Shown here: positions 1 to 50,588 of the stretch, piece by piece
Layout of the letters: each line of letters begins with the position of its first letter
How positions within the stretch are numbered: the first letter of the stretch is position 1
Virus record (IMG/VR): IMGVR_UViG_2537561945_000005
Location: 1-50,588 of that record
Strand: one strand, 5' to 3'
Length of the DNA stretch: 50,588 nucleotides
Origin: a virus
Taxonomy: Duplodnaviria; Heunggongvirae; Uroviricota; Caudoviricetes
The notes under the pieces: model-generated
Databases searched by the model: none
Seen by the model: the letters and a program-made list of their open reading frames with translations, nothing else
Told to the model about the DNA's origin: nothing
Made by a program: the position numbers and the translations under genes

Positions 1-1254
1 ATGCTGGAACAAATGGGCATTGCCGCGAAGCAAGCCTCGTATAAATTAGCGCAACTCTCCAGCCGCGAAAAAAATCGCGTGCTGGAAAAAATCGCCGATG
101 AACTGGAAGCACAAAGCGAAATCATCCTCAACGCTAACGCCCAGGATGTTGCTGACGCGCGAGCCAATGGCCTTAGCGAAGCGATGCTTGACCGTCTGGC
201 ACTGACGCCCGCACGGCTGAAAGGCATTGCCGACGATGTACGTCAGGTGTGCAACCTCGCCGATCCGGTGGGGCAGGTAATCGATGGCGGCGTACTGGAC
301 AGCGGCCTGCGTCTTGAGCGTCGTCGCGTACCGCTGGGGGTTATTGGCGTGATTTATGAAGCGCGCCCGAACGTGACGGTTGATGTCGCTTCGCTGTGCC
401 TGAAAACCGGTAATGCGGTGATCCTGCGCGGTGGCAAAGAAACGTGTCGCACTAACGCTGCAACGGTGGCGGTGATTCAGGACGCCCTGAAATCCTGCGG
501 CTTACCGGCGGGTGCCGTGCAGGCGATTGATAATCCTGACCGTGCGCTGGTCAGTGAAATGCTGCGTATGGATAAATACATCGACATGCTGATCCCGCGT
601 GGTGGCGCTGGTTTGCATAAACTGTGCCGTGAACAGTCGACAATCCCGGTGATCACAGGTGGTATAGGCGTATGCCATATTTACGTTGATGAAAGTGTAG
701 AGATCGCTGAAGCATTAAAAGTGATCGTCAACGCGAAAACTCAGCGTCCGAGCACATGTAATACGGTTGAAACGTTGCTGGTGAATAAAAACATCGCCGA
801 TAGCTTCCTGCCCGCATTAAGCAAACAAATGGCGGAAAGCGGCGTGACATTACACGCAGATGCAGCTGCACTGGCGCAGTTGCAGGCAGGCCCTGCGAAG
901 GTGGTTGCTGTTAAAGCCGAAGAGTATGACGATGAGTTTCTGTCATTAGATTTGAACGTCAAAATCGTCAGCGATCTTGACGATGCCATCGCCCATATTC
1001 GTGAACACGGCACACAACACTCCGATGCGATCCTGACCCGCGATATGCGCAACGCCCAGCGTTTTGTTAACGAAGTGGATTCGTCCGCTGTTTACGTTAA
1101 CGCCTCTACGCGTTTTACCGACGGCGGCCAGTTTGGTCTGGGTGCGGAAGTGGCGGTAAGCACACAAAAACTCCACGCGCGTGGCCCAATGGGGCTGGAA
1201 GCACTGACCACTTACAAGTGGATCGGCATTGGTGATTACACCATTCGTGCGTAA
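1..1254 (+). CDS. proA: Gamma-glutamyl phosphate reductase
   Basis: 417-aa ORF recognised as E. coli ProA; the position upstream of thrW matches the known proA-thrW neighbourhood. Confidence 0.93.
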
Positions 1255-1368
1255 ATAAAACCGGGTGATGCAAAAGTAGCCATTTGATTCACAAGGCCAT
1301 TGACGCATCGCCCGGTTAGTTTTAACCTTGCCCACCGTGATTCACGTTCGTGAACATGTCCTTTCAGG

Positions 1369-1444
1369 GCCGATATAGCTCAGTTGGTAGAGCAGCGCAT
1401 TCGTAATGCGAAGGTCGTAGGTTCGACTCCTATTATCGGCACCA
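1369..1444 (+). tRNA. thrW: tRNA-Thr (anticodon CGU)
   Basis: 76-nt sequence GCCGATATAGCTCAGTTGG...GGCACCA with anticodon loop TTCGTAA and encoded CCA end; cloverleaf-compatible. Confidence 0.9.
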
Positions 1445-1447
1445 TTT
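1399..1447 (+). repeat. attL core: 49-bp direct repeat covering the thrW 3' half
   Basis: Identical 49-bp string ATTCGTAATGCGAAGGTCGTAGGTTCGACTCCTATTATCGGCACCATTT recurs at 43107-43155. Confidence 0.8.
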
Positions 1448-1458
1448 AAATCAATAAG

Positions 1459-2622
1459 TTACACATCATTAGTACCTTCCTTATTTTTTGACTGGGACAA
1501 ATTTGGGACCGATGGGTTCAGGATCGAGTCTATTTGCCGTGCGTGTTCGGTAAGGTGATTAGGTGCAAGGTGAGCATATCGACGAACCATTTCGATAGAC
1601 TCCCAGCCTCCCATTTCCTGTAACACTGACAACGGGACTCCGGCTTGAACCAGCCAACTTGCCCAGGTGTGTCTCAAGTCGTGAAATCTGAAATCATCAA
1701 TACCAGCCCGTCTCAGCGCCGCTTTCCAGGCTGTGTTTGCGTCATACCGCATCTTCCTTACTGTTGGCGCTTTCGTTCCGTCTGGTTTGGTACAGCTTTC
1801 CTTGTACACAAATACCCAACGGTGATGATTCCCGATTTGTTTTTTCAATACGCGACATGCAGTATCATTCAGCGCAACGCCAATTGCGCGGTTTGATTTA
1901 CTCTCTTCCGGGTTTATCCATGCCACCCGGCGCTGCATATCTATTTGTTGCCATTCAAGGTTGATGATGTTCGAGCGTCTTAAGCCTGTTGCCAGTGCAA
2001 ATTCAACAACAGACTTTAATGGCTCCGGACATTCATCAATCAGCCTTTGTGCTTCATGGGGCTCCAGCCAGCGGATCCGTTTATTCTTTGGTTGAGGCAC
2101 TTTAATAATTGGTGCCTTATCCAGCATTTTCCATTCACGCTCTGCGGCTCTTAGTAGGGCCTTTATAAATGAAAGATGCGTAGCCTTCGTTGCAACGGAC
2201 GCTGGTTTTGGCGTGTATTCTGGAACAGGTTTCCCTTTTTTTCTGCATGCTTCTGCCCTGAGTTTCCAGTTTTCCTCATGACGCCGGTTCGTCATTTTCT
2301 GCATTGCTGAATAAATTTTTGATTCAGTGATGTCTCTTAGTTGCATCCCTGCGAAATGTTGAAGCCAGAATCCGATCCGGCTTTTGTCATCGTCCAGTGA
2401 TTTCTTATGTGCTTTCTCTTCGAGCCACCTGACACACGCTTCCTCAAACGTCATATCAGGTATTTCACCAAGTTTGCTGACCCGCCATGCTTCAGCCTTT
2501 AGCTTGTCATGGAGCTCTGTCGCCTGCCTTTTGTCCTTTGTTCCAAGAGACTGTTTAAATCTTTTACCGTTCGGCAATGTGAAACTGGCGTACCATATTT
2601 CACTTCTGCGGAAGAGTGACAT
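1459..2622 (-). CDS. int: Tyrosine integrase, P22 Int type
   Basis: 387-aa protein near-identical over its length to my recollection of P22 integrase ([19 protein letters not shown]...[15 protein letters not shown]); its 3' end lies 15 bp from thrW. Confidence 0.9.
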
Positions 2623-2849
2623 TTTCTTTCCTCTGTTATGCCATCACCCGCGTTCACCTGGACAGTATGCAGCGGAGACTGAAGCGCCGCAATGCAGGCT
2701 TGCCGTGTTGTGAGGTAAGGAGATTTTGGCTTGGTTGGATCTTTACGTGTTGCCTGTAGGCGGCCTGTTCGTATCCAGTTGGTGGCGGTTGGTCTGGATA
2801 TCTTAAGAAACTGACAGGCCTCATCGAGTGTGAGGCTGTATGATTCCAT
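2499..2849 (-). CDS. xis: Excisionase, P22 Xis type
   Basis: [33 protein letters not shown] matches P22 Xis; overlaps the int 3' end as in P22. The ORF track starts 10 codons earlier at 2879. Confidence 0.75.
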
Positions 2850-3159
2850 GGTTACCTCTGCTTTTTGAACGCATGTCACGTAACTTCTTAATGTGTTCTG
2901 CCGTTTCGATCTCTTCTGCTATCCGATCTGCATCAGCTTTATTCACAGGTTCAAAGTCATGATTAAAGCGGAACATGCTGGCGATACATGTTCTGCCTTT
3001 TCGGATGTAGTGAACTTTGTTGTGGGTAGAACGCAGGATTTTGCAGGGAGTGCCGTGGTGGTCGACGTACCAGGTGTTAGGAAAAATGATTCTGAACATT
3101 TTTACACCCCAGTTGGACGATGTTGAAATTTGCTGCTTTGAGGCCATCACAGTCCCCAT
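2821..3159 (-). CDS. Hypothetical early-left-operon protein
   Basis: 112-aa ORF in the b2/ea position between xis and exo; no family recognised and start codon uncertain. Confidence 0.35.
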   Translation of the reverse strand: MGTVMASKQQISTSSNWGVKMFRIIFPNTWYVDHHGTPCKILRSTHNKVHYIRKGRTCIASMFRFNHDFEPVNKADADRIAEEIETAEHIKKLRDMRSKSRGNHGIIQPHTR

Positions 3160-3365
3160 TGTTTGTTCTTAAGTTCGATCTCCTCCTGGCAACTTGCACA
3201 AGTCCGACAACCCTGAACAGCTAGGCGTCTTCGCTCATCTATCGGATCGCCACACTCACAACAATGAGTTGCGGATACAGTCTGGTAGTTCAGACGACGC
3301 ATTTTTATTGCTGTATTGCGCTGTAATTCTTCGATTTCTGATGCTGAATCAATGATGTCTGCCAT
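3147..3365 (-). CDS. TraR/DksA-family C4 zinc-finger protein
   Basis: 72 aa with CxxC-17-CxxC (CCECGDPI...CRTCASC), typical of phage TraR/DksA-like proteins. Confidence 0.65.
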   Translation of the reverse strand: MADIIDSASEIEELQRNTAIKMRRLNYQTVSATHCCECGDPIDERRRLAVQGCRTCASCQEEIELKNKQWGL

Positions 3366-3463
3366 CTTTCATTAATCCCTGAATTGTTGGTTAATACGCT
3401 TGAGGGTAAATGCGAATAATAAAAAAGGAGCCTGTAGCTCCCTGATGATTTTGCTTTTCATGT

Positions 3464-3679
3464 TCATCGTTCCTTAAAGACGCCGTTCAACATGCCGATC
3501 GCCAGGCTTAAATGAGTCGGTGTGAATCCCATCAGCGTTACCGTTTCGCGGTGCTTCTTTAGTACGCTACGGCAAATGTCATCGACGTTTTTATCCGGAA
3601 ACTGCTGTCTGGCTTTTTTGATTTCAGAATTAGCCTGACGGGCAATACTGCGAAGGGCGTTTTCTTGCTGATGTGTCAT
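3464..3679 (-). CDS. Small early protein, lambda orf61-like
   Basis: Position and sequence resemble lambda orf61; start chosen at the internal Met (MTHQQENALR), the ORF extends to 3745. Confidence 0.45.
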   Translation of the reverse strand: MTHQQENALRSIARQANSEIKKARQQFPDKNVDDICRSVLKKHRETVTLMGFTPTHLSLAIGMLNGVFKER

Positions 3680-3755
3680 TGAACAAGTCCCATGTCGGCA
3701 AGCATAAGCACACAGAATATGAAGCCCGCTGCCAGAAAAATGCATTCAGTGGTTG

Positions 3756-3947
3756 TCATACCTGGTCTCTCTCATCTGCTTCTGCTTTCGCCACCATCAT
3801 TTCCAGCTTTTGTGAAAGGGATGCGGCTAACGTATGAAATTCTTCGTCTGTTTCTACTGGTATTGGCACAAACCTGACTCCAATTTGAGCGAGGCTATGT
3901 GCCATCTCAATGCTCGTTCTTAACTCAACAGGAGATGCTTTGTGCAT
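3756..3947 (-). CDS. Small early protein, lambda orf63-like
   Basis: 63-aa ORF in the lambda orf63 position upstream of exo. Confidence 0.5.
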   Translation of the reverse strand: MHKASPVELRTSIEMAHSLAQIGVRFVPIPVETDEEFHTLAASLSQKLEMMVAKAEADERDQV

Positions 3948-4108
3948 ACAGCTCCCCGTTTATTATTTATCTCCTCAGCCAGCCGCTGTGCTTTCAGTGG
4001 ATTTCGGGTAACAGAAAGGCCGGGAAATACCCAGCCTCGCTTTGTAACGGAGTAGACGAAAGTGATCGCACCTACCCGGATATTATCGTGAGGATGCTTC
4101 ATCGCCAT
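3920..4108 (-). CDS. Small early protein, lambda orf60a-like
   Basis: [28 protein letters not shown] matches my recollection of lambda orf60a; immediately upstream of exo. Confidence 0.55.
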
Positions 4109-4779
4109 TGTTCCCCAAATACAAAACCAATTTCAGCCAGTGCCTCGTCCATTTTTTCGATGAACTCCGGCACCATCTCGTCAAAACTCGCCATGTAATT
4201 TTCATCCCGCTCAACCACGACATAATGCAGGCCTTCACGCTTCATTCGTGGGTCATAGTTGGCAAAGTACCAGGCATCTTTTCGTGTCACCCACATGCTG
4301 TACTGCACCTGGGCCATGTAAGCCGACTTTATGGCCTCGAAACCACCGAGCCGGAACTTCATGAAATCCCGGGAGGTAAACGGGCATTTCAGCTCAAGGC
4401 CGTTGCCGTCACTGCATAAACCATCGGGAGAGCAGGCGGTGCGCATACTTTCGTCGCGATAGATGATCGGGGATTCAGTAACATTCACGCCGGAAGTAAA
4501 CTCAAACAGGGCTCTGGCGTCGTTCTCGTACTGTTTTCCCCAGGCCAGTGCTTTAGCGTTAACTTCCGGAGCCACACCGGTGCAAACCTCGGCAAGCAGG
4601 GTGTGGAAGTAGGACATTTTCATGTCAGGCCACTTCTTTCCTGAGCGGGGCTTTGCTATCACGTTGTGAACTTCTGAAGCGGTGATGACGCCGAGCCGTA
4701 ATTTGTGCCATGCATCATCCCCCTGTTCGACAGCTCTCACGTCGATCCCGGTACGCTGCAGGATAATGTCCGGTGTCAT
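4099..4779 (-). CDS. exo: Lambda exonuclease (Red-alpha)
   Basis: 226 aa, near-identical to lambda Exo ([43 protein letters not shown]...). Confidence 0.95.
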
Positions 4780-5561
4780 GCTGCCACCTTCTGCTCAGTG
4801 GCTTTCTGTTTCAGGAATCCGAGAGCTTTCACTGCTTCGGCCTGTGTCAGTTCTGACGATGCGCGAATGTCGCGGCGAAATATCTGGGAACAGAGCGGCA
4901 ATAAGTCGTCATCCCATGTTTTATCCAGGGCAATCAGCAGAGTGTTAATCTCCTGCATGGTTTCATCGTTAACCGGAGTGATGTCGCGTTCCGGCTGACG
5001 TTCTGCAGTGTATGCGGTATTTTCGACAATGCGCTCGGCTTCATCCTTGTCATAGATACCAGCAAATCCGAAGGCCAGACGGGCACACTGAATCATGGCT
5101 TTATGACGTAACATCCGTTTGGGATGCGACTGCCACGGCCCCGTGATTTCTCTGCCTTCGCGGGTTTTGAATGGTTCGCGGCGGCATTCATCCATCCACT
5201 CGGTAACGCAGATCGGATGATTGCGGTCCTTGCGGTAAATCCGGCATGTGCAGGATTCATTGTCCTGCTCAAAGTCCATACCATCAAACTGCTGGTTTTC
5301 ATTGATGATACGGGACCAGCCATCAACGCCCACCACCGGAACGATGCCGTTCTGCTTGTCAGGGAAGGCGTAAATTTCTTTCGTCCACGGATTAAGGCCG
5401 TACTGGTTGGCGACGATCAACAATGCGATGAACTGCGCATCGCTGGCATCACCTTTAAATGCCGTCTGGCGAAGAGTGGTGATCAGTTCCTGTGGGTCGA
5501 CAGAATCCATGCCGACACGTTCAGCCAGCTTCCCAGCCAGCGTTGCGAGTGCTGTACTCAT
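4776..5561 (-). CDS. bet: Lambda Bet (Red-beta) single-strand annealing protein
   Basis: 261 aa, near-identical to lambda Bet; 4-nt overlap with exo as in lambda. Confidence 0.95.
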
Positions 5562-5566
5562 CCGTT

Positions 5567-5983
5567 TTATACCTCTGAATCAATATCAACCTGGTGGTGA
5601 GCAATGGTTTCAACCATGTACCGGATGTGTTCTGCCATGCGCTCCTGAAACTCAACATCGTCATCAAACGCACGGGTAATGGCTTTTTTGCTGGCCCCGT
5701 GGCGTTGCAAATGATCGATGCATAGCGATTCAAACAGGTGCTGGGGCAGGCCTTTTTCCATGTCGTCTGCCAGTTCTGCCTCTTTCTCTTCACGGGCGAT
5801 CTGCTGGTAGTGACGCGCCCAGCTCTGAGCCTCAAGACGATCCTGAATGTAATAAGCGTTCATGGCTGAACTCCTGAAATAGCTGTGAAAATATCGCCCG
5901 CGAAATGCCAGGCTGATTAGGAAAACAGGAAAGGGGGTTAGTGAATGCTTTTGCTTGATCTCAATTTCAGCATTAATATCCAT
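5567..5983 (-). CDS. gam: Gam, RecBCD inhibitor (long form)
   Basis: 138 aa containing the lambda Gam core [38 protein letters not shown]; the short form would start at the internal Met. Confidence 0.9.
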
Positions 5984-6081
5984 TTTTTATAAGCGTCGAC
6001 GGCTTCACGAAACATCTTTTCATCGCCAATAAAAGTGGCGATAGTGAATTTAGTCTGGATAGCCATAAGTGTTTGATCCAT
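5938..6081 (-). CDS. kil: Kil host-killing protein
   Basis: 47-aa frame [47 protein letters not shown] matches lambda Kil. Confidence 0.75.
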
Positions 6082-6214
6082 TCTTTGGGACTCCTGGCTG
6101 ATTAAGTATGTCGATAAGGCGTTTCCATCCGTCACGTAATTTACGGGTGATTCGTTCAAGTAAAGATTCGGAAGGGCAGCCAGCAACAGGCCACCCTGCA
6201 ATGGCATATTGCAT
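6050..6214 (-). CDS. cIII: CIII, FtsH/HflB inhibitor
   Basis: 54 aa [54 protein letters not shown] matches lambda CIII. Confidence 0.85.
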   Translation of the reverse strand: MQYAIAGWPVAGCPSESLLERITRKLRDGWKRLIDILNQPGVPKNGSNTYGYPD

Positions 6215-6286
6215 GGTGTGCTCCTTATTTATACATAACGAAAAACGCCTCGAGTGAAGCGTTATTGGTATGCGGTAAAACCGCAC

Positions 6287-6655
6287 TCAGACGGCCTTGA
6301 TAGTCATATCATCTGAATCAAATATTCCTGATGTATCGATATCGGTAATTCTTATTCCTTCACCTCCATCCATTGGAGGCCATCCTTCCTGACCATTTCC
6401 ATCATCCCAGTCGAACTCACAAACAACACCATATGCATTTAAGTCTTTCGAAATTGCTATAAGCAGAGCATGTTGCGCCAGCATGATTAATACAGCATTT
6501 AATAAAGAGCCGTGTTTATTGAGTCGGTATTCAGAGTCTGACCAGAAATTATTAATCTGGTGAAGTTTTTCCTCTGTCATTACGTCATGGTCGATTTCAA
6601 TTTCTATTGATGCTTTCCAGTCGTAATCAATGATGTATTTTTTGATGTTTGACAT
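6287..6655 (-). CDS. ea10: Ea10-like early protein
   Basis: 122 aa, recognised as lambda Ea10 by sequence and position. Confidence 0.75.
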   Translation of the reverse strand: MSNIKKYIIDYDWKASIEIEIDHDVMTEEKLHQINNFWSDSEYRLNKHGSLLNAVLIMLAQHALLIAISKDLNAYGVVCEFDWDDGNGQEGWPPMDGGEGIRITDIDTSGIFDSDDMTIKAV

Positions 6656-6837
6656 CTGTTCATATCCTCACAGATAAAAAATCGCCCTCACATTGGAGGG
6701 CAAAGAAGATTTCCAATAATCAGAACAAGTCGGCTCCTGTTTAGTTACGAGCGACATTGCTCCGTGTATTCACTCGTTGGAATGAATACACAGTGCAGTG
6801 TTTATTCTGTTATTTATGCCAAAAATAAAGGCCACTA

Positions 6838-7038
6838 TCAGGCAGCTTTGTTGTTCTGTTTGTCAAGTTCTCTGGCAATCATTGCCGTCGTTCGTATTGC
6901 CCATTTATCGACATATTTCCCATCTTCCATTACAGGAAACATTTCTTCAGGCTTAACCATGCATTCCGATTGCAGCTTGCATCCATTACATCGCTTGAAT
7001 TGTCCACACCATTGATTTTTATCAATAGTCGTAGTCAT
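6838..7038 (-). CDS. ral: Ral restriction-alleviation protein
   Basis: 66 aa MTTTIDKNQWCGQFKRCNGCKLQSECMVKPEEMF... matches lambda Ral. Confidence 0.85.
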   Translation of the reverse strand: MTTTIDKNQWCGQFKRCNGCKLQSECMVKPEEMFPVMEDGKYVDKWAIRTTAMIARELDKQNNKAA

Positions 7039-7108
7039 ACGGATAGTCCTGGTATTGTTCCATCACATCCTGAGGATGCTCTTCGAACTCTTCAAATTCT
7101 TCTTCCAT
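7022..7108 (-). CDS. Small acidic ORF, lambda orf28-like
   Basis: 28-aa ORF MEEEFEEFEEHPQDVMEQYQDYPYDYDY overlapping the ral start, as in lambda; too short for the ORF track. Confidence 0.35.
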   Translation of the reverse strand: MEEEFEEFEEHPQDVMEQYQDYPYDYDY

Positions 7109-7251
7109 ATATCACCTTAAATAGTGGATTGCGGTAGTAAAGATTGTGCCTGTCTTTTAACCACATCAGGCTCGGTGGTTCTCATGTACCCCTACAGCGA
7201 GAAATCGGATAAACTCTATTCACCCCTACAGAGAGCAAAAGAGAAACGCCG

Positions 7252-7833
7252 ATGAACAACTCATGGTGGCAGGAACTAATGCATTTTTTCCTGCAAGGAA
7301 TGACACTTAAACAGTTGATTCATATGCTAATCATCCTGATCATATTGATTATTGTTATGCCGGTAAGCGTAAAAGAATGGATAAACCTGCATAATCCAGA
7401 AATCCTTCCTCATTACTGGATGTATTACATCCTGTTGTTTTGCGTTAGCTATGTGCTTAACGGCGTTGTTAATTCCGCTTATCACGCTGTGACTGAAAGA
7501 ATTGAGGTATCCGCTGCTCAGAAGCGAAAATCTAAAGAAGAAAAATATGTGCAAGATTTGTTTGATTCATTAACTCTTGGAGAAAGAGCGTATTTGGCAT
7601 TCGCTGTAGCCGCTAATAACCAGCTACAAACGGAAAAGGGAGCTCATGAATCAATTTCATTGCTCAAAAAAGGACTCCTCGTTCGAAGGCCTCCTGCTGT
7701 TGGATATCCTGATACCGACCGTTTTGTTATTCCTGAAAGCTATAGACATGAGTGCTACATTCGGTTTGCCGGGAAGGCAGACAGCCTTATGGATGAACTT
7801 ATCGCTCAGGATAAGCATGGCAAAAACAAGTAA
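7252..7833 (+). CDS. sieB: Superinfection exclusion protein B
   Basis: 193-aa membrane protein on the opposite strand between ral and N, matching lambda SieB in sequence and position. Confidence 0.8.
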   Translation: MNNSWWQELMHFFLQGMTLKQLIHMLIILIILIIVMPVSVKEWINLHNPEILPHYWMYYILLFCVSYVLNGVVNSAYHAVTERIEVSAAQKRKSKEEKYVQDLFDSLTLGERAYLAFAVAANNQLQTEKGAHESISLLKKGLLVRRPPAVGYPDTDRFVIPESYRHECYIRFAGKADSLMDELIAQDKHGKNK

Positions 7834-7849
7834 TTAGCAAATGAATTTA

Positions 7850-8158
7850 TCATCTCGCCGTCAGTTGTTTTGATTTCCGGTAGCCTGCCGCGTAAATAGC
7901 TACGTTTGGCAGGCAAACACTTCCACTGCATTCATCTACTTTCTTGCAGCGAAGGCTTCCGAGTGATATTGCTTTTTCAGAAAGGCTTAACCGCTTTCTC
8001 GGGTCTTCCTGAACAGGTTCCTCACTGTCTGTGCCGAAGATCGAATCGATGATGTTGCAGATGGAATCACGCTCGATGGCCAGCTTTCTGCGCCGCTCAT
8101 GACGGCGAGTTTTGGCATTTCCTGCAAATGTTGATTTTCCGTACACGATTACCGTCAT
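7850..8158 (-). CDS. N: Antiterminator N, P22 gene 24 type
   Basis: MTVIVYGKSTFAGNAKTRRHERRRKLAIERD arginine-rich N-terminus matches P22 gp24 rather than lambda N; start at the internal Met, ORF extends to 8242. Confidence 0.8.
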   Translation of the reverse strand: MTVIVYGKSTFAGNAKTRRHERRRKLAIERDSICNIIDSIFGTDSEEPVQEDPRKRLSLSEKAISLGSLRCKKVDECSGSVCLPNVAIYAAGYRKSKQLTAR

Positions 8159-8276
8159 GATGTTTTCCTCATGTGAAATGGCTTTGGTGGTGATGCGCCA
8201 GATGCTGATCTTCTGGTTGCTGTCGTTACTGCTGCAATTCACATCACCCCAAACCCATCTCGTTTGGTATCTGTTC

Positions 8277-8310
8277 GCGCTTTGTCAGCGCATCATCGAA
8301 GTTAAAGAGC
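8277..8310 (-). promoter_or_regulatory. nutL (boxB 8277-8291, boxA ~8300-8310)
   Basis: Minus-strand reading gives GCTCTTTAAC (boxA-like) followed by GCGCTGACAAAGCGC, the P22-type boxB hairpin, just upstream of N. Confidence 0.7.
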
Positions 8311-8566
8311 CTGCCAATCTGTTCCGTTTGGCTGCCAGCGTCCTGCTGATGGTGATGATAATGAACCAATAGTTCGATATTATCAAGAACTATAAGTACG
8401 AATTGTTTGTGGTTCATTAACTTAATGGGATATGTTTTTGATATGTAAAGGAGTTTATTTTTGTAAAGATTGAAGATTGGTCAGTAGGAGAGAAAGAATT
8501 GTTTGCTGGCGTGTTAGTTCGTGGGTTAGCACATGTGCGGATGTTAAATAAGGTAGACGATCGTGA

Positions 8567-8596
8567 GGAAAAGAAAAACCGGCGCTGAGGCCGGGT
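8567..8596 (-). terminator. Rho-independent terminator ending the cI / rex-position transcript
   Basis: Minus-strand hairpin CCGGC-CTCAGC-GCCGG followed by a T-rich run, immediately downstream of the 8601-9500 ORF. Confidence 0.6.
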
Positions 8597-8600
8597 ATAA

Positions 8601-9500
8601 TTATTTGATTATTTCTTTTATAAAGACTTCTTTCGGTTGGTATTTTTTATCTGATGATTTGAGCTGGTACGTTATTGTTATATCAGCACGTACAGCAAAT
8701 TTACCTGCAAAATCTGATGGGTTTACGTTGGGGCCAAGAACCATATTTACTCTTCGATCTATTAATCCAGGGATAACAGCAGCCCAACCTTTCTCTGGAT
8801 TGTCGAGGTCTAATGCACGGATTTCAACATCAACATCAAAATGATCCTGAGTATATGACTCTGGTGTGAAGACAACTTCAGTTGGGGCTTTTTTAATGGT
8901 TTCAGCGGGAATGGTCACTGTACCACCCCCTGTACCTATGACCATCGTAGATCCTTCGTCTGCCCTAGCTGGGGCAAGCGTCTTAATGGAACTTTTGGCA
9001 AGAGTCTTCTTATTGGTTACCGTGCTTTCTATGATTGCTTGAAGACGGTCAGGTGAAATATTAGCCTCACCGGCACCAATATTGATGATTGTATTGTTAT
9101 TTGCTTCAAAGTGGGAGGTGTTGCTTGGAGCCATAGCCTTAGTTGCTAGAACTAAGCCATATCCAACCAGACCAATAACAACAGCACCAACGAGAGCGTT
9201 TCTCATTTTCCCATTTCCGATCTTTGCATGAGCGCCAGCAAGAAACTTGTCCATTTCTTCTTGGCTACCAAAGAGGAGTTTAATAACAATATCTTCATAA
9301 AGGCTTCCTGCTTCTAATCGCGCAACATGCACCGATATATCAAGGATATTAGCCCCTGTCAGTTCCTGCAAAACACCTTCTGATTGTTTTGCGATGGCCT
9401 CCCACCCTTGAAGGGAGGTAATCACATCTTTGATGCTTACAGGTTCTTTAGTTGAATAATATATGTTTTCGGTAAAGGTTAAAGATAATTCTTGGGACAT
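8601..9500 (-). CDS. Membrane protein in the rex position (candidate superinfection-exclusion or abortive-infection factor)
   Basis: 299-aa ORF directly downstream of cI on the same strand, where lambda carries rexAB; one central hydrophobic helix (ALVGAVVIGLVGYGLVLATKAMA); no family recognised. Confidence 0.6.
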   Translation of the reverse strand: MSQELSLTFTENIYYSTKEPVSIKDVITSLQGWEAIAKQSEGVLQELTGANILDISVHVARLEAGSLYEDIVIKLLFGSQEEMDKFLAGAHAKIGNGKMRNALVGAVVIGLVGYGLVLATKAMAPSNTSHFEANNNTIINIGAGEANISPDRLQAIIESTVTNKKTLAKSSIKTLAPARADEGSTMVIGTGGGTVTIPAETIKKAPTEVVFTPESYTQDHFDVDVEIRALDLDNPEKGWAAVIPGLIDRRVNMVLGPNVNPSDFAGKFAVRADITITYQLKSSDKKYQPKEVFIKEIIK

Positions 9501-9629
9501 CCGAGCCCTCGCTGTTTCTTTCGATTTGCTGTGTTAAGCTAATATTTTAATATCCATGTTTCTGTTTGCTTGCAGTGTGTTTCTCACCACCATCCAAACG
9601 TACTGGTTACTAGCTATGTGATGATGAAG

Positions 9630-10337
9630 TCATGAACTTTTCAGCCATTCCCTGGCCTCGATGTCATCTAGGTGGCGAGATTGCTTCAGAATACCAGCTA
9701 CATACTCCACCTTTGCTACTTGATGATAAGGCAACGTTATTGGCCTGTGGTCTTGGTTGATGCTTGTAAATTGGTATTCTCCGTCTCTGTCATAGCCAAG
9801 AACCTTGATCATGTTGTGCCCTTCAATGGTTCTGACAAACACCTCATCACCTGGGAATACTTTGGTGTTAGGCTCAATGAGTACATATTCTCCTGATTTT
9901 ATTCTGGGCCACATGCTGTCTCCTTTTACACGAAGACCAAAGGCATCTGGATCATCGCTATAAATCTTGAGCCACCCATCGCGCTCTTCGGTCATCTCGA
10001 TGGCACCATCAACACCAAGAATTGCCTCACCAACCACGCGCACTAACCCTTTTTTTAATTTGCCAACAATTGAAAAAGTATCTTCATCATTCGCTCCATT
10101 TAACGAAGTGCCGTGCTGAAGCCAAATAACATCAACGTTTAGAAATTTCGCAAGCGCATTCATTTTTTCCTGGCGTGGTAAAGACTCAGCATTAAACCAT
10201 TTGCTAACGCCTTTGGACGAAAGAGAAAGGGCACGGGCTATGGCCATTCCCCTACCATGTTCATCAAGACCAGCTTCTTTACAGGCTTGCGCTAGCCGCT
10301 GGGCGAATTCTTTGCGCACTTTTTCATTCTGAACCAT
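9630..10337 (-). CDS. cI: CI-type repressor with HTH and LexA-like S24 peptidase domain
   Basis: 235 aa with N-terminal HTH (GMAIARALSLSSKGVSKW) and C-terminal GDSMWP Ser/Lys autopeptidase motif; divergently arranged with cro. Confidence 0.85.
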   Translation of the reverse strand: MVQNEKVRKEFAQRLAQACKEAGLDEHGRGMAIARALSLSSKGVSKWFNAESLPRQEKMNALAKFLNVDVIWLQHGTSLNGANDEDTFSIVGKLKKGLVRVVGEAILGVDGAIEMTEERDGWLKIYSDDPDAFGLRVKGDSMWPRIKSGEYVLIEPNTKVFPGDEVFVRTIEGHNMIKVLGYDRDGEYQFTSINQDHRPITLPYHQVAKVEYVAGILKQSRHLDDIEAREWLKSS

Positions 10338-10415
10338 GAGTACGATACTAAAGCACTTGCAAAAACTTTCAGTTCAACCATAATGCGTACTGAAAGTACG
10401 AAAAAGGACATTCCT
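10338..10415. promoter_or_regulatory. Divergent operator/promoter region (oR, pRM, pR)
   Basis: 78-bp cI-cro intergenic region containing inverted half-sites ACTTTCAGT / ACTGAAAGT. Confidence 0.5.
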
Positions 10416-10643
10416 ATGCAAAATCTTGATGAGCCGATTAAAGGTGTCGGCATCCCTGAAGTTGCGAAGGCTTGTGGAGTTAGCGAAAGGGCTGTCTATA
10501 AGTGGCTCAAAAACGGCTTCCTCCCTAAGACTGAGTTTTTTGGGAAAACGAAATACGCATCAAAAATCGAAGAGATTTCTGGTGGCAAATATCAAGCAAG
10601 CGAAATGCTTGAAATAAGCAAAAAGAACCTTCTGGCAGCATAA
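10416..10643 (+). CDS. cro: Cro-like HTH repressor
   Basis: 75 aa with HTH VAKACGVSERAVYKWLKNG; start chosen at the Met with AAGGA upstream, ORF track begins at 10383. Confidence 0.7.
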   Translation: MQNLDEPIKGVGIPEVAKACGVSERAVYKWLKNGFLPKTEFFGKTKYASKIEEISGGKYQASEMLEISKKNLLAA

Positions 10644-10650
10644 GTAACAC

Positions 10651-10685
10651 CGCTCTTTATCAATCTGCACCGCCGACAACGCGGT
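10651..10685 (+). promoter_or_regulatory. nutR (boxA CGCTCTTTATCA, boxB hairpin)
   Basis: boxA consensus at 10651-10662 and a 5-bp stem hairpin ACCGC-CGACAAC-GCGGT at 10669-10685, between cro and cII. Confidence 0.6.
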
Positions 10686-10749
10686 AACTAATTAAGAACT
10701 CATCGAAAGATGCGTATTAGTGATTATTTACCTATGGAAATAGTAAGAA

Positions 10750-11049
10750 ATGGAACAAACAAATTACAGCAAACTATCACAGCGCGACGTTGATCGCGCA
10801 GAAACAGATTTACTTATCAACCTGTCAACGCTTACTCAGCGCGGTCTGGCAAAGATGATTGGCTGTCATGAATCGAAGATAAGCAGAACAGACTGGAGGT
10901 TTATAGCTTCGGTCTTGTGTGCTTTTGGCATGGCATCAGACATCAGTCCGATTAGCAGAGCTTTTAAGTATGCGCTTGATGAAATCACCAATAAAAAACG
11001 CCCGGTGTGCAAGACCGAGCGTTCTAATCAAATCCAGATGGAATTCTGA
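10750..11049 (+). CDS. cII: CII transcriptional activator
   Basis: C-terminus ITNKKRPVCKTERSNQIQMEF matches lambda CII; HTH in the middle; position after cro. Confidence 0.8.
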   Translation: MEQTNYSKLSQRDVDRAETDLLINLSTLTQRGLAKMIGCHESKISRTDWRFIASVLCAFGMASDISPISRAFKYALDEITNKKRPVCKTERSNQIQMEF

Positions 11050-11071
11050 GGTCATTACTGGATCTATCAAC
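10995..11071 (-). ncRNA. oop: oop antisense RNA (by positional homology)
   Basis: The cII 3' end and the 33-bp cII-O spacer are lambda-like; coordinates transferred from lambda oop, which overlaps the cII 3' end. Confidence 0.45.
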
Positions 11072-11081
11072 AGGAGTCATT

Positions 11082-11981
11082 ATGACAAATACAGCAAAAA
11101 TACTCAACTTCGGCAGAGGTAACTTTGCCGGACAGGAGCGTAATGTGGCAGATCTCGATGATGGTTACGCCAGACTATCAAATATGCTGCTTGAGGCTTA
11201 TTCAGGCGCAGATCTGACCAAGCGACAGTTTAAAGTGCTGCTTGCCATTCTGCGTAAAACCTATGGGTGGAATAAACCAATGGACAGAATCACCGATTCT
11301 CAACTTAGCGAGATTACAAAGTTACCTGTCAAACGGTGCAATGAAGCCAAGTTAGAACTCGTCAGAATGAATATTATCAAGCAGCAAGGCGGCATGTTTG
11401 GACCAAATAAAAACATCTCAGAATGGTGTATCCCTCAAAACGAGGGAAAATCCCCTAAAACGAGGGATAAAACATCCCTCAAATTGGGGGATTGCTATCC
11501 CTCAAAACAGGGGGACACAAAAGACACTATTACAAAAGAAAAAAGAAAAGATTATTCGTCCGAGAATTCTGGCGAATCCTCTGACCAGCCAGAAAACGAT
11601 CTTTCTGTGGTTAAACCGGATGCTGCAATTCAGAGCGGCAGCAAGTGGGGGACAGCAGAAGACCTGACCGCCGCAGAGTGGATGTTTGACATGGTGAAGA
11701 CTATCGCACCATCAGCCAGAAAACCGAATTTTGCTGGGTGGGCTAACGATATCCGCCTGATGCGTGAACGTGACGGACGTAACCACCGCGACATGTGTGT
11801 ACTGTTCCGCTGGGCATGCCAGGACAACTTCTGGTCCGGTAACGTGCTGAGTCCGGCTAAACTCCGCGACAAGTGGACCCAGCTCGAAATCAACCGTAAC
11901 AAGCAACAGGCTGGCGTGACAGCCAGAAAACCAAAACTCGACCTGACAAACACTGACTGGATTTACGGGGTGGATTTATGA
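11082..11981 (+). CDS. O: Replication initiator O
   Basis: 299 aa, near-identical to lambda O. Confidence 0.95.
   Translation: MTNTAKILNFGRGNFAGQERNVADLDDGYARLSNMLLEAYSGADLTKRQFKVLLAILRKTYGWNKPMDRITDSQLSEITKLPVKRCNEAKLELVRMNIIKQQGGMFGPNKNISEWCIPQNEGKSPKTRDKTSLKLGDCYPSKQGDTKDTITKEKRKDYSSENSGESSDQPENDLSVVKPDAAIQSGSKWGTAEDLTAAEWMFDMVKTIAPSARKPNFAGWANDIRLMRERDGRNHRDMCVLFRWACQDNFWSGNVLSPAKLRDKWTQLEINRNKQQAGVTARKPKLDLTNTDWIYGVDL
11431..11560 (+). repeat. ori-lambda: four iterons plus AT-rich segment
   Basis: Four 17-19 bp iterons (TCCCTCAAAACGAGGGA-like) at 11431, 11451, 11474 and 11497, followed by an A/T-rich stretch inside O. Confidence 0.85.
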
Positions 11982-12679
11982 AAAACATCGCCGCACAGAT
12001 GGTTAACTTTGACCGTGAGCAGATGCGTCGGATCGCCAACAACATGCCGGAACAGTACGACGAAAAGCCGCAGGTACAGCAGGTAGCGCAGATCATCAAC
12101 GGTGTGTTCAGCCAGTTACTGGCAACTTTCCCGGCGAGCCTGGCTAACCGTGACCAGAATGAACTGAACGAAATCCGCCGCCAGTGGGTTCTGGCTTTCC
12201 GGGAAAACGGGATCACCACAATGGAACAGGTTAACGCAGGAATGCGCGTAGCCCGTCGGCAGAATCGACCATTCCTGCCATCACCCGGGCAGTTTGTCGC
12301 CTGGTGCCGGGAAGAAGCATCCGTTAACGCCGGGCTGCCAAACGTCAGCGAGCTGGTTGATATGGTTTACGAGTATTGCCGGAAGCGAGGCCTGTATCCG
12401 GATGCGGAGTCTTATCCGTGGAAATCAAACGCGCACTACTGGCTGGTTACCAACCTGTATCAGAACATGCGGGCCAATGCGCTTACTGATGCGGAATTAC
12501 GCCGTAAGGCCGCAGATGAGCTTGTCCATATGACTGCGAGAATTAACCGTGGTGAGGCGATCCCTGAACCAGTAAAACAACTTCCTGTCATGGGCGGTAG
12601 ACCTCTAAATCGTGCACAGGCTCTGGCGAAGATCGCAGAACTCAAAGCTAAGTTCGGACTGAAAGGAGCAAGTGTATGA
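11978..12679 (+). CDS. P: Replication protein P (DnaB loader)
   Basis: 233 aa, near-identical to lambda P. Confidence 0.95.
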   Translation: MKNIAAQMVNFDREQMRRIANNMPEQYDEKPQVQQVAQIINGVFSQLLATFPASLANRDQNELNEIRRQWVLAFRENGITTMEQVNAGMRVARRQNRPFLPSPGQFVAWCREEASVNAGLPNVSELVDMVYEYCRKRGLYPDAESYPWKSNAHYWLVTNLYQNMRANALTDAELRRKAADELVHMTARINRGEAIPEPVKQLPVMGGRPLNRAQALAKIAELKAKFGLKGASV

Positions 12680-12966
12680 CGGGCAAAGAGGCAATTATTC
12701 ATTACCTGGGGACGCATAATAGCTTCTGTGCGCCGGACGTTGCCGCGCTAACAGGCGCAACAGTAACCAGCATAAATCAGGCCGCGGCTAAAATGGCACG
12801 GGCAGGTCTTCTGGTTATCGAAGGTAAGGTCTGGCGAACGGTGTATTACCGGTTTGCTACCAAGGAAGAACGGGAAGGAAAGATGAGCACGAACCTGATT
12901 TTTAAGGAGTGTCGCCAGAGTGCCGCGATGAAACGGGTATTGGCGGTATATGGAGTTAAAAGATGA
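12676..12966 (+). CDS. ren: Ren
   Basis: 96 aa matching lambda Ren. Confidence 0.85.
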   Translation: MTGKEAIIHYLGTHNSFCAPDVAALTGATVTSINQAAAKMARAGLLVIEGKVWRTVYYRFATKEEREGKMSTNLIFKECRQSAAMKRVLAVYGVKR

Positions 12967-13039
12967 CCATCTACATTACTGAGCTAATAACAGGCCTGCT
13001 GGTAATCGCAGGCCTTTTTATTTGGGGGAGAGGGAAGTC

Positions 13040-13480
13040 ATGAAAAAACTAACCTTTGAAATTCGATCTCCAGCACATCAGCAAAACGCTATTCACGCAG
13101 TACAGCAAATCCTTCCAGACCCAACCAAACCAATCGTAGTAACCATTCAGGAACGCAACCGCAGCTTAGACCAAAACAGGAAGCTATGGGCCTGCTTAGG
13201 TGACGTCTCTCGTCAGGTTGAATGGCATGGTCGCTGGCTGGATGCAGAAAGCTGGAAGTGTGTGTTTACCGCAGCATTAAAGCAGCAGGATGTTGTTCCT
13301 AACCTTGCCGGGAATGGCTTTGTGGTAATAGGCCAGTCAACCAGCAGGATGCGTGTAGGCGAATTTGCGGAGCTATTAGAGCTTATACAGGCATTCGGTA
13401 CAGAGCGTGGCGTTAAGTGGTCAGACGAAGCGAGACTGGCTCTGGAGTGGAAAGCGAGATGGGGAGATCGGGCTGCATGA
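13040..13480 (+). CDS. ninB: NinB (Orf) recombination mediator
   Basis: 146 aa from MKKLTFEIRSPAHQQNAIHAV matches lambda NinB. Confidence 0.85.
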   Translation: MKKLTFEIRSPAHQQNAIHAVQQILPDPTKPIVVTIQERNRSLDQNRKLWACLGDVSRQVEWHGRWLDAESWKCVFTAALKQQDVVPNLAGNGFVVIGQSTSRMRVGEFAELLELIQAFGTERGVKWSDEARLALEWKARWGDRAA

Positions 13481-14004
13481 CAATCAAATCAAATACGCCA
13501 GCACACGACAAGGACTGCTGGCAAACGCCGCTTTGGCTTTTTGATGCACTGGATATTGAGTTTGGATTCTGGCTGGATTCGGCAGCGAGCGACAAAAATG
13601 CTCTGTGTGCTCACTGGCTAACTGAGGCCGACGACGCGCTCAATTCTGAGTGGGTAAGCCACGGTGCAATCTGGAATAACCCACCGTACAGCAATATCAG
13701 GCCGTGGGTGGAAAAAGCCGCTGAGCAGTGCATACAACAGCGACAGACGGTAGTTATGCTTGTGCCAGAGGATATGTCAGTCGGATGGTTCAGCAAGGCT
13801 CTGGAGAGTGTCGACGAAGTTCGCATTATCACTGATGGACGGATTAATTTTATCGAACCATCGACAGGGTTGGAGAAGAAGGGAAACAGCAAAGGCTCCA
13901 TGCTGCTGATTTGGCGACCGTTCATCAGTCCTCGACGGATGTTTACTACCGTATCCAAAGCGGCATTGATGGCGATCGGGCAGGGCGTCAGGAGGGCGGC
14001 ATGA
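13477..14004 (+). CDS. Phage N6-adenine DNA methyltransferase (Dam-like)
   Basis: 175 aa with NPPY motif ([10 protein letters not shown]) in the nin region; ATGA overlap with the ninB stop. Confidence 0.7.
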
Positions 14005-14177
14005 GGCGACAGCGACGAAGTTTCACCGACATCATCTGCGAAAACTGCAAATACCTTCCAACGAAACGCTCCAGAAATAAACGCAAGCCAATCCCAAAAG
14101 AATCTGACGTAAAAACCTTCAATTACACAGCTCACCTGTGGGATATCCGGTGGCTAAGATATCGTGCGAGGAAATGA
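14001..14177 (+). CDS. ninE: NinE-family protein
   Basis: 58 aa [37 protein letters not shown] matches the lambdoid NinE family. Confidence 0.6.
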
Positions 14178-14179
14178 CA

Positions 14180-14521
14180 ATGGATTATTCACAGTTAAGT
14201 GATTTTGAAATTAACAGAATGGTAGGAGACATAATTTTTAAAGGCCTTTGGGCAAGTAAACCGGAAACATCAGGGAATAACACCAACAAATGGTATTACG
14301 GAAATGCTGATACAACTTTTGAGCCATTAAATCATTTGCCTGACTACTGCAATGATCCGAGCGCTTCATGGCCGATTATTGAGAAATACAGGATTTCTAT
14401 CTTAGACCAGTTAACTGAATGGTGTGTGGATGCAAAAGGCGTAAGCCCAATATTTGATACCAGACCTCTCCGCGCCGCCATGATTGTCTTTCTCCTGATG
14501 CAGGAGGCCAATAATGCTTAG
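14180..14521 (+). CDS. Hypothetical nin-region protein
   Basis: 113-aa ORF with GAGGA 8 nt upstream; no family recognised. Confidence 0.45.
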
Positions 14522-14708
14522 CCCATCTCAATCCCTTCAATACCAGAAAGGAAGCATAGAGCGGGCTTCAATGAGCACAGAGTGGATTCTATCTAGGTTT
14601 AGCGCATACAGAAGATTGCCGGTAAAGGGCATGCCAAGCAAGTCGATGCTGCATATGCAAAAGAATGCGCGCTGGAAGGTATGGCGAAAACACAGGTTAT
14701 GTGGCTGA
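14514..14708 (+). CDS. NinF-like ORF, divergent after 12 residues (possible remnant)
   Basis: N-terminus [12 protein letters not shown] matches lambda NinF, but the remainder lacks the Cys-rich NinF body. Confidence 0.3.
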
Positions 14709-14727
14709 AAGAGGGGATTATTAAGGC

Positions 14728-15090
14728 GTGAATACCTACAGCATCACATTACCCTGGCCTCCGAGCAATAATCGCTATTACCGCCATAATCGCGGGCGCA
14801 CGCACGTCAGCGCAGAGGGGCAGGCATACCGCGATAACGTCGCCAGAATCATTAAAAACGCAATGCTGGATATCGGCCTGGCTATCCCTGTGAAAATCCG
14901 CATTGAGTGCCACATGCCGGATCGCCGTCGCCGTGACCTGGATAATCTGCAAAAAGCCGCTTTTGACGCACTCACTAAAGCAGGTTTCTGGCTGGATGAT
15001 GCTCAGGTCGTTGATTACCGCGTTGTGAAGATGCCTGTTACCAAAGGTGGGAGGCTGGAACTGACCATCACCGAAATGGGGAATGAATGA
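14728..15090 (+). CDS. rusA: RusA Holliday-junction resolvase
   Basis: 120 aa, essentially identical to E. coli DLP12 RusA. Confidence 0.9.
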
Positions 15091-15227
15091 TGTTTGAGTT
15101 TAATATGGCAGAACTTCTTCGCCACCGCTGGATGCGCCTGCGCTTATATCGTTTCCCCAGTTCTGTTTTGACCGATTACCGAATACTGAAGAATTACGCC
15201 AAAACCCTGACAGGAGCAGGAGTATGA
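15090..15227 (+). CDS. ylcG: YlcG-like small protein
   Basis: 45-aa [25 protein letters not shown]... between rusA and Q as in DLP12; below the ORF-track length cutoff. Confidence 0.45.
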   Translation: MFEFNMAELLRHRWMRLRLYRFPSSVLTDYRILKNYAKTLTGAGV

Positions 15228-15312
15228 AGTCAGAGATAACAATCAACTAATACTGTTTTGTTGATTTTTGCTTGTAATTGGCGTTCTGGTCTGATTTTTG
15301 TGGAGTAAGTTG

Positions 15313-15696
15313 ATGCGTGATATTCAGATGGTTCTTGAGCGTTGGGGAGCGTGGGCGGCTAATAATCATGAAGATGTGACCTGGTCGTCCATTGCCGCCG
15401 GTTTTAAGGGATTAATTACTTCAAAAGTAAAATCTCGCCCGCAATGTTGTGACGATGACGCGATGATTATTTGCGGGTGCATGGCCCGTCTGAAAAAGAA
15501 CAACAGCGATTTGCACGATTTATTAGTAGATTATTATGTAGTCGGTATGACATTCATGTCACTGGCAGGTAAGCATTGCTGCTCTGATGGTTATATCGGG
15601 AAAAGGTTACAGAAGGCTGAGGGCATAATTGAAGGGATGTTAATGGCATTAGATATCCGGTTAGAGATGGATATCGTTGTTAATAACTCTAATTAA
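15313..15696 (+). CDS. Q: Late antiterminator Q, DLP12 QuuD / phage 21 type
   Basis: 127 aa [22 protein letters not shown]... matches DLP12 QuuD; sits upstream of the porin and lysis genes. Confidence 0.75.
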
Positions 15697-15885
15697 TATG
15701 CCAATTATTTACTAAAAGTTATTAAAAATGGGGCGTTGAGACGCCCCCAAAAATAAAGGGTAATATATAACAGAAGGTTTATATAGTTAGAAGCAAGGTT
15801 GTGCTTCTAAAGGAAGTGGCTTGAGGGAGCCACTTATATGTTGGGGAGGCAACGCCTCCCGCAACATATCTTTTTCGTAATCAGA

Positions 15886-16983
15886 TTAGAACTGGTAAAC
15901 CAGACCTACAGCAACGATGTCATCAGTGCTTACACCGAGTGCTTTAGTGAAGTCATTTTTGTCAAGCAGGTTGATTTTGTAATCAACGAAAGTAGACATA
16001 TTTTTGTTGAAGTAATAGGTTGCACCTACATCAACATATTTGACTAAGTCCTGATCGCCCCATACTCCAAGATCCTTACCTTTAGATTGCAGGTAAGCAA
16101 CGGACGGACGCAGACCGAAATCGAACTGATATTGTGCAACAGCTTCGAAGTTTTGGGCTTTATTAGCAACGAAGTGATCAGCAAATACAGTCATATTCTG
16201 GGTTTCAGAATAGGTAGTGGCCAGGTAAATGTTGTTAGCGTCATATTTCAGACCTGCGGCCCAAACTTCTGCATTTTTACCGGAAGCAAATACTTCAGGA
16301 AGAACTTTCCCTGCATTAACTTGAGTGTCGGTACGATCAGATTTCGCATAAGTTGCACCGATACCGAATCCTTCGTATTCATAGGTAGCAGAGAAACCGA
16401 AGCCATCACCGTTACCTTCAGTGTAGTTATCGAAATCGCTACGATCGTTTTTGCCTTGGTACTGAGCAGCAAAGTTCAGACCATCAACCAGACCAAAGAA
16501 GTCGTTGTTACGATAGGTTGCAACACCAGTTGCACGTTGAGTCATGAACACGTCGGTTTGAGTCCAAGTGTCACCACCGAATTCTGGCAGGACGTCAGTC
16601 CACGCACCGATGTCGTATGCTACACCGTAGTTACGGCCGTAATCGATGGAGCCGTAGTCACCGAATTTCAGGCCAGCGAAGGCAAGACGGGTTTTATCTT
16701 TGGAGGAACCTTGAGATTCAGCGCGGTTGCCTTTGAATTCATATTCCCACTGACCGAAACCAGTCAGTTGATCGTTGATTTGGGTTTCACCTTTGAAGCC
16801 AAGACGGGCATAAGTAGTATCACCATCATCTGCATCATTAGAGGAGAAGTAGTGCTTAGCATTAACTTTCCCGTACAGATCCAGCTTGTTACTGTCTTTA
16901 TTATAAATTTCAGCTGCCTGAGCAGACATCGCCATCAGTACTGATGCAGCTACAGCAGAAATTGCCACTGTTAATTTTTTCAT
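15886..16983 (-). CDS. nmpC: Outer-membrane general porin, NmpC/Lc (OmpC family), intact
   Basis: 366 aa with signal peptide [23 protein letters not shown] and C-terminal ...VGLVYQF; OmpC/OmpF-type beta-barrel; same location as nmpC in DLP12. Confidence 0.85.
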
Positions 16984-17189
16984 CGTGAGCCCTTTTTTTG
17001 AACTATTATTAAAAAATGATGTCACTGCGCGATAAATATTCATCTAATCAATGTGATTATTTCAAGATGTAAGTTTTGGTTTCTCGTTTGATTTGTGAAG
17101 TAGATCTCTATTTTTATCTGAACTTTTTTCTATCGAATCCTATTCATGGCTCTTTGCTGAATAAAAATAAATCTATTAGCCAATTTATA

Positions 17190-17225
17190 TTAACGGCTGT
17201 TATTTATAAGTGCTCTATAATTTGA
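17190..17225 (+). promoter_or_regulatory. Candidate late promoter pR' (-10 TATAAT at 17216-17221)
   Basis: Consensus -10 hexamer about 190 nt upstream of a strong terminator; -35 is weak. Position between Q and lysis genes fits a Q-dependent late promoter. Confidence 0.35.
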
Positions 17226-17410
17226 AGGTTCAATTTAAACCGGCTAAAAATAACACTGGAAATTATTTGTTGGTTATTTGTTGGGATTTGCTTATGTATT
17301 TGTAGTGGTGTTTTCAATACTCGGTAGCATTCTCGCAAATATCATTTAGTGGTTTACGTACGTAAAAAATTGGTTATGCTGTTAAGAGTGGTTACTTCGT
17401 CACACAGCTT

Positions 17411-17443
17411 AAACCCGCCGTCGAGCGGGTTTTTCCATTTTTT
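17411..17443 (+). terminator. Rho-independent terminator (candidate tR')
   Basis: Hairpin ACCCGC-CGTCGA-GCGGGT followed by TTTTTCCATTTTTT, upstream of the holin gene. Confidence 0.6.
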
Positions 17444-17555
17444 GAGTCTCGATATTAGCTGATAACCCAATACCTGAGTTATTCACTGACTCCGAGTCTG
17501 TTACGTTTCGTAGTATTCCCTCAATTTACACCCGCTTTGTCTGCGAGGTGGGGTT

Positions 17556-17771
17556 ATGAAATCCATGGATAAGTTAACAACGGGTGTCGCCTATGGCACC
17601 TCAGCAGGTAGTGCCGGTTACTGGTTTTTACAGCTGCTCGATAAAGTCACGCCCTCACAGTGGGCAGCAATAGGTGTGCTGGGTAGCCTGGTATTTGGCC
17701 TGCTGACGTACCTGACAAACCTTTATTTCAAGATTAAAGAAGATAAGCGCAAGGCTGCGAGAGGTGAATAA
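17556..17771 (+). CDS. S: Pinholin, S21 type
   Basis: 71 aa with two TM segments; matches phage 21 S / DLP12 EssD. Confidence 0.85.
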
Positions 17772-18268
17772 TGCCTCCATCATTACGAAAAGCCGTTGCT
17801 GCTGCTATTGGTGGCGGAGCAATTGCTATAGCATCAGTGTTAATTACTGGCCCAAGTGGTAACGATGGTCTGGAAGGTGTCAGCTACATACCATACAAAG
17901 ATATTGTTGGTGTATGGACTGTATGTCACGGGCATACAGGAAAAGACATCATGCTCGGTAAAACGTATACCAAAGCAGAATGCAAAGCCCTCCTGAATAA
18001 AGACCTTGCCACGGTCGCCAGACAAATTAACCCGTACATCAAAGTCGATATACCGGAAACAATGCGCGGCGCTCTTTACTCATTCGTTTACAACGTGGGT
18101 GCTGGCAATTTCAGAACATCGACGCTTCTTCGCAAAATAAACCAAGGCGATATCAAAGGCGCATGTGATCAGCTACGTCGCTGGACATATGCTGGCGGTA
18201 AGCAATGGAAAGGTCTCATGACTCGTCGTGAGATTGAGCGTGAAATCTGTTTGTGGGGTCAGCAATGA
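17771..18268 (+). CDS. R: SAR endolysin (lysozyme), R21 type
   Basis: 165 aa with N-terminal signal-anchor-release segment ([18 protein letters not shown]) and T4-lysozyme-like body. Confidence 0.85.
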
Positions 18269-18726
18269 ACAGAGTAACCGCGATTATCTCCGCTCTGGTT
18301 ATCTGCATCATCGTCGGCCTGTCATGGGCTGTTAATCATTACCGTGATAACGCCATTACCTACAAAGCCCAGCGCGACAAAAATGCCAGAGAACTGAAGC
18401 TGGCGAACGCGGCAATTACTGACATGCAGATGCGTCAGCGTGATGTTGCTGCGCTCGATGCAAAATACACGAAGGAGTTAGCTGATGCGAAAGCTGAAAA
18501 TGATGCTCTGCGTGATGATGTTGCCGCTGGTCGTCGTCGGTTGCACATCAAAGCAGTCTGTCAGTCAGTGCGTGAAGCCACCACCGCCTCCGGCGTGGAT
18601 AATGCAGCCTCCCCCCGACTGGCAGACACCGCTGAACGGGATTATTTCACCCTCAGAGAGAGGCTGATCACTATGCAAAAACAACTGGAAGGAACCCAGA
18701 AGTATATTAATGAGCAGTGCAGATAG
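18265..18726 (+). CDS. Rz: Rz i-spanin
   Basis: N-terminal TM then coiled-coil; ATGA overlap with the endolysin stop. ORF track begins at GTG 18253. Confidence 0.8.
18485..18667 (+). CDS. Rz1: Rz1 o-spanin lipoprotein, embedded in Rz
   Basis: 60-aa +1-frame ORF inside Rz with lipobox VVVGC and a proline-rich body. Confidence 0.7.
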
Positions 18727-18757
18727 AGCTGCCCATATCGATGGGCAACTCATGCAA

Positions 18758-19051
18758 TTATTGTGAGCAATACACACGCGCTTCCAGCGGAGTATAAATG
18801 CCTAAAGTAATAAAACCGAGCAATCCATTTACGAATGTTTGCTGGGTTTCTGTTTTAACAACATTTTCTGCGCCGCCACAAATTTTGGCTGCATCAACAG
18901 TTTTCTCCTGTCCAATTCCCGAAACGAAGAAATGATGGGTGATGGTTTCCTTTGGTGTTACTGCTGTCGGTTTGTTTCCAACAGTAAACGTCTGTTGAGC
19001 ACATCCTGTAATAAGCATTGCCAGAGCGGCAGAAAACAACATTTTTTTCAT
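18758..19051 (-). CDS. bor: Bor lipoprotein (serum-resistance, lysogenic conversion)
   Basis: 97 aa MKKMLFSAALAMLITGCAQQTFTVGNK... matches lambda Bor; lipobox LITGC. Confidence 0.85.
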   Translation of the reverse strand: MKKMLFSAALAMLITGCAQQTFTVGNKPTAVTPKETITHHFFVSGIGQEKTVDAAKICGGAENVVKTETQQTFVNGLLGFITLGIYTPLEARVYCSQ

Positions 19052-19151
19052 CTTATTATCCTGTATTGTTAAAAACAGCAGAATCCTATGTGACAACAAT
19101 TAAACGATAGTTAAATGGATTGATGAAAATTAAAACTATATAGGTGTACGG

Positions 19152-19418
19152 TCAGACTATTGGAGGTAGTCTGGATTTGAATGTCAGTGTGTTGTCGGCA
19201 TTATGGCAATGCAATTTGGATAAAGCGGGGATTAAAAAGATAGAGGCGAGCCGGTCAGGTAGAAATGAATCAGGCTCAAAGTGAAGCGGAAAAGGTCTTT
19301 GGCACAAACTGATGCTGCCATAATTACAGCCTGATGACTTGTGGAATGAAACATGTTGAACCTCCTTAATTGATGTGATTCGAGTGAGGAAGGCATTCTG
19401 TCCCTCTATAGTGTCCAT
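19152..19418 (-). CDS. Hypothetical ORF downstream of bor
   Basis: 88-aa ORF with no recognisable features; may be non-coding. Confidence 0.2.
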   Translation of the reverse strand: MDTIEGQNAFLTRITSIKEVQHVSFHKSSGCNYGSISLCQRPFPLHFEPDSFLPDRLASIFLIPALSKLHCHNADNTLTFKSRLPPIV

Positions 19419-19575
19419 TAAATCAAACGGGAAATTTGTCTCATGCGTGAGACAAGTCTCTCCATTAGTGAGTTGTATTGATCGCGACTCTTCAAAGAAT
19501 CCATTACTGCGTTGATGAAAAAGGTTTACTACGAATGAAGGCAGCTATTTCGCTGGTTTCTTCATTGGAGTACAT

Positions 19576-19926
19576 ATGCCCCCACGAACCCCAAAAGCCT
19601 GCCGTGTTCGCGGCTGCCGCCATACCACCACTGACCCGTCAGGTTATTGCGAAAGCCACAAAAGCGAAGGCTGGAAGCAATACAAGCCAGGACAGTCCCG
19701 TCATCAGCGTGGTTATGGTTCTAAGTGGGATGTTATACGTACGCGCATTCTGAAGCGTGACAAAGGCCTGTGTCAGTTATGTCTGCGTGCTGGTGTGGTG
19801 CGTGAGGCGAAAACTGTTGACCACATCATCCCTAAAGCGCATGGCGGCACTGATGCCGACTGTAATCTGCAGAGTCTGTGCTGGCCGTGTCATAAGGCGA
19901 AGACGGCCCGTGAACGGTTGAAGTGA
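19576..19926 (+). CDS. HNH endonuclease (terminase-associated, HK97 gp74 type)
   Basis: 116 aa with paired CxxC and HNH motifs (CQLCLRAG...DHIIPKAHGG...CWPCH), immediately upstream of terS. Confidence 0.8.
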   Translation: MPPRTPKACRVRGCRHTTTDPSGYCESHKSEGWKQYKPGQSRHQRGYGSKWDVIRTRILKRDKGLCQLCLRAGVVREAKTVDHIIPKAHGGTDADCNLQSLCWPCHKAKTARERLK

Positions 19927-20051
19927 TAATGATTCTCAACTGCCTGAGGGGAGGGGCGGGTCAAATCCCTGCGGCCTGACGTCTTCCGGACTGCCCGCCC
20001 CATCGTTTTTTTATACCCGCGAAAAATGAAATTTAACCAGGAGTGCCGCAT
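19927..20051. other. Candidate cos region
   Basis: GC-rich inverted repeat GGGGCGGG...CCCGCCCC (19963-20006) between the HNH gene and terS, where HK97-type phages place cos. Confidence 0.3.
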
Positions 20052-20546
20052 ATGGCTGGAACGGCGGGGCGTTCCGGGCGTCGCCCCAAGCCAACGGCGC
20101 GCAAGGCGCTGTCCGGAAACCCCGGCAAGCGAGCCCTGAACAAAGATGAACCTGTTTTTACGCCCATCAAAGGTGTTGAGCCACCGGAGTGGTTCGCTGA
20201 AGAGGATCTCCCTCTCGCCACGATCATGTGGCAACTGACAACCAAAGAACTCTGCGGTCAGGGCCTGCTGTGCGTGACTGACCTAGCGGTACTTGAGCGG
20301 TGGTGCGTGGCCTATGAGTTCTGGCGACGTGCCGTGAAAAATATTGCCAGACAGGGCAACACCATCACCGGTGCAATGGGCGGTATGGTCAAAAATCCGG
20401 AGCTGACCGCCAAGAAAGAACAGGAGTCCGAGATGAGCAGCACGGGGGCAATGCTCGGACTCGACCCCAGCAGCCGCCAGCGTCTGATTGGCCTGGCGGG
20501 GCAGAAGAAAGCCACTAACCCGTTTCTGAAAATCATCGAATCATGA
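20052..20546 (+). CDS. terS: Terminase small subunit (HK97 gp1 / P27 family)
   Basis: [14 protein letters not shown]... with AGGAG 8 nt upstream; ORF track starts at GTG 20043. Confidence 0.8.
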
Positions 20547-22276
20547 GCCGGAAATCTTACCCCAACGTAAATGCTGCCAATCAGTATGCCCGTGATGTCG
20601 TGCGCGGAAAGATTGTGGCCTGCCAGTTTGTGATTCAGGCCTGCCAGCGCCATCTTGATGACCTGATGGCGGAAAAAAGTAAGTCGTTTCGTTACCGCTT
20701 CGACAAGGACCTGGCTGAACGGGCCGCGAAATTTATTCAGCTGTTGCCACACACCAAGGGGGAGTGGGCATTCAAGAGGATGCCCATCACGCTGGAACCG
20801 TGGCAGCTCTTTGTGATCTGCTGTGCGTTTGGCTGGGTCAATAAAGGCTCCCGGCTGCGCCGCTTCCGTGAGGTGTATACCGAAATCCCCCGTAAGAACG
20901 GCAAATCGGCAATCTCTGCCGGTGTCGCCCTGTATTGTTTTGCCTGTGATAACGAGTTTGGCGCGGAAGTGTATTCCGGTGCCACGACAGAGAAACAGGC
21001 GTGGGAAGTCTTTCGCCCGGCGCGACTGATGTGTAAACGCACACCCATGCTGACGGAAGCGTTCGGGATTGAGGTTAACGCCTCAAACATGAACCGTCCG
21101 GAGGATGGCGCGCGGTTTGAACCGCTGATCGGCAACCCAGGTGATGGTTCATCACCCCACTGTGCCGTGGTTGATGAATATCACGAGCATGCCACCGATG
21201 CGCTTTATACCACAATGCTTACCGGGATGGGGGCGCGACGTCAGCCACTGATGTGGGCCATCACCACCGCCGGGTACAACATTGAGGGGCCGTGCTACGA
21301 CAAACGGCGGGAAGTCATCGAGATGCTCAACGGCTCGGTGCCTAACGATGAACTGTTCGGGATCATCTATACCGTTGATGAAGGTGACGACTGGACCGAC
21401 CCGCAGGTGCTGGAAAAAGCCAATCCAAATATTGGCGTGTCGGTTTATCGCGAATTTTTGTTAAGTCAGCAGCAGCGTGCGAAAAATAACGCCCGTCTGG
21501 CAAACGTCTTTAAAACAAAACACCTCAATATCTGGGTGTCGGCGCGTTCGGCGTATTTCAACCTGGTGAGCTGGCAGAGCTGCGAGGATAAATCACTGAC
21601 TCTTGAGCAGTTCGAGGGGCAGCCGTGCATTCTGGCCTTTGACCTGGCGCGTAAGCTGGATATGAACAGCATGGCGCGACTTTATACCCGCGAGATTGAC
21701 GGTAAAACGCATTACTACAGTGTGGCCCCGCGTTTCTGGGTACCGTATGACACGGTGTATAGCGTCGAGAAAAATGAAGATCGCCGGACAGCCGAACGCT
21801 TTCAGAAATGGGTGGAAATGGGCGTTCTGACCGTTACCGATGGTGCGGAGGTGGATTATCGCTACATCCTCGAGGAGGCCAAAGCGGCGAACAAAATCAG
21901 CCCGGTCAGTGAGTCACCCATCGACCCCTTCGGGGCGACCGGGTTGTCACATGACCTTGCTGATGAAGACCTGAACCCCATCACTATCATTCAGAACTAC
22001 ACCAACATGTCCGACCCGATGAAAGAGCTGGAAGCGGCAATTGAATCGGGGCGCTTTCATCATGATGGCAATCCCATCATGACCTGGTGTATCGGCAACG
22101 TGGTCGGCAAAACCATTCCGGGTAACGATGATGTGGTGAAGCCCGTCAAAGAGCAGGCGGAAAACAAAATCGATGGTGCAGTGGCGCTGATTATGGCGGT
22201 TGGCAGAGCCATGCTGTACGGGAAAGAAGACACGCTGTCTGACCACATTGAGTCCTATGGGATCCGCTCGCTTTAA
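20543..22276 (+). CDS. terL: Terminase large subunit
   Basis: 577 aa with Walker A-like segment ([12 protein letters not shown]), ATPase and nuclease halves; overlaps the terS stop. Confidence 0.9.
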
Positions 22277-22287
22277 CTGAGGTAATT

Positions 22288-22470
22288 ATGATCATGCTGA
22301 TTCTCGCGCCTCTGGTGGGCGTGCTGGGGGCGCTTTTGCTGGCGTATGGTGCCTGGCTGATTTATCCCCCGGCGGGGTTTGTTGTTGCCGGGGCGTTGTG
22401 CCTGTTCTGGTCGTGGCTGGTGGCGCGATATCTCGACCGTACACAGTCGTCTGTCGGCGGAGGTAAATAG
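22288..22470 (+). CDS. Small hydrophobic protein
   Basis: 60-aa ORF with two predicted TM segments between terL and portal. Confidence 0.35.
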
Positions 22471-23711
22471 TGTTCTTTTCGGGATTATTTCAACGAAAAA
22501 GTGACGCACCGGTGACCACGCCAGCAGAGCTGGCGGAGGCTATCGGGTTGTCCTACGACACCTATACCGGAAAGCAGATCAGCAGCCAGCGGGCCATGCG
22601 ACTGACGGCGGTTTTTTCCTGTGTCAGGGTGCTGGCGGAGTCGGTCGGGATGTTGCCCTGCAACCTGTATCACCTGAACGGCAGCCTGAAGCAGAGAGCC
22701 ACTGGCGAACGTCTGCATAAGCTGATCTCCACGCATCCCAATGGCTATATGACGCCGCAGGAGTTCTGGGAGCTGGTGGTCACCTGTCTGTGCCTGCGGG
22801 GAAACTTTTACGCCTACAAAGTGAAAGCATTTGGCGAAGTGGCTGAACTGCTGCCCGTCGATCCCGGCTGTGTGGTACCGAAGCTTAACAGTAGCTGGGA
22901 GCCGGTCTATCAGGTCACATTCCCGGATGGCTCCACGGATGTACTGAGCCAGGAAGATATCTGGCATGTGCGCACGCTGACGCTGGACGGACTGGTGGGG
23001 CTGAATCCCATCGCCTATGCCCGCGAGGCAATATCGCTGGCGGCAGCGACCGAAGAGCACGGGGCCAGACTGTTCAGCAATGGCGCGGTGACGTCGGGTG
23101 TGTTGCGTACAGAGCAGACGCTGTCAGATCAGGCTTATGAGCGCCTGAAGAAAGATTTTGAGGAGCGTCACACCGGGCTTGGCAATGCTCACCGCCCGAT
23201 GATCCTTGAGATGGGGCTGGACTGGAAGTCGATGGCGCTGAACGCCGAGGACAGCCAGTTCCTGGAAACCCGCAAGTTTCAGCTTGAAGAAATCTGTCGT
23301 CTGTTCCGGGTGCCATTGCACATGGTGCAGAACACCGATCGCGCCACCTTCAACAATATCGAAGAGCTGGGGCTGGGATTTATCAACTATTCACTGGTGC
23401 CGTATCTGACCCGCATTGAGCAGCGGATCAACACCGGACTGGTACGAAAAAGTAAGCAGGGCGTTTATTACGCCAAATTTAACGCCGGGGCCTTACTGCG
23501 TGGGGATATGAAGTCCCGTTTTGAAGCCTACGCTACCGGGATCAATTGGGGAATTTACTCTCCCAATGACTGCCGCGACCTGGAAGATATGAATCCGCGT
23601 CCCGGTGGTGATGTCTATCTCACACCGATGAACATGACCACGAAACCCTCCGATGGCAGTAAAGCCGGTAAGCAGAAGGATAACGCCAATGCAGACGAAA
23701 CAACGTCTTGA
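22470..23711 (+). CDS. Portal protein, HK97 family
   Basis: 413 aa; GTG start with GGAGG upstream; position and length typical of an HK97-family portal. Confidence 0.88.
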   Translation: MFFSGLFQRKSDAPVTTPAELAEAIGLSYDTYTGKQISSQRAMRLTAVFSCVRVLAESVGMLPCNLYHLNGSLKQRATGERLHKLISTHPNGYMTPQEFWELVVTCLCLRGNFYAYKVKAFGEVAELLPVDPGCVVPKLNSSWEPVYQVTFPDGSTDVLSQEDIWHVRTLTLDGLVGLNPIAYAREAISLAAATEEHGARLFSNGAVTSGVLRTEQTLSDQAYERLKKDFEERHTGLGNAHRPMILEMGLDWKSMALNAEDSQFLETRKFQLEEICRLFRVPLHMVQNTDRATFNNIEELGLGFINYSLVPYLTRIEQRINTGLVRKSKQGVYYAKFNAGALLRGDMKSRFEAYATGINWGIYSPNDCRDLEDMNPRPGGDVYLTPMNMTTKPSDGSKAGKQKDNANADETTS

Positions 23712-24339
23712 TGTACCGCTGAGTCTGAAATCTGTCAGTGACTCCGGTGAGTTTGAAGGGTATGGCTCCGTCTTTGGTGTAAAGGACAGCCACGATGATG
23801 TGGTGATGTCAGGGGCATTTGCCGCTTCCCTGCGGGCGTGGAGTGACAGAAAAGCGTTACCTGCGCTGCTCTGGCAGCACCGCATGGATGAACCCATCGG
23901 TGTTTACACCGAAATGAAGGAAGACGATGTCGGGCTTTACGTCAGGGGACGGTTGCTTATTGATGATGATCCCCTCGCAAAACGCGCACATGCACACATG
24001 AAGGCCGGTTCGTTAACCGGCCTTTCTATTGGGTACGTCCTGAAAGACTGGGAATACGACCGGACGAAAGAAGCCTTTCTGCTGAAAGAAATCGACCTCT
24101 GGGAAGTCAGTCTGGTGACGTTCCCGTCTAACGACGAGGCGCGGATCAGCGACGTCAAGAACGCGCTGGCCCGCGGGGAAATCCCCGAACAGAAAAAAAT
24201 CGAAAGAGTCCTGCGTGATGTCGGACTCTCCCGTACCCAGGCCAAAGCATTCATGGCCGGGGGCTATGGCGCACTGTCCCTGCGCGACGCTGAGGATGTG
24301 AGCTCTGCACTGAATGCACTGAAAAATCTGAACTTCTAA
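23689..24339 (+). CDS. Prohead maturation protease, HK97 family
   Basis: Follows portal and precedes capsid; start chosen at MQTKQRLD with AAGGA upstream (alternative ATG at 23653). Confidence 0.82.
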   Translation: MQTKQRLDVPLSLKSVSDSGEFEGYGSVFGVKDSHDDVVMSGAFAASLRAWSDRKALPALLWQHRMDEPIGVYTEMKEDDVGLYVRGRLLIDDDPLAKRAHAHMKAGSLTGLSIGYVLKDWEYDRTKEAFLLKEIDLWEVSLVTFPSNDEARISDVKNALARGEIPEQKKIERVLRDVGLSRTQAKAFMAGGYGALSLRDAEDVSSALNALKNLNF

Positions 24340-24353
24340 TCAGGAGAAATACG

Positions 24354-25559
24354 ATGGCGGTAGATATTAAAGATGTCGAACAGGTCGCGCAGGAGCTGCA
24401 GCAGAAGTTTGACGACTTCAAAGCAAAGAACGACAAGCGCGTGGATGCGATTGAGCAGGAAAAAGGCAAGCTTGCCGGGCAGGTGGAAACCCTGAACGGG
24501 AAACTCAGCGAGCTGGAAAATCTCAAAAGCGACCTTGAAAAAGAGCTGCTTGAGCTGAAACGTCCGGCAGGTGGAGCGCAAAATAAACTGGCCACCGAGC
24601 ATAAAGAGGCGTTTGTGGGCTTCCTGCGTAAAGGCCGTGAAGACGGTCTGCGCGATCTGGAGCGTAAGGCATTGCAGGTGGGCACCGATGAAGACGGTGG
24701 CTACGCCGTGCCGGAAGAACTGGATCGCAACATTCTTAACCTGCTGAAAGATGAAGTGGTGATGCGTCAGGAAGCCACGGTGATCACCGTTGGCGGCTCC
24801 GACTACAAAAAACTGGTGAATCTGGGCGGTACGGCTTCCGGATGGGTTGGCGAGACTGACGCGCGATCCCAGACTGCCACCTCCAGACTGGAGCTGATTG
24901 AACCTCTCATGGGGGAAATCTACGGCAACCCGCAGGCTACCCAGAAAATGCTGGACGATGCCTTCTTCAACGTGGAGGCATGGATCAACAGCGAGCTGGC
25001 AACCGAATTTGCCGAACAGGAAGAAATTGCCTTTACCTCAGGCGATGGCACCAAGAAGCCGAAAGGGTTCCTGGCGTATGAATCCACTGATGAAACCGAC
25101 AAGGTCCGGGCGTTCGGCAAACTTCAGCATATTGTATCCGGCGAAGCGACCGCGGTGACCGCAGACGCCATTATCAAACTGATTTACACGCTGCGTAAGG
25201 CACACCGCACTGGCGCGAAGTTCATGATGAACAACAACAGCCTGTTTGCCATCCGTCTGCTTAAAGACAGCGAGGGTAACTATCTGTGGCGTCCAGGGCT
25301 GGAACTGGGGCAGCCGTCCTCTCTGGCGGGTTACGGTATCGCTGAAAACGAACAGATGCCGGATATCGCCGCTGATGCGAAAGCCATTGCATTTGGTAAC
25401 TTCAAACGGGGTTACACCATCGTTGACCGTATCGGCACCCGCATTCTGCGTGACCCGTACACCAATAAACCGTTTGTCGGTTTTTATACCACCAAGCGCA
25501 CCGGCGGGATGCTGGTCGATTCGCAGGCCATCAAACTGCTGAAGATTGCAGCGGCGTAA
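24354..25559 (+). CDS. Major capsid protein, HK97 fold, with N-terminal delta domain
   Basis: 401 aa; N-terminal ~100 aa coiled-coil (scaffold-like) then capsid body; AGGAG RBS. Confidence 0.9.
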   Translation: MAVDIKDVEQVAQELQQKFDDFKAKNDKRVDAIEQEKGKLAGQVETLNGKLSELENLKSDLEKELLELKRPAGGAQNKLATEHKEAFVGFLRKGREDGLRDLERKALQVGTDEDGGYAVPEELDRNILNLLKDEVVMRQEATVITVGGSDYKKLVNLGGTASGWVGETDARSQTATSRLELIEPLMGEIYGNPQATQKMLDDAFFNVEAWINSELATEFAEQEEIAFTSGDGTKKPKGFLAYESTDETDKVRAFGKLQHIVSGEATAVTADAIIKLIYTLRKAHRTGAKFMMNNNSLFAIRLLKDSEGNYLWRPGLELGQPSSLAGYGIAENEQMPDIAADAKAIAFGNFKRGYTIVDRIGTRILRDPYTNKPFVGFYTTKRTGGMLVDSQAIKLLKIAAA

Positions 25560-25566
25560 TCATTCA

Positions 25567-25594
25567 GGGGCGCGGAACCGCGCCCCCTGTTTTG
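25567..25594 (+). terminator. Hairpin after the capsid gene (probable partial terminator)
   Basis: GGGGCGCGG-AAC-CGCGCCCC followed by CTGTTTT, directly after the capsid stop. Confidence 0.5.
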
Positions 25595-25608
25595 ACGGGT
25601 GAAGAATC

Positions 25609-25809
25609 ATGATACTGAAACAAGATCTGAAATGGTCACCGGACGGTATGCGTGTTGAGGTCATTCGGGCCGGTGAGTATGACGACGGGGCGCTTCCTGC
25701 CCGGGTGCAGGAGATTGCACTTCAGGCCGGGTTAGCAGAGCGCGGAATCAGTGCAAAAAGCAGTAAAGCGGCAAAAGAGAAAAAAGCCACGACCAGTAAA
25801 GAGGGCTGA
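25609..25809 (+). CDS. Small head-module protein
   Basis: 66-aa ORF between capsid and connector genes; function not assignable. Confidence 0.4.
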   Translation: MILKQDLKWSPDGMRVEVIRAGEYDDGALPARVQEIALQAGLAERGISAKSSKAAKEKKATTSKEG

Positions 25810-25811
25810 GT

Positions 25812-26135
25812 ATGCTTCTGACAATGGAAGAGATTAAAGCCCAACTCCGGCTGGATGAGGATTTCGATGCTGATGACCGCCATCTGCAACTGCTGGCCTG
25901 TGCGGCACAAAAGCGGACGGAAACGTATCTGAACCGGAAGCTCTATGCACCGGATAAAACCATTCCGGACAGCGATCCGGACGGGCTGCACCTGCCGGAT
26001 GATATTCGTCTGGGGATGCTGATGCTTATCAGCCATTTTTACGAAAACCGCTCGTCGGTTACGGAAGTGGAGAAACTCGACATGCCGCAGAGTTTTGGCT
26101 GGCTTGTCGGCCCGTACAGGTACTTTCCGCAATGA
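25812..26135 (+). CDS. Head-tail connector (gp6-like)
   Basis: 107 aa; size and position match a head-completion/connector protein. Confidence 0.65.
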   Translation: MLLTMEEIKAQLRLDEDFDADDRHLQLLACAAQKRTETYLNRKLYAPDKTIPDSDPDGLHLPDDIRLGMLMLISHFYENRSSVTEVEKLDMPQSFGWLVGPYRYFPQ

Positions 26136-26542
26136 AAATTCGTCAGGCGCAGACCAGCGCAACCTACATTCTGCCTGACCCAGGCGAGCTGAATAAACGC
26201 GTCCTGATCCGCCAGCGGGTGGATATGCCCGCGGATAACTTTGGCGTGGAGCCTCAATACCCGGTTGCGTTCCGGGCATGGGCGAAGGTTATCCAGACCA
26301 GTGCCACCACCTGGCAGGAAACCGCGCAGATCGGAGACGCCATCACCCATTACATCACCATTCGCTACCGCCGGGGGATCACTGCTGATTATGAGGTGGT
26401 CTGTGATGACAGTGTGTATCGGGTGAAACGTCAGCGTGATCTGAACGGGGCGCGGCGCTTTCTGCTGCTGGAGTGTACGGAGCTGGGCGAATGTAGGCAG
26501 AGTCACGGAGGCAACAATGACGACTTCCTTTTTGCACGTTGA
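26132..26542 (+). CDS. Head closure / head-tail adaptor protein
   Basis: 136 aa, translationally coupled to the preceding gene. Confidence 0.6.
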   Translation: MKIRQAQTSATYILPDPGELNKRVLIRQRVDMPADNFGVEPQYPVAFRAWAKVIQTSATTWQETAQIGDAITHYITIRYRRGITADYEVVCDDSVYRVKRQRDLNGARRFLLLECTELGECRQSHGGNNDDFLFAR

Positions 26543-27023
26543 TTTTCAGCAGCCCGCGGAGATGCGCTTTAACCGCGCCCGTGTCCGGCGGGCGTTTGTC
26601 ACGATTGGTCAGCGTCATATGCGTGATGCCCGTCGGCTGGTGATGCGCCGTGCGCGGTCGGCACCGGGTGAAAACCCCGGTTATCAGACCGGACGCCTGG
26701 CTCGTTCGATTGGTTACATGGTACCCAGAGCCAGTAAACATCGCCCTGGTTTTATGGCACGTATAGCCCCTAACCAGCGTAATGGAGAGGGAAATCGCCG
26801 TATCACCGGTGATTTTTATCCGGCTTTTTTGTTCTATGGCGTGAGGCGAGGGGCAAAGCGTCGTCGCAGCCATCATCGTGGTGCATCCGGTGGCAGCGGC
26901 TGGCGACTGGCTCCACGTAATAACTTCATGGTGGAAACTCTTGAAAAGAACCGCAGCTGGACACGCTATTTTCTGGCGCGGGAATTGCGTAAATCACTGA
27001 AGCCGGAGCGACGACACAGATGA
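26517..27023 (+). CDS. HK97 gp10-like neck protein
   Basis: 168 aa, basic, in the head-tail joining block. Confidence 0.55.
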   Translation: MTTSFLHVDFQQPAEMRFNRARVRRAFVTIGQRHMRDARRLVMRRARSAPGENPGYQTGRLARSIGYMVPRASKHRPGFMARIAPNQRNGEGNRRITGDFYPAFLFYGVRRGAKRRRSHHRGASGGSGWRLAPRNNFMVETLEKNRSWTRYFLARELRKSLKPERRHR

Positions 27024-27580
27024 AACTGACGCCTGTTATTGCTGCACTGCGTGCCCGCTGTCCGTATTTTGAAAACCGGGTTGCAGGCGCGGCCCAGTTC
27101 AAAAATCTGCCGGAGGTCGGAAAGCTGAAGCTCCCGGCGGCATATGTGGTACCGGGTGATGACTCTCCGGGAGAAAACAAAAGCCAGACCGACTACTGGC
27201 AGGAGCTGAAAGAGGGCTTCTCCGTGGTTGTCATACTGAGTAACGGGCGTGATGAGCGCGGTCAGTTTGCCTCGTATGATGTGGTGGACGATGTCCGGCA
27301 GATGCTCTTTAAGGCTCTGCTGGGCTGGAACCCGGAAGCGTGCGGTAACCCGATTACCTATGACGGCGGTACGCTGCTGGATCTGAATCGTCATGAGCTG
27401 ATTTATCAGTTCGATTTTTCGGTCATCAGCGAGCTGACTGAAGACGATACCCGCCAGCAGGATGACCTGAACAGTCTGGATGAACTGCGAACGCTGGCGA
27501 TTGATGTTGATTATCTCGATCCCGGTAACGGGCCTGACGGCGATATCGAACATCACACCGAAATAACCCTTCCTTCCTGA
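27020..27580 (+). CDS. Tail completion / neck protein
   Basis: 186 aa immediately upstream of the sheath gene. Confidence 0.5.
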   Translation: MKLTPVIAALRARCPYFENRVAGAAQFKNLPEVGKLKLPAAYVVPGDDSPGENKSQTDYWQELKEGFSVVVILSNGRDERGQFASYDVVDDVRQMLFKALLGWNPEACGNPITYDGGTLLDLNRHELIYQFDFSVISELTEDDTRQQDDLNSLDELRTLAIDVDYLDPGNGPDGDIEHHTEITLPS

Positions 27581-27588
27581 GAATCATC

Positions 27589-27759
27589 ATGTTTGTGAAA
27601 CCTGTTAAAGGGCGGTCAGTGCCTGACCCTGCCCGCGGCGACCTTTTGCCCGCCGAAGGGCGAAATGTTGACGAGAACAACTACTGGCTGCGCCGTGAAG
27701 CCGCGGGTGATATCCGGCGCGTGAATAAAAAGGTGAACACCGATGACGATAAGCTTTAA
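27589..27759 (+). CDS. Small ORF upstream of the sheath gene
   Basis: 56-aa ORF MFVKPVKGRSVPDPARGDLLPAEG... overlapping the sheath start; too short for the ORF track. Confidence 0.35.
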   Translation: MFVKPVKGRSVPDPARGDLLPAEGRNVDENNYWLRREAAGDIRRVNKKVNTDDDKL

Positions 27760-29239
27760 CACCATTCCGTCGAATACGCTGGTTCCGTTGTTTTATGCGG
27801 AAATGGATAACCAGGCGGCGAATACTGCACAGGACAGCGGAGCATCGCTGCTGATTGGTCATGCCAATAACGGTGCAGAGATTGTTGCCAACAGTCTGGT
27901 ACTGATGCCGTCGGCAGACTATGCACGCCAGATTTGTGGTGCGGGAAGTCAGCTGGCGCGTATGGTCGAGGCTTATCGCCAGACTGACCCGTTTGGCGAG
28001 CTGTATGTGATTGCCGTTCCTGAATCCACAGGCGCGGCGGCAACAGTTACGCTGACGGTGACCGGGGCAGCAACCGAAACCGGCACGGTGAATGTTTATG
28101 TGGGACGTACCCGCGTGCAGGCACCGGTGACCAACGGCGATAACGTCGCGACGATTGCCAGCAGTATCAAAGATGCCATCAATGCCGTTCCGGCCCTGCC
28201 GTTTACGGCCTCATCTTCGGCTGGTGTGGTTACACTGACCGCTCGCCATAAGGGGCTTTGCGGGAATGAAATTCCTGTCAGCCTCAATTACTACGGCTTC
28301 GGTGGGGGCGAAGTGCTGCCAGCGGGCGTACAGATTGCCGTGGCGACGGGGAACGCCGGAACGGGCGCTCCTGTTCTCACCGGCGCGGTGGCTGCAATGG
28401 CGGATGAGCCGTTTGATTATATCGGCCTGCCGTTCAACGACACGGCCTCCGTTAACACGCTGGTGACCGAGATGAACGATACCAGCGGTCGCTGGAGCTA
28501 TGCGCGTCAGCTGTATGGTCATGTGTATACGGCAAAGATCGGCACGCTGTCAGAACTGGTGACCGCAGGTGACCAGTTTAACCAGCAGCACATTACCCTG
28601 GCGGGGTACGAAAAAGACACCCAGACGCCTGCCGACGAGCTGGCGGCAAGCCGTACCGCCCGCGCAGCGGTGTTTATCCGCAACGATCCGGCACGTCCCA
28701 CGCAGACCGGTGAGCTGGTGGGTATGCTGCCTGCGCCGAAGGGGAAACGGTTCACGATGACCGAGCAGCAGACCCTGCTGTCTCATGGCGTGGCAACGGC
28801 GTATGTCGAAAGCGGGGTGCTGCGCATTCAGCGTGATGTCACCACGTACAGGAAAAATGCTTACGGGGTTGCGGATAACAGCTACCTCGACAGCGAGACG
28901 CTGCATACCAGTGCGTATGTACTGCGCAAACTGAAATCCGTCATTACCAGTAAGTACGGGCGTCACAAGCTTGCCAGCGACGGTACCCGCTTTGGTCCCG
29001 GTCAGGCGATTGTCACCCCGGCGGTAATCAAAGGGGAACTGCTGGCAACCTACCGTCAGCTTGAGCGTGCGGGGATCGTGGAAAACTACGAACTGTTTAA
29101 GCAGTACCTGGTTGTGGAGCGTGATGCCAGCGATCCGAACCGCCTGAACACGCTGTTCCCGCCTGACTATGTTAACCAGTTGCGTGTTTTTGCCGTGGTT
29201 AACCAGTTCCGTCTTCAGTATTCAGAGGAGTCTGCATAA
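27743..29239 (+). CDS. Tail sheath protein (Mu gpL type)
   Basis: 498 aa upstream of the tube/chaperone/tape-measure block; marks a contractile tail. Confidence 0.85.
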   Translation: MTISFNTIPSNTLVPLFYAEMDNQAANTAQDSGASLLIGHANNGAEIVANSLVLMPSADYARQICGAGSQLARMVEAYRQTDPFGELYVIAVPESTGAAATVTLTVTGAATETGTVNVYVGRTRVQAPVTNGDNVATIASSIKDAINAVPALPFTASSSAGVVTLTARHKGLCGNEIPVSLNYYGFGGGEVLPAGVQIAVATGNAGTGAPVLTGAVAAMADEPFDYIGLPFNDTASVNTLVTEMNDTSGRWSYARQLYGHVYTAKIGTLSELVTAGDQFNQQHITLAGYEKDTQTPADELAASRTARAAVFIRNDPARPTQTGELVGMLPAPKGKRFTMTEQQTLLSHGVATAYVESGVLRIQRDVTTYRKNAYGVADNSYLDSETLHTSAYVLRKLKSVITSKYGRHKLASDGTRFGPGQAIVTPAVIKGELLATYRQLERAGIVENYELFKQYLVVERDASDPNRLNTLFPPDYVNQLRVFAVVNQFRLQYSEESA

Positions 29240-29595
29240 TGGCCCGTATCGGGGGAACCTGTTATTTCAAAATTGACGGTCAGCAGCTATCGCTGACCGG
29301 CGGCATTGAGGTGCCCATGAACAGGACGGTCAATGATGACATCATCGGCCTGGACGGTTCAGTGGACCGCAAGGAAACTCACCGTGCGCCTTATGTCAAA
29401 GGGACCTTCAAGGTGCCGAAGAATTTTCCGGTGAGCAAAATCACCTCGTCTGATGAGATGACCATCACTGCCGAGCTGGCGAACGGTCAGGTCTATGTAT
29501 TGTCGTCCGCCTGGCTGCACGGAGAAGCGAACCATAATGCCGAAGAAGGCACGGTTGATCTTGAGTTCCACGGTGAAGAAGGGGATTACCAGTAA
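29239..29595 (+). CDS. Tail tube protein
   Basis: 118 aa; TAATG coupling to the sheath gene. Confidence 0.8.
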   Translation: MARIGGTCYFKIDGQQLSLTGGIEVPMNRTVNDDIIGLDGSVDRKETHRAPYVKGTFKVPKNFPVSKITSSDEMTITAELANGQVYVLSSAWLHGEANHNAEEGTVDLEFHGEEGDYQ

Positions 29596-29864
29596 TGAAA
29601 GAGCTTGAGTTAAAGAAACCGATTATCGCTCATGGTGAGACACTCTCCGTACTGGAGTTTGATGAACCCACCGGGAAGGATGTCCGCGAGCTGGGGTATC
29701 CCTACCAGATGAATCAGGATGAGTCCGTCAGACTTCTGGCGCATGTGGTGTCGAAATACATTGTGCGGCTGGCGAAAGTGCCGCAAAGCTCTGTCGACCA
29801 GATGTCTCCGGCAGACCTGAATGCAGCGGCGTGGCTTGTGGCTGGTTTTTTCCTCCAGGCCTGA
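29595..29864 (+). CDS. Tail assembly chaperone (short form)
   Basis: 89-aa ORF before the tape measure gene, with a downstream overlapping -1 ORF to 30013. Confidence 0.7.
   Translation: MKELELKKPIIAHGETLSVLEFDEPTGKDVRELGYPYQMNQDESVRLLAHVVSKYIVRLAKVPQSSVDQMSPADLNAAAWLVAGFFLQA
29846..29852 (+). other. Slippery heptamer TTTTTTC for -1 programmed frameshift
   Basis: Zero-frame GGT TTT TTC; a -1 slip reads PPGLTAEYLTDRFF... through to 30013, matching the 29831-30013 ORF. Confidence 0.65.
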
Positions 29865-30005
29865 CGGCTGAATACCTCACTGATCGCTTCTTTGACTGCG
29901 CCAGCTACTGGCGCATTAATCCCTTCGAATTGCTGAATATGCCGATCAGTGAAATTCCCTTGCTGGTCAGTCAGGCAAACAGGATAGAGCAGGAGAAACG
30001 CACAC

Positions 30006-31838
30006 ATGGCTGAATTTGAGCTTAAGGCGTTGATCACCGGTGTCGACAGGCTTTCTCCCGCGCTGTCGAAAATGCAAAAGAAAATCCGGGGATTTAAACG
30101 CCAGGCGGAAGAAGCGTCACAGGGTGGGCTGGCGCTTGGTGGCGGACTGGCAGCGGGTCTGACGCTTTCCCTGAAATCTTATGCTGATCAGGAAAACGCC
30201 GCCACCGGGCTGAAAGTCGCCATGATGGATGCGAACGGCGAGGTTGGAAAGAGCTTTCAGGACATCAATAAACTGGCTATTGGCCTGGGTAACCAGCTAC
30301 CCGGTACAACGGCTGATTTCCAGAACATGATGCAGATGCTGGTGCGTCAGGGGATCCCGGCAGAAAACATTCTTGGTGGTGTGGGTAAAGCGACAGCTTA
30401 TCTTGCGGTACAACTGAAAAAAACACCGGAAGCGGCTGCTGAGTTTGCCGCAAAGATGCAGGATGCTACCGGAACGGCCTCAGAAGACATGATGGGGCTG
30501 TTCGACACAATTCAGAAGGCGTTTTATCTGGGCGTGGACGATACCAACATGCTGTCATTCTTCACTAAAACCAGCTCTGTTCTGAAGATGGTGAATAAGG
30601 ACGGTCTTCAGGCTGCACAGAGTCTTGCCCCCATCAGTGTCATGATGGATCAGATGGGGATGAACGGGGAGTCGGCAGGTAATGCCCTGCGAAAAGTTAT
30701 CCAGTCCGGATTAAGCGTTAAGAAAATCAGGGACGTCAATAAAATCATGGCCCGCCAGAAACTCGGGGTACAGCTCGATTTTACTGATGGCAAAGGGAGT
30801 TTTGGCGGTCTTGATAACATGTTCAGGCAACTGGCAAAGCTGCGAAAACTGACCGACGTTAAGCGAACCGGTGTACTTAAGGCAATATTTGGTGATGATG
30901 CCGAAACCCTTCAGGTGGTCAATGCACTAATCGATAAAGGAAAGGATGGCTACGATCAGATCCAGCAGAAGATGAATAAACAGGCCAGCCTGAATAAACG
31001 TGTTCAGGCTCAGCTTGGTACGCTGTCCAACCTGTGGGAGGCAATGACGGGGACCGCAACTAACGGCCTTGCGGCTATTGGCGGCGCATTTTCTGGTGAC
31101 GCTAAGAACATCACGCAGTGGCTGGGGGAGTTGGGGGAGAAATTCACGAAGTTTGCGGATGAAAATCCCCGGGTTATTCGCGGCGTCGTCGGGCTTGCTG
31201 CCGGTCTTGCGATTCTGAAACTGGGATTGATGGGCGTGGGCAGTGCCATCAGCATTGTCAGCAGGATCATGTCGATGACGCCGATTGGCATGATTGCGAC
31301 GGCGATAGCCCTGGCTGCGGGATTAATTATCACTAACTGGGATGTTGTCGGACCTTATTTCAAGAAGCTCTGGGAAACCATTGGTCCTTATTTTGAGGCT
31401 GGCTGGGAACTCCTTAAGAAAGTTTTTGCCTGGTCGCCGCTGGGGATGGTGATCAATAACTGGGGACCGGTTGTTAAGTGGTTTCAGGATATGTGGGATA
31501 AGCTGAAGCCGATTATTGAATGGTTTACCGACAGTTCCGGTGACACGGTCGATACCATTAACTCGGCGCAGTGGGGCGCGGGTGCTTATGATGCTTATGG
31601 GACGGGAATACCGGCACGGGGATACACGCCTTATCCGGCGGTGGATCCGGCTCAGGCAAACAACGCCTCCGATGCCACAGGCTCGAATCCCTTCATGATT
31701 AATAAAGCTACCGCGCCAAAAGTTGATGGTGAGATCAAGGTATCATTTATAAATATGCCACCAGGTATGCGGGTTACGGAAACACGCTCCAGTGGCATTG
31801 ATATAAATCACGATGTTGGCTATACCCGATTTTGGTAG
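30006..31838 (+). CDS. Tail tape measure protein
   Basis: 610 aa, alpha-helical and Ala/Gly-rich with hydrophobic segments, after the chaperone frameshift pair. Confidence 0.85.
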   Translation: MAEFELKALITGVDRLSPALSKMQKKIRGFKRQAEEASQGGLALGGGLAAGLTLSLKSYADQENAATGLKVAMMDANGEVGKSFQDINKLAIGLGNQLPGTTADFQNMMQMLVRQGIPAENILGGVGKATAYLAVQLKKTPEAAAEFAAKMQDATGTASEDMMGLFDTIQKAFYLGVDDTNMLSFFTKTSSVLKMVNKDGLQAAQSLAPISVMMDQMGMNGESAGNALRKVIQSGLSVKKIRDVNKIMARQKLGVQLDFTDGKGSFGGLDNMFRQLAKLRKLTDVKRTGVLKAIFGDDAETLQVVNALIDKGKDGYDQIQQKMNKQASLNKRVQAQLGTLSNLWEAMTGTATNGLAAIGGAFSGDAKNITQWLGELGEKFTKFADENPRVIRGVVGLAAGLAILKLGLMGVGSAISIVSRIMSMTPIGMIATAIALAAGLIITNWDVVGPYFKKLWETIGPYFEAGWELLKKVFAWSPLGMVINNWGPVVKWFQDMWDKLKPIIEWFTDSSGDTVDTINSAQWGAGAYDAYGTGIPARGYTPYPAVDPAQANNASDATGSNPFMINKATAPKVDGEIKVSFINMPPGMRVTETRSSGIDINHDVGYTRFW

Positions 31839-31866
31839 CCAGGATTCCCCTCACATGTATTGCTGG

Positions 31867-31894
31867 TTGTAAGTCATAAATAGAGTGATAGAAT
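31867..31894 (+). promoter_or_regulatory. Sigma70-like promoter of the tail-module moron (TTGTAA-16-TAGAAT)
   Basis: -35 TTGTAA at 31867-31872, 16-bp spacer, -10 TAGAAT at 31889-31894, about 36 bp upstream of the moron ATG. Confidence 0.5.
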
Positions 31895-31929
31895 TAATGC
31901 ACATTTAGAAAAATGTTAATAGGCGAAAA

Positions 31930-32460
31930 ATGAAAGGCTATATCACAGCAAGTGTAATTCTTGGAGCAGCGGCTATTTTTTCATCTCTCATAATCTCTGG
32001 CAACATCTCCTTTAAAGATGAACATATTATTCAGTTATCTGGAGGAGCCATAAAACTTGGTGATGTTTATAAAGAAAATAAATTGATAAGTGCAAAGATT
32101 ATTTTTCCAGATAATCAGGGTGAACAGATTCTTGTTGTCGACGGCAATCCTGAAAACTTTAAGGAGGATTTTCAGGAGAAATTAAATAAAGTAATAAAAA
32201 CTTTAAATGCGTCAAAGAAAAAAGATGAAGAGAAAGTTAGCCTGGATAATTTAAGTGTTATTGAAGAGTCTAAACTAGAGCTCGTTTCTGCGGTGCGTTA
32301 CTCTGCTCAGTATGTTCCTATGTTTACTCTGACGCTGGACAAAAAAGAAATTACCATGCCTAAAAATACGGTAATATTTCCATTTGCCAGCGATGAAACA
32401 GCTAAGTATTTAAATGAACAACAGCAAAAGTATAAAGATTCGTTGTTTCTGACTCGCTAA
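31930..32460 (+). CDS. Moron: secreted or membrane-anchored protein of unknown function
   Basis: 176 aa with N-terminal hydrophobic segment (ITASVILGAAAIFSSLIISG), Lys/Glu-rich; AT-rich codon usage unlike flanking tail genes. Confidence 0.6.
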   Translation: MKGYITASVILGAAAIFSSLIISGNISFKDEHIIQLSGGAIKLGDVYKENKLISAKIIFPDNQGEQILVVDGNPENFKEDFQEKLNKVIKTLNASKKKDEEKVSLDNLSVIEESKLELVSAVRYSAQYVPMFTLTLDKKEITMPKNTVIFPFASDETAKYLNEQQQKYKDSLFLTR

Positions 32461-32478
32461 TTAATAAAATTCATTACA

Positions 32479-32510
32479 AGGCCACCTTCTAATAGGTGGC
32501 TTTTTTATTT
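32479..32510 (+). terminator. Rho-independent terminator of the moron
   Basis: GCCACC-TTCTAATA-GGTGGC followed by TTTTTTATTTT. Confidence 0.7.
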
Positions 32511-32521
32511 TCGGAGTGTAT

Positions 32522-33850
32522 ATGACGTGGAAAGACAGGCTTCAGGATGCGTCATTTCGAGGTGTGCCGTTTAAGGTTGAAGAAGAAAGTGCGGGAACCG
32601 GCCGTCGTGTGGAAACACACGAATATCCGAACCGCGACAAACCCTATACCGAAGATCTGGGAAAAGTCACTTTCCGCCCGTCCATCACGGCTTATGTGGT
32701 GGGAGATGACTGCTTTGACCAGCGCGATCGCCTGATTGACGCGCTGAATAAACCCGGTCCCGGCACGCTTGTCCACCCGACATACGGTGAGCTGAAAGTC
32801 TGTGTTGACGGGGAAGTTCGGGTCAGCACATCGAAGAGTGAAGGGCGTATTGTCCGCTTTGACCTGAAGTTTGTCGAAGCGGGAGATCTCTCTTACCCCA
32901 CATCAGGCGTGGCGACGGCGCAGACGCTGATGTCATCCTGTTCTGCACTGGATGACTGCATCAGTGACAGCTTCAGCGGTTTCAGTATCGATGGCGTGGC
33001 GGATTTTGTGCAGAACGACGTTATCGGTAATGCCAGCACAATGCTTGGGTATGTTTCTGATGCGATGAAAGTGGTGGATTCTGCCGTATCGGATGCCGCC
33101 AGGCTGTTGCAGGGGGATATCTCGGTACTTCTGCCGCCACCATCGTCAGGCAAAAATTTCGTTGAGCAGGTGCAGAAAATGTGGCGTACCGGGAAACGCC
33201 TTTATGGTAACGCCAGCGACCTGGTCACCATGATCAAAACGCTTTCCGGTGTCAGCCTCGGCAGCGATCTGCAACCGCGCGGCGTCTGGAAAACGGACAG
33301 TAAAACCACCGCCACGGCGACGCAGCAGCGTAACGTGGTTGCCAGCATCCTTCGTACGACCGCAATCAGCGAAGCGGCGTATGCCGTCACCCGATTGCCT
33401 GCGCCAACAACTTCCGCGGTGATGCAGAATGCCGCAGTGGGGCAGGCAACAACACCCGCGCAGAGCACTGACTGGCCTTCCGTCACGCATCCGGCACTGA
33501 ACAATGCTCCGGCGGTGAAAAGCACGGTTGACCTGCCGACGTGGGAAGAACTGACTGACATTCGCGACACACTGAATACGGCAATTGATAAGGAGTTGTC
33601 CCGTACAACCAGTGATGCGCTGTTTCTGGCGCTGCGCCGGGTGAAAGCAGATCTGAATGCGGATATCAACACGCGCCTTGAACAGTCTGCACGGATCATT
33701 CAGCGCACGCCGGATGAGGTTTTACCCGCGCTGGTGCTGGCGGCGACCTGGTTTGATAACGCGGCGCGTGATGCGGACATTATCCGGCGTAATGCCATTA
33801 CGCATCCCGGCTTTGTGCCGGTGATCCCTCTGAAGGTGCCAGTGCAATGA
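32522..33850 (+). CDS. DNA circularisation protein (Mu gpN type)
   Basis: 443 aa following the tape measure gene; GGAG RBS. Confidence 0.75.
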   Translation: MTWKDRLQDASFRGVPFKVEEESAGTGRRVETHEYPNRDKPYTEDLGKVTFRPSITAYVVGDDCFDQRDRLIDALNKPGPGTLVHPTYGELKVCVDGEVRVSTSKSEGRIVRFDLKFVEAGDLSYPTSGVATAQTLMSSCSALDDCISDSFSGFSIDGVADFVQNDVIGNASTMLGYVSDAMKVVDSAVSDAARLLQGDISVLLPPPSSGKNFVEQVQKMWRTGKRLYGNASDLVTMIKTLSGVSLGSDLQPRGVWKTDSKTTATATQQRNVVASILRTTAISEAAYAVTRLPAPTTSAVMQNAAVGQATTPAQSTDWPSVTHPALNNAPAVKSTVDLPTWEELTDIRDTLNTAIDKELSRTTSDALFLALRRVKADLNADINTRLEQSARIIQRTPDEVLPALVLAATWFDNAARDADIIRRNAITHPGFVPVIPLKVPVQ

Positions 33851-34926
33851 ACGACAATGTCACGCTACGGGTAAATGGCCGGGAGTGGAATGGCTGGACA
33901 TCGGTGCGCATCGGTGCCGGTATTGAACGGCTGGCGCGGGATTTCAGTGTGGAGATCACCCGCCAGTGGCCGGGAGATGAGGGTATTACCACGCTTCAGC
34001 CGCGCATTAAAAACGGTTCAAAAGTGGAGGTGCTGATTGGTGATGAGCTGGTGATCACCGGCTGGGTGGAGGCGACGCCCGTTCGTTACGATGCCCGTTC
34101 GGTCAGCACCGGTATTGCCGGACGCAGTCTGACCGCTGACCTGATTGACTGTGCAGCCGAACCGACACAGTTTAACGGACGATCGCTGGTACAGATTGCG
34201 CAGGCGCTTGCTGCGCCTTTCGGCATTGAGGTGGTGAACAACGGTGCGCCGTCGGGTATTATTCCTGATGTCCAGCCTGATTACGGTGAAACGGTGATTG
34301 AGGTAATCAACAAAATACTCGGTCAGCAGCAGGCACTGGCTTACGACGACCCGCACGGCAGGCTGGTGATTGGCGGTATTGGCTCAACGCGGGCACATAC
34401 TGCGCTGGTACTCGGGGAAAACATCCTTTCCTGCGATACGGAGAAGAGTATCCGGGAGCGGTTTTCTGTTTACCAGGTGGCGGGGCAGCGTGCCGGAAAC
34501 GACGATGATTTCGGTGAGGCCACCACCACCGCGCTGCGGGCCCGCACAGAGGACGCATTTATTGCCCGTTACCGTCCGATGTATATCAGGCAGACAGGGC
34601 AGGCTACGGGGGCAGGCTGTATTGCCCGTGCGGACTTTGAAGCCCGACAACGGGCGGCGCGGACGGATGAAACCACCTATGTGGTGCAGGGCTGGCGACA
34701 GGGTAATGGTACGCTGTGGCAGCCCAACCAGCGGGTGATTGTCTTTGATCCGGTCTGTGGTTTCGACAATACCGAACTGCTTGTTTCGGAAGTCACGTTT
34801 ACTCAGGACCAGAACGGCACTCTGACGGAAATCCGTGTCGGCCCACCTGATGCTTATCTGCCTGAACCCGAAGCCCCCGGCGCGCGGAAAAAGAAAAAAG
34901 CCAGAGTACAGGAGGACCCGTTCTGA
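33847..34926 (+). CDS. Baseplate hub protein (Mu gpP / gp44 type)
   Basis: 359 aa in the Mu baseplate gene order. Confidence 0.78.
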   Translation: MNDNVTLRVNGREWNGWTSVRIGAGIERLARDFSVEITRQWPGDEGITTLQPRIKNGSKVEVLIGDELVITGWVEATPVRYDARSVSTGIAGRSLTADLIDCAAEPTQFNGRSLVQIAQALAAPFGIEVVNNGAPSGIIPDVQPDYGETVIEVINKILGQQQALAYDDPHGRLVIGGIGSTRAHTALVLGENILSCDTEKSIRERFSVYQVAGQRAGNDDDFGEATTTALRARTEDAFIARYRPMYIRQTGQATGAGCIARADFEARQRAARTDETTYVVQGWRQGNGTLWQPNQRVIVFDPVCGFDNTELLVSEVTFTQDQNGTLTEIRVGPPDAYLPEPEAPGARKKKKARVQEDPF

Positions 34927-35474
34927 TGAGGACGATTGAAGCCATGCAGCGACAACTCCTCGGCCTGATTGGGCGGGCCGTGGTGAAAAGCATCAGTGCC
35001 GCCACGAAATGTCAGACCGTGGATGTGTCCCTGATTGCCGGTGAACCCAAAGCCGGGGTTGAACATCTTGAACCTTACGGTTTTACCGCAAGGGCAAACA
35101 GCGGTGCGGAAGCGGTGGTGTTGTTTCCGGATGGTGACCGTTCTCATGCGGTGGTTGTTACGGTGTCGGATCGGCGTTACCGCCTGAAAGGGCTGCAGAC
35201 GGGTGAGGTGGCTGTCTATGACGATCAGGGGCAGTCCGTGACGCTGACCCGGGAGGGGATCGTGGTGGACGGTGCAGGTAAAACGATCACGTTTCGCAAT
35301 TCACCTAAAGCACGTTTTGAAATGGACCTGGAAGTGACAGGACAGGTGAAAGACCTGTGCGACTCCAGCGGCACCACCATGTCAGCGATGCGGCTTGCCT
35401 ATAACGGGCATCGTCACAGAGAGAACGGTCAGGGCAGTAACACCGACAAACCTGATAAAGCGATGGAGGCATGA
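34926..35474 (+). CDS. Baseplate spike / assembly protein (gpV-like, Mu gp45)
   Basis: 182 aa in the baseplate block. Confidence 0.72.
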   Translation: MRTIEAMQRQLLGLIGRAVVKSISAATKCQTVDVSLIAGEPKAGVEHLEPYGFTARANSGAEAVVLFPDGDRSHAVVVTVSDRRYRLKGLQTGEVAVYDDQGQSVTLTREGIVVDGAGKTITFRNSPKARFEMDLEVTGQVKDLCDSSGTTMSAMRLAYNGHRHRENGQGSNTDKPDKAMEA

Positions 35475-35899
35475 TGGAACTGTGGCTGACGGTGAACGGT
35501 AAACGCACCTGCGCCAGCGCACCGCTGGATCCGCTGACCCGCGCCGTGGTGATTTCCCTGTTCACCTGGCGGCGGGCGGAGCCTGATGACAACGCCGACG
35601 TCCCGATGGGATGGTGGGGGGATACCTGGCCTGCGGTACAGAATGACCGTTACGGCTCCCGACTGTGGCTGCTTCAGCGCAGCAAACTGACCAATCAGCT
35701 GGTGCAGACGGTAAGGGGGTATATCCGCGAATGCCTGCAATGGATGATTGATGACGGCGTGGTGTCCCGTATTGATCTGGATATCCGCCGCACCGGGATT
35801 AATGAGCTGGGTAACAGTATCACTCTCTGGCGTCGTGACGGACCGGTAATGATTTCTTTTGATGATCTGTGGAGTGCGATAACGCATGGCGGACAGTGA
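35471..35899 (+). CDS. Baseplate protein (Mu gp46 / gp25-like)
   Basis: 142 aa, translationally coupled within the baseplate block. Confidence 0.68.
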   Translation: MMELWLTVNGKRTCASAPLDPLTRAVVISLFTWRRAEPDDNADVPMGWWGDTWPAVQNDRYGSRLWLLQRSKLTNQLVQTVRGYIRECLQWMIDDGVVSRIDLDIRRTGINELGNSITLWRRDGPVMISFDDLWSAITHGGQ

Positions 35900-36944
35900 A
35901 TTTCAGCGCCCGACGCTGGCAGAAAATATCAGTATGCTCCGTAACGATTTATTCGCCAGGCTGGACGTCAGCGACACGCTCCGGCGCATGGATGAAGACG
36001 TGCGGGCAAAGGTGTATGCGGCGGCGCTGCATACGGTTTACGGGTACATCGATTATCTGGCAATGAATATGCTGCCTGACCTGTGCGATGAGTCCTGGCT
36101 GGCGCGACATGCTGCGATGAAACGGTGTCCGCGCAAGGGGGCCACGGCTGCCAGCGGGTATATGCGCTGGGAAGGTGTCAGCGATGGCCTGAAGGTGACT
36201 GCCGGGAGCGTGATTCAGCGCGATGACCTGGTTCAGTACACGGCAACTGCCGATGCAATCAGCTCCGGTGGTGTCCTGCGTGTGCCGATCACTTGCTCAA
36301 CTACAGGCGCGGTCGGTAACGCTGACGACGGTACGGCATTAATCCTGGTCACGCCGGTGAATGGTCTGCCGTCTTCCGGTGTTGCAGATACCCTGACTGG
36401 CGGATTCGATACTGAAGATCTGGAAACGTGGCGCGCCCGCGTCATTGAGCGGTATTACTGGACGCCGCAGGGCGGGGCTGACGGGGACTATGTCGTCTGG
36501 GCTAAAGAAGTGCCCGGCATTACCCGCGCATGGACATACCGTCACTGGATGGGAACGGGAACTGTCGGTGTGATGATTGCCAGCAGTGACCTGATTAATC
36601 CCATTCCGGAAGAATCAACGGAAACGGCGGCAAGACAACATATCGGGCCACTGGCCCCGGTGGCAGGCTCTGATTTGTATGTGTTCAGGCCGGTGGCACA
36701 TACGGTGGATTTTCATATCCGCGTGACGCCGGACACACCGGAAATACGGGCTGCCATCACCGCCGAGTTGCGTTCGTTCCTGCTGCGTGATGGTTATCCG
36801 CAGGGAGAACTGAAGGTGTCACGTATCAGTGAGGCGATTTCCGGTGCGAACGGGGAATACAGCCATCAGTTGCTTGCACCGGCGGACAATATCTCCATTG
36901 CAAAAAATGAACTGGCGGTTCTGGGGGCGATTTCATGGACGTGA
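35886..36944 (+). CDS. Baseplate J-like protein (Mu gp47)
   Basis: 352 aa in the expected order. Confidence 0.78.
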
Positions 36945-37519
36945 CAAACGATGATTACATCCGTCTGTTGTCGGCACTGCTGCCGCCCGGTCCGGCGTGG
37001 TCAGCCAGCGATCCGGCGATTGCTGGTGCGGCACCGTCATTAACCCGTGTTCATCAGCGTGCGGATGCCCTGATGCGGGAGCTGGATCCGCGCACCACCA
37101 CTGAACTGATAAACCGTTGGGAGCGTCTGTGCGGTCTGCCGGATGAATGTATTCCCGCAGGGACACAGACCCTTCGCCAGCGTCAGCAACGGCTGGATGC
37201 GAAGGTTAATCTGGCGGGCGGCATCAATGAGGATTTTTACCTTGCACAGCTTGCTGCCCTGGGCAGACCAGACGCCACTATCACGCAATACGATAAAAGC
37301 ACGTTCACCTGCTCATCGGCCTGTACTGACGCGGTGAATGTGCCGGAATGGCGGTATTACTGGCAGGTCAACATGCCAGCCGCCACCAACACCACCTGGA
37401 TGACATGTGGCGACCCCTGTGATTCCGCACTGCGTATCTGGGGGGACACCGTTGTCGAATGTGTGCTTAACAAACTCTGCCCGTCGCATACCTACGTAAT
37501 TTTTAAATATCCGGAGTAA
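36935..37519 (+). CDS. Baseplate/tail protein (Mu gp48-like)
   Basis: 194 aa immediately upstream of the tail fibre gene. Confidence 0.62.
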
Positions 37520-37522
37520 TCC

Positions 37523-38437
37523 ATGCATCGTATAGACACAAAAACCGCGCAGAAGGATAAGTTCGGCGCGGGTAAGAACGGTTTTACCCGTGGTAACCCC
37601 CAGACCGGCACGCCAGCCACCGATCTGGATGATGACTACTTTGACATGTTGCAGGAAGAACTCTGCAGCGTGGTGGAGGCATCCGGTGCCAGTCTGGAGA
37701 AGGCGCGGCACGACCAGCTGCTTACCGCGCTTCGTGCGCTGCTGTTAAGCCGCAAGAATCCGTTTGGCGATATCAAATCGGATGGCACTGTGCAAACGGC
37801 TCTCGAAAACCTTGGTTTGGTGGATGATTCCGGTGTAGTAGGCCGCTTGCTTAATACTCAAGTGATTACCTCATCTGGTACTTACACCCCAACACCGGGT
37901 ACCCGGAAAATTAAGGTAATTCTTACCGGGGGAGGTGGCGGTGGTAGTTCTGTCATCGCCACATCATTTTCTCAGACGGCGTTTGGAGGTGGAGGTGGCT
38001 CTGCCGCAACCTGCATCGGTATTTTTGACCTTGAAGATATCAGTGATTTTTCTGTCGTTATCGGAGCAGGTGGAACAGCTGATAATCCAGGTGGGACATC
38101 AACATTTAATGGAATGTCAGCCGGTCGCGGTGGTAGTGGATCCGGCGTAAACACTCCGTCAATTGGTTCTGGTGGTGCAGATGGAACAGCTACTGGCGGG
38201 CTAATCAATATCCATGGTGGCTATGGTAGTGACGGTCAGCAGGGAAGTTATTACTCATTTGGTAATGGTGCGGCTTCGTTCTGGGGGGGAGGTGGTCGTG
38301 CTGGTTCTGCTAATGGTGTTGCAGCCAAAGCATATGGTGCTGGCGGAGGTGCTGCTTATGACACCGCTTTTTCAGGAGTGCTAAAAGCCGGTGGAACAGG
38401 AGCGCCTGGGATCTGCGTGATTGAGGAGTTTGCATAA
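37523..38437 (+). CDS. Tail fibre protein with Gly-rich C-terminal domain
   Basis: 304 aa; N-terminus [47 protein letters not shown] typical of fibre N-termini; Gly-rich distal half. Confidence 0.8.
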
Positions 38438-38850
38438 TGAATTACGCATTAATTAAAAATAATGTCGTCGTAAATACGGTTGTCTGTAATTCAGATAACG
38501 ATGCAAAAAAATTATTTCCGGATTACACCGTCATTAATATTACTGGCATTGCCGCAGGAATAAACTGGACATATGACGGTACTAATTTCACGGCGCCAGT
38601 TATTGAAAAATCAGTTGCCGAATTAGCCGCGGAAAATATGGCAATATCAAACTCTGAGTATGCTCGCGCAACAACTCAAATCGATTTGTTGAACGATCAG
38701 ATCCAGGATGCTGACTACACTGACACAACTGAGAACGCAGTGAAGTCGGCACTTACAGAGTGGACTGAGTACCGTAAATCATTACGTGCATATATCAGGG
38801 CTGGTGACTGGACACAGTCACTGCCTATTCAGCCAGATTCGGTCAGTTAA
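38437..38850 (+). CDS. Tail fibre assembly chaperone
   Basis: 137 aa directly after the fibre gene with ATAATG coupling. Confidence 0.72.
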   Translation: MNYALIKNNVVVNTVVCNSDNDAKKLFPDYTVINITGIAAGINWTYDGTNFTAPVIEKSVAELAAENMAISNSEYARATTQIDLLNDQIQDADYTDTTENAVKSALTEWTEYRKSLRAYIRAGDWTQSLPIQPDSVS

Positions 38851-38926
38851 CGTTTAGCAAGATGTCGGAAGCCGTAGCACGTCGTATGCAAGATCGTGCT
38901 GCGGTTTATGCTTATCACTTAAAGAC

Positions 38927-39796
<870 letters not shown>

Positions 39797-39927
39797 CTAA
39801 GCCTTTGAATTTACAAGTACAAAAAAGATACTTTTCCTCATAATGTGAATTAATTTTATGTTTCGTTTGATGATTGGACCGGTCTCGAAAACCGGAGTAG
39901 GGGCAACTCTACCGGGGGGGCAAATCC

Positions 39928-41266
39928 CATAAGCGCTAACTTAAGGGTTGTGGTATTACGCCTGATATGATTTAACGTGCCGATGAATTACTCTCACGAT
40001 AACTGGTCAGCAATTCTGGCCCATATTGGTAAGCCCGAAGAACTGGATACTTCGGCACGTAATGCCGGGGCTCTAACCCGCCGCCGCGAAATTCGTGATG
40101 CTGCAACTCTGCTACGTCTGGGGCTGGCTTACGGCCCCGGGGGGATGTCATTACGTGAAGTCACTGCATGGGCTCAGCTCCATGACGTTGCAACATTATC
40201 TGACGTGGCTCTCCTGAAGCGGCTGCGGAATGCCGCCGACTGGTTTGGCATACTTGCCGCACAAACACTTGCTGTACGCGCCGCAGTTACGGGTTGTACA
40301 AGCGGAAAGAGATTGCGTCTTGTCGATGGAACAGCAATCAGTGCGCCCGGGGGCGGCAGCGCTGAATGGCGACTACATATGGGATATGATCCTCATACCT
40401 GTCAGTTCACTGATTTTGAGCTAACCGACAGCAGAGACGCTGAACGGCTGGACCGATTTGCGCAAACGGCAGACGAGATACGCATTGCTGACCGGGGATT
40501 CGGTTCGCGTCCCGAATGTATCCGCTCACTTGCTTTTGGAGAAGCTGATTATATCGTCCGGGTTCACTGGCGAGGATTGCGCTGGTTAACTGCAGAAGGA
40601 ATGCGCTTTGACATGATGGGTTTTCTGCGCGGGCTGGATTGCGGTAAGAACGGTGAAACCACTGTAATGATAGGCAATTCAGGTAATAAAAAAGCCGGAG
40701 CTCCCTTTCCGGCACGTCTCATTGCCGTATCACTTCCTCCCGAAAAAGCATTAATCAGTAAAACCCGACTGCTCAGCGAGAATCGTCGAAAAGGACGAGT
40801 AGTTCAGGCGGAAACGCTGGAAGCAGCGGGCCATGTGCTATTGCTAACATCATTACCGGAAGATGAATATTCAGCAGAGCAAGTGGCTGATTGTTACCGT
40901 CTGCGATGGCAAATTGAACTGGCTTTTAAGCGGCTCAAAAGTTTGCTGCACCTGGATGCTTTGCGTGCAAAGGAACCTGAACTCGCGAAAGCGTGGATAT
41001 TTGCTAATCTACTCGCCGCATTTTTAATTGACGACATAATCCAGCCATCGCTGGATTTCCCCCCCAGAAGTGCCGGATCCGAAAAGAAGAACTAACTCGT
41101 TGTGGAGAATAACAAAAATGGTCATCTGGAGCTTACAGGTGGCCATTCGTGGGACAGTATCCCTGACAGCCTACAAAACGCAATTGAAGAACGCGAGGCA
41201 TCGTCTTAACGAGGCACCGAGGCGTCGCATTCTTCAGATGGTTCAACCCTTAAGTTAGCGCTTATG
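39928..41266 (+). mobile_element. IS186 (IS4 family), complete, with 10-bp target-site duplication
   Basis: 1339-bp element with terminal inverted repeats CATAAGCGCTAACTTAAGGGTTG and direct repeats GGGCAAATCC at 39918-39927 and 41267-41276; target has the GGGG-N6-CCCC pattern. Confidence 0.9.
39983..41095 (+). CDS. insL: IS186 transposase InsL
   Basis: 370 aa from MNYSHDNWSAILAHIGK..., matching E. coli IS186 InsL. Confidence 0.9.
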   Translation: MNYSHDNWSAILAHIGKPEELDTSARNAGALTRRREIRDAATLLRLGLAYGPGGMSLREVTAWAQLHDVATLSDVALLKRLRNAADWFGILAAQTLAVRAAVTGCTSGKRLRLVDGTAISAPGGGSAEWRLHMGYDPHTCQFTDFELTDSRDAERLDRFAQTADEIRIADRGFGSRPECIRSLAFGEADYIVRVHWRGLRWLTAEGMRFDMMGFLRGLDCGKNGETTVMIGNSGNKKAGAPFPARLIAVSLPPEKALISKTRLLSENRRKGRVVQAETLEAAGHVLLLTSLPEDEYSAEQVADCYRLRWQIELAFKRLKSLLHLDALRAKEPELAKAWIFANLLAAFLIDDIIQPSLDFPPRSAGSEKKN

Positions 41267-41873
41267 GGGCAAATCCCCCTCTCTCCGCCACTTTATCAAT
41301 GACTTATCTCCCGACTTCCCGCCTTGCTTTTCCTAAACAGAACAATCGTAGAATATTCTTGAAGGGTTAGATCGTCACTGTTTTCTGTTCGATACTGTGA
41401 CATTCAGCACTTGATTCGCTATGGATCTGACAGGAAGGTTTCGAGCGAAAATCTGCAGTTATTCAGTCGTTTTCTTATCGGTCACCATTATTCTTTTAGA
41501 CATTGATCCTACAAAGCTGCCGCAAAGTTGGTGGTGGGAACTGAAGTTGCGTAGAGAAGGGGTCAATACCCGGAGGCAAACATGGGCTGGCAAAAGTGTA
41601 GCGGTATTAGGCGCAGCTATTTAGCCTAGTTATGTTTTATGAAAACTTGATATCATATAAGTGTCTTACTTATTGGCTGTAAATAAGGTTTTCTAAGGAA
41701 TTGTTTCTTTAGTATCATTTGTAACTGTAACGGAATTTATAATCCTTTGCTTTATTTTTACGGTATTTTTTATCACACCCTATTTTTTATGTGGTTTTTT
41801 ATACTGAAGTTTGGCAAAGTGAACTTTATATGCATATACTTCATCCTGGTTTCAGTTAAATTGGGTGGATGAT

Positions 41874-42617
41874 ATGGCAACTACATGTTCAGTTATATTG
41901 ATTTTGGAGTCCTTTGATGTTTATTTCGGAAAAGAGAGTGTGTTTCTGGATAGAGGTTTATCTGTACTTGTCGACTCTAGCTATAGAGATTTTTTCCTGA
42001 CATATCCTGAAAGAGTGATAGTGGCGGATTTTGGCGCTGAGTTTATTAGTCGCTATTTGAAAGCTAATAACTTAAGGGATATTTCTGATTGTAGGGAATA
42101 TCCATCTTATTTAAAAATAAACTTTGCTGACTTCAGTTTAATTAAAGGATTAATTAGTTGGGCTAATCACTGTGCTGAATATATAGAAATTTTTGATGAG
42201 TCTATTGCTTTTACATGTCTCTCTGCATTTTCTTCTGAAAAACAATTTGGAGTATTTCTGTTTGGATGTTTGAAAAGCACAGGGGCTAAAGTTAAAACGA
42301 TTATTCATACGGATTTATCTGCACCATGGCGTCTTAAGGATATATCATCAAGATTATATCTCAGCGAAAGTTTACTAAAGAGGAAATTGAAAGAAGAGGG
42401 GGTATCATTCAGTAAGATCATACTTGATGAGAGGATGCAAATGGCTGAATATTTACTCAGCACTCGTTGTTATCCTATTAGTAAAGTAGCTAAGGTCTGT
42501 GGTTATGCCAGTGTCTCATACTTTACTTATGTATTTAGACGTTATTTTGGTGTTTCTCCAAGTCAATACCCTCAGAGGAGTTCAGAAAGTAAAATTCTTA
42601 CTCACCAGGGAATCTGA
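41874..42617 (+). CDS. AraC-family transcriptional regulator (AppY/EnvY-like)
   Basis: 247 aa with C-terminal AraC-type HTH (ISKVAKVCGYASVSYFTYVFRRYFGVSPSQY); AT-rich gene; first ATG with GGTGG upstream, GTG alternative at 41865. Confidence 0.75.
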   Translation: MATTCSVILILESFDVYFGKESVFLDRGLSVLVDSSYRDFFLTYPERVIVADFGAEFISRYLKANNLRDISDCREYPSYLKINFADFSLIKGLISWANHCAEYIEIFDESIAFTCLSAFSSEKQFGVFLFGCLKSTGAKVKTIIHTDLSAPWRLKDISSRLYLSESLLKRKLKEEGVSFSKIILDERMQMAEYLLSTRCYPISKVAKVCGYASVSYFTYVFRRYFGVSPSQYPQRSSESKILTHQGI

Positions 42618-42658
42618 TCATTGTTCTTGCCCCCTTATTTCCAGACAGGGGGTGTATC

Positions 42659-42886
42659 TTAAGTTAACGTTACCCGCTGACGTCGATATTCTCGCGGAGA
42701 GCGATAACCCAACGCACTGTGCGGATGGTTTTCATTGTAATGTTCGATCGCCACTGCAAGATTATGCAATGCCGTTCTTACATTCGGTTTCGGCATGAAC
42801 GCGATGTAGTCTTCCTTCATCGTTTTCACGAACCTTTCTGCCATTCCATTACTCTGAGGACTGCTGATTACCCATGAGGAGTACAA
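42659..42886 (-). pseudogene. Transposase remnant (DDE/rve integrase-core C-terminal fragment)
   Basis: ~70-aa fragment ...[19 protein letters not shown]...[14 protein letters not shown] typical of an rve-type transposase C-terminus; no upstream catalytic region. Confidence 0.55.
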
Positions 42887-43106
42887 TTAAACGGGTTAAT
42901 CAGTTTCTCCATTTGAAAGAAAAAAGACTTCTGTACTGTTTGATATCACCGCTATTTTCTTATTTTCTGTGCAGGTCGTAGTGGGACAAAACTGAGACAC
43001 ATAAGGCCTCACAATGGCTTGCAAGGCTTTACATGTTTTGATGTGGTGGGACGTGTGAGCGCAGTGTTGATGGGGTAATACTTTGAATTAGAAGCGGATT
43101 CTTATG

Positions 43107-43155
43107 ATTCGTAATGCGAAGGTCGTAGGTTCGACTCCTATTATCGGCACCATTT
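43107..43155 (+). repeat. attR of the prophage / attL of the downstream island: partial thrW 3' copy
   Basis: Exact 49-bp copy of 1399-1447; no tRNA 5' half, so not a functional tRNA. Confidence 0.8.
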
Positions 43156-43315
43156 CAAACTCTTCCCAAGTCTACCGAAATCAACTAAAAGCTCGTATAC
43201 TGCGGTTTCTGGCCCGTATCTTATCTCCTGTTATCAACTAGACTCAACCGAAATCAAGTCGCAGTTGGGGGCATAAGTGGGGGCATTTTGTGTTCGGTCT
43301 AGGGAGATGCCCCCA

Positions 43316-44524
43316 ATGAAACTTAATGCGCGACAGGTAGACGCAGCTAAACCCAGAGAGAAAGCCTATAAGCTGGCAGATGGTGCTGGTTTGTATCTTG
43401 AGGTTGTTCCCTCTGGTTCCAGATACTGGCGGATGAAATATCGCTTCAATGGAAAAGAGAAGCGTATGGCCTTTGGTGTCTATCCGGCAGTGTCCCTTGC
43501 ACAAGCGAGGGCACTGCGTGACGACGCCAAGAAAAAGCTTGCCGAAGGTATCGATCCATCGCTTGCCAAGAAAGAAGAAAAGCTGGTTCGAGATGTGCAG
43601 CTAAATAATACGTTTCAGGCTGTGGCACTTGAATGGCATGGAACGAAGGTGAGCCGATGGTCAGAAGGTTATGCCTCGGACATTATCGAAGCCTTTAATA
43701 AAGATATTTTTCCCTATATTGGCCAACAACCGGTGAATGAAATCAAACCGCTGGTTCTGCTTAATGTGCTGCGTCGAATTGAAAGCCGTGGCGCGACAGA
43801 GAAGGCCAAGAAGGTTCGCCAGCGTTGCAGCGAAGTCTTTCGTTACGCCATCGTAACCGGTCGTGCGGAATACAATCCTGCAGCGGATCTTACCAGCGCG
43901 ATGTCAGGGCATGAATCGAAGCATTATCCCTTCCTTACTGTTGAGGAGTTACCAGACTTTTTTAAAGCTCTCGCAGGCTACACAGGAAGCCCGTTAGTTG
44001 TTCTTGCGGCACGTCTGCTGATCCTCACGGGAGTTCGCACTGGCGAACTCCGAGGTGCTTTCTGGAGTGAGTTTGATCTTGAAAAAGCGGTGTGGGAGAT
44101 ACCTGCCGAGCGTATGAAGATGAAACGGCCTCACCTTGTCCCCCTCTCTACCCAAGCGCTGGAAATCGTACAGCAACTCAAAGTGATGTCAGGGCAATAT
44201 CCACTGGTGTTCCCGGGACGTAATGATCCCCGCAAGACGATGAGTGAAGCGAGTATTAATCAGGTTTTTAAGCGGATTGGATATACGGGGAGGGTAACGG
44301 GGCATGGTTTCCGTCACACGATGAGTACGATTTTGCATGAGGAAGGTTTCAATACAGCGTGGATTGAAACCCAGCTGGCTCACGTTGATAAAAATGCGAT
44401 TCGTGGGACGTATAACCATGCGTTGTATTTGGAAGGACGTAGGGAGATGATGCAGTGGTATGCGGACTATATAAACGCTAATCATAATTCATGTATTTCT
44501 TTGCTGGTGAACGCTACAAAGTAG
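43316..44524 (+). CDS. int: Tyrosine integrase, P4 type
   Basis: 402 aa with N-terminus MKLNARQVDAAKPREKAYKLADGAGLYLEVVPSGSRYWRMKYRFNGKEKRMAFGVYP and C-terminal R..HxxR..Y catalytic region; adjacent to the tRNA-derived att copy. Confidence 0.85.
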   Translation: MKLNARQVDAAKPREKAYKLADGAGLYLEVVPSGSRYWRMKYRFNGKEKRMAFGVYPAVSLAQARALRDDAKKKLAEGIDPSLAKKEEKLVRDVQLNNTFQAVALEWHGTKVSRWSEGYASDIIEAFNKDIFPYIGQQPVNEIKPLVLLNVLRRIESRGATEKAKKVRQRCSEVFRYAIVTGRAEYNPAADLTSAMSGHESKHYPFLTVEELPDFFKALAGYTGSPLVVLAARLLILTGVRTGELRGAFWSEFDLEKAVWEIPAERMKMKRPHLVPLSTQALEIVQQLKVMSGQYPLVFPGRNDPRKTMSEASINQVFKRIGYTGRVTGHGFRHTMSTILHEEGFNTAWIETQLAHVDKNAIRGTYNHALYLEGRREMMQWYADYINANHNSCISLLVNATK

Positions 44525-44765
44525 ATTTGACGTGATGATAGGATTGATTAGGAAAATGACCTAAAACCGTATATTTTGATACTTAAGTTTAAACATTAGC
44601 CCTATATCCGATCGCCCTTTGTTACCTACACTTCTATCTTTTTTAGGTTCTAGGGCTGAAAGATTTGAAGATAAGTTTATAAATATCAATAGATTACATG
44701 ATTGTGTTGGTTCTTGGGTAGCCGTAACGCCTAGGGCGGTAGCGTACTTAAGATGAGTATAAAAA

Positions 44766-45974
44766 ATGAACAGTAACTATATGCCATTCACACAACGAGA
44801 TAGTCTCGGAAGATACTATACAAAAGAATCCATAAGTGCATTATTGGTTTCTCAGATGAAAGCTGAAAAAGTCAATAATATTATTGATTTAGCTTCTGGT
44901 GAGGGGAGCTTAACCTATGCTGCTTTAGACCGATGGAAGAATGCAGAAGCATATTCTTTGGATATAGAATCTCGGATGTCAAAAAAAGTATGTGATAATC
45001 TTACTCATATTGTAACAGATGCCCTTGTTCATTCATTTCCTGAAATGCTTGCCCGACATCAAGGAAATTTTGATGTTGCAGTATGTAATCCTCCATTCAC
45101 TCTCCCTGAATGGAGGGATGATTATTTTAAAATCATTAGTGAGATTGGCGCAGATAAATATATATCTGTCTCAAAATATGTCCCAGCAGAGATAATATTT
45201 ATATCTCAAGTCATCAGGTTTCTTAAAAAGGGCGGTGAGGCTGGAATAATTTTACCTGATGGTATATTTACAGCAAGAAAGTTTATAGGTTTAAGACGAT
45301 ATTTATTGAATGAACATTCAATTACAAAAGTCATTGAATTGCCTAGGAATATCTTCAAAAGGACAGAGGCTAAAACACATATTTTAATTTTTAATAAAAA
45401 AATTATGCCTCATCATAAAATACAATTACATTGTATAACTAAAGATGGGGAATTGTCGCCTCCTGTTTTAATTAGAAAAGAAGATGCGGTTGAGAGAATG
45501 GACTACTCTTATCATTATAATAAAAATGAAGGTAAAGGGTTTAGCACAATAGGGATGCTTAAAAACATTTCAATTTTTAGAGGTAGGTTTAATTCAAAGG
45601 AAATTACGGAACATGTTTTTCATACGACAAAATTTAGTGGTGATGAAAAGTACATTAAATTCCACTGCAACTCTGTAGAAGAATTGAAGCCATCAAAATT
45701 AGATGTCATTGCTAAGCCTGGTGATATATTAATAGCAAGAGTTGGGCGAAATTTTCATAAAAAAATATTGTTTGTTGAGAGCGGCTATTCTTATATCAGT
45801 GACTGTATTTTTCTGATACGAGCCTCTGGTGGAGATAAGAAAAAACTATTTGATTTTCTTTGTTCTCAAGATGGGCAAGAGGAATTATCTCGAGCGAGTA
45901 GTGGTGTAGCCGCACAACATATTACAATGGATGCATTAAAAAAAATACATCTTGTAAGGATTAAACATGACTGA
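44766..45974 (+). CDS. N6-adenine DNA methyltransferase, gamma class (M.TaqI-like layout: catalytic domain plus C-terminal putative TRD)
   Basis: Motif X GRYYTKESI, motif I IIDLASGEGSL and motif IV NPPF in N-to-C order within the first ~115 aa; ~200-aa C-terminal domain; AT-rich. Confidence 0.75.
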   Translation: MNSNYMPFTQRDSLGRYYTKESISALLVSQMKAEKVNNIIDLASGEGSLTYAALDRWKNAEAYSLDIESRMSKKVCDNLTHIVTDALVHSFPEMLARHQGNFDVAVCNPPFTLPEWRDDYFKIISEIGADKYISVSKYVPAEIIFISQVIRFLKKGGEAGIILPDGIFTARKFIGLRRYLLNEHSITKVIELPRNIFKRTEAKTHILIFNKKIMPHHKIQLHCITKDGELSPPVLIRKEDAVERMDYSYHYNKNEGKGFSTIGMLKNISIFRGRFNSKEITEHVFHTTKFSGDEKYIKFHCNSVEELKPSKLDVIAKPGDILIARVGRNFHKKILFVESGYSYISDCIFLIRASGGDKKKLFDFLCSQDGQEELSRASSGVAAQHITMDALKKIHLVRIKHD

Positions 45975-47673
45975 TGTGGAATTAGATAGTAATTTTCTTA
46001 TCGAGGAACGAGCTGATTATATTGATGAGGATACGATAAAAAATAATACTATCAGATCTGGAGAGTTTTTCGATATTATACATAATGCTCTTATATCCCC
46101 AGGCATCAAACTTATAGTTGGTCCTAGGGGATGTGGTAAAACACATTTGATGCGTTATGCTTGGGTTGAATGTAAAAACGATGATAACGCACCATTACCA
46201 CTCTATGTTTCTTTTAATAAATATTTTAAGTTAGAGCCGCTTTTAAAAAATAAACCAAATGCAATTGATCTCTTTCATAAATGGGTATTAGCAAAGATAC
46301 TACTCTCTGCTTATGAAATTGCTTGCGATATTGAAGATTCTGAATATCTTGATTTGTCAACGATACTCATAGCGGATAAAGAGTTCCTAATTAATTTAAT
46401 CGTAAGGCTTGAGCAGGGTCTTTCGCCATCATTAGAACAAGAAAACATTGTTCAATTGATCAGTGTTTCTTCTGTCATATCCTCGTTGAGTTCACTATGT
46501 GATTGGCTTGAACGTAAAAGAGTCATTATTTTATTAGACGATGCAGCAATAAGCTTAACTCCTGAATATCTTTACGAGTTTTTTGATATTGTACGTAGTC
46601 TAAAAACCTCAAAAATAGCTTTAAAGGCATCGGTTTATCCTGGAACAACCGAATATGGCCCAAGGTTTCATGTTGCTCATGATGCTGAAACAATTGATGC
46701 TTGGATTTCGGTACAGCACCCTAATTATTCCTCAGTGATGGATGCTATAGCGCAGGCAAGGTTTCCTGGGTATGATGGCATTCCGGATGACTTGAAAGAG
46801 TTATTTAAATTCTCAGCATTTGGTATTCCACGTTCTTTTTTGATGATGTTAAGAGATTATCAAACAACTTTAAGTCAGACAACTCAGCAAAAATTTAATA
46901 AAATAATTGAAAGGTATGTTGAGCTTAGACTCAGCGAATACAGTTCACTAAAAGATAAGCTACCTCGATTGTTTGACATTGTTTCATTAGGTGAATCACT
47001 TTTATTAAAAGTAGTCGAATTACTCAAGGAAAGTAACTCCCAATATAAAGAAGAGAAACAAGTCATAATCGGTATAGAGAAAAATGATAATGTTTATTTT
47101 TCTCGACTCACTAAGCTATTAATTGAAACAGGGCTTTTTTATAATCTTCCTGATATTTCTCATGGTGATGGGCGTACTTATGAAAGATATATACCTCATT
47201 ATGCTTTATTAATAAAGGAAAGAGTGTTTAACGAAGGAAGTAGAGGTTTTTCTCCTTCTCAGATTATTCAAAAAATACTAAGAAAGAATGCTAAGCATCC
47301 TGTCAGAAGAAACATTTCATCATTATTCAATGCTGAGCAACTTGCGAGACTTAAACTAACTTTACCTCCATGCAATAACTGCAAGACTCCGCGATTGACT
47401 GACAATCAAAAATTTTGCCATCATTGTGGGAATCAATTGATTGATGAGTCGGCCTATAATCAGTGCATGTCTATTCCACTGTCAAAAGTACCACATCTAA
47501 CATCTTGGCAAATGCAAAAACTATCTGGGCTGGAAAAAGTAAAAACTATAGGAGATGTATTGTCTTTACAAGACCCTGGGAGTGAGTTAAGAAAAATTCA
47601 CAGAATAGGACCCAAAATTGCCAATAAAATTATGGACAAAGTGTTATTACATGTTGAAGAGTTTTTGTCTTAA
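45967..47673 (+). CDS. P-loop NTPase with C-terminal zinc ribbon and helix-hairpin-helix
   Basis: Walker A GPRGCGKTHLMR, Walker B VIILLDDAA, C-terminal CNNCK...CHHCG and HhH-like IHRIGPKIANKI; 8-nt overlap with the methyltransferase gene. Confidence 0.7.
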   Translation: MTDVELDSNFLIEERADYIDEDTIKNNTIRSGEFFDIIHNALISPGIKLIVGPRGCGKTHLMRYAWVECKNDDNAPLPLYVSFNKYFKLEPLLKNKPNAIDLFHKWVLAKILLSAYEIACDIEDSEYLDLSTILIADKEFLINLIVRLEQGLSPSLEQENIVQLISVSSVISSLSSLCDWLERKRVIILLDDAAISLTPEYLYEFFDIVRSLKTSKIALKASVYPGTTEYGPRFHVAHDAETIDAWISVQHPNYSSVMDAIAQARFPGYDGIPDDLKELFKFSAFGIPRSFLMMLRDYQTTLSQTTQQKFNKIIERYVELRLSEYSSLKDKLPRLFDIVSLGESLLLKVVELLKESNSQYKEEKQVIIGIEKNDNVYFSRLTKLLIETGLFYNLPDISHGDGRTYERYIPHYALLIKERVFNEGSRGFSPSQIIQKILRKNAKHPVRRNISSLFNAEQLARLKLTLPPCNNCKTPRLTDNQKFCHHCGNQLIDESAYNQCMSIPLSKVPHLTSWQMQKLSGLEKVKTIGDVLSLQDPGSELRKIHRIGPKIANKIMDKVLLHVEEFLS

Positions 47674-47743
47674 TTTTGATGGCATGTACTTGTCAATCGT
47701 GTCTTTCTTATCTGAAAAGTTTAATTTAAAAAGAGTCGGGAAA

Positions 47744-48739
47744 ATGGAACTAGAATCAAAAGAGGATTATGAAGAGACCACTCATCATAATGTGGCGTCC
47801 TCAGTTGTCACTGCAACCCATGATAACTTAGATGGAAGAGAGTTTTTTGAACTATGTAGTAATCCAGCTCTAGTTTTTTCGTTTGAGACACACAAAAAAT
47901 TTAATGAGTTACCTGTTGATAGCAAGGAATCCCCGTTAGATCTTTTTATAGCTAATACAAAGCAACTTCACTTGTTAAGATCTGGTGATATTTCAAACAC
48001 ATTAAGCCATCTGTTGTTATTAGGTTATGTGTCTGCAGCCGAAAGTTATTTGCGAGCTCTTATCAGAAATCTAATTAATCATGATGAATATATACAGTCT
48101 ATAGTTTCTGATAAGGCCGTTAGTTATGCAGCGGCACAACACCATAAAAAGGAGTTATTACCAGAAGCTTTACTTGAGGACTTTTCATTGGCAAGCCCTT
48201 ATAATGTTTTTGAAACATTAAAGGACATTATTGGAATGAAAGGACAACGACCAATCGAAATGATGAAATGCTCAAGCGAATTCATGAAAGTTTGCGAGTT
48301 AAGGCATTGTTGTGTTCATCGATTTGGTAAGTTGGGTTCGAAAAATGCAATCCGACTAGGATTGGCTGAACATATGAAGCACTTAGAAAAACCGATAATA
48401 CTCAATAATGATGATCTCGAGCAAATCGCATTTATTGTTGAGAATTTTATTAGAACTTTGAATAATACCGTTTTCAAATTTATAATTAATCGTACAGTTG
48501 AGAACAAAAATAAGGAAAAAGGAGGGGAAAGACTATATGATTCTGAATGGACATGGGTGTTTGAAAAAGATATAAGTCGATACGAAAAGTATTATTCAAT
48601 ATTTAGTGCCAAAAACGATACCCTTCCCGGATTATCATTACAGGATTCATATCAACTTTTTGTTAATGCATATAAGCCTAAACTTCCTGCAAGAAAAAAT
48701 AAAAAAAAACTGAAGAAAATTAACGCCACTACTATCTGA
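47744..48739 (+). CDS. Hypothetical protein, third operon gene (possible HEPN-like R-x4-H motif)
   Basis: ~331-aa ORF after the ATPase; contains ELRHCCVHRFGK fitting R-x4-H in a predicted helical context; upstream in-frame starts at 47618 and 47684 are possible. Confidence 0.55.
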   Translation: MELESKEDYEETTHHNVASSVVTATHDNLDGREFFELCSNPALVFSFETHKKFNELPVDSKESPLDLFIANTKQLHLLRSGDISNTLSHLLLLGYVSAAESYLRALIRNLINHDEYIQSIVSDKAVSYAAAQHHKKELLPEALLEDFSLASPYNVFETLKDIIGMKGQRPIEMMKCSSEFMKVCELRHCCVHRFGKLGSKNAIRLGLAEHMKHLEKPIILNNDDLEQIAFIVENFIRTLNNTVFKFIINRTVENKNKEKGGERLYDSEWTWVFEKDISRYEKYYSIFSAKNDTLPGLSLQDSYQLFVNAYKPKLPARKNKKKLKKINATTI

Positions 48740-48925
48740 AAATATTAGTAATTTTTACTTGAAATGGCAGGGCGTTATTTTTTTTTTGATTGAATATGGG
48801 TAATGTTAAATATCTAATCATTTGAAACTTCTAGCTATATTAATAAATGTAATGTGTGAATGATGATGGTGCTTGCTTTAACTATAGATTGTTATTCCAT
48901 ATAGAAATTAGGTAATGACTCCAAC

Positions 48926-49429
48926 TTATTGATAGTGTTTTATGTTCAGATAATGCCCGATGACCTTGTCATGCAGCTCCACCGATTTTGAGAACGACAG
49001 TGACTTCCGTCCCAGCCTTGCCAGATGTTGTCTCAGATTCAGATTATGTCGCTCAATGCGCTGAGTGTAACGCTTGCTGATAACGTGCAGCTTTCCCTTC
49101 AGGCGTGATTCATACAGCGGCCAGCCATCCGTCATCCATACCACGACCTCAAAGGCCGACAGCAGGCTCAGAAGACGCTCCAGTGTGGCCAGAGTGCGTT
49201 CACCGAAGACGTGCGCCACAACCGTCCTCCGTATCCTGTCATACGCGTAAAACAGCCAGCGCTGACGTGATTTAGCACCGACGTAGCCCCACTGTTCGTC
49301 CATTTCAGCGCAGACAATCACATCACTGCCCGGTTGTATGCGCGAGGTTACCGACTGCGGCCTGAGTTTTTTAAGTGACGTAAAACCGTGTTGAGGCCAA
49401 CGCCCATAATGCGTGCACTGGCGCGACAT
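48926..49429 (-). CDS. insB: IS1 transposase InsB
   Basis: 167 aa matching IS1 InsB. Confidence 0.88.
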
Positions 49430-49623
49430 CCGACGCCATTCATGGCCATATCAATGATTTTCTGGTGCGTACCGGGCTGAGAGGCGGTGTAAGTGAACTG
49501 TAGTTGCCATGTTTTACGGCAATGAGAGCAGAGATAGCGCTGATGTCCGGCAGTGCTTTTGCCGTTACGCACCACGCCTTCAGTAGCGGAGCAGGAAGGA
49601 CATCTGATGGAAATGGAAGCCAC
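49348..49623 (-). CDS. insA: IS1 InsA
   Basis: 91 aa [43 protein letters not shown]... matching IS1 InsA. Confidence 0.88.
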
Positions 49624-50033
49624 GCAAGCACCTTAAAATCACCATCATACACTAAATCAGTAAGTTGGCAGCATTACCAGCAGATGTAAAGAATACCGCT
49701 TTGTTAATCTGACTTGTAGACTTCTTTGGGATTGTATCACTTTCACTCATAATCATTTATTCCATTAATTAAATTCGCACTGGATAGAAGGTACTACCTC
49801 TCACAGAGTAGCAAAGTTCAACTGGCTATGCGGCGTTAATCGGAATGCATGGTGGAATGTGAATCGCCACCGGTTTTTTAGGGGGTTGTAGAGTGGCATC
49901 GGAAAGAGGTTTTTAGGGGGGGAGGTTGATAATACCGCGCCCCCATAATCTTGCCATCTCTTACATTGAGATGTTAAAAGCTACAAATGCTCTCCCTATT
50001 TTTCAATGTAGACATTTATAGCAATATAAAAAT

Positions 50034-50588
50034 TTATTGTTCAGCTTTTTCAACAACAAAACCATTTTGCCAAACAAACACAATCAAGAGTTCAATATTA
50101 ACAATACCCCATTGATTAGAAATGGCGACAATTTCACCAGAAGGAAGTGTAATCAATGCATCTTCGTTGATATGATAGCGACTCTTTTGCTTCTCTGGTA
50201 TCTGATCGATAAGTATAACCGTACGTTTTTTAAAGTCTTCACTTAATCCATTTATTAAATCATTATAACTTGCAGGGTTAAATTGTTTTATACAATCGCG
50301 TAATAACTCAAGCGCTAACTTACGTTTATTAAGTTTTTTATCTTTGCATATATACCACGTATAGCCCTTCTCTTTTTTCTGACTGCTAATTAGCTGCTCA
50401 TCACGTTTTTCACGAAACTTAACTTGATATTCTTCCAATTCAGGAACCGGTATGATTTGCTCTGCATTGATCAGAACATCATCATTAAATCTATAAGGCG
50501 TCAGACGAACACATCGAATGTCTACCCCTTTATCTCTTAACCAAATCGCAGTGGTAGTCAGTTCCTTGCTAAAATCCGATGAAGCCAA
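50034..50588 (-). CDS. Hypothetical protein, N-terminally truncated by the window edge
   Basis: 184 codons open to the window end; AT-rich; no family recognised. Confidence 0.4.
   Translation of the reverse strand: MASSDFSKELTTTAIWLRDKGVDIRCVRLTPYRFNDDVLINAEQIIPVPELEEYQVKFREKRDEQLISSQKKEKGYTWYICKDKKLNKRKLALELLRDCIKQFNPASYNDLINGLSEDFKKRTVILIDQIPEKQKSRYHINEDALITLPSGEIVAISNQWGIVNIELLIVFVWQNGFVVEKAEQ

Follow-up and report, generated by a model that had tools for sequence, protein, structure and literature searches.

The window analysed in this work is a stretch of 50,588 nucleotides that contains a prophage of the SfV-like type. The prophage looks complete and combines a lambdoid regulatory half with a Mu-like contractile tail. 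The genes and cassette features identified in the window are shown in Table 1. An open reading frame (ORF) of 176 aa, referred to here as the cargo ORF, lies between the tail tape-measure gene (TMP) and the DNA_circ_N gene (Mu gp43/N-like, gpN), as had been claimed in the first-pass annotation of this DNA. The DNA_circ_N gene is followed by the Gp44/P-like, gp45-like, gp46, Baseplate_J, and gp48-like genes. The ORF list starts the DNA_circ_N gene at GTG 32516 and the annotations of SfII, SKA5, and RefSeq start it at ATG 32522; the latter, which has the conserved CGGAGTnTAT upstream of it, is probably the true start.

Table 1 Genes and cassette features identified in the window.
Feature	Position	Strand	Basis
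Integrase gene	1459-2622
CI-like repressor gene	9630-10337
Dam, NinX, and RusA genes	in window
Q antiterminator gene	15298-15696	+	PF06530, E 4e-53
Porin gene (moron between Q and lysis genes)	15886-17043	-
Lysozyme and Rz genes	in window
Terminase, portal, and HK97-type capsid genes	in window
Mu-like contractile tail genes	in window
TMP gene, 610 aa (left flank)	30006-31838	+	PF10145, E 1.3e-26
Upstream spacer, 91 nt, between TMP stop and cargo ATG	31839-31929	+	Read from sequence
Sigma-70-type promoter-like site, TTGTAA-16-TGaTAGAAT	31867-31894	+	Motif scan
-35 hexamer of that site, TTGTAA	31867-31872	+
Extended -10 TG of that site	31886-31887	+
-10 hexamer of that site, TAGAAT	31889-31894	+
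uORF, 6 codons	31913-31933
Weak SD, AGG	31921-31923
Cargo ORF, 176 aa, ATG start, phrog_5485	31930-32460	+	ORF list, read from sequence
Predicted N-terminal transmembrane helix (signal anchor), codons 3-22	31936-31995	+	AlphaFold2 helix, Kyte-Doolittle
Putative intrinsic terminator, GGCCACCT...AGGTGGCC hairpin then TTTTTTATTTT	32478-32513	+	-15.6 kcal/mol
Stem of that terminator	32478-32503	+
DNA_circ_N gene (right flank)	32522-33850	+	PF07157, E 4e-34

The region has 100% identity with three E. coli chromosomes (BE311, F41, and K99S) and 99% identity with ETEC H10407. The closest isolated phages are the serotype-converting phages SfV, SfII, and SfI and the Escherichia phages SKA5 and 689R6, which are about 96% identical to the window in the flanks. 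SfII likewise encodes Q (PMC3772137).

As read from its sequence, the cassette is a self-contained accessory unit in which a spacer that bears a promoter-like site of the extended -10 kind is followed by a single ORF and a putative intrinsic terminator. The spacer also contains a weak SD and a uORF whose TGA overlaps the cargo ATG. The stop of the cargo ORF is separated from the DNA_circ_N ATG by 61 nt. The cargo ORF is co-oriented and in line with the late operon. The composition of the cargo ORF (GC 0.343, GC3 0.299) deviates from that of six tail genes nearby (sheath, tube, TMP, gpN, gpP, and gpQ; GC 0.516-0.581, GC3 0.57-0.65), which bears out the difference that had been noted earlier. 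The cassette is the sole low-GC stretch in the structural module (about 20-38 kb).

The two hexamers of the promoter-like site are separated by a 16-nt spacer. The -10 hexamer lies 35 nt before the cargo ATG and the implied transcript start is near 31901. The coordinates and the sequence that the first-pass annotation gave for this site are exact, but its description as near-consensus was overstated since the site matches 9 of 12 consensus positions and the TG. When the 91-nt spacer is shuffled, an equally good site arises in 3.2% of cases. The promoter-like matches over the surrounding 10 kb are not enriched (6 found vs. 6.9 expected from shuffles). A cassette promoter is therefore plausible, and the sequence is no proof of it. 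Both hexamers are unvaried in 72 E. coli copies. DNA at a GC of 0.34 is of the kind that is silenced by H-NS in E. coli, so the cassette promoter may be off under many conditions.

The intrinsic terminator that had been proposed downstream of the ORF is retained, as a sequence-predicted hairpin of 10 pairs (5 of them G-C) followed by a T-run to about 32513. The Rfam search returned only sub-threshold leader-like matches on it.

The cassette is optional in this group of phages. Both flanks are matched at about 96% by SfV, SfII, SfI, and vB_EcoM-689R6, where the matched span is 2,181 nt vs. 2,801 nt and about 620 nt are missing. The junction in these four phages is 60 nt long vs. 683 nt in the window. 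The 60-nt junction of SfII contains only a hairpin terminator, which was annotated by its depositors. UTI89 and most E. coli prophages of the SfV-like type are also without the cassette. A presence/absence alignment of related prophages had been suggested in the first-pass annotation, and its outcome is this absence of the cassette from SfV, SfII, SfI, 689R6, and UTI89. SfV, SfII, and SfI were isolated as phages (PMC3772137), and since they are without the gene, the gene is unnecessary for a working tail.

The flanks were found in about 1,093-1,099 of 5,426 complete E. coli genomes and the cassette in about 172-174 of them. The types of junction were determined from an evenly spaced sample of the ranked E. 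coli genome matches, from which examples were then inspected. The majority of junctions are empty (60 nt), including those of UTI89 and O157:H7 strains. The second type carries the 176-aa cargo with a transmembrane (TM) anchor, as in the window. The third type carries an SKA5-type secreted protein of 166-170 aa with a classic cleavable signal peptide (84 genomes), which has a homologue in Pantoea phage AH07. The fourth type carries an OB-fold protein of 148 aa with an N-terminal TM helix that is encoded on the opposite (minus) strand. The fifth type carries a bPH_1 PH-domain protein of 125 aa, which is also present in Edwardsiella phage EPP-1. The sixth type carries a lipoprotein of 225 aa with the lipobox LLGGC. 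All five cargos exhibit a GC of 0.31-0.42 and four of the five are envelope-targeted. The TMP/DNA_circ_N junction is thus a hot spot, occupied either by one of at least five different AT-rich cargo genes or by a terminator alone. The junction hosts independently transcribed genes, since the OB-fold cargo lies on the opposite strand, outside the late transcript. No published description of the TMP/DNA_circ_N junction as a cargo site was found in the searchable literature.

A hairpin terminator is also present at the empty junctions, and the sequence of the stem differs for each cassette type. Each same-strand cassette has its own hairpin terminator directly before the conserved gpN ribosome-binding site. 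The presence of a terminator is thus a property of the site, because the empty junctions have one, and only the particular stem sequence belongs to the cassette.

The right homology boundary between junction types is sharp and lies at the gpN SD (CGGAGTnTATATG)/ATG. The left boundary is gradual, where the last ~100 nt of TMP are 76-80% identical between types vs. 94-100% further upstream, and the C-terminal residues of TMP are specific to each cassette type. This boundary pattern, as read from the sequences, fits cassette exchange via recombination in the flanking genes. The cassette is at least 99% identical in 179 of 181 E. coli records and the flanks are 90-99% identical. No copy of the cargo gene was found in 50,697 isolated phage genomes (blastn and tblastn). 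Matches to "plasmids" of 19-64 kb were considered as excised phage circles and rejected; CP088862.1 carries IS26, AraC, and non-phage genes and was therefore not used as evidence of an active phage.

The homologues of the cargo gene outside E. coli are consistent with a long association with this junction. Every homologue of at least 30% identity with a readable context lies directly upstream of DNA_circ_N in a Mu-like tail module. These homologues belong to Leclercia (loci L005-L008, 53% identity), Edwardsiella anguillarum (L009, 41%), viral contigs (L087, 59%; L089, 55%), and three other loci (L091, 38%; L092, 34%; L095, 30%). The tube, gpN, and gpP of L092 are only 24-30% identical to those of the window. 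The pairwise identity of the cargo tracks that of the N-terminal 100 residues in gpN (Spearman 0.84, 21 non-independent pairs). The cargo is AT-rich in every locus that was read (GC 0.31-0.42 vs. 0.46-0.60 in the flanks). We infer from the 30-59% homologues at the same junction and from the divergence that tracks gpN that the cargo gene is an old facultative resident that has kept its low GC throughout. The low GC may be due either to exchange among phages within an AT-rich pool or to maintenance of the low GC itself. A terminator is also present after the cargo in L005, L091, and L092, the loci that were examined for terminators. The promoter-like site is more variable among the orthologues: L087 has a stronger site (TTGTCA-16-TATAAT) at an equal distance, L089 also has a strong site, and no comparable promoter at threshold was found upstream of L005, L091, and L092.

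The findings in this work make it very probable that the cassette is an accessory moron at a hot spot, where moron is used in the sense that is reportedly that of Juhala and Hendrix and of Cumby (2012). The proposal of the first-pass annotation, a moron cargo inside a structural operon, is upheld as far as the gene is optional, deviates in composition, and comes with a promoter-like site and a terminator whose sequence is its own. The wording "dropped into", which suggests a recent arrival, is not upheld since diverged homologues share the junction. What the atypical composition indicates in this case is an accessory gene of long standing and not a recent insertion, which qualifies a common assumption.

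A conserved tail structural or assembly component (a chaperone or a tip protein) that was missed by annotation would also explain the fixed position between TMP and the hub genes in many diverged prophages. We consider this very unlikely. The gene is absent from most of the phage group, isolated phages included, and its place at the junction is taken elsewhere by unrelated proteins. Its product has an N-terminal TM helix and no match to a tail family (Pfam; the PHROG match is to a family of "unknown function"), and in all lineages that were examined the gene is foreign in composition. The first-pass annotation had itself named a conserved tail component of similar composition as the finding that would speak against a moron; the relatives that bear the gene are AT-rich there and the isolated phages are without it.

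The cargo protein matches phrog_5485 over its full length (E 3.8e-108, residues 1-176 on profile positions 1-176). The same family is represented by UniProt A0A0K4SSD4_ECOLX (WP_000679479.1, "hypothetical protein"), and every database name of the protein is hypothetical or uncharacterized. An identical protein is present in ETEC H10407 and in more than 1,000 public contigs. No match was found in Pfam or NCBIfam, and no literature on the protein was found by accession or locus tag. The word-indexed search retrieved only close relatives (99% in E. coli, 52-58% in Leclercia and Lelliottia). The exhaustive profile search retrieved 77 representative clusters (E<=1e-3), and almost all of them are 165-195 aa long. 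The aligned members share two conserved motifs (G39-x3-L43-G44-x-V-Y47-x-E49 and Y124-x-S-E-x2-P-x-F-x-L-T-L). The Pfam scan of 65 aligned family members found no shared family and no member that matches.

The hydrophobic N-terminal anchor or signal and the charged body that had been described for the product were both recovered. The Kyte-Doolittle maximum over 19-mers is 2.11 at residue 5, and the hydrophobic N-terminus is kept in 65 of 65 aligned family members. The body has 30% charged residues, a pI of 5.6, and no Cys. The AlphaFold2 (AF2) model that was built from the 65-sequence alignment has a pLDDT of 90.6 and a pTM of 0.75. It superseded a shallow run with 14 close sequences (pLDDT 62.9, no TM helix). 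The predicted secondary structure consists of a helix (3-22), four strands (32-36, 39-44, 46-59, and 66-72), a helix (74-93), two strands (114-126 and 132-143), and a last helix (149-171). The model thus predicts with high confidence a TM helix at the N-terminus, after which about 150 aa form a compact alpha/beta domain. Foldseek against the PDB retrieved nothing at E<1e-3 and the profile search of PDB sequences retrieved nothing below E 0.3. The one match in BFVD is to Pseudomonas phage ventosus (Foldseek E 1e-6, TM 0.53/0.63); the matched protein, a "Lipoprotein" of 144 aa, is also an envelope protein.

Neither a lipobox nor a clear AXA cleavage site is seen at the cargo N-terminus. A signal anchor (N-in, C-out) with the body in the periplasm is the likeliest topology, because there is no lipobox and the hydrophobic stretch of 20 residues is long for a cleaved signal peptide; cleavage of a signal peptide is less likely. 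The product is likely to be a membrane-anchored envelope protein.

The cargo ORF is under purifying selection. The 72 full-length E. coli copies (35 alleles) exhibit 14 synonymous and 8 nonsynonymous segregating sites, which gives a pN/pS of about 0.15 (111 synonymous and 417 nonsynonymous sites). We therefore give hardly any credence to a non-functional hitch-hiker, that is, decaying foreign DNA with chance matches to a promoter and a terminator. Such decay would agree with promoter-like matches that are no commoner than in shuffles and with some truncated copies (P0004, P0005, and P0007). Against it stand the low pN/pS, the ORF that is full length in 72 of 79 sampled copies, the homologues that keep the motifs down to about 22% identity, and the confident AF2 fold.

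The explanation that we prefer as a whole, with slightly less than even confidence, is a moron cassette with an envelope function expressed in the lysogen, for which superinfection exclusion is the best guess. The cassette promoter would be the only one to fire in the lysogen and would supply the protein there, and the terminator would stop this transcription before it enters the baseplate genes. Once the prophage is induced, polymerase modified by Q would pass the junction terminator and the protein would also be made late; this read-through is suggested by the Q gene in the window and by the established biology of lambdoid Q. The protein would sit in the inner membrane with its domain in the periplasm and would act at the cell envelope for the lysogen or the phage. 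The protein might then interfere with the tail tip of an incoming phage or with the passage of its DNA through the periplasm and inner membrane. Expression in the lysogen is slightly favoured. Superinfection exclusion specifically is a tentative proposal, made by analogy and rather doubtful as it stands. It leads among the guesses because of the analogy to HK97 gp15, the topology, and the predominance of envelope proteins in the other cassettes of the junction.

The phage and prophage exclusion proteins that sit in the envelope and act at entry include T4 Sp and Imm, P22 SieA, T5 Llp, phi80/HK022 Cor, and Streptococcus Ltp. The layout of T4 Sp, an N-terminal anchor and a periplasmic domain, is the one predicted for the cargo; the cargo is no member of that family and has no fold match among solved structures. 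The moron HK97 gp15 has reportedly been studied by Juhala et al. in 2000 and by Cumby et al. in 2012. It is a promoter-ORF-terminator moron beside the TMP gene; its product inserts in the inner membrane, where it prevents the entry of genomes in a manner that depends on the tail (PMC3594210). Both gp15 and the cargo are encoded by a cassette in the tail operon beside TMP, have a deviant composition and an N-terminal TM, and are absent from close relatives. The gp15-like insertion of the cargo in the inner membrane via its N-terminal TM is predicted across the family, from the AF2 helix and the Kyte-Doolittle maximum. However, the two proteins are unrelated in sequence (hhalign probability 0.2%, E 0.37). 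The gp15 protein has 62 aa and almost no extramembrane domain, whereas the cargo is predicted to have a folded domain of about 150 aa. The gp15 gene lies upstream of the TMP gene of a siphovirus, whereas the cargo gene follows TMP within a contractile-tail module of the Mu-like type. Exclusion by gp15 has been demonstrated, whereas the cargo is known here from sequence and prediction. No homology of the cargo protein to a known exclusion or defence protein was found by PADLOC or by hhalign against HK97 gp15; in PADLOC-DB 2.0, neither the cargo protein nor three alternative cargos had a match at E<=1.

The SfV-like phages have another moron site between Q and the lysis genes, where a low-GC insert is flanked by transcription signals (SfIV orf47-49; PMC3851460). 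This site belongs to the same phage group, follows the same logic, and holds the porin gene in the window, but it is a different junction from TMP/DNA_circ_N. The porin moron of the same prophage fits a role of the cargo in host fitness, in which the envelope protein would act as a lysogenic-conversion factor that alters the surface or periplasm of the lysogen (serum, bile, or colicin resistance, adhesion, or envelope stress tolerance). The lambda proteins Bor and Lom are host-altering envelope proteins of lysogens. The moron anatomy and the envelope targeting fit this role equally well, and E. coli isolated from many different hosts carry the cassette, ETEC H10407 included. Morons with roles in host fitness have been documented (PMC3594210). 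We regard this role as unlikely, since the cargo protein has no similarity to a known virulence or fitness factor and its strict linkage to one tail junction across genera and hosts (Leclercia, Edwardsiella, and environmental metagenomes) is more in keeping with a function centred on the phage than with a niche-specific trait of the host.

The anatomy would suit a role in the lytic phase alone just as well, given that the gene runs in the direction of the late operon. The protein would then be an accessory of the lytic cycle made mainly from the late transcript, with an incidental promoter-like site, and would serve in progeny protection, in tuning of lysis or the periplasm, in delivery of the phage's own genome, or in handling of the tail tip. 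T5 Llp is an example of a protein that stops progeny from ejecting into a dying cell or debris. The place of the gene downstream of the Q antiterminator and in line with the late operon fits this account. So do the position beside TMP and gpN that is kept down to 30-34% identity, the divergence that tracks gpN, the promoter that is weak or absent in several orthologues, and the terminator of the empty junctions, which need not be the moron's own. However, isolated SfV, SfII, and SfI do without the gene, the OB-fold cargo lies outside the late transcript, and sustained AT-richness is typical of morons and not of late genes. A mainly lytic role is likewise an improbable account, and expression in the lysogen is kept as the preferred reading.

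The moron reading can be extended further. The 176-aa protein might found a new class of injection-blocking (superinfection exclusion) proteins, with a new periplasmic fold that has long co-evolved with the Mu-like TMP/hub junction. The junction might be a dedicated hot spot where SfV-like prophages swap envelope-acting anti-phage cargo (the TM-anchored, secreted, lipoprotein, and TM-anchored OB-fold types), and the AT-richness might be a selected regulatory feature, such as H-NS-gated expression, and not a sign of recent arrival. We consider this extended version somewhat unlikely. The cassette is ordinary in kind, and the protein is common and has no convincing solved structural relative.

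Temperate phages use morons to house genes that alter the host, and the protein described here is present in about 3% of complete E. coli genomes. The interchangeable and mostly envelope-targeted cassettes of the junction provide a compact and testable panel of candidates for exclusion or conversion, with the empty junctions as natural isogenic controls.

The distant members of the family (at most 25% identity) are found on short contigs with ordinary bacterial neighbours, such as gluconate dehydrogenase, thioredoxin, and a Rap1a immunity protein. The fold is therefore neither confined to phages nor tied to phage exclusion. The distant homologue that adjoins the Rap1a T6SS immunity protein is found on a single short contig.

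The porin gene located in the window (Porin_1, E 6e-157) is a second moron of the prophage, in addition to the cargo ORF between the tape-measure and DNA_circ_N genes. The porin ORF is full-length and of the Gram-negative type, and the stretch around it is AT-rich. It lies between the Q antiterminator gene (15298-15696) on one side and the lysis genes (17771 onward) on the other, and is encoded on the opposite strand. In SfIV, the interval between Q and the lysis genes is already on record as a site that holds morons (PMC3851460). The related record CP088862.1 carries other genes at this site, unlike those of the window. The coordinates of the porin gene and of the other features are shown in the table.

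Features of the window and of the related loci
Feature	Location	Strand	Remark
299-aa ORF	window 8601-9500	-	adjoins CI-like repressor gene (9630-10337)
Porin gene	window 15886-17043	-	Porin_1
6-codon upstream ORF (MLIGEK)	window 31913-31933	+	TGA overlaps cargo start codon (ATGA)
Antisense promoter-like site, TTGCCA-17-AAAAAT with TG	window 32003-31975	-	within cargo ORF
274-aa protein	window 38927-39751	-	match to LEM-3-like GIY-YIG nuclease domain
Second integrase	window 43277-44524	+	outside prophage
N6-DNA methylase	window 44766-45974	+	downstream of second integrase
ORC/CDC6-like ATPase	window 45967-47673	+	after N6-DNA methylase
373-aa protein	window 47618-48739	+	after ORC/CDC6-like ATPase
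148-aa OB-fold protein, N-terminal TM helix	L099 (E. coli T16R) 632-1078	-	alternative junction cargo
Rap1a-family T6SS immunity protein gene and P0059 (186 aa)	L098 89-418, 501-1061	-, +	neighbours

The 299-aa ORF is contained in an AT-rich segment (8101-9972) and had no match in the Pfam search. It is a candidate accessory gene of the immunity region that would be expressed by the prophage.

Compared with the remainder of the gene and with the gpN start, the final ~100 nt of the tape-measure gene (31740-31838, +) are far more divergent between junction types, at 76-80% identity. The tape-measure protein also ends in residues that differ by cassette (FW, FR, FGR, HIGR, and FGMGG). The OB-fold junction cargo, which occurs in UMNK88 too, runs antisense to the tail operon, and a GC-rich hairpin is located immediately past the tape-measure stop codon. 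The pairing of P0059, a distant member of the cargo family, with Rap1a is a single observation from one 1.3-kb metagenomic contig, which is not enough for an interpretation. The upstream ORF and the antisense promoter-like site at the window's own cargo ORF may both have arisen by chance in AT-rich sequence.

In the Leclercia prophage locus (L005), two additional genes (10013-11808; 503 aa and 94 aa, GC 0.48-0.49, both with no match in the Pfam search) separate the DNA_circ_N gene from the gpP-like hub gene. This interval contains no genes in the window and is therefore identified as a second variable site of the tail module.

The GIY-YIG gene is located directly past the tail-fibre and assembly genes, close to the prophage end. 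Beyond it, the region at 43277-48739, where GC falls to ~0.28-0.30, has IS elements on both sides (39977-41095, and IS1 at 48926-49429). The family search returned no match for its 373-aa protein. This region resembles a small integrative defence island.

Follow-up and report, generated by a model that had tools for sequence, protein, structure and literature searches.

Genes and features at the locus

The DNA analysed here, a stretch of 50,588 nucleotides (hereafter, the window), contains a lambdoid prophage that has integrated at thrW and is flanked by thrW itself (1369-1444) and by a 49-bp repeat of the 3' end of thrW (1399-1447 and 43107-43155). Inside the prophage, an IS186 element of the IS4 family (1339 bp, 39928-41266, plus strand) lies between two divergent genes. 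The left neighbour (38927-39700, minus strand), the start codon of which is 228 bp from the element, encodes a GIY-YIG protein that matches the Pfam family LEM-3_GIY-YIG (2.1e-14) and, with residues 1-256 aligned to positions 1-255 of the 256-position model, the PADLOC profile PD-T4-3 (E 2.4e-140); it is accordingly assigned to the PD-T4-3 family, with a predicted role in anti-phage defence. The right neighbour (41874-42617, plus strand; start codon 608 bp from the element) encodes a YdeO/GadX-like regulator of the AraC family, with matches to Pfam HTH_AraC and HTH_18 and to the NCBIfam YdeO model (1.1e-42, under the equivalog cut-off of that model). This gene is the positional counterpart of ECs_0287 of the Sakai strain, located in the thrW-linked prophage Sp1, and, by position, may be the acid-resistance regulator PatE (Z0321) of O157:H7. 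The prophage AraC regulators PatE, PsrA and PsrB govern acid resistance and type III secretion (PMC10877973).

The inserted element is identical to IS186A of Escherichia coli K-12 MG1655 (NC_000913.3) at 1339 of 1339 bases, with zero gaps; in the MG1655 record, IS186A is annotated at 1345 bp, that is, with 3 extra bp at each end. The terminal inverted repeats, CATAAGCGCTAACTTAAGGGTTG on the left (39928-39950) and CAACCCTTAAGTTAGCGCTTATG on the right (41244-41266), both given on the plus strand, form a perfect 23-bp pair. The transposase gene insL (39983-41095, plus strand, with the annotated ATG at 39983 in an open frame spanning 39977-41095) is oriented towards the AraC-type gene and encodes an intact protein of 370 amino acids, which matches Pfam DDE_Tnp_1 (1.6e-26) and the NCBIfam IS4 family transposase model transpos_IS4_1 (133.3 bits, with a cut-off of 115). 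The InsL translation contains YRLRWQIELAFKRLK, which conforms to the Y(2)R(3)E(6)K signature, the defining motif of the IS4 family. At the DNA level, insL is identical to insL1 of K-12. The corresponding product is named 'IS4-like element IS421 family transposase' by PGAP in strain BE311 and 'IS186/IS421 family transposase' in MG1655; the likeness to IS421 is one of RefSeq family label, the sequence comparison having been made with IS186A, and the full match to the latter makes IS186 the exact name. The window copy shares with IS186A, IS186B and IS186C of K-12 the nucleotide sequence (all 1339 bp, for IS186A), the 23-bp inverted repeats and InsL, and differs from them in location alone. The geometry of IS186 insertion in K-12, where the target GGGG-ATCACT-CCCC gives the duplication GGATCACTCC, is also that found in the window. 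The K-12 copies of IS186 transpose in mutation-accumulation lines (PMC5009759), and, judging by its identity to these active copies, the window copy is inferred to be competent for transposition.

Target site and target-site duplication

At the left junction, TACCGGGGGGGCAAATCC is followed by CATAAGCGCTAACTTAAGGGTTG, and at the right junction, CAACCCTTAAGTTAGCGCTTATG is followed by GGGCAAATCCCCCTCTC; in the wider context, the left flank reads CTACCGGGGGGGCAAATCC and the right flank GGGCAAATCCCCCTCTCTCC. The element is framed by two perfect copies of the 10-bp sequence GGGCAAATCC (39918-39927 and 41267-41276). A repeat search extends the direct repeat to 12 perfect nucleotides (39917-39928 and 41266-41277) and the inverted arms to 25 perfect nucleotides (39926-39950 and 41244-41268), because the ends of the element (C...G) and the G/C-rich target add matching bases to both, so that a duplication of exactly 10 bp is valid only by the usual convention of 23-bp inverted repeats. 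The chance of a 10-bp match right at both inverted-repeat boundaries is about 1e-6.

The target has the form G7-CAAAT-C5 and matches GGGG-N6-CCCC as GGGG-GCAAAT-CCCC, in agreement with the published IS186 target motif GGGG(N6/N7)CCCC (Lee et al. 2016, PMC5009759). With the element removed, GGGG(N6/N7)CCCC occurs nowhere else in the window. Thus, the preliminary description, which had reported a full-length IS186 with an intact InsL frame, a perfect 10-bp duplication, a target of the known type and a location between the divergent GIY-YIG and AraC genes, is borne out in each of these respects. The right junction restores a perfect GGGG-CAAATC-CCCC (41266-41279), and the occupied site is therefore still a potential IS186 target.

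The target is a relic of a tRNA-Ser gene

Alignment of the region around the target to the E. coli gene serU, which encodes tRNA-Ser(CGA), delineates a 66-nt relic that is cut by the element. The first 52 nucleotides of the relic, comprising the anticodon arm, the variable arm and the 5' half of the T-arm, occupy 39876-39927, and the last 14 (CCCTCTCTCCGCCA) occupy 41277-41290, followed by a 278-bp copy of the chromosomal DNA downstream of serU (41291-41568), all on the plus strand. With the element deleted, 64 of the 66 bases of the relic agree with positions 25-90 of serU, the two mismatches being a TT to GG change in the T-loop. Together with the 278 bp, it forms a 344-bp match (97.1%) to serU and its downstream flank in strain DH1, in which ARAGORN calls serU (locus segment L004, 3977-4066). 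On this alignment, GGGGGGGCAAATCCCCC (39914-39927 joined to 41277-41281) is the T-arm in this 66-bp piece from the 3' part of serU.

A live tRNA gene as the target was ruled out. The relic lacks the 5' 24 nucleotides of serU and does not make up a complete cloverleaf; ARAGORN called no tRNA in the reconstructed empty site, even at a relaxed threshold, and the Rfam search of the relic yielded no tRNA match, only a weak match to tRNA-Sec (E 0.044). The possibility that the target is the attR of this prophage was ruled out as well, given that the prophage is bounded by the 49-bp thrW repeat and the relic is internal to it. The relic shares with the serU gene and with serU-directed att sites 64 of 66 bases of the 3' two-thirds of the gene and the 278 bp of downstream DNA but, unlike serU, sits within a thrW-integrated prophage, has GG where the T-loop of serU has TT, and draws no tRNA call. 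On the antisense strand of the relic (minus strand of the reconstructed empty site, L001 8188-8239), Rfam reports 'Plastid-psbl-rps4 3UTR RNA' at 31.8 bits, with a gathering score of 68. This match is not meaningful, the likeliest cause being that the family overlaps a plastid tRNA-Ser gene.

The relic belongs to a module (approximately 39880-42869 in the window, minus the element) that consists of the serU relic, the 278 bp of downstream DNA, the YdeO-like AraC gene and a remnant of an IS3 transposase, and is located inside the thrW-integrated prophage. The same module, at 98.6-98.7% identity, is present in the free lambdoid phages mEp332 and ev099 (segments L010, 3501-5140, and L011, 3501-5142), between the tail-fibre genes and int/xis, and O157:H7 Sakai has the equal arrangement in prophage Sp1 at thrW. 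Given its occurrence in mEp332, ev099 and Sp1, the relic is old phage cargo, which presumably came from a serU locus, and the module as a whole looks like host DNA captured in the distant past. The relic has a variable T-loop: the form GGGGGTTCAAATCCCCC, which is that of the real serU, is found in Sakai Sp1, ev099 and mEp332, and the form GGGGGGGCAAATCCCCC in the lineage of the window and in many O157:H7 strains, with the GG form accounting for about 139 of the approximately 430 records that carry the locus.

Distribution and age of the insertion

The preliminary description had proposed that the insertion is recent and that an empty site might be found in related prophages. We reconstructed this site in silico by deleting the element and one copy of the duplication, and found it uninterrupted in E. 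coli SCU-118, at 100% identity over 452 nucleotides. Across both flanks (38000-39927 joined to 41277-43154, 3806 bp), SCU-118 is likewise 100% identical to the window. The locus is present in approximately 430 (429-435) of 5,426 complete E. coli genomes, and, among these locus-bearing genomes, the exact junction of the window is found only in BE311, F41 and K99S. The window is 100% identical to BE311 across the 21.8 kb compared; F41 was compared over 5.2 kb, and for K99S the match covers only the junction queries, of 300 nt on the left and 173 nt on the right.

The three carriers are assumed to be clonal, and the insertion to be common to them by descent, because the compared junctions and flanks are identical. 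The presence of the insertion in just three near-identical strains, together with the complete identity of the SCU-118 empty site, indicates that the event is recent in relative terms, as had been proposed. IS186 copies are very uniform, so the 100% identity to the K-12 copy gives no date on its own. Taken together, this is a simple, ordinary, recent IS186 insertion in which a known element obeys a known rule, and as such it is already known. What goes beyond the preliminary description is context rather than novelty: the target is a prophage-borne tRNA-Ser relic, the site has been hit repeatedly, and the left neighbour belongs to the PD-T4-3 family.

Recurrent IS186 insertions in serU-derived T-arms

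Public genomes contain at least four independent IS186 insertions in serU-derived T-arms, three at the locus of the window and one in strain TB354. In the window, BE311, F41 and K99S, the element has the same orientation and the duplication is GGGCAAATCC, in the N6 register GGGG-GCAAAT-CCCC. The remaining three insertions are all in the orientation opposite to that in the window. Strains G1/2, G6/7 and G8 have the duplication GGGGCAAATCC, in the N7 register, and STEC309 has the duplication GGCAAATCCC, in the N6 register GGGG-CAAATC-CCCC. In TB354 (NZ_AP038814.1; L012, 1685-3023), the duplication is GGTTCAAATCC and the element lies in a relic of the unmutated TT type, next to yodB, where a prophage integrated at serU ends. 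Every duplication consists of GG, the core and CC of one GGGG(N6/N7)CCCC register. The G7/C5 target offers three usable registers, and all three are occupied in some strain. At the corresponding left junction, no IS186 was detected in intact serU across 5,420 serU-bearing genomes.

Recurrence and use of both orientations are known features of this element: IS186 inserts in both orientations and revisits some sites many times (Lee et al. 2016, PMC5009759), and IS186 insertions at lon occur at one position in opposite orientations (PMC3045373). The hot spots in the lon promoter, fimA and menC have in common with the window site the motif, recurrence in either orientation and a duplication made of the core with GG and CC. 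Unlike these hot spots, the window site lies in the remnant of a tRNA T-arm that a prophage carries as cargo, and the insertion inactivates neither a gene nor a known promoter. Judging by the junction sequences, the site fits the description of an intrinsic IS186 hot spot, in line with the published behaviour of the GGGG(N6/N7)CCCC motif. The three insertions found at this locus all struck the GG form, and the TB354 insertion struck the TT form. A causal role of the TT to GG variant in the hot spot is no more than suggested, considering that three events stand against one, that the sampling is clonal and that TB354 is a counter-example.

In a broader reading that we consider unlikely, T-arms of class II tRNA genes with G- and C-rich stems would be natural GGGG(N7)CCCC sites, their nonfunctional copies in prophages and att sites would serve as recurrent, harmless landing pads for IS186, and the TT to GG change (from G5-N7-C5 to G7-N5-C5) would have made extra N6 registers and a stronger hot spot; the insertions might then tune PD-T4-3 or the YdeO-like acid-resistance regulator.

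Several of the other copies have irregularities of their own. The IS186 copy of G1/2 (L003, 3651-4860) is about 1.2 kb long, with positions 181-376 unaligned and the remainder 93.7% identical with many gaps, and that of STEC309 (L007, 3150-4493) differs in length by 5 bases at 99.5% identity; both copies are damaged and carry a frameshift annotation. For G1/2, the damage could stem from faulty polishing of a multi-copy repeat. In TB354, the 'tRNA-OTHER' that PGAP places on the relic together with the end of the element is probably an artefact of the annotation.

Effect on the neighbouring genes and alternative explanations

The preliminary description had also suggested that the element could supply outward promoter activity or disrupt a shared regulatory region, and for this part no backing emerged. 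A consensus scan of 39600-41950 identified a single sigma-70-like promoter match (41811-41840, plus strand; a consensus match only), which is intact and lies 34 bp upstream of the start of the AraC gene and 545 bp beyond the element, and no promoter-like site at, or facing out of, either end of the element. In the literature searched, no outward promoter of IS186 is described. With both the scan and the literature search negative, an outward or hybrid promoter at the ends of the element was rejected. No terminator-like site was detected on the plus strand between insL and the AraC gene (41267-41873), and weak read-through into, or a polar effect on, the AraC gene is therefore possible. Because neither a gene nor a recognisable promoter is interrupted, the insertion would most likely be selectively neutral.

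The course of events that we consider very probable is a recent transposition of IS186 into the sole suitable motif of the region, in the T-arm of the serU relic of the thrW prophage, an intrinsic hot spot, with a likely neutral effect and subsequent inheritance by BE311, F41 and K99S. An IS186 copy would have moved into the single GGGG(N6/N7)CCCC motif, where the transposase would cut the two strands in a staggered manner, two bases into each G/C tetramer of GGGG-GCAAAT-CCCC, and repair would then yield the 10-bp duplication GGGCAAATCC; this cut-and-repair mechanism is deduced from IS4-family membership and from how the other insertions are arranged. The landing place would be the divergent intergenic region between the PD-T4-3 gene and the gene for the YdeO-like AraC regulator.

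It could be argued instead that the insertion was adaptive, altering the expression of the YdeO-like regulator or of PD-T4-3 through read-through from insL, a hybrid promoter or a break in AT-rich silencing, and that its recurrence reflects selection. The three independent insertions at this prophage locus are compatible with such a scenario, as are the orientation of insL towards the AraC gene with no terminator-like site in between and the action of the kindred prophage AraC regulators PatE, PsrA and PsrB in acid resistance and type III secretion (PMC10877973). However, target specificity alone predicts recurrence, 16 independent hits at one site having been observed in the absence of selection (Lee et al., PMC5009759), and the recurrent insertions occur in both orientations. 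Furthermore, the fourth hit, in TB354, is in a homologous relic adjoining yodB that has neither neighbour gene, two other IS186 copies at the site are annotated as frameshifted, the element of the window is 608 bp and 228 bp away from the start codons of the AraC and GIY-YIG genes, respectively, and neither the scan nor the literature provides an outward promoter. We therefore regard adaptive insertion as improbable. Almost no weight is given to the remaining explanation, that the element is an assembly artefact or the joint of an IS-mediated rearrangement. Multi-copy IS elements often cause misassembly, and BE311 has several other IS186 copies (five places in the record), but the junctions are identical in three separate assemblies, the element is framed by a perfect duplication, and approximately 430 other genomes have the two flanks joined directly. 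A rearrangement joint is thus excluded and an assembly artefact is very unlikely.

The insertion into the serU relic is a textbook case for IS186, one that obeys the published target rule exactly and is of little consequence. It can be used as a clean strain marker of the BE311, F41 and K99S lineage, and it exemplifies how prophage-borne att relics derived from tRNA genes provide IS186 target motifs. It also sets an IS, predicted to be active because it equals the K-12 copies, between the gene for a phage-defence protein and that for a YdeO-like regulator, which would be relevant only if expression proves to be affected.

Other features of the thrW locus

In the left part of the prophage, Rfam detects the lambda cIII thermoregulator element (6169-6227, minus strand, 88.5 bits), and this confirms that the prophage has an early region of the lambda type. 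Two elements are found in tandem at thrW, the prophage and, following it, a second island (region 43107-48739). The latter encodes an integrase (43277-44524), a type II-like methyltransferase (44766-45974; PADLOC MTase_II, 8e-237), an AAA ATPase of the ORC/CDC6 type (45967-47673) and a further protein (47651-48739 as annotated) with no PADLOC match; the island probably serves in restriction-modification or in another form of defence. Beyond the second island lies an IS1 element, with an annotated frameshifted transposase at 48926-49623.

Follow-up and report, generated by a model that had tools for sequence, protein, structure and literature searches.

The closest described relative of the gene considered here is PatE, a regulator encoded in prophage CP-933H/Sp1 of Escherichia coli O157:H7 (Bender et al. 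2012, as cited in the review PMC10877973). The review equates patE with Z0321 and places an AraC-type helix-turn-helix at the C-terminus of its product; Z0321 is listed elsewhere as 'putative regulator, prophage CP-933H, O-island 8' (PMC2907692). [quoted passage not shown] PatE is named among the regulators of AR2 in PMC10057817. Expression of Z0321 was 6-fold RpoS-dependent, with a high array signal (PMC2907692), and ECs0287 was induced at the transition to stationary phase (PMC2241611). The targets, the direction of regulation and the RpoS dependence discussed below are taken from this review and from citing papers on the O157 orthologue. The review further describes two AraC-like proteins encoded by O157:H7 prophages, PsrA and PsrB, which activate gadE/hdeA and have an indirect repressing effect on type III secretion; PsrB acts through the part of the hdeA promoter that PatE uses (PMC10877973). 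AppY is known to feed into acid resistance and RpoS (PMC10057817).

The window, by which we mean the whole stretch of 50,588 nucleotides analysed (IMG/VR record IMGVR_UViG_2537561945_000005), contains a 41.7-kb prophage integrated at the tRNA-Thr gene thrW, and the patE-type gene lies inside it (Table 1). The last 28 nt of thrW (1417–1444) recur exactly at 43125–43152, where 0 such repeats are expected by chance, and the patE-type gene ends ~490 bp before the attR copy (43108–43155). A preliminary description of the DNA had placed an AraC-family gene between IS186 and a transposase remnant near attR, and this placement is correct. A P4-type integrase island begins directly after attR, at a point equivalent to the annotated Sp1/Sp2 boundary in Sakai. 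Assignment of patE to this downstream P4-type/BREX island was considered and dropped, since attR lies between the two.

Table 1. Features of the thrW prophage and of the patE module, with positions in the window
Feature	Position	Strand	Evidence
thrW tRNA-Thr(CGU) with attL core	1369–1447	+	ARAGORN, sequence
Prophage integrase ORF	1459–2622	−	ORF list
LEM-3-like GIY-YIG domain gene, flanking the module on its left in thrW prophages	38927–39700	−	Pfam PF22945, RefSeq WP_000355484.1, phrog_5356
Left part, serU 3' fragment (tRNA nt ~25 onward)	39876–39927	+	96% identity to K-12 serU nt 25–77
IS186/IS421 insertion (IS4 family)	39928–41266	+	DDE_Tnp_1, RefSeq 'IS4-like element IS421 family transposase'
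Right part, fossil tRNA-Ser serU 3' fragment (CCA at 41288–41290) and 279 bp of serU-yodB spacer	41267–41568	+	K-12 identity
AT-rich spacer between serU-derived DNA and conserved cassette	41569–41715	+	Composition, comparison
Upstream region travelling with the gene, probable own promoter	41716–41873	+	DNA homology
patE-type gene, 247-aa AraC/XylS-family regulator	41874–42617, stop codon included	+	ORF, Pfam, RefSeq, homology
IS3-family transposase C-terminal remnant (ISEc48/IS2-like)	42659–42886	−	Pfam rve_3 61 bits, annotated pseudogene
attR, where the thrW 3' end is repeated; right prophage end	43108–43155	+	Repeat, sequence

The open reading frame can be read from a GTG at 41865 (250 aa) or from an ATG at 41874 (247 aa). 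Three observations support the ATG: the RefSeq protein WP_000246050.1 is annotated from there (744 bp), a Shine-Dalgarno-like GGTGGA stands immediately 5' of it, and the resulting N-terminus, MATTCSVILI, aligns with those of YdeO (MSLVCSVIFI), GadW (MTHVCSVILI) and AppY (MDYVCSVVFI). The 247-residue AraC-type regulator of the preliminary description is therefore upheld. The protein consists of an N-terminal regulatory domain (residues ~1–135) and a C-terminal double helix-turn-helix (~138–238), and within the latter (residues ~161–237) Pfam HTH_AraC and HTH_18 score 61.2 and 57.4 bits against gathering cut-offs of 26.6 and 33.6, respectively. [quoted passage not shown] Among entries in the PDB, its sequence matches the GadX DNA-binding domain, CsvR, Rns and ToxT. 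An AF2 model made from a shallow 10-sequence alignment (mean pLDDT 69.5) has a DNA-binding domain with pLDDT ~90 and an N-terminal half with pLDDT 40–70, residues 71–124 falling below 50. The modelled DNA-binding domain superposes on GadX 3mkl (TM 0.83–0.86) and also on those of AraC and MarA.

The protein is 243/247 identical (98.4%), without gaps, to both Sakai ECs_0287 and EDL933 WP_000246059.1, and shares one 90% cluster with the O157 protein. Four residues distinguish it from the studied O157 protein (D26E, L29S, Y37S and P233S), and all but P233S fall within the N-terminal regulatory domain. The thrW prophage of O157:H7 contains no other AraC-family gene. In the resequenced EDL933 genome the gene lies at 309101–309844, and counting genes from the integrase onward fits Z0307 to Z0321. 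The order GIY-YIG gene, serU fragment, patE, IS3 remnant, attR and P4-type integrase is identical in the window, Sakai and EDL933. The loci likewise share the serU fragment and AT-rich region upstream, with DNA 98.8% identical over 1.6 kb, and the proteins are of equal length, each encoded at the right-hand extremity of its thrW prophage. The window protein combines near-identity, over its whole length, to the EDL933/Sakai protein with a cargo position beside attR in a prophage integrated at thrW. Judged by sequence and position, the window gene is an orthologue of PatE, where the equation of Z0321 with ECs0287 is made through position and uniqueness rather than through a sequence carrying the Z0321 label. 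The two carriers differ: the window prophage is full-size (41.7 kb) with Mu/SfV-type tail genes, whereas Sp1 is a 10.6-kb lambda-like remnant, and unlike the O157 locus the window copy has an IS186 insertion, 607 bp ahead of where patE starts. The gene is real but ordinary, and as PatE has been named and characterised it is already known. The preliminary description had suggested a prophage-borne cargo regulator of the kind that rewires acid resistance or virulence, and this is borne out by the orthology with PatE, a gad/hde activator and LEE repressor (PMC10877973). It had not recognised the gene as one with a name and a known function, and it had asked for an overexpression experiment, which, patE having been characterised, has in essence been done.

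A homology comparison with AppY, EnvY, GadX and Rns, proposed in that description, places the window protein in the same AraC/XylS class, with YdeO and GadW nearest. The alignment scores are 145 bits for YdeO, 139 for GadW, 110 for AppY and 77 for EnvY. The assignment to an 'AppY/EnvY type' thus holds at the level of the subfamily but not below it, YdeO (35% identical over the full length) and GadW (33%) being closer than AppY (28%) or EnvY, which matches over the C-terminal 127 residues only (39%). AppY and EnvY, both regulators from the DLP12 region, belong to other orthologous groups than the window protein, and EnvY groups with AdiY (57%). AppY shares with the window protein its place in a prophage, as an AraC/XylS regulator after the tail-fibre genes near the prophage end on the K-12 map. 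GadX is 35% identical over the C-terminal 161 residues, and all three K-12 proteins, YdeO, GadW and GadX, have the same AraC/XylS two-domain layout. These three act on the acid-fitness island (gadE, hdeAB). Their genes belong to the chromosomal core or the acid-fitness island itself, whereas the window gene is phage-borne and lacks an EvgA-dependent context of the safA-ydeO type. The best NCBIfam model for the window protein is YdeO, over the full length, followed by GadX; orthology to either was rejected, since YdeO (NF007407) scores 146.3 bits against an equivalog cut-off of 348, indicating a paralogue, and GadX (NF007432) scores 109.6 bits against a cut-off of 500 and aligns in its C-terminal part only. 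The best full-length Foldseek matches of the model are Rns, CsvR and ToxT (E about 1e-10, roughly 19% identity), AraC-type virulence regulators whose N-terminal domain binds fatty acids and which share the order of cupin-like N-terminal domain and double helix-turn-helix; the TM is only ~0.39, confidence in the N-terminal half of the model is low, and the regulons differ (pili and toxins as against acid resistance). A clade 47–54% identical to the window protein, encoded between Q and holin in lambdoid prophages, may or may not be Psr, and a PatE-like gene was not found in the EDL933 potB/potC prophage region (1.62–1.69 Mb).

The gene is also carried by free phages. A 97%-identical gene is present in the isolated lambdoid phages mEp332, PhiR70_1 and ev099, where it occupies the b region, from the stf/tfa tail fibre to attP-int, and patE is found in addition at the right end of a prophage at the lambda att site beside ybhB-bioA. 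Lambdoid and other temperate phages carry the cassette in their b region beside attP, and in the prophage it therefore adjoins attR. Another prophage has the ~0.9-kb cassette (158 bp upstream plus the coding sequence) in its Q-holin slot, and the DNA at 41716–42610 is 84% identical to that of the 83%-identical relative in this other slot. In the set of 5,426 complete E. coli genomes, 653 (12%) carry the gene, in single copy, and on that count most related prophages lack it. Carried by free temperate phages, placed in an accessory slot, provided with its own upstream region (its promoter putative) and dispensable, the gene has the properties of a phage moron.

What lies to the left of the cassette varies: thrW prophages have the GIY-YIG gene, MS15047 has IS1, and ev099, mEp332 and PhiR70_1 have other DNA. 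Lambda-att phages with the regulator lack the GIY-YIG gene. The conservation of the cassette alone argues against a fixed local target. This bears on the suggestion that the regulator mainly serves the phage or neighbouring cargo, such as the GIY-YIG gene, the tail-fibre inversion module or lysogeny, the effects on gad and hde being side effects of overexpression. In lambdoid prophages, relatives at 83% and 52% identity do lie in the interval from the late antiterminator Q to the holin gene, which is associated with late transcription of the phage, and the family that the protein matches along its full length, phrog_1450, is annotated 'unknown function' in PHROGs. The closest cellular paralogues, YdeO, GadW and GadX, all have the acid-fitness island as their target. 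Given these paralogues, the varying neighbour and the lowered gad/hde expression of the EDL933 null mutant (PMC10877973), we regard a service to the phage as very improbable.

On the right the gene has a fixed neighbour, the IS3 remnant, which is annotated 'ISEc48 Family: IS3 partial' in Sakai and adjoins the gene in the free phages too. The IS186 on the other side has its transposase at 39977–41095 and 23-bp inverted ends (CATAAGCGCTAACTTAAGGGTTG), with a 10-bp target duplication, gggcaaatcc, at a GGGG-N-CCCC target within the serU fragment; the site is empty in strains SCU-118 and AR_452, in Sakai and in the phages. The gene thus lies amid IS debris, with IS1 added in other strains, as might a neutral or decaying passenger that is unexpressed or inactive here and plays no part in host regulation. 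This reading draws further on the close alleles, which differ almost only by amino-acid changes (1 synonymous against 4–10 non-synonymous, pN/pS 1–2.6); the counts are too small for significance, and at this short range no purifying selection is seen. Variants in the 90% cluster are frameshifted or truncated, for example the 308-aa read-through P0020, and many entries are partial. The base composition (33–35% GC) makes H-NS binding plausible. Over the longer distance to the 83%-identical relative, dN/dS is 0.17, in both domains. We also looked for signs of a pseudogene, which the preliminary description had named as grounds for refutation: the reading frame has no internal stop and the coding sequence is intact according to PGAP in every genome listed. 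No allele is commoner than that of the window, WP_000246050.1, which was seen on at least 1000 contigs. The integrity of the frame, the dN/dS value and this common allele led us to drop the pseudogene reading. In published arrays the O157 orthologue shows good, RpoS-dependent expression in stationary phase, so the locus is not permanently silent (PMC2907692, PMC2241611), and mutants of this orthologue have phenotypes (PMC10877973). Since the gene is moreover kept by viable phages, we think it unlikely to be a mere passenger.

The window gene is, in our judgement, very probably a PatE orthologue serving the lysogen as a moron that activates host acid resistance. Its integrity, family, orthology, position, carriage by free phages, prevalence and longer-distance purifying selection come from the present analysis. 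In the proposed mechanism PatE, an AraC/XylS activator with two domains that belongs structurally with GadX, GadW, YdeO and Rns, would be transcribed in the lysogen from its own promoter, mainly on entry to stationary phase and in dependence on RpoS. Its C-terminal double helix-turn-helix would bind AT-rich DNA in promoters of the core acid-fitness island (hdeA −132 to −45; gadE), raising gadE, gadBC and hdeAB and so improving survival at low pH, and in LEE-positive strains it would lower the type III secretion genes. By analogy, the window allele and its strain should behave like PatE of O157, with the candidate promoter in use.

The region upstream of the gene is of mixed origin. The preliminary description had spoken of visibly AT-rich DNA with a long AT-rich leader. 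This is true of the coding sequence (GC 0.348) and of 41569–41873 (0.331), compared with 0.496 for the whole prophage, but not of 41270–41568, about half of the 584-bp leader, which has a GC of 0.435 and derives from the serU locus: over 299 bp it is 97.3% identical to the K-12 DNA immediately after serU. The serU-derived segment matches the serU locus in 5,405 of 5,426 E. coli genomes, and IS186 splits the serU fragment into two parts, the second running from 41267 onward. The AT-rich spacer that follows is present in ev099, mEp332 and Sakai Sp1 and missing at the serU locus of K-12. Homology of the module with ev099 and mEp332 begins at the start of the serU fragment. Closer to the gene, a candidate promoter, TTGGCA-18-TATACT, lies at 41811–41840; the scan that gave it returned 2 sites against 4.9 expected in shuffles. 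A hairpin after the stop codon (42628–42654) folds no better than shuffles (z = 0.6), and an intrinsic terminator was not called there. An Rfam scan of 39500–43400 (E ≤ 0.1) gave no match, and ARAGORN did not call the serU and thrW fragments.

In the b region, the patE cassette stands directly 3' of a fossil attR-type junction from a different integration site, made up of the 3' two-thirds of serU and 279 bp of the serU-yodB spacer. Carrier phages that are otherwise unrelated become homologous exactly where this tRNA fragment starts.

As to origin, we tentatively suggest that the patE block (serU fragment, host flank, AT-rich patE and IS3 remnant) may once have been bacterial-side DNA beside serU, captured by imprecise excision of a serU-integrated phage and then spread by recombination, a possibility to which we lend less than even weight. 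Such a capture may be likened to a specialised transducing phage, the recipients being lambdoid, SfV-like and other phages and the Q-holin slot. If true, the capture of patE would be a traceable case of a phage acquiring a host-regulating moron.

Biologically, a temperate phage here would plug a regulator into the core acid-stress circuit of its host (GadE, HdeAB), with raised stomach survival as the outcome. Earlier work on PatE and PsrB in O157:H7 and on AppY in K-12 has documented such connections, and what is added is modest: patE is common outside EHEC, its 12% of complete E. coli genomes including the animal-associated background of the window; viable lambdoid phages carry it; its 0.9-kb cassette occupies two moron slots; and the 'leader' holds a fossil serU attachment junction. 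No new question is opened by this, and at most the carriage of PatE might explain differences between strains in acid tolerance.

The 247-residue AraC-family regulator is very likely PatE, a protein already named and characterised, which is found here in a new strain background, as a common allele and with IS186 upstream. It shares 243 of its 247 residues with the product of the gene at the same position in O157:H7 genomes. In Sakai, this counterpart is ECs_0287 ('transcription regulator') of prophage Sp1 (300042-310627, at thrW), with an ISEc48 remnant behind it and then P4-like Sp2 and its integrase; the EDL933 copy occupies 309101-309844 (WP_000246059.1). Neither strain has another AraC-family gene in that thrW prophage. 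Z0321 has been described as a 'putative regulator' of O-island 8, prophage CP-933H (PMC2907692), and a gene count that starts at the integrase (Z0307) reaches the AraC gene at Z0321. Position and uniqueness thus make it very likely, if not proven, that the EDL933 gene is Z0321, that is, PatE. The preliminary description, which had proposed a prophage-borne AraC regulator, was therefore essentially right.

The function of PatE has been studied with the O157 allele. A patE-null mutant shows reduced expression of gadB, gadC, gadE and hdeAB; PatE activates hdeA through a site located between -132 and -45 and negatively regulates 18 genes, 6 of them LEE genes (PMC10877973). PatE, PsrB and AppY have been grouped as AraC regulators of prophage origin that feed into the AR2 system (PMC10057817), and, according to a 2025 preprint, overexpression of a Nissle 1917 homologue termed 'PatE', which may be the same gene, raised survival at pH 2.5 and the expression of AR2-AR5 genes (bioRxiv 10.1101/2025.08.01.668021). 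In O157, patE expression is greater in stationary phase (PMC10877973); as cells enter this phase, ECs0287 expression increases ~8-fold within 30 min (PMC2241611), and Z0321, with a high wild-type signal, is 6-fold lower in an rpoS mutant (PMC2907692). By analogy, these data for the O157 orthologue show that the locus would not be constitutively silent.

The DNA is E. coli chromosome, and positions 41100-43300 of the window match strains BE311 (piglet faeces), F41 and K99S at 100% identity. The last 28 nt of thrW are repeated exactly at 43125-43152 (0 expected by chance), an integrase ORF adjoins thrW, and the regulator comes after tail, baseplate and tail-fibre genes of Mu/SfV type; it is therefore inside the 41.7-kb prophage, ~490 bp from attR. 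Each feature of the setting first proposed (IS186, regulator, transposase remnant and AT-rich DNA near attR) has been located.

Features of the regulator region and of the prophage ends (window positions)
Feature	Position	Strand	Remarks
tRNA-Thr thrW	1369-1444
Integrase ORF	1459-2622	-	follows thrW
tRNA-Ser serU, 3' two-thirds	39876-39927 + 41267-41290		ends in CCA
IS186/IS421 element	39928-41266		left of regulator; 23-bp inverted repeats, 10-bp duplication gggcaaatcc
IS186/IS421 transposase	39977-41095
Regulator ORF	41865-42617	+	250 aa from GTG; 247 aa from ATG at 41874
IS3-family transposase C-terminal remnant	42659-42886	-	rve_3; right of regulator; in Sakai 'ISEc48, IS3 family, partial'
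attR, wider thrW repeat	43108-43155
P4-type tyrosine integrase	43277-44524		Pfam Arm-DNA-bind_3, Phage_int_M, Phage_integrase
HsdM-like methyltransferase	44766-45974

A gene with a LEM-3-like GIY-YIG domain (38927-39700, minus strand; phrog_5356, 'unknown function' in PHROGs) consistently flanks the regulator block on the left in thrW prophages of different kinds, namely those with Mu/SfV-like tails, those with P2/T4-like baseplates and pinE, and Sp1. The lambda-att phages carrying the regulator lack this gene. The prophage may be defective in its fibre module, since the stfP tail-fibre gene is annotated as truncated (a pseudogene) in the identical BE311 record (L001, 8424 region). After stfP come a glycine-rich ORF and a 137-aa tail-fibre-assembly-like ORF (tail-fibre end 38437-38850). 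A second integrative island lies directly past attR (43277-50588); besides the genes tabulated it holds an ORC/CDC6-family AAA ATPase gene and a hypothetical gene, and further along in BE311 come IS1 and a BREX-1 system (brxA, brxB, brxC). O157 strains have P4-like Sp2/CP-933I in the same place, and the elements at the thrW att site look like a tandem array.

The regulator ORF has no internal stop codons, and in all genomes listed PGAP annotates the gene as intact, under the name 'AraC family transcriptional regulator', so that it is not a pseudogene. The ATG at 41874 is the better start because it begins the 744-bp RefSeq CDS (WP_000246050.1), is preceded by a GGTGGA ribosome-binding motif and gives an N-terminus, MATTCSVILI, that aligns with those of YdeO, GadW and AppY. 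The GC content is 34.8% in the CDS and 33.1% in the preceding 305 bp against 49.6% in the surrounding prophage, and DNA this AT-rich is a plausible H-NS target.

Pfam HTH_AraC (61 bits) and HTH_18 (57 bits) each score above threshold in the C-terminal ~90 residues. In BLASTP against K-12 proteins, the closest are YdeO (35% over 248 residues, 145 bits) and GadW (33% over 245 residues, 139 bits), ahead of AppY (28% over 236 residues, 110 bits); GadX matches at 35% over 161 residues, AdiY at 30%, and EnvY at 39% over the C-terminal 127 residues only. Of the NCBIfam models, YdeO scores highest (146 bits over the full length; cut-off 348), followed by GadX (110 bits; cut-off 500). By these scores, the protein is a separate member of the GadX/GadW/YdeO/AppY group, without an orthologue in K-12. 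The initial label 'AppY/EnvY type' holds only loosely: YdeO and GadW are nearer, and EnvY matches at the C-terminus alone. Among solved structures, sequence matches were to the GadX DNA-binding domain (3mkl, E 4e-24), CsvR, Rns and ToxT. An AlphaFold2 model built on a shallow alignment has a mean pLDDT of 69.5 (~90 in the DNA-binding domain, 65-73 in the beta-rich N-terminal part, <50 at residues 71-124). Foldseek aligns its full length with Rns, CsvR and ToxT (E ~1e-10, TM ~0.39) and gives TM 0.83-0.86 and rmsd 1.3-1.6 Å for the GadX DNA-binding domain. Model and matches together predict the usual architecture of an N-terminal regulatory/dimerisation domain and a double HTH.

Comparison with an 83% relative gives dS 0.50, dN 0.087 and dN/dS 0.17, similar in both domains, and the family is therefore maintained as protein. 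Alleles differing by <3.5% (genomic records L003-L006, L011 and L012) show 4-10 non-synonymous against 0-1 synonymous changes (pN/pS 1-2.6), numbers too small for a test. The PatE cluster also contains a frameshifted 308-aa read-through variant (P0020). DNA similarity to the 83% relative runs from 158 bp before the ATG to the stop codon (41716-42610), limits which delimit a self-contained cassette. Its sole plus-strand promoter-like site, TTGGCA-18-TATACT at 41811-41840, is a candidate only, because the scan gave fewer sites than shuffled sequences.

That phages carry the regulator as cargo is borne out by tblastn: among 50,697 phage records, three sequenced phages, mEp332, PhiR70_1 and ev099 (Radostvirus), have the same protein (97%). 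The order in ev099 is Lom, tail fibre, tail-fibre assembly, (1.5 kb), AraC, IS3 remnant, (attP), int, xis, which places the regulator in the lambda b region; mEp332 and PhiR70_1 share this right-hand arrangement. In strain MS15047, the block is at the right end of a lambda-att prophage, beside ybhB-bioA, and in other strains it terminates different thrW prophages, beside a yagP remnant and paoD. The 0.9-kb unit (41716-42617) is present at at least 95% identity in 653 of 5,426 complete E. coli genomes, nearly always as one chromosomal copy, and many of the carriers are non-EHEC strains. The protein family is narrow, comprising the PatE cluster (1,788 members at 90% identity), relatives at 79-83% and a clade at 47-54%; PHROGs assigns the regulator to phrog_1450, 'unknown function'. 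The 83% relative (L018, 6001-6735) and the 52% clade (L014, 5001-5732) lie between antiterminator Q and holin in lambdoid prophages, a second classic slot for morons and the one occupied by stx in Stx phages. The PatE relative of the 52% clade adjoins a lipocalin gene and a DUF1722 gene.

The 584 bp ahead of the gene, at first described as a long AT-rich leader, are composite: the description fits the 305 bp before the CDS, and the rest is serU-derived sequence and host flank. Positions 41291-41568 are 97% identical to the 279 bp after serU in K-12 (the serU-yodB spacer), a flank present in 5,405 of 5,426 E. coli genomes. IS186 entered a GGGG-N-CCCC stretch in the T-arm of the serU fragment, and the empty site is seen in strains without the insertion; among the strains inspected, this element, 607 bp upstream of the regulator, is found only in those of BE311/F41/K99S type. 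Sakai Sp1, phage ev099 and phage mEp332 have fragment and flank in one piece, and the first base of the tRNA fragment is where homology among these otherwise different carriers begins. By sequence, fragment and flank together resemble an attR junction at serU and look like a fossil attR-like site inside a thrW prophage. Given this partial tRNA 3' end with its native chromosomal flank, it is simplest to suppose that the regulator block originated as chromosomal DNA next to serU and would have been captured by imprecise excision of a serU-integrated phage; the presumed donor arrangement was not found. Only two points, the apparent fossil serU junction and the presence of the cassette in two slots, take these results slightly beyond the PatE literature consulted.

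Follow-up and report, generated by a model that had tools for sequence, protein, structure and literature searches.

Gene content and setting of the locus

The window analyzed here, which is the whole 50,588-nt stretch of IMG/VR record IMGVR_UViG_2537561945_000005, contained three tightly packed genes in the thrW island of E. coli, 3' of a P4-type integrase. All three open reading frames were confirmed and lie on the + strand, in line with the initial annotation, which had described them as co-oriented and closely spaced: gene 1 (44766..45974; 402 aa; WP_001375306) encodes an N6-adenine DNA methyltransferase of the gamma class whose C-terminal part is an HsdS-like target-recognition domain (TRD), gene 2 (45967..47673; 568 aa; WP_000132879) encodes a STAND/ORC-Cdc6-type P-loop NTPase, and gene 3 (47651..48739; 362 aa; WP_000920174) encodes a divergent HEPN protein of a RiboL-PSP-like clade, a predicted RNase. 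Genes 1 and 2 shared the 8-nt overlap noted earlier (ATGACTGA), and gene 3, from its RefSeq ATG at 47651 (alternative ATG at 47744), overlapped the gene 2 stop by 23 nt. Because the reading frames overlap in this way, translational coupling and a stoichiometric complex are suggested. The triad was also found to be more AT-rich than the prophage, as had been proposed: its GC content was 0.338, whereas the prophage had 0.503 and the window as a whole 0.481.

The tyrosine integrase of the island (43316..44524, + strand; WP_000772656) belongs to the P4 type (DUF4102/Arm-DNA-bind_3) and matched the Pfam families Arm-DNA-bind_3 (3.8e-29), Phage_int_M (4.8e-34) and Phage_integrase (7e-23). A 241-nt operon leader or putative promoter region, as read from the sequence, extends from 44525 to 44765 (+ strand); a consensus promoter scan of this leader gave no excess over shuffled sequences. 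ARAGORN placed the tRNA-Thr(CGU) gene thrW, at which the island was originally attached, at 1369..1444 (+ strand), with a lambdoid prophage of ~38 kb and IS remnants between it and the integrase. The earlier term "tRNA-site integrase" therefore does not describe the present arrangement, in which the enzyme is not beside the tRNA, but it is correct in origin because E. coli strain 163 keeps the ancestral order of tRNA-Thr, P4-type integrase and triad. The BREX island of E. coli HS sits at thrW with a P4-family integrase (PMC9009780). On the 3' side, an IS1 (48926..49623, - strand) bounds the cassette, lies outside the system and parts the triad from a pseudogene and, past the window end, from BREX-1. 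In both E. coli HS and BE311, the triad lies in the thrW island upstream of BREX-1 with IS1 between, which bears out the proposed defence-island setting.

Domain structure of the three proteins

Gene 1 matched the Pfam families N6_Mtase (1.7e-22) and Eco57I (6e-11) and, over its full length, the PADLOC MTase_II model PDLC03285 (8e-237). The SAM-binding motif I, IIDLASGEGSL (aa 39-49; 44880..44912, on the + strand like all features below), with the pattern LG.G.G.L conserved at a level of at least 80%, was followed by the catalytic motif IV, NPPF (aa 108-111; 45087..45098), found as NPP[F/Y] in 69/69 homologues, and then by a TRD-like domain (aa 255-400; 45528..45965) with a conserved GDILIARVG; this motif order is that of the gamma class. 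The C-terminal aa 258-400 matched the MAD5 S-subunit model (7e-5). The initial assignment to the gamma-class N6-adenine methyltransferases was thus upheld, and gene 1 is predicted to be a monomeric DNA methyltransferase of this class with its own HsdS-type recognition domain. For E. coli HS, the accessible text of a published PacBio study names no motif other than that of BREX, which is neutral with regard to gene 1 activity.

The NPPY/F chemistry is common to DNA, RNA m6A and glutamine methyltransferases; weak NCBIfam matches of gene 1 to PrmC- and RsmD-type enzymes were also present, and one JGI record calls a homologue TrmN6. From these points it could be argued that gene 1 methylates RNA (e.g., a tRNA or rRNA adenine) and shields host RNA from gene 3, a predicted RNase, which would cut unmodified phage-encoded or newly made RNA. 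Such self-marking at the RNA level would imply a fixed target, for which a conserved recognition domain without shuffling is expected, as is the case here. However, the best matches of gene 1 were all DNA methyltransferases (HsdM, the Eco57I family, MAD2 and BsaXI), its C-terminal domain resembles HsdS TRDs, and gene 2 bears DNA-binding modules, so that we consider an RNA target highly improbable.

The gene 2 protein was arranged in the order NBD, helical domain, wHTH, zinc ribbon and HhH tail. An N-terminal EERAD motif (46003..46017), in which R15, A16 and D17 were invariant (alignment A2), lay in a region of low pLDDT in the predicted structure. The Walker A motif GPRGCGKTH (aa 52-60; 46120..46146) and the Walker B motif ILLDDAA (aa 188-194; 46528..46548) were each found in 73/73 homologues, and the latter has the hhhhDD form typical of STAND NTPases. 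[quoted passage not shown] Pfam matches in this tail were sub-threshold, namely Zn_ribbon_3 for the isolated tail (2e-4), HHH_8 for gene 2 (0.0076) and HHH_5 for a Myxococcus homologue (0.0011). The match to PF01637 ("archaeal ATPase") reached 23 bits, under the cut-off of 33.2, and that to the PADLOC Hma-embedded candidates HEC-02A was weak (7.7e-5). A fold search revealed resemblance to DNA-loading/scanning AAA+ proteins such as TnsC, MuB, Orc1 and BrxC. The P-loop ATPase motifs, zinc ribbon and HhH motif first noticed in gene 2 were therefore all present and invariant or nearly so in the family, and gene 2 is a STAND/ORC-Cdc6-type NTPase switch with a predicted zinc-ribbon and HhH DNA-binding tail.

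A Pfam search of gene 3 and all 35 aligned relatives gave no match; two distant family members aligned with positions 4-188 of the 191-position PF18735 profile (25.3 bits, against a gathering threshold of 28.4), and one homologue is named RiboL-PSP-HEPN in UniRef. The catalytic motif RHCCVHR (R-x4-H; aa 218-224; 48302..48322) was invariant in alignment A1, with R218 and H223 kept in 75/75 homologues, and the first ~60-70 residues were unconserved and disordered. Gene 3 is a HEPN protein on the basis of its predicted fold, this motif and the transitive Pfam link, in agreement with the earlier suggestion that RHCCVH fits the HEPN signature.

Searches of genes 2 and 3 (Pfam, PADLOC, NCBIfam and fold search) revealed no PD-(D/E)xK, HNH, GIY-YIG, PLD or Toprim signal, and none of the three proteins yielded a DNase or helicase domain. 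This result bears on an unconventional ATP-dependent restriction, in which genes 2 and 3 would cut unmethylated DNA through the HEPN-like fold or a cryptic gene 2 site. Restriction-modification systems usually pair a methyltransferase with an adjoining NTPase that has DNA-binding domains, PADLOC classes gene 1 as a Type II methyltransferase, and the resemblance of gene 2 to the AAA+ proteins named above is in keeping with DNA cleavage; if this were true, the triad would be a new subtype of DNA-cleaving restriction-modification system. Against it stand the missing nuclease signal and the chemistry of the family since, to our knowledge, the HEPN enzymes characterised so far all act as metal-independent RNases using the 2'-OH. 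We regard DNA cleavage by the triad as improbable.

Linkage, conservation and decay of the cassette

Linkage was counted in 80 non-E. coli loci from species-representative genomes of several phyla. A gene 3-type HEPN gene lay directly 3' of a gene 2-type ATPase gene in 77/80 loci, the other three being at contig ends or carrying a fragmented gene, and a gene 1-type methyltransferase adjoined the pair in 74/80. These 74 loci comprised 52 with the layout M>A>H, 12 with A>H>M and 10 with a divergent arrangement. Starting in reverse from gene 1, we found three of four sampled distant homologues in triads. Mantel correlations were 0.67 for genes 1 and 2, 0.88 for genes 2 and 3 and 0.73 for genes 1 and 3 (all p = 0.001), showing that the three genes co-evolve. 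The concern that their homologues might not occur together elsewhere is removed by this co-occurrence across phyla. As judged from the sequences, all three predicted activities are under purifying selection, and the persistence of the methyl-transfer signature between phyla is an argument that methylation as such is important.

The cassette was found as a moron adjoining the lysis cassette in a Yersinia prophage, next to an integrase in Stenotrophomonas, beside a PRTase/CARF system in Pseudomonas and, in Vibrio, with HipA and a resolvase as neighbours; these contexts are typical of defence cargo. No BREX proteins were present near the triad in the 80 non-E. coli loci, and BREX was also missing from several E. 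coli strains that have the triad. A role as a BREX accessory was rejected on these grounds, and the triad is an autonomous module.

In four E. coli strains, IS elements interrupted gene 2 or gene 3 and left gene 1 intact, and at four other loci (L080, L082, L092 and L096) gene 2 was fragmented and gene 1 full-length. Natural decay strikes the effector genes and spares the methyltransferase. Such a pattern would be expected of a selfish addiction or stabilisation module, as opposed to a system dedicated to anti-phage defence, with the methyltransferase as "antidote" and genes 2 and 3 as "poison": loss of the cassette would dilute methylation, and post-segregational killing by the RNase would stabilise the carrier island or prophage. 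Classical Type II restriction-modification systems behave as addiction modules in this way, and the DNA that carried the cassette was always mobile or variable (islands, prophage and a few plasmids). However, addiction modules usually thrive on plasmids, where the cassette was rare (5/72,556), and its placement beside BREX, CARF/PRTase and toxin-antitoxin genes suits defence. In addition, intact gene 2-gene 3 pairs had no gene 1-type methyltransferase in the fetched flanks at three loci (L031, L046 and L049); the lack of a methyltransferase in cis thus does not always make the pair lethal, unless one acts in trans. Addiction as the main function is unlikely, and it would be compatible with defence, as the two are not exclusive.

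Proposed mechanism and relation to known systems

PADLOC 2.0 and NCBIfam (June 2026) recognised only the methylase, and neither gene 2 nor gene 3 matched a subunit of a classified system, the only matches being weak and partial. The objection that either might be a known restriction subunit is thereby removed, in line with the initial view that the composition is unlike the canonical Type I, II or III restriction-modification, BREX or DISARM gene sets. The literature within reach of our search held no description of the triad, which looks like a candidate for an undescribed anti-phage system. We tentatively infer an autonomous, horizontally mobile immunity cassette that couples defence to modification, with restriction-modification logic and an RNase effector. 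Gene 1 would methylate a short motif across the host chromosome as a self-mark, and gene 2 would survey DNA, either alone via its wHTH/zinc-ribbon/HhH tail or in complex with gene 1 as the specificity subunit. Incoming unmethylated DNA would push gene 2 into an ATP-bound, oligomeric state that activates gene 3, which probably forms a dimer and a composite HEPN site, and cleavage of phage transcripts, tRNA or rRNA would then shut down the expression of phage genes and perhaps abort the infected cell. Such a system would mark its own DNA yet attack RNA; we know of no characterised precedent for a HEPN RNase as the sole effector switched on by a DNA-methylation sensor. The linkage, tight yet tolerant of rearrangement, the co-evolution of the three proteins, the conserved signatures, the predicted DNA-binding modules and STAND-like core of gene 2, the HEPN identity of gene 3, the lack of a DNase or helicase domain, the contexts typical of defence cargo and the decay that spares the methyltransferase argue for this reading. 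Points against it are the missing precedent, the methyltransferase-less pairs, the predicted zinc ribbon and HhH, whose Pfam matches were sub-threshold, and the apparently unshuffled TRD-like domain, which co-evolves with the catalytic domain (r = 0.81), with 0/685 pairs combining a conserved catalytic domain and an unrelated TRD; in Type I, Type IIG and BREX enzymes, TRD shuffling is typical under specificity arms races.

A TRD without swapping is also expected of a bait that does not track specificities, and the main, serious rival is a decoy or guard of the Ronin/PrrC/PARIS kind ("anti-anti-restriction"), in which methylation is incidental and not the self-mark. The HsdM-like methyltransferase and its TRD would bait DNA-mimic anti-restriction proteins of phages (Ocr, ArdA and similar) that otherwise disable neighbouring restriction-modification or BREX systems, and the bound mimic would release or activate the gene 2 NTPase, switch on the HEPN RNase and abort infection. 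Ronin (hsdS, hsdM and a small toxin, without hsdR) responds to Ocr, ArdA and Aop1 and works without methyltransferase catalysis, and its E. coli slot between a P4-type (DUF4102) integrase and BREX is the slot of the triad in HS and BE311. Ocr binds PglX and M.EcoKI according to the literature, PrrC-like control has been proposed for HEPN domains linked to restriction-modification systems (Anantharaman 2013), and viable methyltransferase-less pairs are known. These pairs should nevertheless be toxic if the methyltransferase restrained the effector. Furthermore, NPP[F/Y] and the SAM motif are conserved across phyla, which is unexpected if catalysis is dispensable, the three predicted DNA-binding modules of gene 2 are needless for a pure protein-mimic sensor, and many triads lie apart from BREX. 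We consider the guard function possible, although doubtful.

Several known systems were similar to the triad but not identical. Ronin is likewise a nuclease-less, methyltransferase-based module with a toxic effector; this effector (RonA) is a 61-aa membrane peptide in place of an NTPase and a HEPN protein, HsdS is separate, and Ronin rarely occurs outside E. coli and its relatives, whereas the triad spans several phyla. In PrrC-EcoprrI and RloC, an NTPase and a HEPN RNase are also genetically embedded with a DNA modification enzyme, and these anticodon nucleases, guarded by Type I systems, are proposed to stay latent until the partner is perturbed. PrrC combines an ABC-type ATPase and HEPN in one polypeptide inside a complete hsdMSR system; in contrast, the triad has a STAND-type NTPase, a separate HEPN protein and neither HsdR nor a separate HsdS. 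Among the STAND NTPase defence proteins (Avs and bacterial NLR-like), Avs proteins detect phage proteins and unite effector and sensor in a single polypeptide, whereas gene 2 has no fused effector or repeat sensor, a zinc ribbon-HhH tail, and methyltransferase and HEPN partners. Among the PF01637 proteins, PAB2304, SSO1545 and RADAR RdrA were compared with gene 2, which remained below the cut-off of that family. Gene 3 shares the all-helical core and R-x4-H site of RiboL-PSP-HEPN (PF18735) but has extra conserved N- and C-terminal helices, and its context differs from the L-PSP fusion and ParB operon described (Anantharaman et al. 2013). BREX type 1 (BrxA, B, C, PglX, PglZ and BrxL), the neighbour in E. 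coli HS, differs in that the triad is without PglZ, BrxA/B and BrxL, and gene 1 scored 30.7 bits against the PglX model (cut-off 500).

Hma/"BREX-related (BR) type 1" also combines an N6-adenine methyltransferase, a STAND/ORC-Cdc6-type ATPase and a HEPN RNase. No Hma model in PADLOC matched the triad. The components of this system are a DUF499 ATPase with wHTH/RRM domains, an N6-methyltransferase and a Swi2/Snf2 helicase-nuclease, and HEPN is fused to the ATPase N-terminus in about half of cases as a proposed back-up suicide effector (PMC12839542). In contrast, the triad contains a 400-aa methyltransferase-TRD fusion and a ~570-aa NTPase with a zinc ribbon-HhH tail, and, without a helicase or DNase, a separate HEPN protein is its only predicted effector.

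Layout and genomic setting of the triad

The triad comprises genes for a methyltransferase (g1, 44766-45974, 402 aa), a P-loop NTPase (g2, 45967-47673, 568 aa) and a HEPN protein (g3, 47651-48739). As the initial annotation described, the ORF listing revealed three co-oriented and tightly packed genes, with 8 nt (ATGACTGA) shared between the g1 and g2 reading frames. The RefSeq start of g3 is the ATG at 47651, which creates a 23-nt overlap with the g2 stop, and a second ATG is located at 47744. The AT-richness of these genes relative to the neighbouring prophage was also evident, as the GC content was 0.338 in the triad, compared with 0.503 in the left-hand prophage and 0.481 in the window. 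Promoter and terminator scans of the triad revealed nothing above shuffled controls.

Over the triad stretch, the window matched E. coli BE311 at 100% and E. coli HS at 99.9% identity, and the triad segment was found in 148 of 5,426 complete E. coli genomes (2.7%), all copies being chromosomal, single-copy and at least 99% identical. The HS match to the 4.4-kb segment was 4 nt shorter than the query (4,397 versus 4,401 bases), and g3 of HS (L001:15152-16222) was annotated with 356 aa versus 362 aa in the window (47651-48739), a difference that points to a short insertion or deletion close to the 3' end of g3 and to an altered C-terminus.

In the BE311 annotation, proA is followed by tRNA-Thr thrW (1369-1444), and a lambdoid prophage of ~38 kb (1500-38500) separates this tRNA from an older island. 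At the prophage/island junction, we found a gene with a LEM-3-like GIY-YIG domain on the minus strand (38927-39700), and next to it come IS421 (39983-41095), a gene for an AraC-family regulator (41874-42617), which is AT-rich, and a fragment of an IS3 integrase core. The integrase that directly precedes the triad is of the P4 type (43316-44524; Arm-DNA-bind_3 at 3.8e-29), and IS1 (48926-49623) follows the triad. An AT-rich ORF on the minus strand (50034-50588), a frameshifted hypothetical protein in RefSeq, runs off the window end and lies between IS1 and BREX-1 (brxA, brxB, brxC, pglX and pglZ), which is positioned beyond the window end. The same gene order is repeated in HS, where thrW was reported as the site of the BREX island, which has a P4-family integrase (PMC9009780). 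In strain 163, tRNA-Thr is directly followed by the integrase and then by the triad, and this order is ancestral. The earlier description of a tRNA-site integrase was thus correct with regard to origin but not to present position, since the tRNA is 42 kb distant in this window.

The prophage at thrW looked complete, with its own integrase beside the tRNA, and its cargo in the BE311 annotation included the Ral anti-restriction protein, SieB, a phage N6-adenine methyltransferase, an Iss/Bor lipoprotein and a porin; a prophage equipped with anti-restriction functions directly adjoins two methylation-based systems. The GIY-YIG gene, IS421, the AraC regulator and the IS3 fragment look like leftovers of earlier cargo at the same hotspot. 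The ORF cut off at the window end had no Pfam match and may be a decayed defence gene.

Predicted functions of the three proteins

The sequence of g1 displayed motif I (aa 39-49), NPPF (aa 108-111) and a TRD-like (target-recognition) domain (aa 255-400) in the gamma-class order. Pfam N6_Mtase matched at 1.7e-22 (80.6 bits against a cut-off of 20.4) and Eco57I at 6e-11, while the PADLOC Type II MTase model PDLC03285 (MTase_II) matched end to end (8e-237, 784 bits). On the basis of the motif order and these matches, g1 is a predicted gamma-class N6-adenine DNA methyltransferase, as originally proposed. The NPP[F/Y] motif was invariant among 69 g1 homologues. NCBIfam gave MAD2, HsdM and PglX matches only, all far sub-threshold; the C-terminal 140 residues matched the MAD5 S-subunit model at 7e-5, and the nearest solved structures were HsdM subunits. 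A methyl mark placed on RNA would make the triad an RNA-level R-M system, which we regard as the least probable of the readings weighed here.

A hypervariable TRD of the kind seen in R-M systems was expected in g1 but was not found. The mean pairwise identity was 0.33 in the TRD-like domain versus 0.365 in the catalytic domain (r = 0.81), so that the former was about as conserved as the latter, and no pair of g1 homologues joined a conserved catalytic domain to an unrelated TRD. These data gave no sign of TRD shuffling, although specificities may differ among homologues at ~33% identity.

More than 700 full-length proteins of ~570 aa were assigned to the g2 family, in which the Walker A box (GPRGxGKTH), the Walker B box (LLDDAA, of the hhhhDD form), four zinc-ribbon cysteines, the HhH (helix-hairpin-helix) hairpin and an N-terminal EERAD motif were invariant. 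The AF2 model (pLDDT 85) revealed an NBD with a large helical insert, followed by a helical domain, a winged helix (wHTH), the zinc ribbon (ZnR) and a helical HhH tail. The Walker A and B boxes, together with the helical domain and winged helix that follow the NBD, are those of STAND and ORC-Cdc6 AAA+ proteins. The invariant residues and the model agree with the earlier assignment of a P-loop ATPase with Walker boxes, a CxxC zinc ribbon and an HhH motif; the zinc-ribbon and HhH profile matches were each sub-threshold and were backed by the invariant residues. The RefSeq name of g2, 'ORC-CDC6 family AAA ATPase', derives from a partial PF24389 match (37.9 bits, cut-off 27) that covers only profile positions 27-121, with 95 of 571 aligned. 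Upon alignment of g2 with a bona fide PF24389 protein (from locus L097) by hhalign, only 66 columns around the P-loop were matched, with a probability of 81%. The EERAD motif (46003-46017 of the window, aa 13-17) precedes the P-loop domain, in an N-terminal part that was modelled with low confidence, and may act as a docking peptide for a partner.

Sequence searches with g3 gave no match in Pfam (g3 and 34 aligned relatives, E <= 1), NCBIfam or a PDB profile search, and the link to HEPN came only from the fold search and very distant relatives. Two distant members of the g3 family, P0365 and P0364, matched almost the whole PF18735 RiboL-PSP-HEPN profile with 25.3 and 20.3 bits, respectively, against a gathering threshold of 28.4. 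The AF2 model of g3 (pLDDT 79.8) was all-helical from residue 95 and contained the four-helix up-down HEPN core, and the first ~60 residues were disordered and unconserved. A search of the viral fold library (BFVD) gave no significant match. The family comprised 172 matches in a word-indexed search and 416 clusters at 50% identity in an exhaustive profile search, and almost all members were standalone proteins of 270-310 aa. Within this family, CELRHCCVHRFGKLG was invariant, and R218 and H223 were kept in 75 of 75 homologues. The RHCCVHR sequence of g3, which includes the RHCCVH segment singled out in the initial annotation, conforms to the HEPN R-x4-6-H motif. In our view, g3 belongs to the HEPN proteins as a divergent member and is a predicted RNase. 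Searches with Pfam, PADLOC and NCBIfam detected no DNase family in either g2 or g3, the folds being those of a STAND-type NTPase and a HEPN protein, respectively, and we consider it very improbable that the triad conceals a cryptic DNA-cleaving enzyme.

Co-occurrence, distribution and decay

Four distant g3 homologues, from Stenotrophomonas, a Yersinia prophage, a metagenome contig and Pseudomonas viridiflava, were all located in cassettes of an MTase (402-405 aa), an ATPase (573-579 aa) and g3. A scan of one genome per species across ~100,000 species revealed 95 g2 relatives, and 80 loci were analysed. In 77 of the 80, g3 was directly downstream of g2; in the other three, the locus reached a contig end (two) or had a fragmented gene (one). 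A g1-type MTase was adjacent in 74 loci, where it was upstream and co-oriented (52), downstream of g3 (12) or upstream and divergent (10). Since the MTase stays adjacent while its position and strand change, the association argues for functional coupling rather than inherited synteny. The pairwise distances of the three proteins were also correlated (Mantel r 0.67-0.88, p = 0.001), most tightly between g2 and g3, and in the reverse test three of four distant g1 homologues were found in triads, the fourth adjoining a different system. A failure of the three genes to co-occur elsewhere would have spoken against a functional module; instead, the gene neighbourhood was conserved and the triad recurred across species.

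The triad was distributed over Proteobacteria, Bacteroidota and other phyla. It was present on only 5 plasmids, a Yersinia prophage carried it beside lysis genes, and no g2 homologue was found in a collection of 50,697 phage genome records. Three intact g2-g3 pairs, two from Thiotrichales (L031 and L046) and one from Flavobacterium sp. ACN6 (L049), had no g1-type MTase in the fetched flanks. These pairs kept all catalytic residues and were sited among housekeeping genes (nuoJ, purM, thrC). In other Bacteroidota, the downstream MTase was much more divergent (phmmer E 3e-7 to 9e-14).

We also observed a second three-gene system, which was composed of a PRTase-CE protein, a bona fide PF24389 ORC-CDC6-like ATPase of 650-670 aa and a protein of ~300 aa that matched the PADLOC 'CARF6' models (5.5e-78). 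In Pseudomonas viridiflava (L009:9099-12949), it immediately follows the triad, and in Dechloromonas agitata (L097:6263-10029), it adjoins a g1-type MTase without g2 or g3. We rejected this system as a variant of the triad, because its ATPase and g2 are alike only at the P-loop and its third protein is unrelated to g3. The g1-type MTases may partner with more than one NTPase system.

Natural disruptions were found in four E. coli strains. In strains 167, HCP8S3_I1 and MSB1_1D, g2 was split by IS3 or IS1, with an additional IS1B in g3 of MSB1_1D, and g3 of strain 163 was truncated by IS903B; g1 was intact in all four (L099-L102). A fragmented g2 with a full-length g1 was also present in L080, L082, L092 and the Vibrio locus L096. 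In this small sample, the decay follows the pattern one would expect if the effector arm imposes a cost and the methylase either protects or does no harm. An addiction module is a further reading of the triad, to which we assign only a small probability.

One protein of 522 aa (P0038; L011-L013), in which an MTase catalytic domain is joined to a g3 homologue, was rejected as evidence for direct MTase-HEPN coupling, since both the TRD and the entire ATPase are missing from it and it was found only on three short metagenome contigs from one study. It probably arose by an in-frame deletion; were the protein functional, it would run counter to the rule from the 2013 HEPN census that HEPN domains never fuse to methylases.

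Proposed mechanism and relation to known systems

The best-supported model, which we put forward tentatively and at somewhat less than an even chance, is that the triad is an R-M-type immune system in which the 'restriction' arm cuts RNA rather than DNA. In such a system, g1 would write a methyl mark on host DNA, and g2 would survey DNA through its wHTH, ZnR and HhH modules, reading the mark either directly or through g1 as a possible specificity subunit. Unmarked foreign DNA would then switch g2 into an active ATP-bound assembly that licenses g3 as a dedicated HEPN RNase. This model is favoured by the universally conserved methyl-transfer chemistry of the g1 homologues, the DNA-binding modules on the switch protein g2, the lack of a DNase or helicase in the module, the putative translational coupling of the genes and the natural decay that hits g2 or g3 and spares g1. 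The non-shuffling TRD of g1 and the existence of MTase-less g2-g3 pairs argue against it, and we know of no case in which a HEPN protein is the only effector and is controlled by DNA methylation.

The main rival, which we judge unlikely yet more serious than any other alternative, is a decoy or guard system. Ronin, a nuclease-less hsdS-hsdM pair with a small toxin, fires on Ocr, ArdA and Aop1 without MTase catalysis, and its location in E. coli, flanked by a DUF4102 integrase and BREX, is the slot that the triad occupies. For HEPN domains linked to R-M systems, a PrrC-like mode of control was put forward in 2013. Ronin differs from the triad in its composition, as it consists of hsdS, hsdM and RonA, a 61-aa membrane toxin, whereas the effector genes of the triad are g2 and g3; neither a separate hsdS nor a conserved small TM ORF was found in the triad module, and RonA was absent.

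If the triad is an active defence, it would be the simplest known coupling of a DNA methyltransferase to an RNase via an NTPase switch and would do without a helicase, DNase or phosphatase. Should the RNA-cutting R-M model be true, the triad would form a minimal autonomous three-protein link from DNA epigenetic self-recognition to RNA-targeting immunity. An active triad would also be a tractable model for non-self DNA sensing by 'cleavage-less' methylation-dependent systems (BREX, Hma/BR) and for STAND-type switch control of trans-acting effectors. E. coli HS is the reference strain for BREX genetics, and its phage resistance persists after brx deletion; the triad could add to this remaining resistance and could confound experiments on the HS BREX island.

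We compared the triad with known systems using PADLOC 2.0 and NCBIfam (June 2026). PADLOC 2.0 recognised only g1, with marginal partial matches for g2 and g3 (HEC-02A, 7.7e-5 over 35 residues; RTasHEPN, 0.004), and NCBIfam contained no equivalog for any of the three proteins. With only such marginal partial matches, neither the ATPase nor the third protein proved to be a known restriction subunit. The mismatch with the Type I, Type II and BREX gene sets noted in the initial annotation was confirmed by the absence of the defining features of each. Orthodox Type II R-M systems place an endonuclease with a DNase fold (PD-(D/E)xK, HNH, GIY-YIG or PLD) beside the MTase, and none was detected in g2 or g3. 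Type I systems possess a separate HsdS and the HsdR helicase-nuclease, whereas none of the three triad genes has helicase motifs, and g1 scored 46 bits against the hsdM model TIGR00497 (cut-off 242.75). BREX type 1 is a cluster with the phosphatase PglZ, BrxC (~1200 aa) and PglX (~1200 aa), and the triad lacks PglZ and BrxA/B. No BrxA/B/C, PglX or PglZ homologue was detected within 7 kb of the triad in the 80 loci, and in three of the four E. coli strains with a disrupted triad, no BREX lies downstream, where IS1 is succeeded by a housekeeping gene for a basic amino acid/polyamine antiporter; the triad as a BREX accessory gene set was therefore ruled out. MADS is defined by the MAD2 MTase equivalog and other MAD proteins, in contrast to the triad (NF047738, 58.6 bits versus a cut-off of 720; mad8, 0.004, P-loop only).

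The conceptually closest known systems are Hma and 'BREX-related type 1', followed by BREX, PrrC/EcoprrI and Ronin. Hma and 'BREX-related type 1' combine a DUF499 ORC-Cdc6-type ATPase, often fused to HEPN, with an N6-MTase and a helicase-nuclease (PMC12839542). The triad differs in that its conserved module has neither DUF499 nor a helicase gene, in contrast to the Swi2/Snf2 helicase(-nuclease) of Hma/BR, and the Hma models in PADLOC did not match its proteins. PrrC and RloC are anticodon nucleases in which an ABC-type ATPase is fused to HEPN within a Type I R-M locus, whereas in the triad the NTPase and the HEPN protein are encoded separately, the NBD is STAND-type and neither hsdR nor hsdS is present. 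The RefSeq accessions of g1, g2 and g3 (WP_001375306, WP_000132879 and WP_000920174) were not mentioned in the searchable literature or the DefensePredictor supplements, and the triad was not described in the BREX-diversity, HEPN-census, language-model or host-dependent R-M (EcoSal Plus) papers; the 2023 NAR paper on PF24389 from the Aravind laboratory was outside this scope. The presence of the triad in 2.7% of complete E. coli genomes and of g2 relatives at 95 places in the ~100,000-species set indicates a real and recurrent gap in defence-system catalogues. Taken together with these comparisons, the triad is a credible candidate for a widespread, methylation-associated and NTPase-switched immunity system with a HEPN effector.

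Follow-up and report, generated by a model that had tools for sequence, protein, structure and literature searches.

The complete IS1 at coordinates 48911 to 49678 of the window (the whole 50588 bp stretch of DNA that was analysed) is not a simple insertion but the splice point of two unrelated mobile pieces, namely a methyltransferase/ATPase island integrated at thrW and an unrelated BREX phage-defence island of the tRNA type. The last 7.6 kb of the window matched the E. coli BE311 genome exactly, and the order in the window was proA, thrW, a lambdoid prophage, a P4-type integrase, a three-gene operon, a hairpin and the IS1, with the relevant features located as follows:

1369–1444, thrW tRNA gene
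1445–43106, lambdoid prophage of ~41.7 kb, inserted in thrW and preceding a 49 bp copy of the thrW 3' end
43107–43155, plus strand, the 49 bp copy of the 3' part of thrW, at the right end of the lambdoid prophage
43143–43200, plus strand, attL of the small integrase island (island-specific att), overlapping the thrW 3' copy (43107–43200 overall)
43316–44524, plus strand, P4-type tyrosine integrase of the thrW island (Arm-DNA-bind_3, Phage_int_M and Phage_integrase domains)
44766–45974, plus strand, N6-adenine DNA methyltransferase (N6_Mtase), gene 1 of the cassette
45967–47673, plus strand, ORC/CDC6-like AAA ATPase with a C-terminal zinc ribbon, gene 2
47651–48739, plus strand, gene 3, no family match
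48712–48787, plus strand, hairpin and U10 run (z-score -2.9), intact upstream of the IS1
48902–48910, left flanking 9-mer, TAGAAATTA
48911–49678, minus strand, complete IS1, 768 bp
48911–48933, IRR-side terminal repeat of the IS1
48926–49429, minus strand, insB', 167 aa ORF
49348–49623, minus strand, insA, 91 aa ORF
49656–49678, IRL-side terminal repeat of the IS1
49679–49687, right flanking 9-mer, AGCAGATGT, not related to its left counterpart
49679–49750, minus strand, 5' stub of a BCCT-family transporter gene, 24 codons (MSESDTIPKKSTSQINKAVFFTSA), cut by the IS1
49751–49938, region upstream of the BCCT gene, ending in a G-rich segment
49875–49938, the G-rich segment of ~60 bp, GGTTTTTTAGGGGGTTG...GGTTTTTAGGGGGGGAGGTTG
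50034–50588, minus strand, last 184 codons (C-terminal part) of a PDDEXK/NucS_C-like gene continuing past the window edge

The prophage in thrW places the integrase/cassette island ~41.7 kb from the tRNA gene, and the region at the right end of the prophage includes iss, a porin gene, IS421 and an AraC-family gene. The methyltransferase matched the PADLOC MTase_II model end to end (784 bits) and was the only match to a defined model in a PADLOC search of the cassette, with the ATPase and gene 3 assigned to no defence family. Homologues of the ATPase with 60% and 41% identity were found in loci L013 and L014, respectively, each followed by a homologue of the gene 3 product (59% and 34% identity). 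The hairpin with its U10 run is a probable terminator of the cassette; it has a long loop and was not called by a simple terminator scanner. An Rfam search of positions 48700–50100 returned just one chance hit below the threshold. The IS1 begins 171 bp after the stop codon of gene 3.

In its length (768 bp), its imperfect 23-nt terminal inverted repeats (83% complementary), its insA and insB' reading frames and the canonical A6C -1 frameshift site (TTAAAAAACTC, on the minus strand TTAAAAAACTCAGGCC, at ~49362–49373 as read from the sequence), the element resembles the IS1A/IS1R-type IS1 of E. coli and has all the features by which the IS1 family is recognised (~768 bp, imperfect repeats of ~23 bp, insA/insB' with an A6C site). 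It was the only IS1 in the window and was 100% identical to full-length copies in E. coli HS, BE311, F41 and K99S. Active transposition of IS1 in strain HS has been described (bioRxiv 10.64898/2026.05.19.726188). The RefSeq annotation of the identical BE311 genome records an IS1 transposase with a programmed frameshift, and the copy is complete and probably active.

A direct target-site duplication (TSD) of 8–9 bp is the hallmark of a simple IS1 insertion event and not of membership of the family. Unlike a fresh insertion, the IS1 in the window has no TSD of 9 bp (occasionally 8 bp), as TAGAAATTA and AGCAGATGT differ at 6 of 9 positions. When the ends were shifted by up to 4 bases and lengths of 7–14 were allowed, the best register still had 3/9 mismatches, which is the modal value for random pairs of positions in the window, and no register was better than chance. 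Neither flanking 9-mer, nor its reverse complement, was found anywhere else in the window. The observation in the earlier note that the flanking 9-mers are unrelated thus stands when mismatches and shifted ends are taken into account. No TSD was present at any of the eight IS1 copies examined across the compared loci. As both junctions of the window IS1 were present in ten independent complete genomes, the arrangement is not an assembly artefact. Recombination between IS copies and IS-adjacent deletion are the usual causes of missing TSDs and form an established category (PMC11708052).

The cassette 3' flank was found in 147 of 5426 complete E. coli genomes, and a probe spanning the IS1 position matched 146 genomes. 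The site was uninterrupted in 100 of these 146, reading ...CCATATAGAAATTA|TGTAGCATCGCAATT..., such that TAGAAATTA was followed directly by different DNA beginning TGTAGCATCG and continuing into an MFS-gene remnant, an IS21 remnant, yjhX and the lsr operon. Based on an evenly spaced sample of rows, the other 46 comprised ~36 genomes with an IS1 at the identical nucleotide and ~10 with a break 27 bp upstream. The two flanks of the window IS1 were never contiguous without IS1 in any of the 5426 genomes. The earlier note had taken the absent TSD as the mark of a rearrangement and had proposed that the DNA past the IS1, including the open reading frame truncated by the window edge, may not be the original neighbour of the operon; the empty site, from which the IS1-free genomes run into unrelated DNA, and the foreign right flank bear out both proposals.

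The continuation TGTAGCATCG occurred once per genome and was always contiguous with the cassette, indicating that a simple IS1 insertion flanked by two copies of TAGAAATTA is absent from the complete genomes. Such a postulated insertion intermediate would have TAGAAATTA on both sides of the IS1 and would read from the IS1 end into TAGAAATTATGTAGCATCG. The search for complementary half-TSDs that the earlier note had suggested yielded nothing: an IS1 followed by TAGAAATTA-TGTAGC was not found in any complete genome, and the native BCCT gene of BE311 is intact. In isolate 13E0767 (L015; coordinates 7122 to 7889), an independent IS1A with 91% identity lies 27 bp upstream of the window IS1 site, also without a TSD, and joins the cassette to the ykgE-region chromosome, indicating that the AT-rich 3' region of the cassette is a repeated IS1 target and breakpoint.

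To the right of the IS1, the BCCT stub retains 24 of the 666 codons of the full gene, the other 642 being absent at the window junction. The BCCT gene is intact beside the fec operon in roughly half of all E. coli genomes, including BE311, where 23 of the 24 residues of the stub match the native copy. As the native gene of BE311 is intact, the stub must have arrived with the BREX module. The edge-truncated open reading frame is the C-terminal part of a PDDEXK/NucS_C-like gene located upstream of brxA, and past the window BE311 carries a complete BREX-1 system (brxA-brxB-brxC-pglX-pglZ-brxL), followed by a Zn-ribbon/Gp2/GTPase...YeeU-CbtA island backbone that ends next to paoD.

The G-rich segment at the end of the BCCT upstream region is also found as the left boundary of PDDEXK-BREX modules at a different hotspot, and may be the seam between BCCT-upstream DNA and PDDEXK-BREX. 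It is common to BCCT-upstream DNA in strain CRE10 and to ~300 PDDEXK-BREX loci, which adjoin a phosphorothioate-dependent restriction endonuclease, and had no Rfam match. The PDDEXK/NucS_C-like gene (L001; coordinates 11335 to 12315) has decayed to a pseudogene in BE311, where its 5' third, lying outside the window, contains several indels. An intact version (332 aa) is present in NCTC9699 and 2016C-3878, while EC958 and HS carry IS1-truncated remnants annotated as frameshifted. Over this DNA, EC958 and BE311 are 99.6% identical.

The left junction of the window was found with three unrelated right-hand partners:

Left junction joined to BCCT codon 24: window/BE311 type, ten genomes
Same left junction joined to a point inside the PDDEXK gene: strain HS only, three assemblies
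Same left junction joined to an antiporter/decarboxylase module: M217 type

The right junction in M217, IS1|GATTTGCAG, and the 7.6 kb module behind it are identical to those in CFT073, where the left neighbour of the IS1 is ykgR in the selC island, and the IS1|GATTTGCAG junction was present at other loci in at least 60 genomes. The exact right junction of the window was found in NCTC9699, where it follows an outer-membrane-protein gene in the pheV island and its IS1 is another sequence variant (94% identical). In EC958 and ~69 other genomes, many of them ST131, the ykgR|IS1 junction of the selC context is joined to BREX. The thrW cassette and the selC island were thereby seen in all four combinations with the BREX and decarboxylase modules, with the IS1 always in the same orientation. 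Each junction occurs elsewhere with another partner, as in recombination between dispersed IS copies.

The module, which consists of an antiporter, an Orn-Lys-Arg decarboxylase and a second antiporter (L008, coordinates 13208 to 20518; L010, coordinates 8287 to 15597), is located at thrW in M217, at selC in CFT073 and in many other genomes, and is flanked by IS1 and by a distantly related IS1-family element in inverted orientation.

On the BREX side, the same end of the IS1 was found at four nested endpoints:

BCCT codon 70: 2016C-3878 type, which retains an extra 139 bp matching the native BCCT gene at 100% identity
BCCT codon 24: window type and NCTC9699
L001 coordinate 11455: EC958 type, ~69 genomes, removing the 3' end of the PDDEXK gene
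L001 coordinate 11909: HS only, a further 454 bp

HS corresponds to BE311 minus 929 bp, EC958 to BE311 minus 475 bp and NCTC9699 to 2016C-3878 minus 139 bp, all at the IS1 end, and beyond each endpoint the DNA is near-identical between the genomes compared (for BE311 and HS, until a hypervariable segment of pglX). Four nested endpoints at one IS1 end, a classical signature, indicate repeated IS1-adjacent deletions: the relatives have the IS and one junction in common, and the second junction reaches further and further into DNA that is otherwise colinear. Series of this kind starting at a fixed IS1 end were reportedly first described by Reif and Saedler in 1975, in gal/chl. In common with IS1-promoted adjacent deletions, the IS stays in place with one fixed junction, the second junction advances stepwise into the adjacent DNA and a TSD is lacking. 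The present series differs from those obtained in the laboratory in consisting of natural variants across lineages and tRNA islands, and the window's own junction is not assignable to this mechanism with certainty.

The joining step was most likely homologous recombination between an IS1 at the 3' end of the cassette and an IS1 bounding the body of the BREX island, a reading to which we assign a probability of roughly 0.55. An IS1 would first have inserted at TAGAAATTA in the AT-rich 3' region of the cassette. A separate IS1 would have entered the BCCT gene beside the BREX island, with a transposase-mediated adjacent deletion then extending back to codon 24. Homologous recombination between these two IS1 copies would have combined the left flank of the first with the right flank of the second, discarding the right arm and attR of the small island and one copy of each TSD. 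The recombination partner was probably incoming DNA or DNA of another island, with the shared island backbone serving as a second arm of homology. Later, in relatives such as EC958 and HS, the same IS1 end would have gone on to delete into the BREX-side flank. We infer both this order of events and a homologous, not transposase-driven, joining.

Homologous recombination is favoured because the modules occur in 2×2 combinations with each junction existing independently, because the M217 IS1 contains a conversion patch, and because the right-hand body of ~24 kb, which is 96–97% identical between the thrW and pheV islands, offers a second homology arm. BE311 has an undamaged native BCCT gene and an unoccupied selC site, which points to imported and not intragenomic DNA. 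The M217 IS1 is a mosaic with a selC-lineage SNP at position 19, which would place the crossover very near the IS1 end or reflect later gene conversion. Had the partner been a variant like that of NCTC9699, the crossover would be confined to the last 76 bp of the IS1. The right-hand modules of BE311 (thrW) and NCTC9699 (pheV) differ by 3–4%, suggesting either an old common junction or two origins at a single nucleotide.

The crossover positions near the IS1 ends and the divergence of 3–4% weigh against the homologous recombination model, as do three further observations. No insertion intermediate with TAGAAATTA on both sides of an IS1 was found in complete genomes, BE311 contains no reciprocal product, and the window IS1 is not visibly chimeric, being 100% the HS variant. 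The case therefore resembles recombination between dispersed IS copies in its exchanged partners, 2×2 modules and conversion patches, but differs in that neither a reciprocal product nor a clearly chimeric IS1 is present at the site. Chimerism of the IS1 was considered as proof of recombination and is not decisive, the window copy being non-chimeric and the M217 copy a mosaic.

A one-step adjacent deletion, in which the small and BREX islands stood in tandem at thrW and an IS1 at BCCT codon 24 attacked the upstream target TAGAAATTA by intramolecular transposition, is a genuine rival, though we consider it the less likely route. It would account for the window's own junction equally well and without homologous recombination, the right arm, attR, the integrase of the second island and everything up to the IS1 being lost at once. 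Adjacent deletion is evident at this locus from the 929, 475 and 139 bp losses in HS, EC958 and NCTC9699, and the absence of chimerism in the window IS1 suits it. Tandem occupation of thrW is seen in the window itself, where the prophage lies next to the island; the small island stands alone with its own attR in Kluyvera; and in NCTC9699 an integrase is found within a few kb of IS1|BCCT codon 24. However, no tandem precursor, and no parental arrangement with both window flanks and the deleted DNA on one molecule, was found among the 146 probe-matching genomes, and the nested deletions in relatives all start from the other IS1 end, on the BREX side. In addition, the identical left junction in M217, joined to the decarboxylase module via a CFT073-like IS1, would need either a second hit at the same nucleotide or recombination.

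That the BREX segment is a Tn9-like IS1 composite transposon inserted at TAGAAATTA, with a matching TSD at the outer end of a distal IS1, is very improbable. A remnant annotated as 'IS1 family transposase' does lie ~20 kb to the right in BE311 and NCTC9699, but it has no DNA similarity to the window IS1 and sits inside backbone shared with other islands. No second IS1 was present within 35 kb. TGTAGCATCG was absent from the 35 kb beyond the window and was never next to an IS1 in any complete genome, and TAGAAATTA-TGTAGCATCG was not found next to a distal IS1 end. As in Tn9-like composite transposons, an IS1 bounds a cargo segment found in several genomic contexts, but here there is neither a second bracketing IS1 nor an outer-end TSD. 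With no second IS1, a dissimilar remnant and no reappearing continuation, the composite transposon was excluded. The remnant itself is 147 bp long (L005, coordinates 14315 to 14461; L021, coordinates 25804 to 25950) and is conserved in the backbone of BE311 and NCTC9699.

Two further readings, a simple insertion in which point mutations erased the TSD and a misassembly at the repeated IS1, have only bare possibility in their favour and are scarcely credible, being refuted by the 6/9 mismatches with no better register, by flanks that are never contiguous in 5426 genomes with the left one continuing elsewhere in 100, by a right flank that is a truncated gene, and by both junctions recurring in ten independent complete assemblies.

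The earlier note had also raised the possibility that part of the island or of the system is missing, and this holds for the island and not for the system. E. coli genomes without the IS1 carry the same three genes and the same 171 bp 3' region, and the order methyltransferase-ATPase-gene 3 is kept at 35–60% aa identity in a gammaproteobacterial contig and in a Cupriavidus chromosome, where the genes downstream of the trio are unrelated to each other or to the window. By these comparisons, the three-gene methyltransferase/ATPase operon is not truncated and its 3' end is intact.

A compact thrW island of ~6.7 kb in Kluyvera sp. 142359 (L012; coordinates 2183 to 8951) carries the same integrase and cassette with 96% nucleotide identity, and was the only complete version of the small thrW island among the loci compared. 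It is bounded by an attL made up of the thrW 3' end and ~42 nt, and by an attR that is a 46-nt copy (8906 to 8951) located ~1 kb downstream of gene 3. A search of the window, of the 35 kb that follow it and of the other E. coli loci compared gave no copy of this attR. Relative to Kluyvera, the small island has evidently lost its right arm and attR, and in the window it is probably immobile. The empty-site E. coli genomes share just 30 bp more with Kluyvera past the IS1 position, and this end of similarity again marks the cassette 3' region as a repeated breakpoint.

As the cassette and BREX are adjacent only through the IS1 joint, it would be wrong to regard them as a single system or a single island. 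The comparison suggests that the integrase at thrW is part of the small cassette island and not of BREX, and this P4-type integrase should not be assumed to be the mobiliser of BREX. The BREX-1 island of E. coli HS has been described as located at thrW with a P4-family integrase, and the accessible portion of that report does not mention the IS1 joint (PMC9009780). A description of the window junction was not found in the literature searched. The HS locus shares the BREX-1 system, integrase, cassette, IS1 and left junction with the window, whereas the window retains 929 bp more next to the IS1 (the BCCT stub and the 3' part of the PDDEXK gene) and differs in the variable segment of pglX. The widely used HS BREX model has thus had its upstream edge eroded by IS1, losing the BCCT stub and over half of the PDDEXK-like gene, which is relevant to searches for upstream regulators of HS BREX.

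The phenomenon is already known and is an ordinary, textbook IS-mediated rearrangement. It is a clear case from nature of IS1 both reshuffling defence cargo among tRNA islands and trimming it. A broader idea, offered tentatively and probably going too far, is that IS1 acts as a recurrent, quasi-modular splice site through which whole defence cassettes are swapped among thrW, selC and pheV islands across E. coli lineages, with nucleotide-exact junctions being reused and edge trimming still under way. The cargo swapped would be BREX or the acid-resistance-type decarboxylase module, and, if true, this would represent a specific IS-driven route for shuffling defence systems and not a one-off accident.

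Near the 3' end of gene 3, an A9 tract (48701–48709) differs in length between genomes. B-2207 has A7 in its place, which shifts the stop codon and alters the last residues, and the annotated length of the product is 362 aa with A9 but 356 aa in B-2207, HS and M217. Either genuine variation in length or a sequencing error may account for this difference. Within BREX, a segment of pglX (L001 coordinates 18409 to 19058, compared with L002) is hypervariable between BE311 and HS, with 55–70 differences per 250 bp where the rest of BREX is near-identical, a pattern consistent with exchange of the target-recognition region.
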